Positions 1 to 64,000 of a stretch of DNA of 64,000 nucleotides are shown one piece after another. The number at the start of each line of letters is the position of its first letter. Position 1 is the first letter of the stretch. This DNA comes from Protoeuglena noctilucae (taxonomy: Eukaryota): positions 62,001-126,000 of the forward strand of contig OY253670.1 of the NCBI GenBank assembly GCA_958009085.1. Reading direction: 5' to 3'. The notes beneath the pieces are model-generated. The model did no database searches. It was not told the origin of the DNA and saw only the letters and a program-made list of their open reading frames with translations. Position numbers and translations under genes: made by a program.

Positions 1-1207
1 GGCACCCCCACGACCTCCGCCTCATCGTCTGCGCCTATGGCCTCCAGGTCCCCCGGCCCCAGCTGCTTCCCTTGCACCTCTGCACGCCCCGACGGACACC
101 ACCGGTCGTCCTGGGCCCTCCGCTGCGGGCAGGGAAGGCTGGCAATCACTGACCCTTACTTGTGGCACGACAACAGGGACCGAGTCTCACCACCATTACA
201 CAAGTGTCGTCAAAGACCACTCTCTCTGGCATGCCCGCTCCCACCACCACCGCCACCCCAGCCCCTCACCTCCGCAGCCCTCCCCGCCGCCTGCGTGGGC
301 GTCAACCCTCGCCGGCCCCCCACGTCGCCCCCCAGCTTGCGCGCACCCCCCCACGCCACCACAGCGCGCCTCTCAGCAGCGGCCAGCATCGCCTGACGCT
401 TCAGATTCTCAGGAACGTGCTGTGGAGGGAGAACGGGCACTGTGTGGCACCGAGATGCCGCACATACACAGCATCGCACGTTCACCAACACCCTCCATCA
501 TCTGCCACCCGCGCACCTTCCCACCCAGCCGCCCGGCGCTGGCGCCACCCCCGAAGCCATCCTCGGATTTCTTGAGGATTTCCCTTGCGATGTCCTGCTC
601 GCACTCCGCGGTGTACTCGTCCAGCAGCCGGTAGAAGGCCGAGTCGTGAGGGCCATGCGTGTTGTGCACCAGCTCATGCAGCTGGGGGGAGGGTGACAAA
701 GCGGGTGAGCACGGCAGCACTGCGCTCGTGCAGCGAAGGGTCAGGATGCGACACGGTACCATGCCAGCGGTGTGCGACTCAAGCAGCTGCGCAGGACACT
801 GCAATTCCCATCGCCATGCTGCCAGTGCGCTGCCCCACCAGGGTGCCGATGATGGACTCCTGGGAGAGGAAATCCAGGAACCGCCCGGCGCGGCGGAGGC
901 GCACGCGGATCTCCGCCCCTCCGTCCACGTTCAGGCCCAGCAGGTTTGGCTCGTGGGGATAGAACTCCTTCAGTACAGCTGCAGTGAGATGTCTCCGGCG
1001 CATCAAGGGCTGCGGGCGGGGCGAACTATGCTGCATCCGTGGCATCGGGGATTTGTGGCCATCGCCGCGCCGAATCGGCCCGTCGCGCACCTCAACGACG
1101 CGTGCAGCTGTCTTGAGAAGCATCTGAGCTGTCTCATCGTTGGCCTTTCCGAGCGTCTGGATCTCGCGGATGGGCGGGAGGTCGCGCAGCGTGTGGGTCC
1201 TCGCCAT
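1..1207 (-). CDS. WLM-domain (Wss1-like) zinc metalloprotease, multi-exon; 3' end probably runs off the window
   Basis: Spliced peptides PLMRRRHLTAAVLKEFYPHEPNLLGLNVDGGAEIRVRLRR...ESIIGTL and LHELVHNTHGPHDSAFYRLLD (HExxH plus downstream H) match WLM family motifs. Confidence 0.88.
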
Positions 1208-1683
1208 TCCCGAGGGTCCCTTATCCGACGACGGCGATGCAGGTAAGACAGGCGTATTCGTAAAACGAACTACGGGCAAGGCGCGCCGGCGATTGGACAA
1301 AGCAGGGCGTGGGCGAGCCAGAGTTCTAGTCTGGCGTGGCGCTTTGCAAGCCACGCTCTGTTTTCGACCCAATCCTCTGTCTTCAGGCACTACAGCATTT
1401 AGTTGTCGCCATCTGTAGCCAGGGGTGCACCAGGCGACCGCGCTGGAGGCGGAGAGCTACCTTGCGCGGAAGGAAGACGAATCGGTTTCAGGGAGCCCCT
1501 CGTGAGCTTGCGACGCTAAGACCATATTCAGAGGACGTCATTATCCTAATCCATGTAAAATCCATGCGCCAGCGTGGAAACGCTTGCTTAGAAACTCCCA
1601 ATCGTCGGCATCTCAAAATTCGCATGTCGGCCATCCGCAGCGTGCTAGGAAGCCTTACTCCCGGAATGCATCCCTTTTCCGCC

Positions 1684-2567
1684 ATGAATCGGCGCATCGA
1701 AGAGCAGGAGGCCACGGCGGCAACCCCGGTAAGCCCCGATTGGGACAAATTCACCGTAACAGCAGTGCCTCGGAGCGCGCCCCACACACTGCATGGACAC
1801 ATTCAGGCGCCTCCGCTCCCACCCCACCATCACACGAAACACCATCTCGTCCTGTCCGCAGAGCGCGCCCCACGCCATGGTGCCCCCCGTGTGGGCTGCG
1901 GCACAGTTTCGCCCGACCCCCTTCACAATCCCTCCTTACTCCAATTACCCGGGCTTCCTGTACGGTCCCAGCCTCGCGAGCTTTCCCCAACTCGCGGCAG
2001 CCTGGCACAGCGCCTTCATGTGCGATGCCCCTGCCCCTGGGCAGCCCCTGGTGGCCGGGCCGTGTGACCCCGCCCCCACCCTGCCGGTCAGCGCCGACTC
2101 CGCCAGCTCCGGCTGCAGCGAGTCGCAGAGGAAGGAGGGCAGCGGGGCGAGGAAGAAGGCGTGCCTGCCCAAGGCCAAGCCTGGGCAGCCCCGCCTGACC
2201 CTGGCGGAGGTCTCCATGGTGAGCCCTCTCAGCCAGCATCTAACCACCCAGCTGCCACCCACTGTAATCAGCTGTGGGACTGTGCGGCCGGCCTCGCACC
2301 CGTCTATCGCGGCTCATAATGCGTCCCTCTGACCCTCTCCCCTCGCAGTGGTACCACATGCCGATCGTTACGGCAGCCAGGCAGCTGGGCGTGAGCATGA
2401 CGGTGCTCAAGCAAGAGTGCCGCCTGCTGGGCCTCAAGCGGTGGCCCTACCGCAAGGTCAAGGGCCTGGCGCGGCTCGAGGAGCGGGCGCGGAAGCTCGC
2501 GGGCCCGGGGCTGGCCCACAAGCTGCAGGAGCTGGAAACCCTCCGCAGTGCGGTTGTGAGGACATGA
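1684..2567 (+). CDS. RWP-RK domain transcription factor (short RKD/MID-like architecture)
   Basis: LTLAEVSM|WYHMPIVTAARQLGVSMTVLKQECRLLGLKRWPYRKV; introns ~1729-1861 and ~2219-2348; start may be an upstream in-frame ATG such as 1624. Confidence 0.88.
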
Positions 2568-2794
2568 TTGCTTGCGTGGCCCCGGTTGTAGCCTCTGGCT
2601 TTTCTTGTCGCCGTCTTGCGAGACAGCGCCAGTCGGTGGAGCCCTAGAGCCGCGTCACCTTCATTGCTCGCGCCGACCACCCACTTCGCAATACGTTCAA
2701 TTTTTTGAGATGCTGAGGCAGTGAGCACAACGAAGGGTTCGGCATACACGCTCTCGACTTGGCGAGCCCGGCGTGGTTCTGCGGAGGCGTCCGC

Positions 2795-4540
2795 ATGAGG
2801 TGCTCTGGGGTGACGTCGTGCTCCCGCACGCCTGCCAATTTCTGTTACTTGGATGGGGCGCGCGGTCGCACATCGCGGATGTGGGCGAAAGAGCCCGCCG
2901 GGGTCGCTTGGGCAAGGATCCCGAAGCAGCCCTTATCGGGCGGCGCAGCACAGCGTCGGGGGCTGAGCGGCACCCGCGGTGGGCTTTTCAATTTGGATGC
3001 AAGTGATGCTGTCTTGGGGAGGACCCGCGTCCGCGCATCGGCAGCCACGACGCCGTCCGCGGGGGACATGCTGCCTGCGCTCACAGAGGACGACCGCACG
3101 CGGGCGCAGCTGTGGCTCGCCGCCGCCAAGCCGCCGATGTATACTGTCGCCATCGCTCCGGTCGTTGTCGGCGCAGCGCTCGCGAAGGTGCAGGCCGCGC
3201 GCGCAGCGGCGCCCGCGTGTGTCGCGTTATGTAAACGATCTCTGCGAGGCCGATGGCCAGCGCTCCCCCATCGGCGTGGTTGCGCTGCAGTCGTTTATGA
3301 CATATTCAATCCTCCGGTACGCAGGCGAGCCTAGGATATTTCCCCTGGTCGACGGTGTGGGACCTGACGTGGCCGTCCGTCCTCGTCATCCTCTGGCTCA
3401 ACTTGAGGTGCGTGCCTTGCCCGTCCCTGCCCTCTCCACCCACACAATGCGCGCGCGCGATCCGCTCGCGTCTGCCCCCGCAGCAACGACGCGTACGATG
3501 CCGAGACGGACGTGGACCGTGGGAAGGCTGAGTCGGTGGTGAACCTCACGGGGGGCAAGCGGGGGGCGGTGCTGGCGGCGTCACTCGCGGGTGAGGCGGC
3601 TCTGACGAGGTGGCGCGCAACGTCGCCCGCGACGGCACCCGCGGGAGGCGACAGAATGACAAGGATGCATGGCTCTCTCACACCCGCACCCGCAGTGCTG
3701 TTGGTGGGCGGCGGAGCACTCGTCCGCACGGTGCTCAGCACGGGCGGCGAGCTGCCCCTGGCGATGCTGGCGATCGCCATCGTCTGCGGATACGTCTACC
3801 AGGGACCGCCCTTCCGGTGACGACTGCCCACGCTCGCCTCGACACCGTCCCCTTCCCCTGCCAGCCTGGGTTCAACGCCCTCGCCCCGTTCGCGCAGGTG
3901 GAGTTACAAGGGCCTCGGCGAGCCCCTGTGCTTCGTGGCGTTTGGACCCCTGGCCACCGTGGCTTTCCACCTTTGCGCCAACGCCGGCAGCCCACTGCCG
4001 CTCTCCGCCGCCGCCTCCGTCCTCCCCTCGCTCCCCGCCGCCGTCTGGGGCTGCGCCTCCCTCGTCGGCCTCACCACCACCGCTGTCCTGTTCTGCTCCC
4101 ACTTCCACCAGGTCGATGGCGACAGGGCGGCCGGCAAGCGGTCCCCCGTGGCACGCATGGGCACTGCCGCCGCAGCCACCACGCTCGCCGCGGCCGTCGC
4201 CGCCTTCTACGCCGCCCTCGCCGCCCTCGCCGCCACCGGATGCCTCCCCGTCGCCGCTGCAGCATGGGGGTGAGGGCTTCGTAGCACTGAGCCACAACTC
4301 ACCAGTGTAGTTGTAGCCCTCTGCAGCCGCGTTGGCACACACAGAAGCCTCACCGCATCCACTGACGCTCTCTCTTCTCTTGCCCCCCGCAGGTCCCTCT
4401 CGGCCCCGCTGGCCCTCGTCATGGCGCGCCACGTCTGGCAGCACCACGACACCCCACGCCTGGTGCGCACGTCCAAGTTCCTGGCACTGAGGTGGCACGT
4501 GGCATTCTTCGTCCTCCTCTCCGCGGCCCTAGCTGCCTAG
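2795..4540 (+). CDS. MENA: DHNA phytyltransferase (UbiA family, phylloquinone synthesis), plastid-targeted
   Basis: LWLAAAKPPMYTVAIAPVVVG, NLSNDAYDAETDVDRGKAESVVNLTG, GYVYQGPPFRWSYKGLGEPLCF, LFCSHFHQVDGDRAAGKRSPVARMG. Confidence 0.93.
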
Positions 4541-5285
4541 ACGCAACCAGCTGCGAGCTGCTTTGGGTAGGCTGCGTGATGGGGCAGGTGCTCATCCCCG
4601 CATGCACAGTGTGTGTTGCATGGGGTGTGGTGTTCCATGAACGTCTCGCTTTTCTTTCTTTCTTTTTCCTCCCGCAATGGCTCGCTTTCAACCATCAATG
4701 AGACTGCTGATGAGAGCATGCGGGGTACGCCCGCCCACGGCTGACGCGGGAATGCAATCGGCGGCAGGGTGGGGCAGGGCTGTGCAGCGAGGATCGTGCA
4801 ACGAAAGGGACGACAGGGGCGGGGCGGCAGGGGCCGGGTAGCAAGGCGCGCGAGGACCGCAGCTCAAGAAGCGCGGGGTCGCTGGGCCAGGAAAAGCGGC
4901 CTACCCTCACTCCGATGGCATTGGAAAGGGGCGCGGGCGGGGACGGGCCCTGCAGAAGGTCCGGAGGGAGCTAGCGGGTAAGCCCGCGCAGCGTGGGCAA
5001 GGACTGCGGCACAGCACGTGGCGTGAGGCGCGCCGAGGGAAGGCCCGGGTCTGGGCTAAGCGAGGCCCAAAAGGGGCGCACGGGTAGGTGGCCTGGCTGT
5101 CGGGTGGGTTAGGGTGGGAACCACAGCGGGGATGCACGGGCAGGGTGGCCCGGTGGGCGAGCCGCCTGGGGGACTAGGATGCCTAGGAGGGCGGGCAAAG
5201 CCGAGCGATGGGACGGCGCCGGGCGCTGGGCTGGGGACGGACGGGGCACAGGAACGGATGCGACGGCGGGCGCGGCCGGGGCGAA

Positions 5286-5485
5286 NNNNNNNNNNNNNNN
5301 NNNNNNNNNNNNNNNNNNNNNNNNNNNNNNNNNNNNNNNNNNNNNNNNNNNNNNNNNNNNNNNNNNNNNNNNNNNNNNNNNNNNNNNNNNNNNNNNNNNN
5401 NNNNNNNNNNNNNNNNNNNNNNNNNNNNNNNNNNNNNNNNNNNNNNNNNNNNNNNNNNNNNNNNNNNNNNNNNNNNNNNNNNNNN
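5286..5485. other. Assembly gap (200 N)
   Basis: Run of N. Confidence 1.
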
Positions 5486-6483
5486 ACTCCGACACCCCGC
5501 AGCGCGCCCAAGGATCCCCATTTAGGCAGCATATCGCAACCGGCCACTCCTGGGAACCAGACGAACTCGCAGCGAAGCGCATGGGGTCACCCGGGCCCCC
5601 CCGGGCCCGTGCCGTCCGGCAAAGACGGCTGACGCACTTTCGCATCAACCGGCGCGCCCCAGCGAGCCGGCACGACGGCAGGAACGTCTCACGAGCAACA
5701 CTGAGGCCAGGAGCGCACCGCGACGCCAAGAAGGCCTCGCGCGCGCCGCCCAACCAGGCGGGCAAAAAAGCGAGCTCGGGGAAAGGCAAAAGTTCGGGCC
5801 CCCGAGAGCCCGCTCCCCCGCGATTCCCACGCGACGGCGGTTCATGAGCGGGAAGGGAGCGGCAACCGGGTGCGGGACCCCAGGGACGTTGGGGGCTCCC
5901 GAGCGGGGCGTCGAGGCGGGGGCGCGCGGCCACCTCGTGCCTCATATACCCGCGATATCCCCAGCGATGCGACGCGGCCCGGGTCAGGAGGCACCAAACA
6001 GCTCCCAGGGTCCCCCCTCGGAATAGGCCGAAAGGTGACGGCGTGGGTCGCGGGAACGTCACGGAAACAGCGTCAGGAGACCGCCTGCAGGCCAGGTGGA
6101 GGCCCCGGTGCACGGCAGCAGTCGCCTCACCTGAGCGCTTCACGCGCCCTACAAAATTCCCGGGAGCATGCTCAACATTCCATCGCCGTTGGCATGCATT
6201 ACGCTCGCAGCGATCTGAATTGGCGACGCCGGGCCCCGAGGCGTGTCCTTTCGCTCGGCGGCCCGGAACGCACGTCAGGACCCTGACCAGCACTTTTTGA
6301 CTCAGGGTCTTCCCCGGCCATCATTAGGCGGGCGCCATCGTCGACGTCCTCCGCATTATCGTGGCCATGGGCCTATCGGGAGGCGGCCGTTCTCCGCACG
6401 GCTAGAGGAGGGCAGGGCGCGCGCCTTCCAAGGCGCCCATCACACCGGCGAGGCCCGCTTAGATTGCGTCCAGCCGCGCATCG

Positions 6484-8122
6484 TATGCGGCACCTCCTGG
6501 ACGCCGCGACATCGGCCATTCCGTGGGTCGGCGTCCTCTGCATCCTCGTGACCATCTTCTTGACCTTGCTGTCGTTTGGGCTGGTGATCCCCGCGACGCC
6601 CTTGCGGGGCTGGGGCTTGCCCAACTATCAGAGCAACTGGGGAGCGGGCGTCACGCTGCAGCAAGTGCGGCGGCCGAAGAGCGCGCTCCTGCACGACGTG
6701 GTGGACCCGTCTTTGCTGACGTCGTCGTGGGTCGTCCCCGCCCCCGCTCTCGCGGCCTACCGGGGCGTGTGGGCAGTGTACTTCATTCTCACCCTCACGT
6801 TGCCGACCGCCGCGGGCTACGACAACGACCCCGCGCGCAACTACCTGCGATTCTTTACGCACTGGACCATCACGGCCACGGCCCTCCTGGGCCTATGGGG
6901 CCCGGCGGTGTTCCTCGTCGACCGCACTGCCCTCGGCCGCGTGAGTGCAAGAGCAGGAGCTCGCGTGGCGTCCCGTTCGCTGCTGCCATCTGCTGCCCTT
7001 GTCAGGTTCAACCTGCCAACTCACGCTCCTCCCAGGGAGTCTTCAAGCAGTCGCGTGGCAAAGAGGCCCCCGTGCGGCCCTCCACCGTGGACCTCGCCCC
7101 GCTTCCGTTCCAGCGGGGAGAGGGAGACGCGACGGAGCCCTCGGATGCGAAGCGTGGGGCTGGGGAAGAGACGCGGGCAAGGGACGTGGAGGGCGGGTGA
7201 GGAGCGGGGCAGCTGCAGGGGGACGGAGAGGGCATGGATGCAAAGAATTGCTGGTGTGAGGCCCGCGGACAGCCCCTTGCGTCGTCGGCCCTCCCAGTGA
7301 CCTGGCAGCCAAGGCGGGGGCAGACTACCGCAGTCGCTGGCGGTGGTACCACACGGGCTTCTACATCCTCTACACCGCCACGTGCCCCGCCGCCCCCATG
7401 CTCACCATGTTCTTCTGGGTGAGGCTCCAGCGCTCGACAGTCGCTTGCGACACCTCTGCTGTACGACTCCAGCGACCCCAGTGCTTGCACGCGCAGGCTC
7501 TGCTGTACGACACGACCCCATCAACCCCTCTATTCGCACGTGCAGGCTCTGCTGTACGACTCAAGCGACCCCTCGTACCGCAACTGGGGCGTGCGCGCCA
7601 GCAACGAGATGGTCCACGGGATCAACGTGGCAGTCTACGGTCTGGACGTGCAGCTCTCCGACGTGCCCCTCGCCACGTACCACTGGCTCTCCTGCTTCTC
7701 CTACGTCATCCTTTACGAGGTCTGTGCCAACGCGGGACCTGGGATGGCAGGCACTCGGGAGTCATGCAGTGCGTTGCGCAGGTGCCAGGCTCCATGCTAT
7801 TGTTTCCCGCAGGTCTACTCGTGGTTCGACTACGCGGTGGGGCGGCAGTGGGCGTACACGGACGTCGGGTGGGGCGCGGGCATCAACGTGGCCTTCGTTC
7901 TGGGCACGGTCGTGCTCCTCATGGTCGGCGGGGCAGTCATGCTGGGCCTGGCCATGATACGGTGCGTGCGTGGCAATGCATGAAAGTTCGCAGCGCCTGG
8001 GTCTGAGTGCGGCGCGCCATCCACGTGCCTTCCACGCCCCGTGGCCTTGCAGGGAAGTCGTGCTGGCGCGCATCAGGCCAAGGCGAGAGGGGGGCGCCGC
8101 GACGACGGAGTTGGAAGCGTGA
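6484..8122 (+). CDS. Multi-pass membrane protein, rolling stone / FAR-17a-like
   Basis: Hydrophobic helices with LRFFTHWT, LTMFFWALLY, MVHGINVAVYGLDVQLS and W-A-Y motifs; splices to a TGA at 8120. Confidence 0.65.
7455..7572 (+). repeat. Three degenerate tandem copies of acceptor plus exon start (GCAGGCTCTGCTGTACGAC...GACCCC)
   Basis: CTCTGCTGTACGAC seen directly at ~7454, ~7498 and ~7547. Confidence 0.9.
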
Positions 8123-8282
8123 GAGCGAGAGGGTGTGCGTTTTCATACTAATCACTAGGAGATAGGCGTGAGAAGTTAGGCCCGCGTAGGTAGAGAGCGG
8201 CCCCAGGCATGAAAGCACGAACAACAAGCACAGTTCCCGACAGATCAGACTAAGGGCGACGACAATGCATGCGATGCCTTTA

Positions 8283-10168
8283 TCAGAGCTGCAGCATGTC
8301 GGCCCCCATGCCCCCGAACACGGCGCCCCCGCTGCGCTGCCCGTCAGCCCCCGCGATAAAGGGGTTGTTCTTGAGTTCCAGGTACAGCGTGAACATGACG
8401 TGGAGGCTCTCGATGGGGTTGGGACCCACTGCACGCAGCAGCAGAGGGACTCCGTGGCTGTGAGTGACTCCGGTGACCTAGCACACTTGTGGGTCATCCA
8501 AGGGACTGCAGCCGCCCCCATGTTCCTCGCCTGGGATGTCCAGCAGGGGACACATGACGCGCACCATGTCGGCCACGTCCATGGGGAGGTTGCCGTCCGG
8601 CATGGCCACCGCCCGCACCACCTCCTCCACCTGCAAGGGTTGAGGGGGCAAAGGTTTCTCTTCTTCTAAAGAATTGCCTTGCACAAGGCAGCCACCCAGG
8701 CGAACGAAAGCGCAGAAAGCGCAGCGTGGCGACTCACCTCGGGCGTCCACGCCTCCATCAGGCCCTCGACGTCGGGCATGCGGATCGAGTAGGCCACGTC
8801 GGCCGTGGGGCGCTTGCCGTGCAGGGCCTCGACGCTGGCCACCCAGTCCTGCAGCCGACGCGACAGCTCGGCGCGTGCCTCGGAGGCCCCCGTGCCCTTG
8901 GCCTGGACCTGCAGGGCAGCGACAGTGAGGACCGGTTGGCTACTGTGGTAACACGGCGCAGTTGAAGCACAAGGGGGCAGGCCGCAAGAGTGAATGGACT
9001 GCCGCTTTGCCCACCCCACCTCCGCGACTTCGCTGACGGTCGTCCCTCCCCCGGCCTCGTCGTCCACCACGGCCTTGCCCAACGCCTTGAGCTTGAGGGC
9101 CAGCACGCTCCGGTCCGACTGCTTCAGCGACGGCTCGTCCAGCACCTGCAGCCCCAGCAGGTCCTCCTTGCCGTCTGGGCGGGGCACTTTCAAAAACTCG
9201 TCCATGTCTCCCAACGATGGGACATACTCGGGCAGGAAGGGGCGCACGCGGGTCTGCGGGAGCGAGAGCACGGCACGCGTGAGCTAGCGTCGCGTGGAGG
9301 ACGGGGGACGGCACTCGTGGCTGCCCAGGCTCGCCTGCAAGTCGACCGTCTTGGGCTTATACTGCGTGATGAAGGCGAACAGCTGCTTGAGCTCAGGCGG
9401 GGCGCCGATGTTCGCGTAGTCCCGGGCTTGGTATTCCCCGGGAACCCCCTGTGATGCCACGGGTCCCACGGAGGCGTCCGCGGGCTGGCTGGCCGGCGCG
9501 CGGCTCGGCATCGCGGGCACGTGGGTTGGATGCGACGGGGCCGCGGGTTCCGCCATCCCGCGGTTGGAGTCGTCGTCTGCGGCCAGCAGACGAACGCGGT
9601 GGGATGTCAAGGCTCGGGGCGCGGACTCGGGAGGCCGCAGCGCTACAGGCGCGGCAACAGCTCAAAATCGCCCGCAGTGGCATTCCAGGCCCGCGCGCGC
9701 CCGGTGCGAGGCGTTCCTTCCCCGGGAGGACCCCGCACCTCCTTCGGACGCGTATCCGTGGTCCAGGTCCTCCATCTCGTGCGGCGGGGTATCGCCGCGG
9801 CCGTCGTTGCCCTTCCCCCGCGGCTGGTCCAGGAACCCGCTCTCCTGCACGGGCTGCGCGGTGGGACAGCGTCGTGGATGCGACCCACGGGCGATGAGAG
9901 CAGCAGCGCATCACAGTACGGGTCCCGCGCGGCGACGGGCGACGAGGGGCGGGGAGCCGTGCCCGCATGTCGACACATGAGCCAGTCGCGCCTCCTAGCG
10001 AAGATCCGCCGCGGCCGGGCCGGAGGTGCGCAACATCCGGGTGCCCAGATACCAGCTCCTCACCGTCCCCCGCAGGCTGGAGCTCTCCCCGAGGTCGAAC
10101 TCCTCGTCGTGGGGCTGGTTCTGCACGCTGCGCATGGTGCTGCGCAGCGTGTCCTGCATCGCCGCCAT
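8283..10168 (-). CDS. IFT46: Intraflagellar transport protein 46
   Basis: NQPHDEEFDL; DYANIGAPPELKQLFAFITQYKP; PFLPEYVPSLGDMDEFLKVPRPDGKEDLLGLQVLDEPSLKQSD; MPDVEGLMEAW; IESLHVMFTLYLELKNNP. Confidence 0.95.
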
Positions 10169-11220
10169 CCCTGCGCCCGCTCGTGGGCGCCACGCGCGCG
10201 AGCACGCCGAGGAAGCGGGGAGGCCGCGGGGGCTTGGACGCTGGATGCCAGCCCTGCAGAACCGTACTCTGTGGGACCCCGCCAAGCTTATCTGAAACGG
10301 CCACCGGCGTCCCCACCTGCGTCTTATGCGTAATTGCCGCATCGGGGTGCCACGGTCAACTCGTGAGGCGCCGGTCTGCCAGTAGGGTCGTTCCCCATCC
10401 ACCGTCGCTGGGCGTAAGGCCGACAATGCCCGTTCTGCCTCCAATGAGCCGAGGTCGTGTGATTGCATGAGATGGCGCAGACGGCCACCGACTGCCCGGT
10501 GAGTGTGCGAGCCCGCCTGCGGGTGGCGGGGCCGCCGATGCGCGTTTCAATCTTTGCACAGCGCATTTCGACATCTCATCTTTGGCGGGGTGGAATGCGT
10601 TTGCTCTGAGACGCCGGTTGCGCTCGTTCACGTGAAAGTGCCGACCCGCGACGCCGAAGAACGAATTACCGCTCCCCTGCCTGGCTCCCGAATGGCTCGC
10701 AAATGTATAATAGCAAGTGTCTCCACCCAATGCGAGATGCCCACGGGCGGCGTCAAAATCGGGGGCGTCTACCCCCCTACTGGTAACCGACCCCCCGCGC
10801 CCCGCGCCCATCCTTCGCAGGGTTCCGGGGCAGCAGCGACGATGAACGGCGAAGTGGGCTACGCGCCGCGCCTCCCTTTCCCCTGGGCGCTCCCTGCGAC
10901 CGAGGGCCCGGCGGGTGCGTGCCCGCGTCAGCTCGGCGACCCCTGCCGGCCGGTCGCGCCCTGTATCGGCCGCGGCTCCCGCCGATCGCGCCCTTTTTGT
11001 CCTCGTCGCCCCTGCAGGGCACCCCTTCTTTCTCGCCGCGCCCCTGGGTGGGGCCCCCCTCCCCTGCGCCGCCCCGCACCCCACCTGGGCCTGCCGGAGA
11101 CCTCCCGGCGGCGACTCCTCGGAAGCCGGGTCCTCCGAGCCCCGCGAATACCTCGCCGCGCCGTCCTGGCGTCTCCCCGCCGAACGCACCCCCCCACCCT
11201 GCGCCGGTGAGGCTGCAGTG

Positions 11221-12412
11221 ATGGGGACGCCCCATGTCATGGCCACCCTACCCCTCCCCACGCCCGCGCCGATCCACCCCGGCCCGCCCGCCCTCCCCGC
11301 AGCGCACGAGCCCTGCCTGGTGGAGGCCTTCAAGGACCTGTGCCAGTGCCAGGGCTTCTTCGGCCCCTGCACGTGCTGCGCGGGGCCGTGCTTCTCGCGC
11401 CACGACACGTCCCTGCGCCACTTCTGCCTCTCCTGCCGCCGGGCCTTCTGCCAGGGCTGCGCCGGCGCCCACGAGGGCCATGCCTCGGTGCAGATCCGCC
11501 GCAGCAGCTACAAGGACGTCGTCAACGCACGCGACCTGGCCGGACTCCTCGACGTGGCGCGCGTGCAGGGCTACGTCATCAACGGCAAGAAGGTCGTCTT
11601 CATCCACCACCGGTGAGCCACGAGCGAAGGGTGGGGGTGTATGCGCAGGGAGACAGTGGAAGGGCTGTGTCCAAGAGCTGCGTGTCGTGTTGTTGTCTCG
11701 CAGGCCCCAGGCGCGACCCCCCAAGGGCCGTCGGCCCCCGAGCTACTGCAGCGCGTGCCACCGCCAGCTCCTCGACGCCTCCGTCGCCTACTGGTGAGCG
11801 CCGCTGCTGCCGGGTGGCACGTCTCACACCTGTGCGCCCCAGCCGCCCCATGCCCCTCACGCCCCCCGCCGCCCCTCCCGCAGCTCCCTCCAATGCCTCA
11901 TGGTCGGCGAGCACGGCGCCGCGCCCCTCTGCGCCCCCCCCCCCCCCCTCCCCCTGCCCGCCCCGCCCCTGCCCCTCCCAGCCGCCCCCTCCCGCGATGA
12001 CGACTGCGCCCCCACCGCCCGCAACAGCCCGCGGCCCTCCCAGCCGGCGCCGAGCAGCCCCCACTCGTGCGGGGAGGCCCGCAGGTCGGACGGCACCTGG
12101 GCGTGCGGGTGCGAGGCGCCAGGCGTGGCAGAGGCGGGCGTGGTGCGGATGCGACCCCCGACCGACGCCGCCGCGGGGATGCCGTACGCCCCCTGCGCCT
12201 CCCTCCCCTCGCCCGGCCGCGGCTACCTCGCCGCATTCGGCACCCCCGCCTTTGGCCCCCTCGCCCCTGCTCTCTCGGTGCCACTGCCGGGGCTGGCCTG
12301 CGAGGGTGCGGGGTCGGGGGACCTCGCCCAGCGCTTCGGAGGGCTGCTGATCCCCGCGCACCACCGGGGCTGCAAACGCAAGGGGTCTCCTTGCCGGTCG
12401 AGCATGGAGTGA
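11221..12412 (+). CDS. PLATZ zinc-dependent transcription factor
   Basis: FCLSCRRAFCQGC...HASVQIRRSSYKDVV...VQGYVINGKKVVFI, CSACHRQLLD...YCSLQC, C-terminal KRKGSPCRS. Confidence 0.93.
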
Positions 12413-13622
12413 CCGTGACTGCCACCACGGCCGATGCCCCATGCGTGCCCCGTCGACCCCGCAGCCCTGTCCTGGAGCCCTGTCCTTGTGCCCATAGCCT
12501 GTGCACCGAGTCGCACCCCCTAGGTGCGTCCACCACCGCGCCGACGTCCTGCTTGCGTCCGGAGGCGCAGCCACCCCGGCTGCGTAACGCGCAGCACAGC
12601 AGGCGTCGGCGTGACAATAGCACGCGGCCCTAATACCCCCGGCGCTCATATCCCTCTCGCCGGCCTGCCCCGTCCCGACCGCGGCATCCCATGACAGATC
12701 CCACCCCATGAGTTTGGCCGCGCCATACCCAACCCTTCGTAGCCATCATCCCTTGCACGCACGGAGACGCCCTCCGTGGATTGCGGAGCAGTGCTGAGTT
12801 CTCCCTTCGCTGAGACTGTCGCCCCTGTCGTCGTCCTGGGGGCACTCCCCTGTGTTGCCCCGTGCTTTGCCTGACGACGCGACACGCACGCTGCGCAGAT
12901 GCGCCCCTTTCTGCTCGCCGCCCCCGGGGCTCGCGGCTGTACCTCTCGGGCCCAGTGCCCAGTGCCCCACGCCTAGCGCACCCTCAGCAAGCGGACGCCG
13001 GGCCTATTTCACCCGGCCGTACCCACGCCCATGCCGATGTCACGATGTCACGGGTCGCTTTTAAGAAGACTCTGCCAGGCCGCCATGATCGTAGATGACC
13101 TCCAGCCAGTCGATGTCCGTTTCGTTAGCCTCCATGGCCGCTGCGTTGTCGTTTTCCCGTGGCATGAGTCTGCCGCATGCGTGCAGTGCACCCCGCCTGT
13201 GAGTTCTTTGATCCCGCCCCTGGCAAGCTCCAGCACGACACGTCGGTGTCGCCCTAGCCGCGCGCGAGCCACGCGCACGGCCGTTTAAGAACGTAGCGCT
13301 CAGCGTCTGCCATTCAAGCGAATCACGCGACACTGCTTGGCACGCACACGCAGCAGCTACCGTCACTAATGCCTGGCATGGGTAGTGCACCCTGCCAGAT
13401 GACCGCTGATGTCGACCGCATACTAAGCCATGACTACTTCATGACCAGTAACCCGTGCCGTGCTTCAGGCCCTCGGATGGGGAAAGGATGCCCGTGTGGC
13501 TGGGAAGAGCGGTGCCTCGACGGACGGGGGCGGCACCCAAGCAGCGGCACTCCCCCGCCCAGCCCGCTCCCTCCACGCGCGCTCCACGCCGCCTGCCGCA
13601 CCTGCGCGGAACAAGATGCGTT

Positions 13623-16114
13623 TTAGACCTCACGCCTGCACGCTTGCAATGACCCAGCCACGCACCTCCGTGCCTCCCACGCACCTGCCGCGAACCCCGC
13701 CCACCCCCCCTCGCCCCCACCGGCCACCTCCACCCTTGGCGCCGACTCTCTGACGCCGCCCCACCGCTCCATCGCCCCCATCGCCATGCCATATCGATCT
13801 GCCTCTGCCGCCGCAGCCGCTGCCCCCCTCGCCGCCCCCCGCACTCTCTGCACCGCCTCTGCCGCCCGCCCCAGCGCCGCGTCAAAGTCATCGTCACCGC
13901 CGCGCCCCAGCAACGCGCGCTCGATCGTCCATGGCCCATCCCCGCTGTCCGCGCCCCACCCGCCCCGCGCCGGTGAGGCCACGCTCGCTGCCACCACGGC
14001 ACCCCACGTCGCATCGCCCGACCCCTCCCATCGCTGCCCCGCGGTCTCCGCCGGTGCCGGCGCCACTGCCATCGCCAGAGGTGGCGACGTGTTCACATGT
14101 GGCGATGTGCTCACATGCCCCCCATGTCTTCCGTGCCCCACGTGCCGTGAGAGGTCCTCCAGGTCCCGCAATGCCGCGTGGAAGGCGTGGCGGATGCGCT
14201 GGGCGGGGGACCCATCGTTGAAACCCTGCAGATGCAATGAGATACTCGCGAGGAAGTTATTGGCAATGTCTCAGTCTGCATTTCTACTAGCACAAGTGCT
14301 TCACTACATATGGTCATGGTCATGTCCGCTGCATTAACTAACAGCCGCACCTCTCGGCTGGGCGTCCATGCTGGCCCCTCCGCTCGCTCCAGCAGCGATT
14401 GCAGAGAGTCCGCCCCCGTCAGCGCCGCCGCGAGCGTGCCCGCGTACGCCTGCATAGGGCAGGCAACAGTATCAGTATCAGTATCGGTATCAACCAGTGT
14501 CAATATTAGCCAGCCCCATCCTTGCAGTCCCACCATGCCGCCACCACCACGCCCGCCAGCCCCGTCCCTCGCTCTCACCGTCGGGCGCACTTCCCCCACA
14601 TCGCGCTTGAGCTGACCCTTCACATCGTGCCCCACCACTCCCCCTGGCATGAGCCCCGATCCCAGCACGTCACGACCCCACGCCGCGCCCCCCTCCGCCC
14701 CCCTTACTGCCTGCCCCCGCACCCCGACCCACTCGTAAGCGCGGCTGCGCTCCTCGCGAGCCATCTCCTGCGCCGCCCGGCTCGTCAGCATGTCGCGGTA
14801 GGTGGGCAGAAGGGGCGGGTCCGCTAACGCAGGCGAGGGTGCTGGGTCTGCCACGCCCAAGTCCGCCATGGAAAGGGAAAGCGACGCGGACGCGTCACCG
14901 GCCAGGGCAGCCCGCCCCGACAGCTCCGCCACGCGCCGCGCCAGGTCAGGCGGTAGCATCGCCAGCGACGGAGAGGGCGGTGCGAGGGGCGGGGCGATGG
15001 GCGGGGCGATGGGCGGGGCATGCCCCACCAATCCTCTCCACTGCCGCGGCGGTGTGCCGATTGCACTCTCCCGTGACGCCCGCGCCAGCTGAGCCTCCAG
15101 AGCCGCGCCGCTGCCAGCCCCGTCCCACCCGTCGCCCTCCCTCGCCCCCGACACCCCGGCTGCTGCTGGCGATCCCCCCACACCCTTCCCGACCCCAGCC
15201 CCCCCCGTCCCCTTCATTGGCGACAGTAATTTCCACCACTGCAGCGCGTGCCTATCCAGCACCCCCAGCGCCTCTAGCCTCGCCAAGTCCTCATCCTCAT
15301 CTGCCCCTTCCCCACCACCCTCCGTATCCCCCCTGGGTCCCGGCTCACTCCCCGCCATCGTTGCCTTGTCAGCACTGCTCCCCGCCGCTGCGACCCCGTC
15401 CTCCCCCGTGCTCGTCCCCACGCTCCTCCTACGCTCCTCTGCCACTCCACTCCCCGTCACCATTACTGACACCACATCCACCCCCGCACCCACACCCTCG
15501 CCTGCACCCGCCCCTGCCTTGTGCTGCTCCTGCACATCCACTCTCGCACCCTCGCTCGCCTCTGCCTTGCGATGCCCCCCTGAGTGCCCCTCGACACCCT
15601 TGCCCGCCCCCACCTCTGTCCCCGGCCCATGAGTGTGGGCGATAGCTTGTGCTGCCCGCCGCATCAAGCTCACCAGCTCACCCGGCCGCGACCATCTCGC
15701 CCCGGGGGGGGTAGCCATGGTAGCAGTGGCACCCCCCGCATGCACCCGGTCTGCGCCAGTCCCACCCCCGCCTCCCAACCCCCCATGCCCCGTAGTCACA
15801 CCAACGGGCACGGCAGCAACGGCCCCTCCCCGCCCCTCCACGCCAGCCCCTGCGCCCTCGCCAAGCACCCGCGCGCTCCCTCGTCCCGTCGTGGCTGTCT
15901 TTGCGAAGTGGTACTTGCGGCCATAGGGCGTCTCCACCACATCTGTCGGGTCCACCGGCCCCGCCTTGGTCGGCGTCATCGCAGGCGCCCCGTTGGGCCC
16001 GGCAGGCGCGAGAGCGAGCGGCGGGGGACGGCTCCGGGCAAGGCCGTGCGGCGCGGTGGGGGTGGTAGCAATGGTGCTGGTGCTGTGGAGGAAGGGCAGC
16101 GTGAGGGGCGGCAC
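13623..16114 (-). CDS. Hypothetical Gly/Ala-rich protein, multi-exon
   Basis: 667-aa open frame with protein-like segments (LDRHALQWWKLLSP, LLPTYRDMLT) and plausible splice sites near 14660, 14450, 14347 and 14228; no recognisable domain; ends uncertain. Confidence 0.5.
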
Positions 16115-17216
16115 CTCGGCTGTGGAAGGGCGCAGCGAGACGGCTGCGGGGGAATGGGAAAAAGGAGTTCACGGTTGGCGCGATTGGAGTGTACAGGTAA
16201 GCGGGGCAGTGTAAAACTCTTGGCCTATGACAGGGCACCTTGGCTGCCGCCGTCCCGTGATGCGGCCTCAGACACCAAATCGCGCGCGCTCGCGGACTCC
16301 CCTGTCGAACTGCGACAGTCGCTGCCGCTGCCGACGCCGTTCGCCGCTCCTTGGGCCCCGCGCTGCGGTGGCAGGTGGTCATGGCATGCGTGACGCCACC
16401 GGCCCATGTGCCCAGGATCTGAGCTCCTCGAAAGGGGGCATCGCCTGCGAGTTTGCATACTTACCGCAGGTATCGCGTAGTCTCCAAAGCGCATCACTTC
16501 CGCCCCGGTCAAGCGGGCGAGGCGAACGAGGGGCGAGGCGGCAGCCGGGCGAAAACGACTCGCGGAGGCCGGGACGTTCTCTGACCCTGAAGCCGCCATT
16601 TCCTGCAAATCATTGAGAGGCCCTGGCTGTGAGGGTGGACGCAGAGTGGGACGCGCGCGCGGCGAGCGTGGTTCAGGTTGCCTATGGTCCTCGCCTTGCC
16701 GGTGGGCGATTCCAGGCGCCCGCTGTCCTGGGGGCTCAGGAGACCCGGCGATGCCAGACCACCGCTGTCAATGAGCGGCGTCGCGGGCATCTGAATTTGA
16801 AAAATGCATGCGGCGCGCAGCCCAGCTCAATGTGGGAGAAGGGCTGGAGGGGGCGCAGCCCAATTCAGGAAAACGGGGACAGATGTTTTCGTTGGTGCCA
16901 GGTTACCATCAAGAACCCGTTGAGCGCCGGGGGAGGCTTTGTGGCTGCCGGCGCTCCCACGGAGCTCTGGCGCCATCTGATAGGGGTTTTAAGCAGGTCT
17001 TGGACTCAGCCAGGGCTGATGAGTTCCAGCGTCGTCTCTACGAGCACAAAAGCCGCCTATTCGCGGGTTTCATGGCATGCGGGTGCTGAGAGCGATTAAA
17101 TTCCAGGCTGCTCTACTCCCTTCCGGCTCTGTCTGGCCAATTGACCACGAGCGCTACGCCGTGTACGGTTGTCATCGTCTTCCTGGCTCGGCTGCCCGTC
17201 AAGCGCGCCGGGCAAC

Positions 17217-20200
17217 ATGAATCGGCTCGTCGCGAGCTCCATCGCGTACGAGTACGCGCAGCAGTGCACGGCGGAGGGCCTCACGCCATGCGAGGAGTTC
17301 CAGAAATCGCTGTGAGTGCCCAAGCAAATTTGTGTTCGCGGTGGATCAAGCCCGGGCGTGAAAGCGACTCGTTGTTGGCACACGCACAAAAATAAGCTTC
17401 CCTGCCCCGCGCGGAGCGCTTTGGAGCCTCAGCTCACGTAGCGTCATTCTATTTGCGGTGACATTGTATTCGCGCTCGTCGGTCAGGCACCGGGTGTTTC
17501 CCGCGCGCACCACGGGGTGCATGTCGTGCGGGCATCCTGAAGTGCCTTTCCGCGCCTCCTCGATCTCGCGATGCTCGTCGACAGCCTTCTCCAGCTATGC
17601 GTAGCTTTGAGTATAAAACGCTTGACCTCATTCGGCTTTTTACCCGAGGGCGCGGCCGCGAGGGGCGGCCCTGGGACGACGCCGGACCCAGGCCGCCCCC
17701 CCGGGCCGCTGCCGCATCCGGCCTGCTGCTTTCGATTTCCTCACGCGATCATATGCCATGTACTAGCATTTGCGCTTGCCAGCGGGCTTCGTGCTTCGTC
17801 CGCGCCCCGCGACTGTGCTCCCCGCTGACGCTGACGTCCCCCTCCCGCCCTCCCGCGCGCAGCCTTGAGGACGGCGGGCGGTGCGTCATCACGCCCGCGT
17901 CTCTTGACAGCGACCCGTCTCGCGCGCTGCGATCGCTGGAGATCGTGCTGGAGTACCTCCCCCGCACGCCCATCACCGAGTTTGCCCTGGCCGGGTTCTC
18001 TCTGGAGGAGCGCGCGTTCGTGAAGGTGGCGGAGGCCGTGGGGTCCGCCGGGCAGCTCATCGCCTTCTCCATGGCGGCGTGCCTGACCCCGGGGGACCGC
18101 CCGGGCGCCACGGAGGCCGTCGCGGCCGCGCTGGGCAAGTGCACCCACCTGCAGGCGAGGGGAGAGGGGTGGAGCAGGGCATGGGGACATGCGAGCTGCT
18201 CTTTCTACCGCACGTTGTGCCACGCAGCACCTCCATGCCACCCCCGCGCTCTCGTCGCCACCACACCACACCTGCGCACTCGTCGCCTCCTCACACCATC
18301 CCTGCGCACTCGCCGCGCCTGCAGCGCATGGGCATCATCGAGTGCGGTCTCTCCGACGCCGCCCTCCGCGCCCTCTGCGCCAAGTCGGTGCTGCACCCCG
18401 GCGCCTCCCTGCGCCGCCTCGTGCTGGCCAGCAACGCCCTCGGCCCGGACGGCATCGCCGCGCTCGTCGACGCCGTGGTCAAGGGCGGAGACGGGTCCAT
18501 CGTGCGGCTGGCAGGTGAGAAGAGACAGCTTTCATCTCCACGTACCCGCTCCCCGGCGCTCTCACCGCACCCCAGCTCCCACCGACTTGCACCCACCACC
18601 GCCACCCACCAAGAGCGCACCCTCACTGCCCTTGGCCCCATCAACACCCCCCCCTCGCCTGCCCCAGACCTGGACGTCTCCCACAACGCCATCGGCGACG
18701 CGGGCGCCGCGTCCCTGGGTGCCCTGCTGACCGAGGGCACGCCCGTGCGGCTGGAGGCGCTTCAGGCCGAGGCGTGCGGCGTGGGCCCCGAGGGCGTGGC
18801 GGCGCTGCTGCGTTCCGTGTCCAAGTCCTCCCGCATGCGCTTCCTCGACCTCAGCGGCAACCGGCTGGGCGAGGCGGGTGCGCTGGCGGTGGCGGCGCTC
18901 GTGCGGACGGGCACGCCCCAGCTGGAGGAGCTGCGGCTGTGCGGGGGTGGCATGGCGGACGCCGCCCTCGCCGCGCTCCTCCGCGCCACGGCCAGCCACC
19001 CCGGCCTGAAGCTCCTGGACGCCTCAGGCAGCCCCATGGGGCACGAGTCGTTGCAGGCCGCCTGCCACATGATCAAGAGCAACGCCACCCTGCGCGGACT
19101 CAAGCTCGAGACCACCTCCGCCGACCAGTCCAGCGACCTCTCCGCCGCCGTCAAGATCAACCCCTCCCTCGTGGACCTGGAGGTCCTGGGGCCACGCACC
19201 GACGCGGCCGTGGCGGCCATCGCCATGCAGCTGCGCGCCAACCGGAGATACGCGGGGGCGGGGAGGGACGCCGACTTCGCCGGGGCAGCCGCCACCCCGG
19301 ACGGCCGCCCGGCGGGCCCCCCCTCGGCGTCGGCAGCGGGGTCGGGGGGCCCACGCCTGCGCCGCCGCTCTGGTCCTGGGTCGGTGGGGCACGACGCGGC
19401 GTCGAGTCCCGGGGTGCGCCCGCGTCCCCAGGAGTCCCCCTCGCTGGCCGCCTACTCGGGCCTCTCCCGCAGCGCGTCGATGGTGTCACGCGCCGAGTCG
19501 CTTCGGCCGGAGCTGCGCACGGGGCTGTCCCGGCGTCGGCTGCTGGCGGGCGACGACGAGGAGGGGTCGGTGGCGCTGGGGTCTACGCCCGAGGGGGGGC
19601 TGCTGGGGAAGGACGCCATGCCGACACTCGTGGGGGGTGGGGCGTCGCACATCGCCGCGCAGGTGATGGGGTAGGGGGGGTGGCTTGGGGGAGTACGTGT
19701 GCTGTGCTGGGCTGGGGCAGGTGGCTTCCAACGGCACACATGGTCCTTCATCTCTGCCCTTTCCACGACAAACATTGCCATCATCACTCCCCCTTCACCA
19801 TCACCGCAGACGTTTCACGAGGTGGACAAGGGCGTGAAGGGTTACCTGGACTCCAAGGACATGCTGAGAGCGCTGATCAAGCTGGGGGTGCTGGACGGGT
19901 ACACCAAGAGGTGAAGAGGGGGGGTGTGTCAGGCATGTTTGTGCTAAGCGCATTAATGTTCAAGACACATGTCTTTGCTAAGGAATCCCAGTCACACTCG
20001 GTGGGTACTGCCCACCAACCCCTCCTTCACTCACACCTCGCCCACACCACGAGGACCCCTCTCCACGCATACACTCAGGGAGATGGAGGCCATATCGCGC
20101 AACGAGTTCCGCGTGGCAGACGCCTCGGGCATCGGCCGCGTGTCGCTCACCGACTTCCGCCGCTACTACAACCAGCTCCTGCACTCGCGGGCCAGGGAGC

Positions 20201-22380
20201 TGCGGCACGAGAGGCTGCAGGAGGCCAACCTCGTCACCTACCCCCCCGGGTACGCCAAGCACGAGGGTATGCGCACCGTGTTCGGGGACTTCGCCGCTTT
20301 CGGGGCCGGCCACGGCCGCTCGCGCGTGCGGGCGGCGGGGCTGCTGGAGCGCGGGCAGTGGGCCAAGCTGTGCCGGGACGCGCGATTCGTGGCGCCCTTC
20401 GGCCCCCTGGCGGGCGGCACGGTCGAGGTGCTGTTTGAGAGGGCCAAGCCGACGCGCGACGCCAAGGGGCTCGGGTTCAAGGACTTCCTGCGTGCGCTGG
20501 CCATGGTGGCGCAGGAGGGGGGGGTGCCCTTCGAGGAGGTCGCGGAGGTGAGGGGGGGAGAGGGGGGTAGAGCGGTGGGGGTGGGGTGTTAAGATCATGT
20601 ATGGATACATGATCTGGATGGGTCACAGCTGGGCATCAAGGTGACTGCGGAGCCACTCTGTGATTGAATGCGACTGTATCACTCCCCTTCCCTTCCCTAT
20701 CCCACCCTGGTCCACACCAACAACATTCTCTCCCACCCCTCCCCCACGCAGGCCCTGGGCGTGGAGCCCCTCCCCGTGGACGTGGCCTGGCGCGGCGCCC
20801 ACCGCATGTCGCGTGCCGAGTCGGTCGTGTCCGGTGTGTCGGGGGTGGGGTCGCAGGTGTCGGGGTCGGGGAGCCTGGCCGAGGGGGCGCTGAGGAGGAG
20901 GGTCGCGAGCATCAAGGCAGTGGTGAGGATGGGGAGGGGGGCAGCGAGTGGGGGGGTAGCGTGGTTGCTTCGCCCATCTCCCTTCCTCTGTCCGCGCCAC
21001 CTCTCTCCCCATCCCTCACCTTCCCTCCCACCTCTCACACTCTCTCCCCATCTCTCACCCACCCACCCGCCTCCCCCCCCCCCAGTCCTCGGCTGTAAAG
21101 GTCGACCTTCCCTCCCTTATCTCTCTCACCCACCCTCCCCCTTTCTCTCCCCCCCAGTCCTCGGCCGTCAAGGTCGACCTCCCCTCCCCCCCCAGCGCGG
21201 GCGCCCCCACCGCCCCATCCGAGGCGGGCTCGGCCACGGGGTCCGCCCTCCTCCGCAAGCGCGCCAGCATGAACGGCGGGGGGTTCTTCAAGGCATTCTA
21301 CGCCCACCACAAGGACATCGACACGGCAGCCGCGGCAGAAGCTCACGCGGAGATGGCCGACGCGGGGGTGGGGCTGCACCGGGCGTCGGTGGACGGGTAT
21401 TTAAGGACCATCGCCGTGCAGGGCGGGGGCGCGGGGAGCGAGGCGGCGGCGTCGCAGGGGCGGCTGAGCGCGGGGGGCGGGAGCAGCGACGTGGGCGCGC
21501 GCCACGCCAGGCCCCTGCGGGCGGCGTCGTCGGTCAGCGCGGCGTCGGCGTCGGCGGTGGGGGGGAGGGGCGCGGGGGACGCCGCGGCGGCGCGCAACGG
21601 CCCGGCCAGGTGAGGACGGGGGATGGCGGGTCATGGCGGGGAGGTGCGACTGTGACCGTCGTACATCTTATACACGACAGCATGGTTTTCTTGGTCTATA
21701 TTCGCGACGTATCGCATTCCATGCGGTGGTAACGCAAAGATCGTCTCCTCACCTCCCCTCCCCGCAGCGCCGTGGATGCCCGGGCGCAGACGCTCGGCAC
21801 GCCCCCCCGCCACCGCCCGCCGCCCAGCCAGGGCAGCAGAGAACTGGAGAGGCGGCCCTCCGCGGAGGTGAGCGGGCTGCGACCGCGCGGCATAACACAG
21901 ACCAAGCCCGGGCACGATGGTCTCGTGGGCTTGACACCCTCACGTCGCCGTCCCTCGTGCTCCCCAGGACATGACCCGCGGCCTGCACCTGGCCAAAACC
22001 CTCGAGGCGCGCGTGGCGTACCTGGAGCAGCGGCTGGCGGAGGCGGAGGGCAGGAAGGGCGCCAAGGGAGGAGGGGCGGTGGCCGGTGGCGTGGACCGCC
22101 TGGACCGGGTCGAGGCCGCGCTGCTGCAGATCGCCACGAGGGTGGACGAAATCGAGACGCGGCTGCAGGTGGGAGGGCGAGGCAGGGGGGGCGCTGCCGG
22201 ACCAGCAGGCTCGATCGTTGTTACTCTGCTGAATGGATTTCGTCCCTTCTGCGCTAGTGCCGACGTCGGCATGTCGTCCCTTGTCCGCAGAGCGACCACC
22301 AGGATACCCTCAAGGCCCTGGAGGCGGTGCTGGCGGCCTCGCGTGCCCTGGCGAAGCCGTCGCCCGCAGGGAGGGGCTGA
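17217..22380 (+). CDS. RI-like LRR + EF-hand pair + TPPP/p25-alpha domain protein with C-terminal coiled coil
   Basis: Exon 1 MNRLVASSIAYEYAQQCTAEGLTPCEEFQKSL splices in frame to 17863; LRRs LVLASNALGPDG, LDVSHNAIGDAGA, LDLSGNRLGEAGA; EF loops DKGVKGYLD and DASGIGRVS; p25-alpha-like WAKLCRDARF...VEVLFERAK...FKDFLRAL. Confidence 0.8.
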
Positions 22381-22669
22381 CGTGATTTTGCGGCACACTC
22401 GCGACGTCTGCGGCCCTGCGCTGCGAAGACCGGATAGCACAGATGTGAAGAACCCAATTACGCTGCCAAAGGCGCCTCAATGTGCTCTGTAAAGCGCCAA
22501 CGGTCCCTCGTTTACTGGCACGAGATCTCGGAGCGTTCCGGCCCTCGGGCGGCCCGCGCAGCCGTCGGCCATCAGTCACTGCGTTGTCGCTCCGAGCTTT
22601 GTCTTGCGCCGCCCCTGTGAGCCAAGGCCCTCCGCGAGGCTCTCGTTCCCGATCCGCAATCCGCAAACA

Positions 22670-23869
22670 ATGCAGGCGGCAGCTGCGTCCGTGGCTGTGT
22701 CCAGGCCTTCGGTCAGGCGAGTGATGAAATCGCGCGTCCATCGTGTCCATCGCCCCTGCTCGACCGTGCTGAGTCTGTTTCAGGGAGAGCAAACGTGAGC
22801 GCCCGCCTCGGGCGGTCCTCGGCATTCCTATGAGCTTTTCATCGTCGGTCCTGGCCACTTGCTCGTCGGCGGATCGGCCCGCTTTGCACCAACGCCGTTT
22901 CGGGGTCTCGAGAGATCCTCCCCTCCCACGCGCCCAGCTCGTCGCGCCGCGTCCCAGGGTCGCAGTCTCCCGTCTCAATGCCTCATATGAGTCCCACTCT
23001 GTCCATCGCGCCCCTGGCGGGGTCGCGTGGGCGGCCCCTCGCAGGCTTGCATGCGCATGAGAGAGCCCGGGCGCCCTCGCGGGCTCCATCGCCCGCCCCG
23101 CGCATCGCCTGCTGCGGCCTCTGTACGTAGCTTGCCCATCTGCCTGCCCCCCGCAGGGCCGTGCTGTCCCGGCGTGCTCCGTCGGCGCCGTCCCGCGCCG
23201 TTGTCGCCCGTGCCACGCCCGCCAAGCCCGAGCCGACTTTTGATTTCGACAAGATCACCGCCGATGCGGTCAAGCGCTTCGAGAAGGCGGAGAACAAGCC
23301 CGTCGCGGCCGCGTGGATCTTCGCGTTCAGCGCGGGCATCCTGGGTGCTGAGGCAAGCGGCGCTAGCTGCTGTGAGATGGTCGCCGCCCTCGCTCGCCTG
23401 TCGCCAGTCGCCGCATTACTGGCTTGCGATGCGCACGTCCCAGAGCACGACAGCTGCAGATGGCATGCGTCGGGACCTCTGTTACCCACCCACCGTCTCA
23501 ACTGTGCACCATCACTCTCATGGTCGCAGTACCTGATGCACCTCCCGCTGCTCAACGCCCTCCTGGGCTTCCCCGTCCAGCTCCTGGGCCTCCTCATGCT
23601 CCCCTACCTGGGCATCCGGTGAGCACGCGATGAGCGGCAGGCTGTGCTGGCTGTTGCTGCAGCAGCAGTGTTGTTGCAGCAGTGTCGGTCGCTTGCGGTG
23701 GTTGTGCCACCGCCGCTGCCACTGCCCCCCGCTGCCTCCCGTGAGGTCGCGGGTTCGACCCCCTCCGCCCCGCAGGTACCTCAAGGACAGCAAGGACCCC
23801 CTGAAGGACGTCGAGTCGGTGTTTGAGGAGGTGGTCAAGACGCTGCCGGGGCTGACCAAGAGCAAGTGA
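22670..23869 (+). CDS. CURT1: CURVATURE THYLAKOID 1-like (CAAD domain) protein
   Basis: Ala/Arg/Ser-rich transit peptide, then FEKAENKPVAAAWIFAFSAGILGAEYLMHLPLLNALLGFPVQLLGLLMLPYLGIRYL. Confidence 0.72.
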
Positions 23870-24345
23870 TCACAACACACAACACAACAAACACACATGG
23901 TGGAGACACACATGTGGTGATGGCTGTTTGCGACTCTACTGTCTATGGCATCGGGAGGGAGCGGGGTGGGGGTCGATGGGACTGTCGTGCGATGGGGGCA
24001 TGAGACGGAGGATGGGGTCGTGTGCAACAACACCTGGCATGGGGCGATGGGCGATGCTGGGCCCCATGAGGGGATTGCGACGCCTGCTGGGTGCGTGCGT
24101 TGAAGTGGCACGAGTGGAAGTGTTACATCGACTGTCATTGGGAGTCGTTCAATGACGCTGCGTCCACAAAGCAAGACCGAAGCCATGGCGCATTGCGTGT
24201 GACGATCCGTTCACCTGCCCTGATGCACTCACGCACTCAAACACACACAGACACGCATGTAAAGAGCGAACATAGCATACATCTGTGTCCTGTGCAACTA
24301 TACGTCATGCCCCCCCCTCCTCATCCCCCCTCCCCACCACCCGCG

Positions 24346-31917
<7,572 letters not shown>

Positions 31918-32918
31918 GACTATGGGGCGGAAAACGAGGGGTCGCGTCGCATTACGCCCAGACTGGTGGCTCCCGGTGAGCCATGCATGACCTCCCAGAT
32001 GCAAACAACGAGACTGACAGGCCCTGGCGTGGCCCCGGTGCCCCTGCATCGCGCTTACCTCGTAGCGTGCCCCGCCTGCACTGCCCCGGCCTCAGCATGC
32101 GCCCCGCGCGCGCCGTGGCCAACGCCATCAGCAGCGGAATACCCCTGAGGGACAGCGGAGGGTATAGCGACTCGCGAACGCGCGCTCCGGGCTCGCAAAG
32201 ACGGGCGCAGCACATCCCAGGCTCGGAGCAGAGAGCCCGTGCGCTCACCCGATCTGCACGAAGAGATCCACGTTGGGTCCCGGATCCGGATGATGACGCG
32301 AGCCGAGCAGGGAGCGAAGCCTGCAGCGGCGGGAGGGCTCGCGTCGTCATTGACGGACCGGCTCTCGCAGCGCCGCGCACGAGGCCTAGAAAGCCGCACG
32401 CGCCGCAGCGCAGAAGAAGGAGTACCTGTGCGTGCACACAAACATGGCGACGACGGCGTCCCCGGCAATGGCGTCCGAGAGGACCATCGACGTCCTGAGC
32501 AGTCCCTCGTGAACGCGGTCCAGCTCCCGACACGCAGCAGGATAGTGCCTGGTTATGCTCCCGAGCTTGCGAGGCGCGAGGCCGTCCAGGAGGGCGCGGC
32601 GGGACGCATTTCGCCTCCGCTGCCGCCAAGTTAGCACAGCCGAAGTGCTCGCGTCCAGGGAGTTCGTCGACGCAGCCTCCTCCGCCGCGGCGTCATTGCT
32701 GTCGCGACTCATAGCCTGTTCCCTCTCGTTGTCCAGGCTCTCATTGATAACAGAGAGACCGGTCAATTTGGCTCAGCGATGGGCGGCTCCTTCTATGAGA
32801 ACTACAGAGCTGCCGTGTAAGAGGCGGTATCGGACAAGGAACTGCGGGGCTGGGCAGCGCGAGTGTGCTCTGAGGCAGTGGCTGGTAGCGTTCTGACGAC
32901 GAAGAGTCACGGTGCGCC

Positions 32919-33620
32919 TCAGGGATGCGCTCCCTGCGCTTTCGCAAACTCCTCCGGGGTCCAAGCTCTCTGGAATGCGCAGAGATGACGCGGCGATAGA
33001 TGGGCAGGTGAAAACCGCGGGCAGCACACAAAACACGACATGCATTTCGGCCCTCGCCCCTCACCTTGATGGAGAACGCGTGGATATGTGCCATCTCCTC
33101 CTTCATCGCGTCGTTGATGAGTCGGTGCTGCAAGAGAGGCAAAGTCGAAGGTCGAGCGGTGCAGGAGCCAACGCACGGGATGTGCCTCGCCCCCCCGCGC
33201 CCATCGCTCCAGAAAAGAGAGACGTGGCAGCCCCCCGGGCTCGTCATCCCCCGAGTTCTCTCACCCTCTCAAGCAGCTTCTTCCCCTCAAATGCCGGCGA
33301 CACGATGTGGTTGACCTGTGGTGCAGCCAGGGGCATTTGTCGCACACCGAAGCCGGGGTTCGTAGTTGGCAGACGACCTAGCCAGTAAGAGCCACTCTCG
33401 CACCTGGAAGCTCTGCCCGCAGCCCCCACTGGTGTCCTCGATATCCAACAACGTGCATTGGAGCCTGGACATGCCGGAACAAATCACCGGTGGTCGCGCT
33501 GTCAAAGATAGCCAATGAAGTGCAGCAGTCCACTGCCTGGCTGCTCCCAGCACATCGTCTCCCGCTTTCTCACCGCTTTTCCAGCACGCGCTTGACGCTC
33601 TCGGTCGTCACGCCATCCAT
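32919..33620 (-). CDS. BOLA2: BolA-family protein (BolA2-type, cytosolic Fe-S)
   Basis: MDGVTTESVKRVLEKR|LQCTLLDIEDTSGGCGQSFQ|VNHIVSPAFEGKKLLER|HRLINDAMKEEMAHIHAFSIK|RAWTPEE. Confidence 0.92.
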
Positions 33621-34042
33621 CTCTCTACAAAGTCAGGCCCTGAGGACAGCAGGCGGCCAGGGCACCAGCCAAGGGCAAGATTGGGTTCCAACCAGCAAGC
33701 ACTGCCAGGAGATGGCGCGGCGCGGAGGTGGATGCGTGATCTGAAGGCTGGCGCGCCCGCGCCAGTGTAGGTCATGCCAGTCCGAGGGCCGTCAGCTGTC
33801 CTAAGGCCATCTCCGCTGTCCTCCCTTGCTTCATGACACCTTCGCAATCCCCTCGCGCCGGCACATTGCACGAACGTCGCGGTCTGTGACGGTCGCATCG
33901 AGCAGCTGCGCGCACACACAGACACAGAGCGTGTGCGTTTACTCAGACGTGCATTTTTACTTCTTTTCCACGTCTCCGACGCCATCAGGCCGGCCGTGAC
34001 CCGTAGCGGCGGCGTCGCCGCTTCCTGGGCGCCCAGGCGGGA

Positions 34043-34942
34043 ATGGCCAGTTTGACGGGAATGAGCCGGGACAACAGCCTCCAGACGCCGCCGGGTGAGT
34101 CGGTGGCGAGTCGGGCGCCGGGTGTAGATGCCAGCACGCCTCCCCCGCGCGCGGAGGCCTCGCGTTCCTCGCCGAGCACGGTTTGCATGCTGGACGCCCC
34201 CCCCCCGGCCCGCGCTCGTTGGAGGTCCCGCGCGGTGCCTTGCATTGGTAAGTGCGCCTCGCCGAGCTTCCCCTCCGCCCTCTCCCGCAGGCCTGACGGG
34301 CGCGGATCCCCTCCGCCTCGAGAAGCTCAACGCGCGCCTCAATCCCCAGGTACATAGCGGCCCCGCCTTGGCTCTTAAGCGCTCCCGGTCTCTTTAACGA
34401 CTTGCCTCTTCCCAGTCGCTTCCGCCCGGGCCCTGCTCTGGCCCGGCCGGCCCGCGCTCGGCCCCGCACGCCTTGCGCAGCGCGCTGGAACTGGCTCGCG
34501 CGCGCGCCCCCGCAGAGCGTCTCGCCGATGGACGAGCGTGACGCCCTGATGGACGACTCCGAGGACGACTCGGACGCCGGATTCGAGGCCGTACGGAGTC
34601 CCCGCGGCGCGCCGGCGGGCCCCAGCGTGGCTTCCCTGCCCGCCAAGCGCGCGCGGCCCTCCGACGCCGCGGAGACGGACGCCAGGCCCCCCGCCGACGT
34701 CTTCGATCAGGGATCTCTCGACTCGGGCGTCGCGGTGGCCGCGGGGCCCTCAGCGAAAAGCACTCCGGGCGGTGCGCTGCTTGCCCCGCCCGCGTCTGCG
34801 GCCCCTGCGCCCGGCGCGGCCCTCCCCGGCGGCGCCTCCCTGGCCCGGACGAGCAGCAAGTCCCGGCGCATCCACCAGGAGGACGCCAGCACCAACCAGT
34901 CGGACGTCTCGGAGCGCGGGGGGGCGGGAGCCACCGTGTCAG
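34043..34942 (+). CDS. Hypothetical protein, 5' exons only (interrupted by gap)
   Basis: Three exons join in frame (~34043-34247, 34291-34349, 34516-34942) with GTAAG/GTACA donors; acidic DDSEDDSD and KRAR NLS-like motif. Confidence 0.45.
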
Positions 34943-35000
34943 GCGAGCTGTGCGCTGCTAAGCGGCCCGGTACCCTGTGTTACGGTTGGGATGCGGATGC

Positions 35001-35200
35001 NNNNNNNNNNNNNNNNNNNNNNNNNNNNNNNNNNNNNNNNNNNNNNNNNNNNNNNNNNNNNNNNNNNNNNNNNNNNNNNNNNNNNNNNNNNNNNNNNNNN
35101 NNNNNNNNNNNNNNNNNNNNNNNNNNNNNNNNNNNNNNNNNNNNNNNNNNNNNNNNNNNNNNNNNNNNNNNNNNNNNNNNNNNNNNNNNNNNNNNNNNNN
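35001..35200. other. Assembly gap (200 N)
   Basis: Run of N. Confidence 1.
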
Positions 35201-36246
35201 GGCGCGGCGTGGCCGGGGGGGCACGTTGAGGGCGCAGGGTTACACGATGCGGGGGCTAGAATGCATGGGTACCGACGCGAGAGCGCGGAGGGCGACCGAC
35301 GGCGCGCGAAGGGCAGGTTCCCGCGCAAACGTGACCCGTGGGGAGAGGCCGCGCCCCGAGCGCGATGTGGCGCGCGCCGGGGGCGTCTCGGGACACGTGC
35401 GGCGACAACGCGACCGGACGTCCCCTCCCCGCGCCGGGGATCCCACAGCCGAGCGCGGGGGCCGGCCGAGCAGCGGGCTGGTTCCTGCCAAGGTCCCCGC
35501 CTCGCGCCCCGCGGGCGCCAGGTCGCGTTTGGCCCCATCCATGGCAATGCGATGCAAAAACCGCAGAGATATGCATCGAGCGCGCCGCTGGGAGCGGCGA
35601 AGCGACCGGCGAGGAGAGGGGAACGGGCATCGGCCGAGCCTTCCCGCTCGCACGGTGCACTGGCGGATCCCTGGCCGGGCCAGCCCCCGTGATTCGATAG
35701 AGCTCACACCGGGCCCGCATTTTCACCTCGTTCCCTGCCGCCGGGTCCCGGCTGGCGGGACCCAGGGACTGCATCGCTGCGGGACACCGATTTCGAGCCC
35801 CTCGACTCTTGGTCGTTCGGTTCGACTAAGGAAAGCAACGTAAGCGCTGCTCGGGGGCTAAGATAGCCCCCCCACACGCGAAGGTCGGGCGAGTCGCGCC
35901 AGCGGAGGCCCGATGGCACGGCCGGAGGAGCGATGCCGAGCGCTGAGACAATTCCCGAGCTATGGTAAGCGTCACGGCCGCGGGAAGAACAGCGCTGGTG
36001 AAATCCAGCTCCTGCTCTGGCACCAGGGCATGCCCGATGCCGCCCGCTCCGCAGAGCCAGCCAGCCTCACCCACGGAGCCTCGCTGTCCACAGCCCGACC
36101 ACACGCCGTTCCAGCACGGGCCTGTCTTGGGCCAGCGATCCCGAGGGGTCCGTCCTCTGGACCAAGCTACGCAGCGTGGAGGCGGACCTGCCGGGGCCGC
36201 ACGTGCAGCTGACAATGGCCGGGTTGTTAGGAGCCCGGCATAGTCC

Positions 36247-38231
36247 ATGGACGAGGTGCGGACCACTCCATGGCTTGGCATTTCGCCAGACCTAGTGGTC
36301 GTGGCGTGTCGACGGTCGGGGCCGCGACAGAGCTACACACGAGGCGTAAACGAATTTTCATCGCTGATCACACACCGTTGTGCCCTCAGGGGACCGAGAA
36401 ACCCTCAACAAAGCGCGGACCCGGGGCCCTCGCGGGGCGCGCCGGCACCACGGGCGGCCCCGCGGCGCGGGAGCGGGTCCTCCAGGGCGCTGGATGGCTC
36501 GGTCAAGACCATCAACTCGCTCATATCCCTGGGTGACATGTTCGGCCCCGAGTCCGGCGATTCGCGGCGCGAAGAGGGCGGCGAGGGTGCGGGTCGTCGT
36601 GGCGAGGCACGCGACGCCTCCGGTCCCGCGGGGCCGCGGACGCCGGCGGAAGCAGACGATGCGGATGAGATGAGCGAGGAGGAGGCGCTGCGGGGGAGAT
36701 GGATACGCGTCCGCACCTTCTCCAAGGCGAGCGAAATGCCTTGCTCCACTGCACGGTCATCGCCCATGCCCCGCTGGTCCTCCAGCTCACCCACTCCACT
36801 GCGCCTGATCCCCCGCAGTGCTCCTGCACCGTCACGGACCGCCCCTCCGTCCCCGGCTCCCCCCACCACCCCGGCCGCCCCCTGGTCGACTACCTCATGC
36901 TTCCCATTGAGGATTACAACCTCCTCGAGCCCTCCTGGATCCGCCGTGCCGGCCATTGGCAGGATGCCGACGACGCCGCACGCCCGGGCGCAGTCGCGCA
37001 GCCGGGACAGGCCCCCTCGGGTGGCGGGGTGTCACGTACTGCCCCCGCCCCATCGGACGCGCCTCCCTCCGAGGGTCTCTTAAACGCCATACGCGCCCTT
37101 GGCCCCCACGCCCGCGACGCCTTCGTGCTCTCCGTCCCCGTCGATGACCTCACGGGCCTCCCTGTGCGGCCCCGGATGCTGGTGCGGGTAGACCCGGAGC
37201 CGTCCGCCTCGCGGGTGTGTTTTGAGAGCCTGTACATGGAGCTGGGCAACAAGGACCTCGACGGCGCGCTGCACTTCGCCATGAGGGCCACGCTGTTCCG
37301 GTGAGGGCGGGGGGAGCCGGGTGGCGTGCTGGGAGGGCTTGAGCGGGGGGGGGGACGCGCAGTGAACGAAGCATGGCGTGTGTATGTGCGCAGGCGCGGG
37401 CAGCGGGCGGCGCGGAGGCGGCTGCAGGCTCTGCTGCGGCGGGGGAGGCGGGGGCCTGAGGCGGAGGTCGGCGCTGAGGTGGGTGGTGAGGTCGGTGGTG
37501 AGGGGGAGGAGGACAGCAGCGAGGGGGAGGGGGCGGAAGGAGGGGAGAGCGCGGGGGAGAGCGTGGCTGAGGCGGGGGCTGGGCTGAGGCAGGGGCCCGC
37601 CGGGGATGTGGTGGTGGCACATGGGACGCTGGGGGAGGCGAGGGCGGGGAGGGGCGGGGAGGAGCGGAGTGGGTGGAGACGCATCGCCCCTTGGGCATGG
37701 GTGCGGAGGGCGCGGGGGGCCGGGGCTGCAGAGTCACCGCAACGAGGGCAGGCGTGGGGAGGGGAGGTGGGGCGTGGAGCAGTGGAGGAGAAGAGTGTGA
37801 CTGCGGGTGATGAGGCGGCGGATGGGGGGCGTGGGGCACAGGCGGGGTCTGCAAGCGATGCCAGCGCGCCAGCGTCCCCGTCGTCTCTTTTACCACCGAC
37901 CAAGGCCCATGCTGCGCCGCGCGCCGGGGCGGACGCCGGCCGGGACTCTGCGGCGGTGCTGGGCTCCCGACTGTCGATAGAGCTGGAGCTCTTTGTGCCG
38001 CACCCCTACTCGCGCGTGCCGGGTCTGGTGCTGTCGGCTGCCATCCGCGTGGTGCTGGAGGCGGTCGTGGGGCAGCTGTACCCGAGATTCCTTGACCTTT
38101 TGGCCCGCGATTATGCGGCGTGGGCCACCGGGGGCGTGCGCGACATGCCGGGGATGCCGAGGGCGCAAGTGGCGAGGGAGGCGGCGAGGAGGACGGGGGG
38201 AGGCGAGGGGGCGGCCGAGGGCGAGGGGTAG
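36247..38231 (+). CDS. DUF1997-family protein (START/Bet v1-like) with Gly/Glu-rich insertion
   Basis: LVDYLMLPIEDYNLLEPSWIRR; LELFVPHPYSRVP...VLEAVVGQLYPRFLDLLARDYAAWA; start uncertain. Confidence 0.72.
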
Positions 38232-38428
38232 AGCGACGTGGCAGGCGTAGTGAGGAGCGCAGGGATGAGAGGGTAGCAGGCGGGCGCGGCATGGATTGGC
38301 CGCCGTTTATCGCAGAGAGTGTTCAGCAAAGACTGGCTTAGAGTCCCTTGGAATGGCATCTTCAACCACTGGTAGCTGCCGCAGGGCTCTGCCCCACTCA
38401 TGCATGTCAACGCGCGCACATAGCGCCG

Positions 38429-40089
38429 TCACATCTCTGCGGCGATGTGCAGCTTGGCCAGCGACTGCTTGGCGAAGGCGTGGACCTGCTCGGCGTACGT
38501 GACCATCTGGGCGCTGATGAGGTAGTTGTCGAGCATGCTGGGCGGCTCCACGGGCTTGACGCCCGGCAGCACGTCCGTCTCGGGCAGGGGGTCCTCCCCA
38601 CGGGCGCGCCGCTCGGCGTTCTCCTGCCGCCGCTTGGCCCGCGCCGCCTCCACCTGCGCCTGCTGCCACTGCAGCGTCTTGTGGTACTTGGTCACCTTGG
38701 TCTGCTCGGCCACCATGTCGTCGCACAGCTCGGACGAGTGGCCCAGGTTGCGGCACAGGAAGGGGCTCACGGACAGGTCCAGGGCAGAGGGGGACACGTC
38801 CTGCAAGGAACCCTGGGCCCTGCGGGGAGGAGGGAGGCCGAGGGTGGTGCTTGGGGAGGCAGGGGCTACATCAGCTGAAAGGGTCGTGGTCTACGCAGCT
38901 GCTGGTGCCGTCTACTTGTCCATTCTATCTATCATCATACACAATGCCAGAGAAAGCGAACCCGCATCGCATGTGTTCCCAGCTGCATCCCATGGCTGTG
39001 CCCCTCACCGCAGCTCGGCCGTGAGGGCGTGGACGAGGGGGTTGTTGACGACCTCCATGGGGATCTCCGTGAAGATGTCGGACCAGGCGACGCGGGCCTC
39101 GAGGAGGCGCTCGAAGGTGAGGGCAGAGGCGCCCTTCTTGAGCAGCTGCGGGCACGGGGCGCATGCGATGAACGTTCCTTCGTATGACGTCGCGTCGCAC
39201 AACGATCGACGGTGATAACAAGAACACCCTGTGCTGGTTGGCTCGCCTCGAGGACATTCTCGGCGACAGTGACGGCGCGGAGGGGCAGGTGGCCGAGGGC
39301 GAGGAGGGGGTGGTCATAGACGATCACCACGCAACGGCGCACGGCCGGCACCACCTCGCAGAAGAGCTTGACTAACTCCTGCGTCTGCCAGCCGTTGTCC
39401 CCCGCGGACTGGTACCACCCCGCCGTGTAGCTGTCCACGTTGTTCTCCCTGAACGGAGGGAAAAAGGCAAGCAACGTGAAACCATGAAATTGCAAGCCAG
39501 ACCCAACGGGCGCCCCGCGCATGCTCTGCCGCGACTGCCTGTGACTCACTTCAAGCACCGCATCATGCTGATGTGGTAATCCCCGCCGTCGTCGTCGTCC
39601 TGGGCGTCCGCGCTGGGGAAGGGGAACGCGTCCGTCACCTCCAGGACCTCCCCGGCGTCCATGCCCAGCAGCTGGCCCGTCACGGTCGAGGGGTAGAAGC
39701 CCTTGCAGTGCTGTATGATGCGCAGCGCCGCCAGGCCGCTCAGGCGCACGCGCGAGATGGGCGGCTCCTGCGAGGGCAGCAGGGGGAGTGGGAGGCCGCT
39801 GGGCGTGCGGAGCGCACAACGGAGGGGCTGCCGAGCTGGATGAAAATGACATGAGAGCATGGGGTACGACGAGTCCCGCAGAACGACGCGCTGGAAGCTG
39901 GGGGCGCGCCTCGGGCACGGCGTGCCAGCCGCAGGCAACCGCGGGCCGGGCAGGGCTGGGCGGGAACCGCCCGGCGGCCCAGCCGGTCTGTCGACTGTCT
40001 CTGCTCCGATGGAGCAACGAGGTCTCGTTGGAAGACGCTACAGGGATTCAGGGCCTCACCTCCGAGGCGGCCGTCATCGCGCCCGCCAT
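38429..40089 (-). CDS. EIF3H: Eukaryotic translation initiation factor 3 subunit H (MPN domain)
   Basis: VRLSGLAALRIIQHC...VTGQLLGMD...LEVTDAFPFP, MMRCLKENNVDSYTAGWYQS, ENAERRARGEDPLPE. Confidence 0.93.
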
Positions 40090-40512
40090 CCTGACCCGAT
40101 CCCGATCCCCCGATCAAAGGAACCGAAAGGGTCTCTCAGAAGGACTCGGTGTCGCGGGCGCAGAGGCGAGAGGGACGCGTCTACGAGCTTGGCCAGCGTG
40201 CGGGGATCAGGAGGGTCGACGCGCTGAGCTTTCGATGGTCGCGCTGGATGCGAGATCTCCTCAATAAAGCGCTCCCCGTTGACGGACCCCTGCGCACCTT
40301 GATCCGGCATCGAGTCAGGCTGGACGGGCAGGCGGAGCTGGCGATTTTCAGAACCCGGAGCACGCAGCAGGCTGCAGAAGAGCGCCTGTGGCAGTGGCAG
40401 CGTTTGTAGGGCTCAGGAGATTGCGAGCTCGCGCGAGGGCCACCTGCAGCACGAGCGCCCCCGGCGGCCAGCGAGGGCGCACCGCGGCAGGGCAGGGGCG
40501 GCGGCGGACGCC

Positions 40513-42939
<2,427 letters not shown>

Positions 42940-43253
42940 GACAAGTCGTCGTTGGATTTGATGACATGCGTTGAATGGTTGGGTGGATGTGCAGGGACAG
43001 CAGCATTCACGCATGGTTCAAGTGTCCTTGGAACAGCTCGGCTCGCATTCCTAGCATGCACGCACTTCAACAGATTCCAATGCACGGCCTCCTGTGCCTG
43101 CCGACACTGCCCTCCGCATGTCCACTGCCCCATGGGCCCCTCCCTTGCTGCTCAGCATGAGATCAGAGAACACCAAACCACAGCGTATACGCGTTCCCCT
43201 TCCCCACTACTCCTTCGAAGCGCAGTGCGCCTGTGCGCTCGTAGTGCACCATC

Positions 43254-46200
43254 TCACCCCACGCTCTGCACCCACGGCTCCAGCATCTGGGTCAGCTCCT
43301 GTATCGTGGGGCGCTTGCGGGGGTCCGCGTCCAGGCATTGCGTCAGGATCAACCTGTGGAGATGGCAGGGGGGTCCTCGTTGTTAACCCACTCGCACCGC
43401 TTCGCCCTGTGCGAACTCCTCGCTGTCAAAGACTTGCTGCTGCCATCACCTGAGAGCGTCTGGCACCTCCTCCAGGTGCCGGTGCTGCAGCGCCCTGCCT
43501 TTGTGGTGCTCGACGGAAATCACGTGCGGACCGATGCCTTCGAAGGGTCGCTTGCCCGTGGCCAGGTGGGCCAGGGTAGCTGCCACCGCATACACGTCCC
43601 AAGCCTTGTCTGCAGCACAAAGTGGCAGGCTAGGGTCAATTAAGCGCGCAGTCAGACACTGTGAGCACTTTTTCGACGGAGCAGCGAGGGCCTCGCCTGG
43701 CTGCGATGGGTCATTGTTGGCCATCTGATCCATGGGGGCGTAGGCATACGTCATGCCCATGGGAAGCTGCACGTCCGCAGCCATGCCCTGCGAATTGCAA
43801 ACGAGGACACAGGACCCTGCAGCACGGCACCATGTGACAGCTAGGCGTGTCACATGTCCCGACACCCTCGTGCAACCACGCAGCCGCCTCACCTTGGCCG
43901 AGCCGAAGTCACACAGCACCACCGTCCCGTTCTCCCGCACGAGGCAGTTGGCGGGCTTGATATCGCAGTGCACGATGCCGCAAGCGTGCAGCTCCGCAAC
44001 AGCAGCGCAGATGTCCTGGGCAGCCATGGCCAGCTCTGCTTGCGTCACTGGCCCGTCCCTCTCCCGCAGCATGTCCGTCAGCGACCCCGTGCACCGCTCC
44101 ATTACCAGGAGAAGCTTGCCATCCTTCCTTGCTGCCCCATGCGCCTTGCACACCATCTTACACACCGCGGACAGCCGCTTGGACAGCACGACCTCTGCTA
44201 GATGAGCGTCGTTCTCCAGCATGATCTTGACGGCCACTGGCTCCACCTTGCCGCCCGTCGTGAGCGTCGCCTCCCTCACTAAGTACTGACCCCTTCCCAG
44301 TTGCGGACCAAGGCTGGAGAGGACCGACGGCTCCGGCAGCGTCACCCTGCGCAACAGCTCCTGCCTCTGCACCTCTGTCAGCGTCACCTCCCCCCTCGCA
44401 ATGGTCCTCAGCGTGTCCACCACTGTCGCTGAGTCCGCCAGCTCCAGCGCAGCAACGAGGCTCCCAGGTATGGTCGACGTGGACGCGTGGTCGGACGGCG
44501 GACCGGGACCGACCTGCTCCTGCTGCCTGCAAAGGGTGCAGGTACAAATGGTCGTATCACGGCCTTGCAAGACGTATGCCGTGCACTTCTGAACGCAAGC
44601 GGTGGCCCTTGCCTGACGCTCTTCACCCACGGCTCCAGCATCTGGGTCAGCTCCTGTATCGTGGGGCGCTTGCGGGGGTCCGCGTCCAGGCATTGCACCA
44701 GGATCGGCCTGCGCGGAGAATGGTGCAGTGGTTAGAGCCATCCTCGCTCCTGCTTTGCAATCTCACGACATGACTGGCCATGGCCGCCCTCACCTGAGAG
44801 CGCCTGGCACCTCGTCCAGGTGCCGTTGCTGCAGCGCCCTACCGCTGACGTGCTCGACGGCAATCAAGTTTGCGTTGATGCTCTCGAAAGGCCTCTTGCC
44901 CGTGGCCAGATGCGCCAGGGTGGCTCCCACGGCGTACACGTCCCACGACGTCTGCAGTTAAGGGTTGGAAGCCAACTATGCTAGCAATGCCAGGGACCCT
45001 GACAATGCGAGACATGTTACTGAGCAGCCAGCACCTGGCTTTGTGGTCTGGGTGGCGGCCATCTGGTCCAACGGAGCGTAGGCCACCGTCAATGATTGTG
45101 GAGGCTGAACATCGACCGACGTCCCCTGAGCTTAACATATAGGAACTCACTGTGTCTGGCACCGTGTGACGCATACATGCACCTCCATTTGCTCACACAG
45201 CCACGCAGCCGTCCCACCTTGGCAGAGCCAAAGCTGCCCAGCACCACTGTTCCGTCCTTTCTCACAAAGGAGTTTGCTGGCTTGATGTCGCAGTGCACGA
45301 TGCCGCAAGCGTGCAGCTCAGCAACGGCAGCGCAGATGTCCTGGGCAGCCCTGGCCAGCTCTCCTTGCGTCAGCAATTCGCCTCTCTCAAGCACGTCCCC
45401 CAGCGACCCCTTGCACCGCTCCATCACCATCAGCAGCTTGTCATCCCTTACCACCGCCCCGTGTGTTCGGCAAACATGTTTGCAGTGGTGTGACGCCCAC
45501 ATGGAGACTGCTACCTCGAAGCGGGTGTTATCCTTGTCCAGCATGACCTTGACGGCCACCGGATCCACCTTGCTGCCTGTCGTGAGCGATGCCTCGGACA
45601 CTGTGTACCGAGCCCTTCCGAGCTCACGACCAAGACCGGAGAGGCTTTCCTCGGGCAGCATCATGTGGTCTCTGACATGCTGCAGACCCTCCTCAGTCAG
45701 CGTCGCCACCTCCGGTGCAGCAGGTTGCGCGGCCAACCTGAGAAAGCCAGTGGTTGGAGGAAGTGCTGTACGGGTCTATGCATGCGGCCCCGTGCCAGAC
45801 ACTGCGTTGCGAGAATTCCTCGCCTGACATCCTCCTCCCACCGCCGCATCTCGTCCACCAGCACCGCGGCCGTCGGACGCCCTGCAGGGTTCTTGTCCAG
45901 GCACCGCGCCAGGATGGGCCTGCAGATGCGGGGCGTTTCAAAGCAAGCTCGCAACGACGCGCTCCGCACCCTCGCAGCCCACGCCAGGCCGTCTGTGCAG
46001 GCTGCCTGGTCGTCTGTGCAACAGTTTGCCACCCTCACCGTATGCGCTTTGGGACCTCGTCCAGGTGCATGTGCTGCATGGCCCTGTCGTATGCGTGCTC
46101 GACCGCAATCATGTTCTTGGCGACCGACTCAAAGGGCATCTTGCCCGTGGCCAGGTGCACGAGGGTGGCACCCACGGACCACACGTCCCACCGCGGATCT

Positions 46201-47291
46201 GCGCAGGGCGACGAGCAATGAGAACAGATCAGCACCTCCGCAGACGACGTTAATGATACTATATACCGCCACTTCCCCGGCGGCCTGGCAAACTCACCTG
46301 GCCTGACCCCTCGCATGGCGCTGAGCTGATCAAGGGAGGCATAGGGCGCAGTGTGCGTCAACGTGCTCTGCGCTGTACGGTCCATCGGCTGCGGACAGCG
46401 ACGCACACCGATGTCATGCAGCGACGGAGCCCGCTACCCAACAACCATGTATCCCGCCCGCCCATCCACACCCCTCCCTTGACATGCACTTGCCTTGGAC
46501 CCGCCAAAGTCCGCCAGGATCACCGTGCCGTCCTCCCGCACCAGGCAGTTCGCGGGCTTGATGTCGCAATGCACCACCCCGCACTCGTGCAGCTCCGCCA
46601 GGCTCGCGCACACGTCCCGCGCCACCCGCGCCAGCTCCGCCGTGGGCAGCCCCGCCCCCTCCAGCTCCCGCAGCCGCCCCTCCAGCGACCCCGCGCACCG
46701 CTCCATCACCAGCCACACCTCCCCGCCCCGCCTCACGCACCCGTACACCTTGCACGCCCGCGGGCACTGCAGCGACGCCCGCATGGCCGTCCCCACCTCC
46801 CGCGCCATGCGCCGCGCGTTGTTGACCTGCAGTGCCTTGACCGCCACCGGCACCGCCGTCGTCTCCCCCGCCGGGCCGCGCACCGTCAGCGTCGCCGTCA
46901 GCACCCGCGCGCCCCCGTCCTCCACCCCGATGCGCTCCCCCGAAGACAGGTTGGACAGGTCGCCCTCCGGCAGCAGCACCGCGCGGCCCAGCCATGCCGC
47001 CGCGTCCTCGGCCGAGGCGGTCGGCAACGACTCCACGTAGCTCGACGCCACCTCCGACAGCGCCGCGGTCGCCTCCGCCGGGAGATCGTGGCCCATCCAG
47101 CATCGCCGTGCGCCCTCCCCGCCCTCCTCTCCCCGCCGGCCCTCCCACGTCAGCCACCCCGCCGTGCACGCCTCGCATGCGATGCACTCGCACGGCAGCC
47201 GCTTCAGCACGCGGCCGGCCTCCGCCGCGTCGGCGCCCCGCGCGCACAAAATGCACGCCGCATCGAGCTCGCCCTCCGCGAGACCCATCAT
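43254..47291 (-). CDS. RING-like finger + three tandem Ser/Thr kinase domains (middle one a predicted pseudokinase)
   Basis: N-terminal C-x2-C-x17-C-x-C-x2-C-x2-C-x21-C-x3-H; three sets of VAVK / LVMERC / HCDIKPAN with DFG, SFG and DFG; same exon layout in each unit; units joined in frame by GC-AG introns. Confidence 0.8.
43269..44696. repeat. 73-bp identical direct repeat (43269-43341 and 44624-44696) in the last exons of kinase units 3 and 2
   Basis: CACCCACGGCTCCAGCATCTGG...CCAGGCATTGC seen at both positions. Confidence 0.95.
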
Positions 47292-47858
47292 GGCTCCCGG
47301 GCGTCGAGAGCGGCCGCGTCAGCGTCACGGACGGCCGATCATTGACGGCGGGTTTCGATTCGAGGACGACACGCGCTCCCCGTGCGCAGGCGCCTCTGGA
47401 CACTCGTGCAGAGAAGGATGGAATGCGTGGTTCTCCGGGCCGCCCGATGTTCCACAGCACCTAACTAGCGAGTCAGAGACTGCGATATGCGCCATCTGGG
47501 GGCACCGTCCGCCCCATGTGCGCAGAGACGGGCCGCGCGTGCAGGTCAACGGCGGCGCCAGTGGGCATGGCAGGGCTTGTGCGCGTTCCACGACTTCTTG
47601 GGTGCACGATTGCTGACTGTCACGGCGCATCGTGCATACTGGACGGTGCGGGAGGTACGCGCGGTGCCATCAGAGCCGTCCGCGGGGCGCAAACGTAGAC
47701 GCTTCCCACAACCGTGCTCTCGCACGCTCGCGGCCTGTCGCGACACCGTTCGCGGCCGCCGCTGTGCGCTTTCTGTGGCATTCGCATACGTGTTCAAAGA
47801 GCGTGTCCAAGCTTTATCTCTACCGCTGCCTGCGATCGCGGCAGCAGGGTGCCCCGCA

Positions 47859-50800
47859 TCACTGGGGCGGAACCGATGCCTCTCGCGCCTCTTGCGCCTC
47901 CTCGCTCCCCGCGTCTGCGTCCCCTGACCCCTGGCCCGGCGCAGGCTGAGCCGACGGCCGCTGCCGGCCCACCATGACACCGACCCGCGCCGTGCCGGGG
48001 GCGACGTCTTCTGATGCGACCCCTGCGCGGCTGTTCATCGTCGAAGGGTCCAAGCGGCCCCCGCCTGCGCGCTGCCTGCCCACTCCCACGCCCTGGACAG
48101 CGGCGAGCGCGGGCGCTTTTCGCGACGGACCTGCTTGCCCAGGTTTGCCCCCATCAACTGACTGCGTGGCAGGGGCGGGAATGGACGTGTGAAGGTCATG
48201 GCGTGGGACAAACGTGCTGCCATCGCCAGGGAAAGAGCAAAGCGACCTGGCCAATGCCATTCGGCACGAACAGCATCTCTCTCCTCCCACGCTTTCCCCC
48301 AACCACTCATGTCGCACTATCGGCCTGCCCACACCAGCCCCGCCGCCCTCACCTGCCCCCCCTCTGGCTCCACCATCATGGCCCTCCGCTGCCTCCTCAG
48401 TCTCTTCTTGGTATCCTCCCAGTCGCCGCCCACCACAAACGACTCCAGCTGCCCCGCCACCCGCGTCGGCACCCGCGCCTTGATCCACGTCCCCTCCGCA
48501 CGGTAGTCCTCCACCTGAATGCTCCCTGCAGCAAACACGGGTGTTTGACTAAGAGAATATGCGACGTGTGCGTGCAAGTCGCCACGCCTGGGCCATTTGG
48601 GACCCCACGTGTGAGGACATGTGGGCCAGACTGCGCTGTGGTCACCCGGTCCCCTCAGTGTAGTGCGGTATCACCTGACACTCCCCGCCACCCCCAGTCC
48701 CTCACCCGCTTCGTGCAGCTCTGCCACCACGTCCCCCCGGTCGTAGGGCACCAGCATCTCGCAGTCCACGGTGCTGTCATTAAGGCGCTCCTCCACGGCC
48801 GCCATCAGCGCGGGCAGGTTGGTGCCCTGGAGGCAGAGCACGAAGCACGATGGGATTTGTGGGTGGATGTTCTGGCCGTGACACACTCAGGGCAGCGCCG
48901 CTGAGCAGTCTAGCACGAGGGGTGTATGCCGACATCAAGCGTGGCAGGGTGTGGCAGAGTGACCGTCCATGTGATGACTCGCCTGTGATGCGCTGACGGC
49001 CACCACGTCCTCCCTTCCCTTGGCCACCTCCATCACGGCGTCAGGGTCCGAGCACTGGTCCACCTGCGACGTGCAACACATGCATGCATGGTCAGTCACA
49101 TCTACCCAAACCCAGCCATCCGTCATCGAGTGATGGATGCCCCGGCTGTGCCCCATCCCTCGCCTTGTTCCACACGGTCAGCACGGGTATGCCCTCCACC
49201 TCCAGCTGGCCCAGCACCCCCATGACCGCCTGTGTCTGGGCGGCTGCCATGGGGGATGATACGTCCACCACGTGCTGAGGGGAGCGAAGCGGTGGGTGGG
49301 AAGGTCGATTGCTATGTAGAAACGAGCGTTGACAGGATGACAGCAACCTCCCTTACCCTCCCTCGCTCCATCTCACCAGCAGCAGGTCGCTCATCTCCCT
49401 CACCTCCACCCACTCCCACTCACCAGCAGCAGGTCGCTCTCCTCGACTTCCTCGAGCGTGGCGCGGAAGCTCGCCACCAGCTGCGTCGGCAGCTTCTGGA
49501 TGAAGCCCACCGTGTCTGTCACCAGCGCGACCTTGCCGGACGGGAGGGGCACGCGGCGCGTGGTGGGGTCCAGGGTGGCAAACAGCATGTCCTGGGCAAA
49601 CACGGCCTCAGAGCCACTGCGGGTGATTTGAAAGACAAAGATGGATGAGGAAGCTCCACGGCACGCAGGCACAGCGACACCAGTCACTGCGAGGGTATCT
49701 ATCCCAGCGCGCTGCAAAGCCAGGTCTACTCGCCTGAGGGCGTTGAGGAGCGTCGACTTGCCCGCGTTGGTGTACCCTACGAGCGCCACCACGGGCATGC
49801 CCTTCTCCTCCCTCCGCCGCCGGTGCTGCTTACGGTGCTGCCGGACCAGGTCCAACTCCTTGCGCAGCCCAGACATCTGCGGGCCGGGCATGGGCATTGT
49901 AGTTGCACTCGCGAGGCGGCTCGCCAGTGCACGCGCGCATGCAGCCGACCAATCTAGCATAGATACCATGTGTAAAGTCACGGACTCGTGACCATGGTTT
50001 CTGACACCTCAGTCGTTGCTACTCGCCTTGGACTTGATGATCCGACGGTCCACCTCGATCTGCTTCTCTCCCATGCCCTTGACCTGACCCGCGCCACTGC
50101 AGAGACGATAGAAATGGAGTTATTCTGCATGCGCTTGCTTTCCATGAAACGCCGGCCTGTGCGTGGTAGCCAAGGGACAGCCCCATCTGCATGGCACGCA
50201 GCCACCCTCGCCTCTGTCGCTCCAGGTGCGTCCACATGCGCGTGAGTCGCGGCAGCTGGTACTCCATCTGCGCCAACTCCACCTGCGCGGCGCAGAGAGC
50301 GCAGAGAGGCTCACGAACAACGACAGAAGGACCGAGTACCGCCACGTCCCAACCTGCAACTGGCATTCCCACGTCGGGACTGGGGCCCAGGAGCAAGAGC
50401 TTCTAGCAAATCTCCTCCTATCTAGCCCCCTCCATTCTGCCCTCCTCGCCTGCAGCTGCCCCTCCCTCGTGGCCGCCCTCTGGCTGAAGATGTCGAGGAT
50501 GAGGGCCGTGCGGTCGCACACCCGCACGTCGTCCCCCAGCTCCTTCTCCAGGCTCCGCAGCTGCGCGGGGGACAGCTCGTCATCGAAAATGACCGTCTCG
50601 ATGCCCAGTGCATCCACTTGGGTGGCAATCTCCACCACCTTGCCCGAGCCAATGTACGTGCGGGGGTTGGGGCGCTCCAGGACCTGGTATGTCGACCCGG
50701 CCACCTGTGCAGGCGCGAAAGAGCAAAGGGGTGTTTGCTATCGTAAGACCGCTTTGCTACCGCAAGACCGCCGTACCAAACAGAGGCCTTTGTCACCCGC

Positions 50801-51483
50801 CAAGCCAAAACGCACCTCGAGCCCCGCGGCACGGGACAGCCGGCCGAGCTCCTCCAGGCTCTCCTCGATGCCGTAGCCGTAAACGTCCACCTGCCCCTTC
50901 TCGCACACGCCCACCAAGAAGACGCGCTCCTTCCCCGATCGGCGCTCGTACCTGCGCATGCGATGCTCATGACCTGAGGGTCGGGCATGCCGGCGCGCTT
51001 CGCTGCTGCTACCAGAAAACATCACTGTTTACGGTAGTCGCACCTGTGCGTGGGCTTGGCGGGCTTGGACGCGGCCTTGGCTTGCGCCAATGCAGCGGGG
51101 CTTTGAATCACGGCATCTGCGCGGGCGGGAGTCGGGCGGGGTCGCCGGCAAGCGAGCGAACAGAGCATCGTCGGAAGCGCCCATCGCGGCGCACCACGGC
51201 CCGCCATCGCTGCTGCGCGGGCAGGGAGACACGCACCAAACTGCGCGAGCCAGTCATCGTCGTCTGCGGACGAGGTCGTCGCCGGGGGCGAGCGCGGCGC
51301 GGGGAAGTCGGCGGGCGGTTCCGGCGTCTCGCGTCCCAGGTCAGCGGGGACGTCCCACGGTCGCTTGGCCTGGCCTGGCACGTAGTTCGGGTCTGCGCGC
51401 GGCTGAACCCCGCCCCTGGGCCGAGCGCCTGCGTGCGACACCGCGCCAGACGCCCACTTGCTCAATACACCGCGCAAACACAT
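47859..51483 (-). CDS. hflX: HflX ribosome-associated GTPase, organelle-targeted
   Basis: [80 protein letters not shown]. Confidence 0.95.
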
Positions 51484-52030
51484 TTCTGCAGGCTTTCAGG
51501 ACGTCGCTCGCCGGCCCGGCAGCGAAACCATGCCGTCTCCGCACCTGCTCGGGCTCCAGCACAGCGCGCGGGGTCCGCCGGCCAGGACGGCCGGCAGCGT
51601 ACTAGCAGCAAAGCCATGGAGCTGTGGGAGACTGAGGAAAGCACAGCAGATGGTGAAAACGCTCGGGGGGCTCCCAAATCACGTTTGACTCACAGCCGTC
51701 ACCGGCGAGTATTTGGAATAGGACACTTAGAGTATCAGCTTCGTCAGGGAAGCGCTTGGTGTCGCTTTCTGGCTCAGAACGCCGTGTCGATCCAAGCGAG
51801 CGTGTTTCGCAGATATGCTGCACTTGGCAGTCTCTTGTTTGCTGTCACATCGTCGTGGCTCAGGAGACGCGCGGCCACGAGCCTGCGGTGCGTCGCTAGG
51901 GGCAAGGGGAGGGGAAAAGACACAGTTAGCTAGCGTGCCATCCCTGCACTCAAAGCGTACGAGACCTGGCGACTGTAGTCGCTTAAGATAACTTCTTGTT
52001 GCTGGAGCGGACATACGGTGTGGAGACCCC

Positions 52031-53357
52031 ATGGTTGCGCCGTGCCAGGAGCAGTGCGTGGAGGACGAGGCGAGGCCGCGTCGGGGCTGGGCTGACCTCG
52101 CCCTGCTCCCGCACTGCATGTGAGCCATCATGAGGCACATTTACAGCGTGGCGCATCCTACTTTGCTTTCCAGGCCCGCCGGGCGTTCGACGCGGGGGAC
52201 CTGCCCACCGCCATCGCTTGCTACTCGTCGCTGATTGATGTCTACAATGGCAACGCCAGCGAAGGCGCGCCAGAACATGAGGAGAAGCTGGCGAAGTGGC
52301 TCACGAACCGCAGCATGCTTCGAGGGAGGGCGGGGGACCTGCAGGGCTCCCTCGCAGATGCCGAGGCAGCGCTGCGGCTCGACCCCGACAGGCTCAAGGC
52401 TCACTACAGGTACGCAAAGCTGCGTCTGCGCGCGGCCATGGGCGAGCGCTACCCGCTGCAGCCGGCCAACGGGGGCCTCACCTGTGTCGCCCTGCGCAGG
52501 CGAGCGAGCGCTCTGCTGGCCCTGGGCCGCGAAGCAGAGGCGCGGGAGGCGGTCGCGGAGGCTGAGTCCCGCGGCCTGGACACGTCCGGCATCGCATCGG
52601 CTCTCGCCTCAATCGGTCGCCGTGGGTTCCGAGAGGGCCGCATCACGGGGGAGCTGCCCTCCACTCGAGAGTGCTCCACAAGCCAGGCCACCGAGAGCCA
52701 CGAAACAGGAACCGCGCGGTTTTCTCGCCCTGCCGCTGGGCTCACGCCCGGCTGCTCGCCCCCCTTGGGCTGGGCGATGGGTGCCTGGACCGAGCGCGGC
52801 CCTGGTCGCTGGCGTGCGGGCAGGGTGGACTTCGCCGCGATTCTGCGCGAACGGGTGCCGGACGACGCGTGCCGACCGGTCCGGGGAGTGGGAGCGGGGC
52901 TCGGGAAGCAGCCAGCCGCGGGCGGGGACGGCCACGTGGATTTCACACCCGCGGCGGTCAGGGGGATGGAGGGTTCCGAGATGTCCAAGCATCTTGCGAT
53001 CCTTGGCTTGAGCGTCGAGTCTCTGCAGCACTTGGAAGGCGCCCAGCGACAGGCCATGGTGAGTAGCAGGGGCGTTGCTGTTGCCACAGCGCTGCTGGGC
53101 TGCAAGCGATGCCGCATTCCTCACAACCCATGCAGGTGCGGCGCGCCTTCTTGAAGAGTGCGGCGCTCGTCCATCCCGACAAGGGCGGCACCGAGGCTGC
53201 CTTCCATGCCGCGAGGGCAGCCTACGACTTTCTTGTAAAGGCAAGGGGGGCTTGCTCCTGGAGTGGCTGGGGCCCCCCAACGCGCAACAACATGCAGCAT
53301 GCTTAAGCTCTCGTAACGTTTGCGCCACTTTTGTCGCAGGCGCTCACGAGGCCATGA
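52031..53357 (+). CDS. TPR repeats + C-terminal J-domain co-chaperone
   Basis: AIACYSSLI...NRS...SLADAEAALRLDPDRLKAHYRRASAL (TPRs); VRRAFLKSAALVHPDKGGTEAAF (HPD motif). Confidence 0.82.
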
Positions 53358-53557
53358 CGGTGGGTGTCGTTGTGTGACCTGATGCACACTGGACGTCCTG
53401 TTCAACCCCACCACATTATCCCCACCAGGCGTCCTGCCCAGCTCCCCCGCCGCGGCAGGGGGGCGTGGGCCGGCGGTCCCCAACACGAGTGAGCAATCAT
53501 GCATGCCTCGGCAGGCGGCTCAAGCCGCCACCATGGCTATCGCCCCGGGCGGGCTGC

Positions 53558-54604
<1,047 letters not shown>

Positions 54605-54843
54605 TTAAGCGTGCGGAAGCGTCCGAAGCTGGGGGCAGCGGATGGTTTCAGGAAGGTGGGGGCTCGGCGGCCGGACGGAAGGCCTGGCCGTCCGCCCGAC
54701 CAGCTCCAGTCAGGGGGGTTTCTCCCCGGCCACACGCGATTCCAGCCGCCTCTTGCTCCCTAACTGCACTCCGACGAACACATTCAATCGCTGAAACACG
54801 CAGCGCGGATGCCCGGCCGCCGAGAGGGCGCATCGCGCACGCA

Positions 54844-56246
54844 TCAGCCCTCGGCCCCCAGGCGCTCCAGCATGTCCGATTCGGACAGCCCGATGCGATA
54901 CGACTCCACCACGGCCATGTTCCTGCTCCTTCCCAACTCCTCCACGACCCTGCACGCCCAGGGGACATCCGGATGGTCTCCCCGGCGTCATTGTTCGTCT
55001 GCGCCGCGAGATCTGAGGGAGGCGCTCACCTCAGGACGTCCTCCAGCGCCCCCGCCCGGCGAGTGAGGATGTTGCACGCCACCTCGATGCGCCCCGCATG
55101 CGGGAGTGCCATGGCTTCCACCCCCTCCACCCCGCCGCCCCGCTCGGAGACTGCCCTCGCTATCGCCCTCGCCTCCCTGCGCGCTAACCACCGAGGCTTC
55201 GCGTCACACTGCAGTCAGTGCGCTGCACATGCTGCCTCCCATCGGCCCCCATGTCGTCCTGTAACCTCGCTCACACCTGAGGTCCCCTCCCTCGAGTGCC
55301 ACGTTGAAGTTGGTGACCCACGGCGTCGCCCCAATGGTCGCGACGCCCAGCCTGGGATGAGCCTCGGCCGGGCCCGAATCACGTGCAATACTGGCACCCT
55401 CTTTGGTGGAGGGCCCCTCCCACACACCGGAGGACGCGCCTCGAAAGTAGCCCAGCTGCCGGCGGACGTCCCTCAGCAGCCTGCCGTCCCTGTGGCGGCA
55501 GAGTCTCACAAGGGCAATCATGCACCTGCGTGGGTACACACCAAGCATTTGCAGGGGCCGATGACGCACCGCGAGGCGTGCCCGTAGTAGTACACCGGCA
55601 CGCCGAGGGCCGCCACGGCGTCGCCCACCCCCCTCGCCACGCGCACCGCCTCCTCCATGGGCGTCGCCGACCCCAGGGGATGGCACGACACATGGTCGAC
55701 GACGCCGAGCCTGCGAGGCCGCATGGGGACGGTAGAGGTGGTGAGCGAGAGAATCGCTGTGCTCAAGGCAGCTCCTGGCGATGACCCATCAACGCCCAGG
55801 GCCGCCCTCGCCTCGGGTGGGTGGCCCGGTGCTGGCGGATGTCGAGCAAAGCGCACGCCTCCCGGGCGAGGTTGGCGGCCGCCTCCGCGAGAGCAGAGCT
55901 GGATCGGCTGATCAAGGTGTAGCCGGTCCGGCCATACGCCGCATCGGCCAGGGTGTGCGGGTGGAGCACTGAGGAGGAACAAGAGGCTTCCACTGATAAG
56001 CGGTTTGTGAGCAACAACCGCGCGGCGATGTGGCCCTGCCGACACATCCATGGCGATCATTCGACAACATTGATCTCAGAGGCCCAAACGATGCGCGTCC
56101 TCAGGTCGCAGGAGCACCAGCATGCGCGTGGGTGGCTTGCCTTGCGGGTGCGCTTGCGCGATGGCAGCGAGCTTGGCCAGGACCGCCTTCTCCACGCCCT
56201 CGCTGACGTACACGTTGCAAGCGATGCCCAGCGGCGCCCTGGCCAT
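54844..56246 (-). CDS. Glutamate formiminotransferase (FTCD N-terminal-type) protein
   Basis: CNVYVSEG, DAAYGRTGYTL, DIRQHRATHPRLGVVDHVSCHPL, VPVYYYG, IGATPWVTNFNV, VEVACNIL. Confidence 0.88.
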
Positions 56247-56455
56247 GTCGAGACGTTGATGAGGTAGAAAATGGATCGTGAGGCCGCGTGTTCAACAGCT
56301 TGTTAGCACATGATGACGATGGTCGAGCCTGTGTGCCGCCACAAGATGTTTCGCTGGCACGCATGACTTGTCTTCAGCGCCCATCGTGCCCCTCACGCCA
56401 CTCTGGCCATCTAGTTTCCATCCTTCAGTTCCAGTTAGCATCGCCAAAGAACAAC

Positions 56456-57647
56456 ATGCCGTTCGACCTCCCCAGCCTTCCCTACGGTGCGGCGCATGCA
56501 GGCGGTTGGTCATTGGTCCAGCCAGGCGATAGTGGAGGCTGCGCGCCTGATCGGCGAACAATTTGCAATCTAACCGTGCTCGCCGCGTGGCTTCGATCGG
56601 TCTTAGCCTTCCTGGGCGCGCGCCGGGCCCCCAACTGCATCGCCCTGTGCCCTCTCGCGCAGACTACGGGGCCCTGGAGCCCCATGTCGACGCGCAGACC
56701 ATGACGATTCACCACACGGGCCACCACAAGGCGCGCGAGGCCGCGCGTCCGCCCGCGTGGGCAGCAGCACCGGGAGGCCGCGCCTGTGCTGCCGGGATCA
56801 CGACTGGGCTCGGCAGCTGCAGCTGCCCTTCGTGCCGCAGGGCTACGTGTCTTTCGTCAACAAGGGCGTGGACCAGTCTTCGTCGCTCAAGGACTGCAGC
56901 CTGCTGGACATCGTGCGCAAGGTGGGGACGGGCGACCTGCCCGGCGACGTGGAGAAGCTCCTGCGCGACAACGCGGGCGGGCACTGGAACCACAGCTTCT
57001 TCTGGAAGATCATGTGCCGCCCGAGCGACACGAGCGGCCCCGGCGGGGACCTGAAGAAAAAGATCGAGGAAGACTTCGGGTCCGTGGATGCGATGCGAGA
57101 GCAGTTCAACGCCCGGGCCGCGGGGCGCTTCGGGTCCGGCTGGGCCTGGCTCGGGCTGGCCAAGGATAACAAGCTCATCGTCTGCGACACCATGAACCAG
57201 GCGAGGAGTCGATCGGCCATGACTGGAGTGACGGGCAGGCGAGGGATGCGGTGTGTTTGCTGAGAGAACGCTGCTAGCGCTGATGCATCCTGCTGCGTGC
57301 AGGACAACCCCCTGATGTCTCTGGCGGAGACCCCCTGCATCCCGATCCTGGGCCTCGACGTCTGGGAGCACGCCTACTACCTCAAGTACCAGGCAAGTGA
57401 TGAATGCTGGTGAATGTTTCGAGTGTAAGGCGAGCGATGGTTTTGGCCAACTCGCCACCTGCATCCACGACAATCACCACTACGTCACCCTGCCTCATCT
57501 GTGGCTCACCACAGCGTCACGTGTTCGTGTCTCTCGCAGAACCGCCGAGCCGAGTACATCCAGGCCTGGTGGAACGTGGTGAACTGGGAGAGGGCGGAGG
57601 AGAACCTCAAGGCTGCGCACGACGGGGTGGTGGCCGAGGTGGTGTGA
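56456..57647 (+). CDS. MSD: Mn superoxide dismutase
   Basis: [11 protein letters not shown]...[47 protein letters not shown] and NQD signatures favour Mn over Fe. Confidence 0.95.
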
Positions 57648-58010
57648 GCGGTGCTGACATGAGGTGGTGTCGACTGATGGGGCCGGGGGTGCGCGGCACC
57701 AACAGCAGGCGTACATGAGCTAAGTGAAATGCATGGCGCGTTGTGCGGCAGGGAGTCATTGTGTACATCAGCCTTCACGCTGCGCTGTGGCACTGCTTGT
57801 GCGAGCATTCTATCGCCAAGCCACGTAGTAGCGAGCTTTCAACAGAGCACGTTTCAGACTACTACTACCCTAGTGTGCGTGTGTGCGTGTGCGTGTACGT
57901 GTGTGTGTATCTAGCGGTGTATTGTGTCAAAATCGCGCAGCGATGGCAGGCAACAGGCGCAATGCACCACTCACATCGCCCCAGCATGTTCATGTTCGCG
58001 TCGCATATGC

Positions 58011-61000
58011 TCACATCCCTGCCCTCAGCTGCTGGTTCTCGGCGACCAGCTGCTGCACCAGTCCCTCCAGGTCCATCTGCCGCCTTTCCAGCTGCGACTG
58101 GGCCAGCTTGGCCGCCCTGGCCTCCGACGCGTTGCGCGCCAGGAGCTCCTTGTTGGCTCGCTCGGCCTGCACCATGCGTTTGCGCAGAGCCTTGACGTCC
58201 TCCGCCGCAGAGTAGTCCTGCTGCGACAGGTGGGACCAGGCGTCCCAGGAGGGAGCCGAGGGGCGCCTGCGAGGAGGGAGGTGGGTTGGTTGGTGGAATG
58301 GGATGCGAAACAGCACAGCCAGTTTGCATCTGCTAGTACAAAGACACAGTTCCTTCACACTCGCCTCTTCCTCGCCACGGCATGCACGGCGTCCAGCCCC
58401 GCGCGCCCGGGCCTGGGCCCCGCCCCCCGCCTGGCCTCGTTGGCCGGCCCCGCCGCGCTGACGGAGATGGACGGCAGCGACCCCTCGTGGATGGGCATCA
58501 TGCCCGGCCCCGCCCCCAGCAACGCCATCAGGTCGTCTCTCTCCCGCGTCAACACCGCCACCTCCTTGGACAGCTGAGGGGGGAGGGAGCAGGTGGGATT
58601 GTTGTACGATGCTTTGCCATCAGCACATGCTGCGATAGATCTGCTACCGCCTCTTTCACAAAGCTAACAGTTAGACGGGCTGTTGCAGCGTGCACCATCC
58701 ATTGCTGCTCGTCAGGGGCCATCTCGCCTGGTACACGCGTTGCTTGAGCTTCGCCGCCGTCTCCTCCTCCTCCTTCGCTTCGCCCTCCTTGCCCTTCCCC
58801 ACCCCCTGCACCGCGCTCAGCCGCTCCGCTAGGTCCGCATTCTGGCGCTGCAGGTCCGACGCACGCTGCTCAGCACGCTGGGCGCGGATCTGAGAGGGGA
58901 GGGACGGGGAGCGAGATGAGGTGGTGGCGGCAGTGCATGAAGAAGCGACTGCAGATGCACCGAAGTAGTGAATGCATTCACTACTCCGACTGTGCTGGCC
59001 ACAAGCGTTGCTTTGGAAGTGCATGCGAGACGCACCTCATGTACCCTCCTCATGCCGTCATGAGCACAAGCAGCACGTGGCAAACATCCAAACCCTACCC
59101 CCTCTATCGCGCTCTCACCTCCGCTTCCCTGGCCGCCCGCACCGCCGCGCTCCCGAACAGGGCCGGCGACACGCCCCCTCCCGCGTCCATCGCGGCCAGT
59201 CCCACGTACTGCTGCAGCTTCCCACGCAGACTGGCGATCTCCGCGGTCTTGGCCTCGATCTCTCCCTTCATGCGACGCTGCAGGCCCTTGAACTTCTCCT
59301 CCAGGGACTGCAGAAGGTACCAGGGTGGGGTCTATTCATCAGCAATGACTGCATGACATGACTAGCACAGAATAGCATGACTAGCATTATGTGAATACTA
59401 CAGAGCCGCTTGTTGTGCCATAGGCCAGCGCCCATCCCACAACCCCTATCTGCTGGGCTCACCTGGGCGTACTGCAGGCTGGCCGCCCCCAGCGCCGCGG
59501 CGTTGGGTCCCGGGAGCGCGGCGGGGTTGATGCCGGCCCGCTGCGCCATCTCGTTGCGCTGGTGCGTCACGAAGGCCAGCTCCTCCCTGGCCTGGGCCAG
59601 GAGACGCGAGGTGGCCACGAACTCGTCCTCAGAGGCCTGCAGTGGTTACAGGTAAGAGTAGTAGGGAACAGTTGAGAAGTGTCTTGGTATGATAGCAAGA
59701 CGCGTGCTTTGATGGATGCATGTCGAACCTCATCGACCATCAGGCTGTCGCGATGGACGTTACCGTTGACAACAGTAACAAGCCAACATGCGTGTCCCAT
59801 GCCGCCACTCTCCCTCGGCTGCGTGCGTGTGCAGATCCCCAGTCACCTGCGCCTCCTGCAGGTCCCCCAGCAGCGTCCGGTTCCTTTCCTCCACCTCGGC
59901 CATCACCGCCAACGCCGCCGCATGCTGACGCTGCAGCGACGCCAGCTCCGACGACACCACCGCCACCCCCTCCGCCGCCTCCTGCGCCCGCGCCGCCAGC
60001 GTCGTCGCCTCGGGGCTCTTTCCACCCACCAGGTTCTCAATCACGCCCAGGCTCTCCCCCACCGACCGCGCCTCCTTGGCCCACGACTCGGCGTGGGCCG
60101 CGCGGCGACCCTCGCGCCCCGCCCCCGCCTGCGCCGCCGCCACCCGCCCCCGCAGCTCGTCCCGCTCCGCCCGCATCACCCGCACCCACTGCACCACCTC
60201 CCCGGGCGGCGCCTCAAACGACCCCGCGCCCACGCGGCCCAGGTGCACCACCCGGGAGATCTGAGCCAGGGCCTCCTTCGCCGTCAACTTCGTGCCCCGC
60301 TGCGCCGGCGCAGGCACCGAGAGGCCCTCGGGCGTCGCCGGGGCCGCCCCTGCGTGGTCAGGCGTGCGTGCCCCCGCCGCGCGCCACCGCTCGATCTGCA
60401 TCCGCAGAGACTCCGCCTCCGCCTCCAGCTCCGCGTTGCGCGCGCGCAGCTGCCGGTTCTCCGCCACCGCGTCCGTCGCCCGCAGTCGCTGCAGCTCCCG
60501 GGTCAGCTCGTGCACGGTGCGCTTAAAACGCCGGGCCTCCTCCGCGTCGCCCACCACCTGCATGAGAGTGCAGGAAACGGGACGATTGCATAGGCAGCAT
60601 GGCAAGCATAGGAGTGACTGAGTATCATGCAAGCTGTTATGGAGCAACGTGTCGGCAGCGTCGCACACACAGACAACAGCTTCCGTCCCAATGCACCCCC
60701 CCTCCCTCCTCGCCTCGTTGACTTGTACGGTGTTGGTGATGTTGGCGGCCCTCGCCGCGAACCGCAGCGTGTGGCTGGTCTCCTCGGCCGCGTCGTCCGC
60801 GGTGGAAATGCACGCGACGATCGCCGTGCGCGCGTTGCCCCCGATGGCCGGCCGCAGGATGCGCGTGAGCTTGCTGTTGCGGAAGGGCACGAACTCCCCC
60901 GCCTTCCCCTCCGACAGCTTCGAGATGACGTTGCCCAGCATCAGCAGCGACAGGTTGATCTGGGACGACTCCTTTGCTCGGTCGCCCTCGGAGCCGCTCT

Positions 61001-62076
61001 TGTCCAGGCGCTCGGACCCCGCCAGGTCCACGAAGTACACGACGCCCACGCGCAGGGGCGCGGACGGGTGGTGCGTCTCGACCGTGATGCGGAAGATGAC
61101 GTGGCTGCGGGAGGACTGCTCGTTGGCGCGCGTGCGGCCGACGGCCCTCGCCGCGTCGCCCCGCGCCAGCAGCGAGTGCATCGCGGCCGCGTCCTCCACC
61201 GACGCCTCGTAGAGGCCCTGGATGCGCGTCCCCGTCACGGGGTCCTCCGTCACCTTCAGCGGCACCCCCCGTGCGCTCAGCAAGTCCCTCAGCTCCTCGT
61301 TGTAGAGCTCCACCATGCCGACCTTGACCGCGTGGCGCGCGCCGTACCGCGCCTCCCGCTCCGCAATCATCTCGAACAGGTCCGAGGACGCCAGGGACAC
61401 CACCCCGGGGGACGCGGCCGTGCCCACGATCGTGTAGGTCTTGCCGGACCCGGTCTGGCTGCGGGTTGTGAGAAAGAGGGGTGCTAGTGTGGGAAGGAAG
61501 TGGTAGAGAAATGGCGAACAGTGAGCACGGGAGCATAGCTGGCTTGGTCAGGTGCTCGACTCACCCGTAGGCGAACACGGTGCCGTTGATGCCGTCGAGC
61601 GCTGCCTCGACGATGGGCCGCAGGGACCGCCGGTACACGTGGTGCGAGTTGTGCTCTGCGGTGAACACCTCGTCGAACTCAAACGTCACGGTGCGGGACT
61701 TGGGCTGGGCGCCGTAGAAGGCCGCGTCGTGCTTCAGTGCCACGTCCTGGCGGAGCTCCACGGTGCGGGCTGGGGGGGTGGGGAGGGGTGAGGTGACATG
61801 TGAGACGGAGTGATTGGCAGGGAAGGGAGCAGGGGGGTTACCGGGTGGGTGCGGGGGATGATGGAACAAAAGTGTGTCTAACCGCATTCCGCATCTCGAG
61901 CACACTCTGTCCTCACTGGCATTGGAGCACGTCCACGCCTCCTTGGCCCGTGACCGTCGGTCCAGCGGCCGCGCCCGCACCACCACGCGGATGCGCTCCT
62001 GGCCCACGGCGCTGGGACCGGGCTCAGGGATGGGCTCGAAGACAGTCGGATGCTGCGGGCGGGCGGGACAACTCAT
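58011..62076 (-). CDS. Kinesin motor (kinesin-7/CENP-E-like) with coiled-coil tail; probably the 3' part of a fusion with the upstream WW exons
   Basis: RIRVVVRARPL, GINGTVFAYGQTGSGKTYT, ELYNEELRDLL, NEQSSRSH, DLAGSER, VPFRNSKLTRIL, GGNART. Confidence 0.93.
58964..58985. repeat. 22-bp perfect palindrome in a kinesin intron
   Basis: AGTAGTGAATGCATTCACTACT equals its own reverse complement. Confidence 0.9.
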
Positions 62077-62268
62077 GGTTGGTGAAATGCGACATGCGAC
62101 ACTTTATGGTTGGACAATTGATGGGTCATCGGACGCAAGAGACGAGCCAAGCAGTTGCTACCAGACGCCATCTGCGCGCTGGCACCCTACCAAGCGCCAA
62201 ACGCCCCACTTGCCCTGCAACACGCGCCGCTACCACCGACGCCACCCCCCCAGCAGACCCCGCCTCAC

Positions 62269-64000
62269 CTGCAGCCGCGACTGCCCCACCGCGCCCCTCC
62301 GAGGCGAGTCCGCCGTTGATTCTTCCCGAGCAAAGCTGCCCCGGAAGTCACCCCGCCCGCTCCACACCATCGTGCTCTCCCCGCTGCCACGCCCCACGCT
62401 CCCACTGCGGACGTCCCCCCTCCGCTCTGTCCCGTAACCCCCGCGCCCCTCCGCCCCCACCCCGTAACTCCCCGACTCCCTCTCCCGGCCCTGCGCCCGT
62501 GCAGACGACCCCTGGGGCCCCGAGGGACTCTCCGCCAAGTCACCATTCGCGACCCGTCCCCGCGCCCCACTGCCCGCCTCCCCCGCCGTCCGGTCCACGG
62601 GCCGGTCCGCCGCTCGCGCCGCGCTGGGGCCCGCCGGCTGCTGCGGGGCGCGCCCTGGCGTGGCGCCGTTGGCCTGGGCCTCGGCCCGGGAAGGGGACGG
62701 CTGTAGGAGTGACGACCGCCCCTCCCTCGCAGCCGCCTGCAGGGACGCACATGCATACAGTGAGTAGTACTCACTGTCATGCACCTCACGATATACACCC
62801 TCCGCGCATTCCACGGCGCCATCGACAACCCCACCACACTCGCGCTATGCATGCCCGCTCGCCTTGTCGGCCGCCTGCCGCGAGAAGGCCGGCGCTGCCC
62901 CGGACAGCTCCAGTCGCCGCCTGCGGATGAGCTCCTCGAAGAAATCGTCCAGCGGGTGCTGGCTCTGGGACGCCCCTGTGGTCTCTTGCGTGAAGAGGGG
63001 GTCGCCATCCCCGTCCTCGGTCTCGGTCCATCCGGGGGGCATCGGGGCCACGCGGGCGAACTTGGCCACCTCTAACACGTACGGATCTGAAAAGCCACAA
63101 ACGGGGCGAGGTGTCTTCCGAGTTGGTTGAGGCCACCCCTGCATGCATGCCACCCCGCGTGCCGCGTCAGCCCAAATGCGCCCCTCGCCTTCGCCTGGGT
63201 CCAATTCCAGGTAGTCGTACATGGCGGCTAACTCATCGGGAACCGGCGCCGATCGTTGCAGCTCCTTCTGAGGATAGGCAAGGCAGCGATGGAAGAGGTC
63301 GCGTATAGCAGCGACCGATGCGGCTTCCCGGGTGAGCTTTGCAGAGCTTTGGGAGGTTTGCATGGTTACAAAACTCGCCTTGACCTGATCCCAGCCGTCA
63401 CGCTCCATGTAGAGCGCCATGCGATAGAAGGGCATGTTGGGATGCTCCCACACGGACTTTCCCGTGCCCGCTTTGGCGTAGAAGTGCCGGCCCGAGTCGG
63501 CGTGGAGGTACATGGACCACCCCGGGGGAAGCGTGGCCTCGTTTGCCATGTCCCGGGCGATCCACAGCAGATCCGCGTCGGCATCCTGCGCGGAGGGGGG
63601 CACGCAAGCGGGTCGCACGTGCCGGGTTCGCAGCGCGTGCGGGGAAGCCAGGGAAGCAACGCCTGACTCCTCCGGCTCCTTCGCAAAACTATAATGCATG
63701 CAATGGCGCCAGCAGCGGAGTGAAACATGCCGGTGCCGGTGCCCCGCGCGGGGACAAAGACAGCATGAGGCCTGCCACCGCGGAGCAGCGTCGAGGAGGA
63801 GGCGGAGCAGCTCCTGGCAGTCAGGTCAACAAAAGCGGTATACATGGACATTGCTCGCACAGCCATTCGCCCGAAAGGTGCGCGCGCCGGGCCAAAGCGT
63901 GGTGTTGTTGCGAGCAGTGCGAGGGCAGCGGGACACGACTCGCGTGGGACCGCGGGCGCAAGCCGCAGTCACCGGGTCGATGCCGAGCTCCTTGCACGTC
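62269..64000 (-). CDS. CEP164-like WW-domain exons (at least 2 modules), 5' end outside window
   Basis: ELGIDP|DADADLLWIARDMANEATLPPGWSMY...FY...SVWEHP and YLELDPGE|DPYVLEVAKFARVAPMPPGW...SQHPLDDFF resemble the CEP164 N-terminal helical+WW module. Confidence 0.75.

Follow-up and report, generated by a model that had tools for sequence, protein, structure and literature searches.

A 12-exon gene was identified on the minus strand of the window (i.e. the whole 64,000-nt stretch of DNA that was analysed), running from an ATG at position 47291 to a TGA at 43254 and comprising a predicted RING-type domain followed by three kinase units of four exons each. The RNA evidence consists of assembled contigs, not raw reads, from four marine metatranscriptome runs (X1 to X4) of a single study. 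All 11 introns were shown to be RNA-supported, ten as listed joints and intron 1 through contig loose ends. The 5′ untranslated region extends over at least 47292–47500 (minus strand), where contigs are colinear over 47225–47470 and 47351–47500, and it includes an upstream ORF of five codons (ATG at 47342), which is in-frame and closed by a TGA. At the opposite end, an X3 contig (record 12) continues colinear into the 3′ untranslated region to 43118.

Exon 1 (46494–47291, amino acids 1–266) encompasses the RING-type domain, a helical linker and the N-lobe of kinase 1 up to the DFG motif; its 3′ end and GC donor (AAG/GCAAGT) are marked by contig loose ends at 46390 and 46494. Unit 1 is completed by exon 2 (46298–46388, 91 nt, activation segment; joint 46198→46298), exon 3 (46039–46198, 160 nt, C-lobe beginning WDVWSVG; further joint 45918→46038) and exon 4 (45824–45919, 96 nt, end of kinase 1, GC donor CAG/GCGAGG). 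Unit 2 is formed by exon 5 (45218–45737, linker and N-lobe up to SFG), exon 6 (45035–45125, 91 nt according to the RNA, activation segment; joints 45124→45217 and 44951→45035), exon 7 (44794–44951, 158 nt, C-lobe; defined by exon alignment and a gap-free RNA contig) and exon 8 (44613–44708, 96 nt, end of kinase 2, GC donor CAG/GCAAGG). Unit 3, likewise on the minus strand, consists of exon 9 (43893–44526, long linker and N-lobe up to DFG), exon 10 (43697–43787, 91 nt, activation segment, GC donor), exon 11 (43450–43609, 160 nt, C-lobe) and exon 12 (43254–43353, 100 nt, end of kinase 3 with the TGA at 43256–43254; gene model and RNA contig). The joint between exons 9 and 10 (43786→43892) was present in all four runs, and those of exon 11 in three of the four, including its joint with exon 10 (43609→43697, ends CT..GC). 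A preliminary description of this DNA had proposed a common four-exon layout for the three units, which is borne out by the lengths of their second (91/91/91 nt), third (160/158/160 nt) and fourth (96/96/100 nt) exons.

GC content is 66%, and four of the 11 introns are of the GC-AG type, as has likewise been reported for Emiliania huxleyi (PMC4028052). A plant-type ferredoxin gene is located nearby. Together with the origin of the RNA contigs in marine metatranscriptomes, these features make an alga plausible as the source, as the preliminary description had assumed. Rfam returned no matches in the window at the gathering threshold.

The inter-unit junctions were found where the preliminary description had placed them, at 45824/45737 and 44613/44526, with a GC donor at both and with corresponding joints in RNA contigs. 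The first (45736→45823, X1) has one side of only 25 nt and is therefore weak, while the second (44523→44610, shiftable to 44526/44613) was recovered in X1 at a depth of 16.6 with a side of 87 nt. The accompanying statement that both junctions are in frame holds in part: the frame is kept across each junction, but no continuous frame runs through unit 2. A tandem kinase/pseudokinase-like/kinase arrangement is supported at the level of both gene and transcript; units 2 and 3 are transcribed, and unit 2 is joined to unit 3 in RNA.

Expression of unit 3, or of units 2 and 3, from a promoter of their own as a stand-alone kinase appears improbable. Summed contig depth is greater over unit 3, with X2 and X3 covering mostly this unit, though contig depth cannot rank parts of one gene and poly-A libraries commonly favour 3′ ends; in addition, a 261-aa ORF on a 907-nt contig (P0016) covers unit 3 alone. 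Against separate expression, the unit 2-specific tail of exon 8 is spliced to exon 9 in the X1 joint, and exon 9 holds no Met upstream of its kinase domain.

The RING-type N-terminus

The eight-ligand motif that had been noted ahead of unit 1 (C13, C16, C34, C36, C39, C42, C64 and H68) was recovered as a zinc-finger core, C13-x2-C16-x17-C34-x-C36-x2-C39-x2-C42-x3-W46-x17-C64-x3-H68, at 47088–47255 (minus strand), as delineated by alignment, profile and AF2 model. In an alignment of nine family members (A1), no variation occurs at C13, C16, C34, C42 or C64; all nine sequences carry C or H at positions 36 and 68, and six keep C39. RING domains follow the pattern C-x2-C-x(9-39)-C-x(1-3)-H/C-x(2-3)-C/H-x2-C-x(4-48)-C-x2-C, to which seven spacings of the domain fit, the final pair being C64-x3-H68 instead of x2; this x3 spacing is kept in eight of the nine family members.

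Pfam reported no family at E≤10 for the N-terminal 80 and 110 aa of the gene, and a phmmer search of PDB sequences with the single N-terminal sequence gave nothing significant (best E 0.55), with seven of its ten matches being RING E3 ligases. Across the family, zf-RING_2 was matched by seven of the nine members at E≤1 (best 1.3e-6), and the homologues P0038 and P0184 exceed its Pfam gathering cut-off (28.5 and 28.0 versus 27.3 bits). When the nine-member profile was compared with solved structures, 78 matches at E≤1 were obtained, including RNF4 (1.3e-8), the TRIM32 RING (1.6e-6) and RNF126 (1.4e-5), and the best 60 of these 78 are RING proteins or RING E3 ligases by name, except for three (Roquin-1 and two ATRX entries).

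Single-sequence AlphaFold prediction of exon 1 yielded an unusable model (pLDDT 36.9), and an AF2 model of the N-terminus based on the family alignment (pLDDT 76.2, pTM 0.69) points to a RING cross-brace fold. Among 48,161 chains compared using VIA-align, the best match was RNF4 (Z 5.7, rmsd 2.2, 61 aligned residues), followed by TRIM2 (Z 5.3) and TRIM25 (Z 5.1), nearly all of the matches listed being RING or U-box entries. The top Foldseek rows are also RING or U-box proteins, e.g. RNF165 (TM 0.72 on target, rmsd 1.7), at E-values of at least 0.28; these E-values and the structural Z-scores of up to 5.7 are modest when taken alone, as is expected for a 60-residue domain. Family profile and predicted fold together support the interpretation of the N-terminus as a diverged RING-type domain, consistent with the original proposal.

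Compared with canonical RING-H2/C3HC4 domains (RNF4, TRIM32, RNF165/ARK2C), the predicted domain shares the eight zinc-ligand positions with cross-brace spacing, a Pro before ligand 3, a Trp four residues past ligand 6 and a hydrophobic residue within the first CxxC, alongside the profile and fold matches. Leu15, Pro33 and Trp46 align with Ile, Pro and Trp positions of ARK2C that contact the E2. The predicted domain differs from the canonical ones in having Cys instead of His at ligands 4 and 5, a C-x3-H spacing of the final two ligands in place of C-x2-C, and an Asp after the last ligand, where the Arg/Lys ‘linchpin’ would be expected. It is a putative E3 ubiquitin-ligase domain.

Kinase units and their relatives

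The Pkinase family (PF00069) was detected on exons 1, 5 and 9 with E-values of 2.5e-18, 2.4e-18 and 1.4e-21 and scores of 66.8, 66.9 and 77.5 bits, respectively, against a cut-off of 31.7. Kinase catalysis relies on the VAIK Lys, the αC Glu, the HxD Asp, an Asn and the DFG Asp, and all five residues are kept in units 1 and 3 (VAVK at 149 and 772, HCDIKPAN at 241 and 861, DFG at 261 and 881, plus the αC Glu). Several features listed in the preliminary description were recovered, i.e. SFG in place of DFG in unit 2 (residue 550, codons at 45235–45227), degenerate Gly loops in all three units, and replacement of APE by LDQ, LDQ and MDQ in units 1 to 3 (YASLDQ, YAPLDQ and YAPMDQ). HCDIKPAN is present in each unit, making all three non-RD (HCD). 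The units are paralogous, with units 2 and 3 being 64% identical (E 2.5e-121) and unit 1 sharing 48–50% identity with either; the window holds no further copies. Among solved structures, unit 3 is closest to TAO3, LIMK1 and MST1 (E ~1e-10), no plant receptor kinase was found among the 60 solved relatives listed, and the sole named plant match to exon 9 is 27% identical.

Close relatives are rare: six of 1.84 billion representatives matched at E≤1e-30, none of them named and no plant kinase among the close matches. The relatives are marine-metagenome proteins without names. Complete members of the family consist of RING plus one kinase, as in P0163 (383 aa), P0184 (427 aa) and P0022 (568 aa), each of which is an ORF without interruption. 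In a phylogenetic tree, units 2 and 3 form one clade with P0197 and P0200 (support 100/98), within which units 2 and 3 are sisters (88/85); P0197 and P0200 represent linker-type second units with an intact DFG. The phylogenetic placement of units 2 and 3 indicates that these two units arose by internal duplication. Their duplication within an unnamed marine family supports an origin independent of cereal tandem kinases, as the preliminary description had suggested. The history would have started from RING plus one kinase, to which a linker-type second unit, common to the relatives, was added early, with that unit probably being duplicated again later in this lineage to give three units.

Three proteins with multi-stretch matches (P0024, P0185 and P0026) were rejected as family members, being HRD-type multi-kinase proteins without RING and only ~35% identical. 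Searches for longer homologues of exon 1 returned nine generic kinases (four named bacterial; best E 2e-10), those for exon 9 returned four matches with no RNA-derived multi-unit ORF, and those using the A1 profile returned six matches, all already known. An exon 5 query of metagenome contigs yielded no orthologous locus but 79 loci, all generic kinases caught by the HCDIKPAN pattern and at most 51% identical on short stretches, and a protein atlas contained generic kinase clusters only. In viral contigs, an exon 1 query matched nine giant-virus-type loci in the kinase core only (residues 143 or later, no RING), with 29–60% identity on short stretches; these sequence comparisons gave no sign of a viral relative of the gene.

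A frame break in unit 2

Exon 7 is 2 nt shorter than its 160-nt paralogs, the loss being located near its 5′ end. A single 391-nt contig (X1 record 3) joins exon 5, the 91-nt exon 6, the 158-nt exon 7 and exon 8 without gaps relative to the genome, so that use of the splice sites supported by RNA leads to a frame shift in exon 7 and to a premature TAG at codon 623 (44839–44841, minus strand). As a consequence of these 2 nt, units 1 to 3 are not in one frame, and the single kinase–pseudokinase–kinase polypeptide envisaged in the preliminary description is not supported: the sole spliced form seen encodes a complete kinase followed by a truncated copy. The 158-nt length of exon 7 had been overlooked, illustrating that a 2-nt frame defect can be hidden when a gene is read exon by exon. 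A frame-keeping first gene model, with an exon 6 acceptor at 45104 and a donor at 45021, was ruled out by RNA contigs that place the exon at 45125–45035, and neither another acceptor for exon 7 nor a GC donor shifted by 2 nt would bring back the frame while agreeing with the 83-nt skip in the RNA. Two window ORFs spanning exon 7 were absent from the protein collection upon exact look-up.

A functional 1002-aa polypeptide (RING, kinase, SFG pseudokinase, kinase) might nevertheless be produced through a candidate alternative donor, TCA/GTAACA (45015–45023, minus strand; cut at 45021), or in strains that have kept the 2 nt, and could then act, like cereal tandem kinase proteins, as an intracellular sensor with a decoy pseudokinase, here linked directly to a ubiquitin ligase; we consider this possible, albeit doubtful. 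The candidate donor lies 14 nt downstream of the donor at 45035 and would restore the frame exactly by extending exon 6 to 105 nt, but, in contrast to most of the gene's donors, it lacks both the +5 G and the −1 G, the latter being present in all 11 used donors, and the only contig crossing the end of exon 6 uses 45035, although a minor isoform could be dropped by contig assembly. Downstream of the stop, unit 3 keeps all of its kinase motifs and splice sites as well as an open frame. The dN/dS of exon 7, in the kinase frame, versus exon 11 is 0.38 (based on just 13 synonymous and 17 non-synonymous differences), compared with 0.39 for the translated N-lobes; as this ratio is no higher than that of the N-lobes, the unit 2 C-lobe and unit 3 were presumably translated until recently, or still are via an isoform. 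The RNA junction between units 2 and 3, the non-RD state of all three units and allelic variants of exon 1, which occur among the RNA contigs (X3, X4) as well as among database proteins (P0010, P0187, P0193), are also compatible with a full-length product. Against it, no similarity to the kinases of plant tandem kinase proteins was seen, the best solved relatives being those listed above.

A further reading, unlikely but somewhat more probable than separate expression, is that units 2 and 3 have no function and represent a tandem duplication on its way to becoming untranslated 3′ sequence, the functional product then being RING plus kinase 1, for example in a 423- or 622-aa form. Such decay would fit the domain composition of complete homologues such as P0163, the loss of both DFG and frame in unit 2, and an X1 contig (record 5) that is colinear across intron 4 and whose retained intron would introduce a stop at codon 424. 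Long open frames also arise easily at 66% GC, with 86 stop-to-stop ORFs of at least 120 aa in 18 kb. This reading is at odds with the four correctly phased, RNA-confirmed exons and complete catalytic motifs of unit 3, the conservation of linker-type second units with intact DFG in P0197 and P0200, and a dN/dS below 1. Moreover, exons 8 and 12 share an identical stretch of 73 nt, which suggests that gene conversion is still at work and speaks against free decay.

Proposed product and comparison with plant proteins

The locus is best explained, with a probability of roughly 0.55, as a real, expressed and lineage-restricted gene encoding a RING–kinase fusion with a decaying middle unit and a mainly truncated product, in a GC-rich marine eukaryote that is probably an alga. 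The product would be a cytosolic protein in which a diverged E3 ubiquitin-ligase domain of the RING type is fused to a non-RD (HCD) Ser/Thr-type kinase. The three units appear to be spliced into one transcript. Unit 2 seems to be decaying: its Mg-binding Asp is gone, with SFG in place of DFG, and its third exon is short by 2 nt. Because of this 2-nt loss, the splice form seen would yield 622 aa, i.e. RING, intact kinase 1, the N-lobe and activation segment of pseudokinase 2 and 37 out-of-frame residues. The intron 4-retaining form would yield 423 aa (RING plus one kinase). A 1002-aa three-kinase protein would at best be a minor product of the weak alternative donor. By analogy with KEG, kinase 1 may phosphorylate itself or a substrate bound to it, and this step may be coupled to E2 recruitment by the RING, after which the protein would ubiquitinate its phospho-target or itself; the kinase activity, the E3 activity and their coupling are inferred. 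Extra kinase-like modules, where translated, could provide docking or regulatory surfaces.

Arabidopsis KEG (Keep on Going) resembles this gene in that an N-terminal RING is followed directly by a kinase in one cytosolic protein. In KEG, RING and kinase are followed by ankyrin and HERC2-like repeats, and self-ubiquitination is regulated by phosphorylation, as described in PMC5385374. The present gene differs in having more than KEG's one kinase and in ending after its kinase units without such repeats: on exons 1, 5 and 9 Pfam found no families other than kinase-type ones, the small exons align as kinase C-lobes, and kinase 3 is followed by the end of the gene at 43254 and by a 3′ untranslated region seen in RNA. 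A relationship to KEG, whose RING plus kinase N-terminus the preliminary description had mentioned, is not supported, as the gene is without an ankyrin or HERC2-like part and no specific sequence kinship to KEG was seen.

Similar to the cereal tandem kinase proteins (Rpg1, WTK1/Yr15, WTK2/Sr60, WTK3/Pm24 and Sr62), the gene carries tandem kinase domains derived by duplication, one copy degenerating towards a pseudokinase, and non-RD catalytic loops. According to PMC8761531, tandem kinase proteins are polyphyletic, having originated from duplication or fusion, and at least one non-RD kinase domain is present in the four structurally characterised members RPG1, WTK1, WTK2 and WTK3. The cereal proteins, however, descend from plant receptor-like kinases, have demonstrated roles in resistance and mostly lack a RING, whereas the present gene combines three units, a RING and a frame-shifted middle unit, its single polypeptide being hypothetical. 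No algal tandem kinase was found in a literature search on tandem kinases, pseudokinases and algae.

RING–kinase fusions such as KEG and tandem kinase–pseudokinase proteins are each known mainly from land plants, and the two ideas come together here in a family that has no annotation and was encountered only in assemblies from marine eukaryotes. Its duplications can be followed from RING plus one kinase through the added linker-type unit to its duplication, and the pseudokinase appears to have been caught mid-degeneration, with DFG lost first and the frame second. Should a frame-restoring isoform exist, the gene would encode a rare three-kinase E3 ligase, a candidate for convergent kinase-decoy sensing in algae; otherwise, it would be a lineage-specific signalling gene of an ordinary kind whose duplication is decaying. 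More speculatively, and the least probable of the readings considered, this could be an innate-immunity gene, rapidly evolving and polymorphic in structure, of a marine alga that forms blooms. Splice choice (intron 4 retention, 45035 versus 45021) would then switch between a 423-aa RING–kinase, a 622-aa RING–kinase–half-pseudokinase and a 1002-aa sensor with three kinases. A RING E3 hard-wired to a non-RD kinase and one or two decoy-like modules would then be a convergent, non-plant counterpart of tandem kinase proteins, directed against viral or bacterial effectors.

Finally, one X2 contig jumps back by 1269 nt, linking exon 12 to exon 9. Neither a circular RNA nor an additional unit is favoured as its source, and the contig may instead reflect how the assembly passed through the 73-nt repeat.

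Gene layout and kinase units

A real and expressed gene joins a RING to a kinase module present in three copies. It was modelled from the window sequence as 12 exons on the minus strand, from 47291 to 43254. Matches to the Pfam Pkinase family were obtained in exon 1 (E=2.5e-18), exon 5 (2.4e-18) and exon 9 (1.4e-21), scoring 67–78 bits against a cut-off of 31.7. Together with the parallel exon sizes, these three matches bear out three kinase units of common four-exon layout (unit 1, exons 1–4; unit 2, exons 5–8; unit 3, exons 9–12), each consisting of a long exon running to the DFG position, followed by exons of 91 nt, of 160, 158 and 160 nt, and of 96, 96 and 100 nt in units 1, 2 and 3, respectively. 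SFG in place of DFG was likewise confirmed in unit 2, and in this unit alone, while unit 3 retains DFG as well as HCDIKPAN, VAVK and the Glu of alpha-C. All three units are paralogues, identity being 64% between units 2 and 3 (283 aa, E=2.5e-121) and 48–50% between unit 1 and either of them; no further copies of the kinase unit were detected by tblastn in the 64-kb window.

GC replaces GT at four of the 11 donors (introns 1, 4, 8 and 10), compared with GC-AG at 56% of the 241 junctions described for Emiliania huxleyi (PMC4028052). The GC content of the window is 62–72%. The stop codon of the gene was observed to sit within a donor-like GGG/GTGAGA (43254–43262, minus strand) whose homologues are the GC donors that close exons 4 and 8; the last unit looks as if it ended simply for want of a partner to its donor.

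N-terminal RING-type domain

Residues 13–68 follow the spacing C-x2-C-x17-C-x-C-x2-C-x2-C-x21-C-x3-H. Taken alone, this N-terminus matched no Pfam family at E≤10, and the single sequence gave only non-significant matches to solved structures (best E=0.55), seven of ten of which were RING E3s. Comparison of exon 1 with 1.84 billion representatives returned 112,496 matches at E≤1e-3 and only six at E≤1e-30; from these matches and their cluster mates, an alignment of nine family N-termini (A1) was assembled, in which C13, C16, C34, C42 and C64 do not vary, all nine members have Cys or His at positions 36 and 68, and C39 is present in six. Seven of the nine matched zf-RING_2 at E≤1 (best 1.3e-6), with the related database proteins P0038 and P0184 exceeding the Pfam cut-off. 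The A1 profile recovered RNF4 (1.3e-8), the TRIM32 RING (1.6e-6; the alignment takes in the last ligand pair) and RNF126 (1.4e-5) among solved structures, and its 78 matches at E≤1 were RING proteins nearly throughout.

AlphaFold modelling with A1 yielded a pLDDT of 76.2 and a pTM of 0.69. Foldseek returned nothing for this model at E≤0.001, its top rows being RING/U-box domains; VIA-align against 48,161 chains placed RNF4 first (Z 5.7, rmsd 2.2, 61 residues), and nearly all of the best 50 rows were RING/U-box entries, large complexes being counted by entry and not by chain. Since the family profile, the Pfam matches of relatives and the model fold all point to a RING-type domain, the RING-like N-terminus of the preliminary description is upheld by HMM and AlphaFold analysis as a predicted diverged RING, for which we infer ubiquitin-ligase activity.

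Clusters of base differences were observed in the RNA contigs of two marine metatranscriptome runs (X4 and X3) at 46719–46776 and 47109–47265, several lying in or beside the RING. These clusters, and likewise the database exon 1 variants (P0010, P0187 and the mosaic P0193), the two sets being taken separately, point to co-occurring marine strains or alleles.

RNA support and a frame break in unit 2

The gene stretch was present in eight of 12 listed sequencing runs, at word shares of 0.22–0.48 in four marine metatranscriptomes of one study (X1–X4) and of 0.89–0.94 in the four others, which are runs of one organism. RNA contigs (Logan) of the four metatranscriptomes were compared with 43100–47500, and extend to at least 47500 upstream and at least 43118 downstream. 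Joints were found at the modelled positions for 10 introns, with stated shifts allowed, and evidence for intron 1 comes from two loose contig ends carrying the letters of the neighbouring exon ends. The GC donor of intron 10 is explicit in the RNA (plus-strand ends CT..GC). This splicing support consists of contigs from a single study, which drop rare isoforms and are no proof of single molecules.

Both junctions between units, previously described as in frame, were seen as RNA joints in X1. The unit 2–3 joint (44526 to 44613) has a depth of 16.6 and an 87-nt side that takes in an 11-nt tail unique to exon 8; the unit 1–2 joint (45737 to 45824) is weak, with a side of only 25 nt, and another X1 contig is colinear across this intron (intron 4), retention of which would close the frame at codon 424.

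The frame itself breaks inside unit 2. According to the RNA, the second exon of this unit occupies 45125..45035, its 91 nt equalling the length found in the other two units. A 391-nt contig (X1 record 3), gapless against the genome, leads from exon 5 through this exon and the 158-nt third exon into exon 8. Exon alignment showed the third exon to be 2 nt short near its 5' end relative to its paralogues, and exons 5–8 total 865 nt, which is no multiple of three. The RNA-supported form comprises 585 in-frame residues, the last (Pro585) preceding the exon 6/7 junction, followed by 37 out-of-frame residues and a TAG at 44841–44839 (codon 623). The preliminary description was largely right as to the RING-like N-terminus and the tripled kinase module, but its single kinase-pseudokinase-kinase polypeptide stays putative, the spliced form in RNA ending at codon 623, and its defence-sensor role conjectural.

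A candidate GT 14 nt downstream (TCA/GTAACA, exon end 45021) would extend exon 6 to 105 nt, shorten the skip to 44951 from 83 to 69 nt and restore a 1002-aa three-unit frame, in which unit 3 would span aa 675–1002 and the VAVK Lys of units 1 and 3 would be Lys152 and Lys775. This candidate lacks the −1 G present in all 11 used donors and the +5 G present in most, and its use was not seen in the RNA contigs of the four runs. In our view, either the frame was lost recently or an isoform unseen in these contigs bypasses the break.

Origin of the units, known systems and neighbourhood

Relatives in the 19 clusters examined are all nameless, deriving from ENA, JGI or Logan assemblies. A RING with one kinase occurs in the uninterrupted ORFs P0163 (383 aa), P0184 (427 aa) and P0022 (568 aa; C-terminus hydrophobic), while P0187, P0193 and P0195 are alleles or orthologues of exon 1 (86–90% identity). 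When 14 N-lobe segments were placed in a maximum-likelihood tree, with only near-identical cluster mates left out, units 2 and 3, P0197 and P0200 formed one clade (100/98) with units 2 and 3 as sisters (88/85), and all nine RING-attached units lay on the opposite side. From this grouping, the second, linker-type unit is older than the lineage of the window's gene, and the third represents a later internal duplication. The equal length of the longest assembled sequences hints at a unit of P0197/P0018 type downstream of allele P0196/P0187.

A sign of decay in unit 2 is its SFG, as DFG is kept in its sister, unit 3, and in the outgroups P0197 and P0200. Against decay, the dN/dS ratio of exon 7 (kinase frame) versus exon 11 was 0.38, similar to the 0.39 of the N-lobe exons (small counts), and unit 3 retains its kinase motifs. 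Exons 8 (44624–44696) and 12 (43269–43341, both minus strand) are identical over 73 nt while the introns are only 55–58% alike, which suggests that units 2 and 3 have undergone gene conversion with one another. This repeat renders RNA contig assembly ambiguous. One contig (X2 record 9, 43261–44529) contains exons 11, 12, 9, 10 and 11 in order, going back 1269 nt; it is probably an assembly-graph path through the 73-nt repeat, and less probably the trace of an additional unit in some strain or of a circular RNA.

The closest solved relatives of the kinases are TAO3, LIMK1 and MST1 (~1e-10), and nothing in this comparison points to kinship with plant receptor-like kinases, the source of cereal tandem kinase proteins (TKPs). 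TKPs are reported to be polyphyletic, to have arisen by duplication or fusion and to include one non-RD kinase (PMC8761531), and Sr62 kinase-domain homologues reach green and red algae whereas the tandem form does not (PMC8956640). The plant E3 ligase KEG, as portrayed in PMC5385374, combines RING, kinase, ankyrin repeats and HERC2-like repeats; the window's gene lacks both repeat types. A search of giant-virus contigs with exon 1 gave generic kinase similarity only, and no report of an algal tandem kinase was found in literature on tandem kinases and pseudokinases in algae.

The kinase gene converges tail to tail with a KRR1-like small-subunit processome gene (40701–42960, plus strand; KH_KRR1_2nd E=4.4e-37, first KH domain E=5.4e-05) bearing a Lys/Arg-rich tail, their 3' ends lying no more than ~150–200 nt apart. 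An HflX-like GTPase of at least two exons is also encoded (49403–50737, minus; GTP-bdg_N E=2.1e-25, MMR_HSR1 E=1.5e-11). Other neighbours are a plant-type 2Fe-2S ferredoxin domain (53561–54262, minus; E=1.3e-17, 63.9 bits), a TPR protein at cut-off (52096–53151, plus) and weak matches to DUF1997 (37305–38228, plus; 24 bits, below cut-off) and JAB/MPN (39549–40037, minus; 22.1 bits, just below cut-off); taken together, these four are suggestive of densely packed nuclear DNA from a eukaryote with plastids. Along with the marine metatranscriptome runs, the high GC content and the GC-AG introns, the ferredoxin and DUF1997 neighbours are in keeping with a marine protist that photosynthesises, possibly a haptophyte. 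GC skew is strongly negative at 10001–16000 and 26001–28000 (to −0.39 in 26–28 kb) and balanced in the rest of the window; an extended C-rich stretch of coding or repeat sequence may be the cause.
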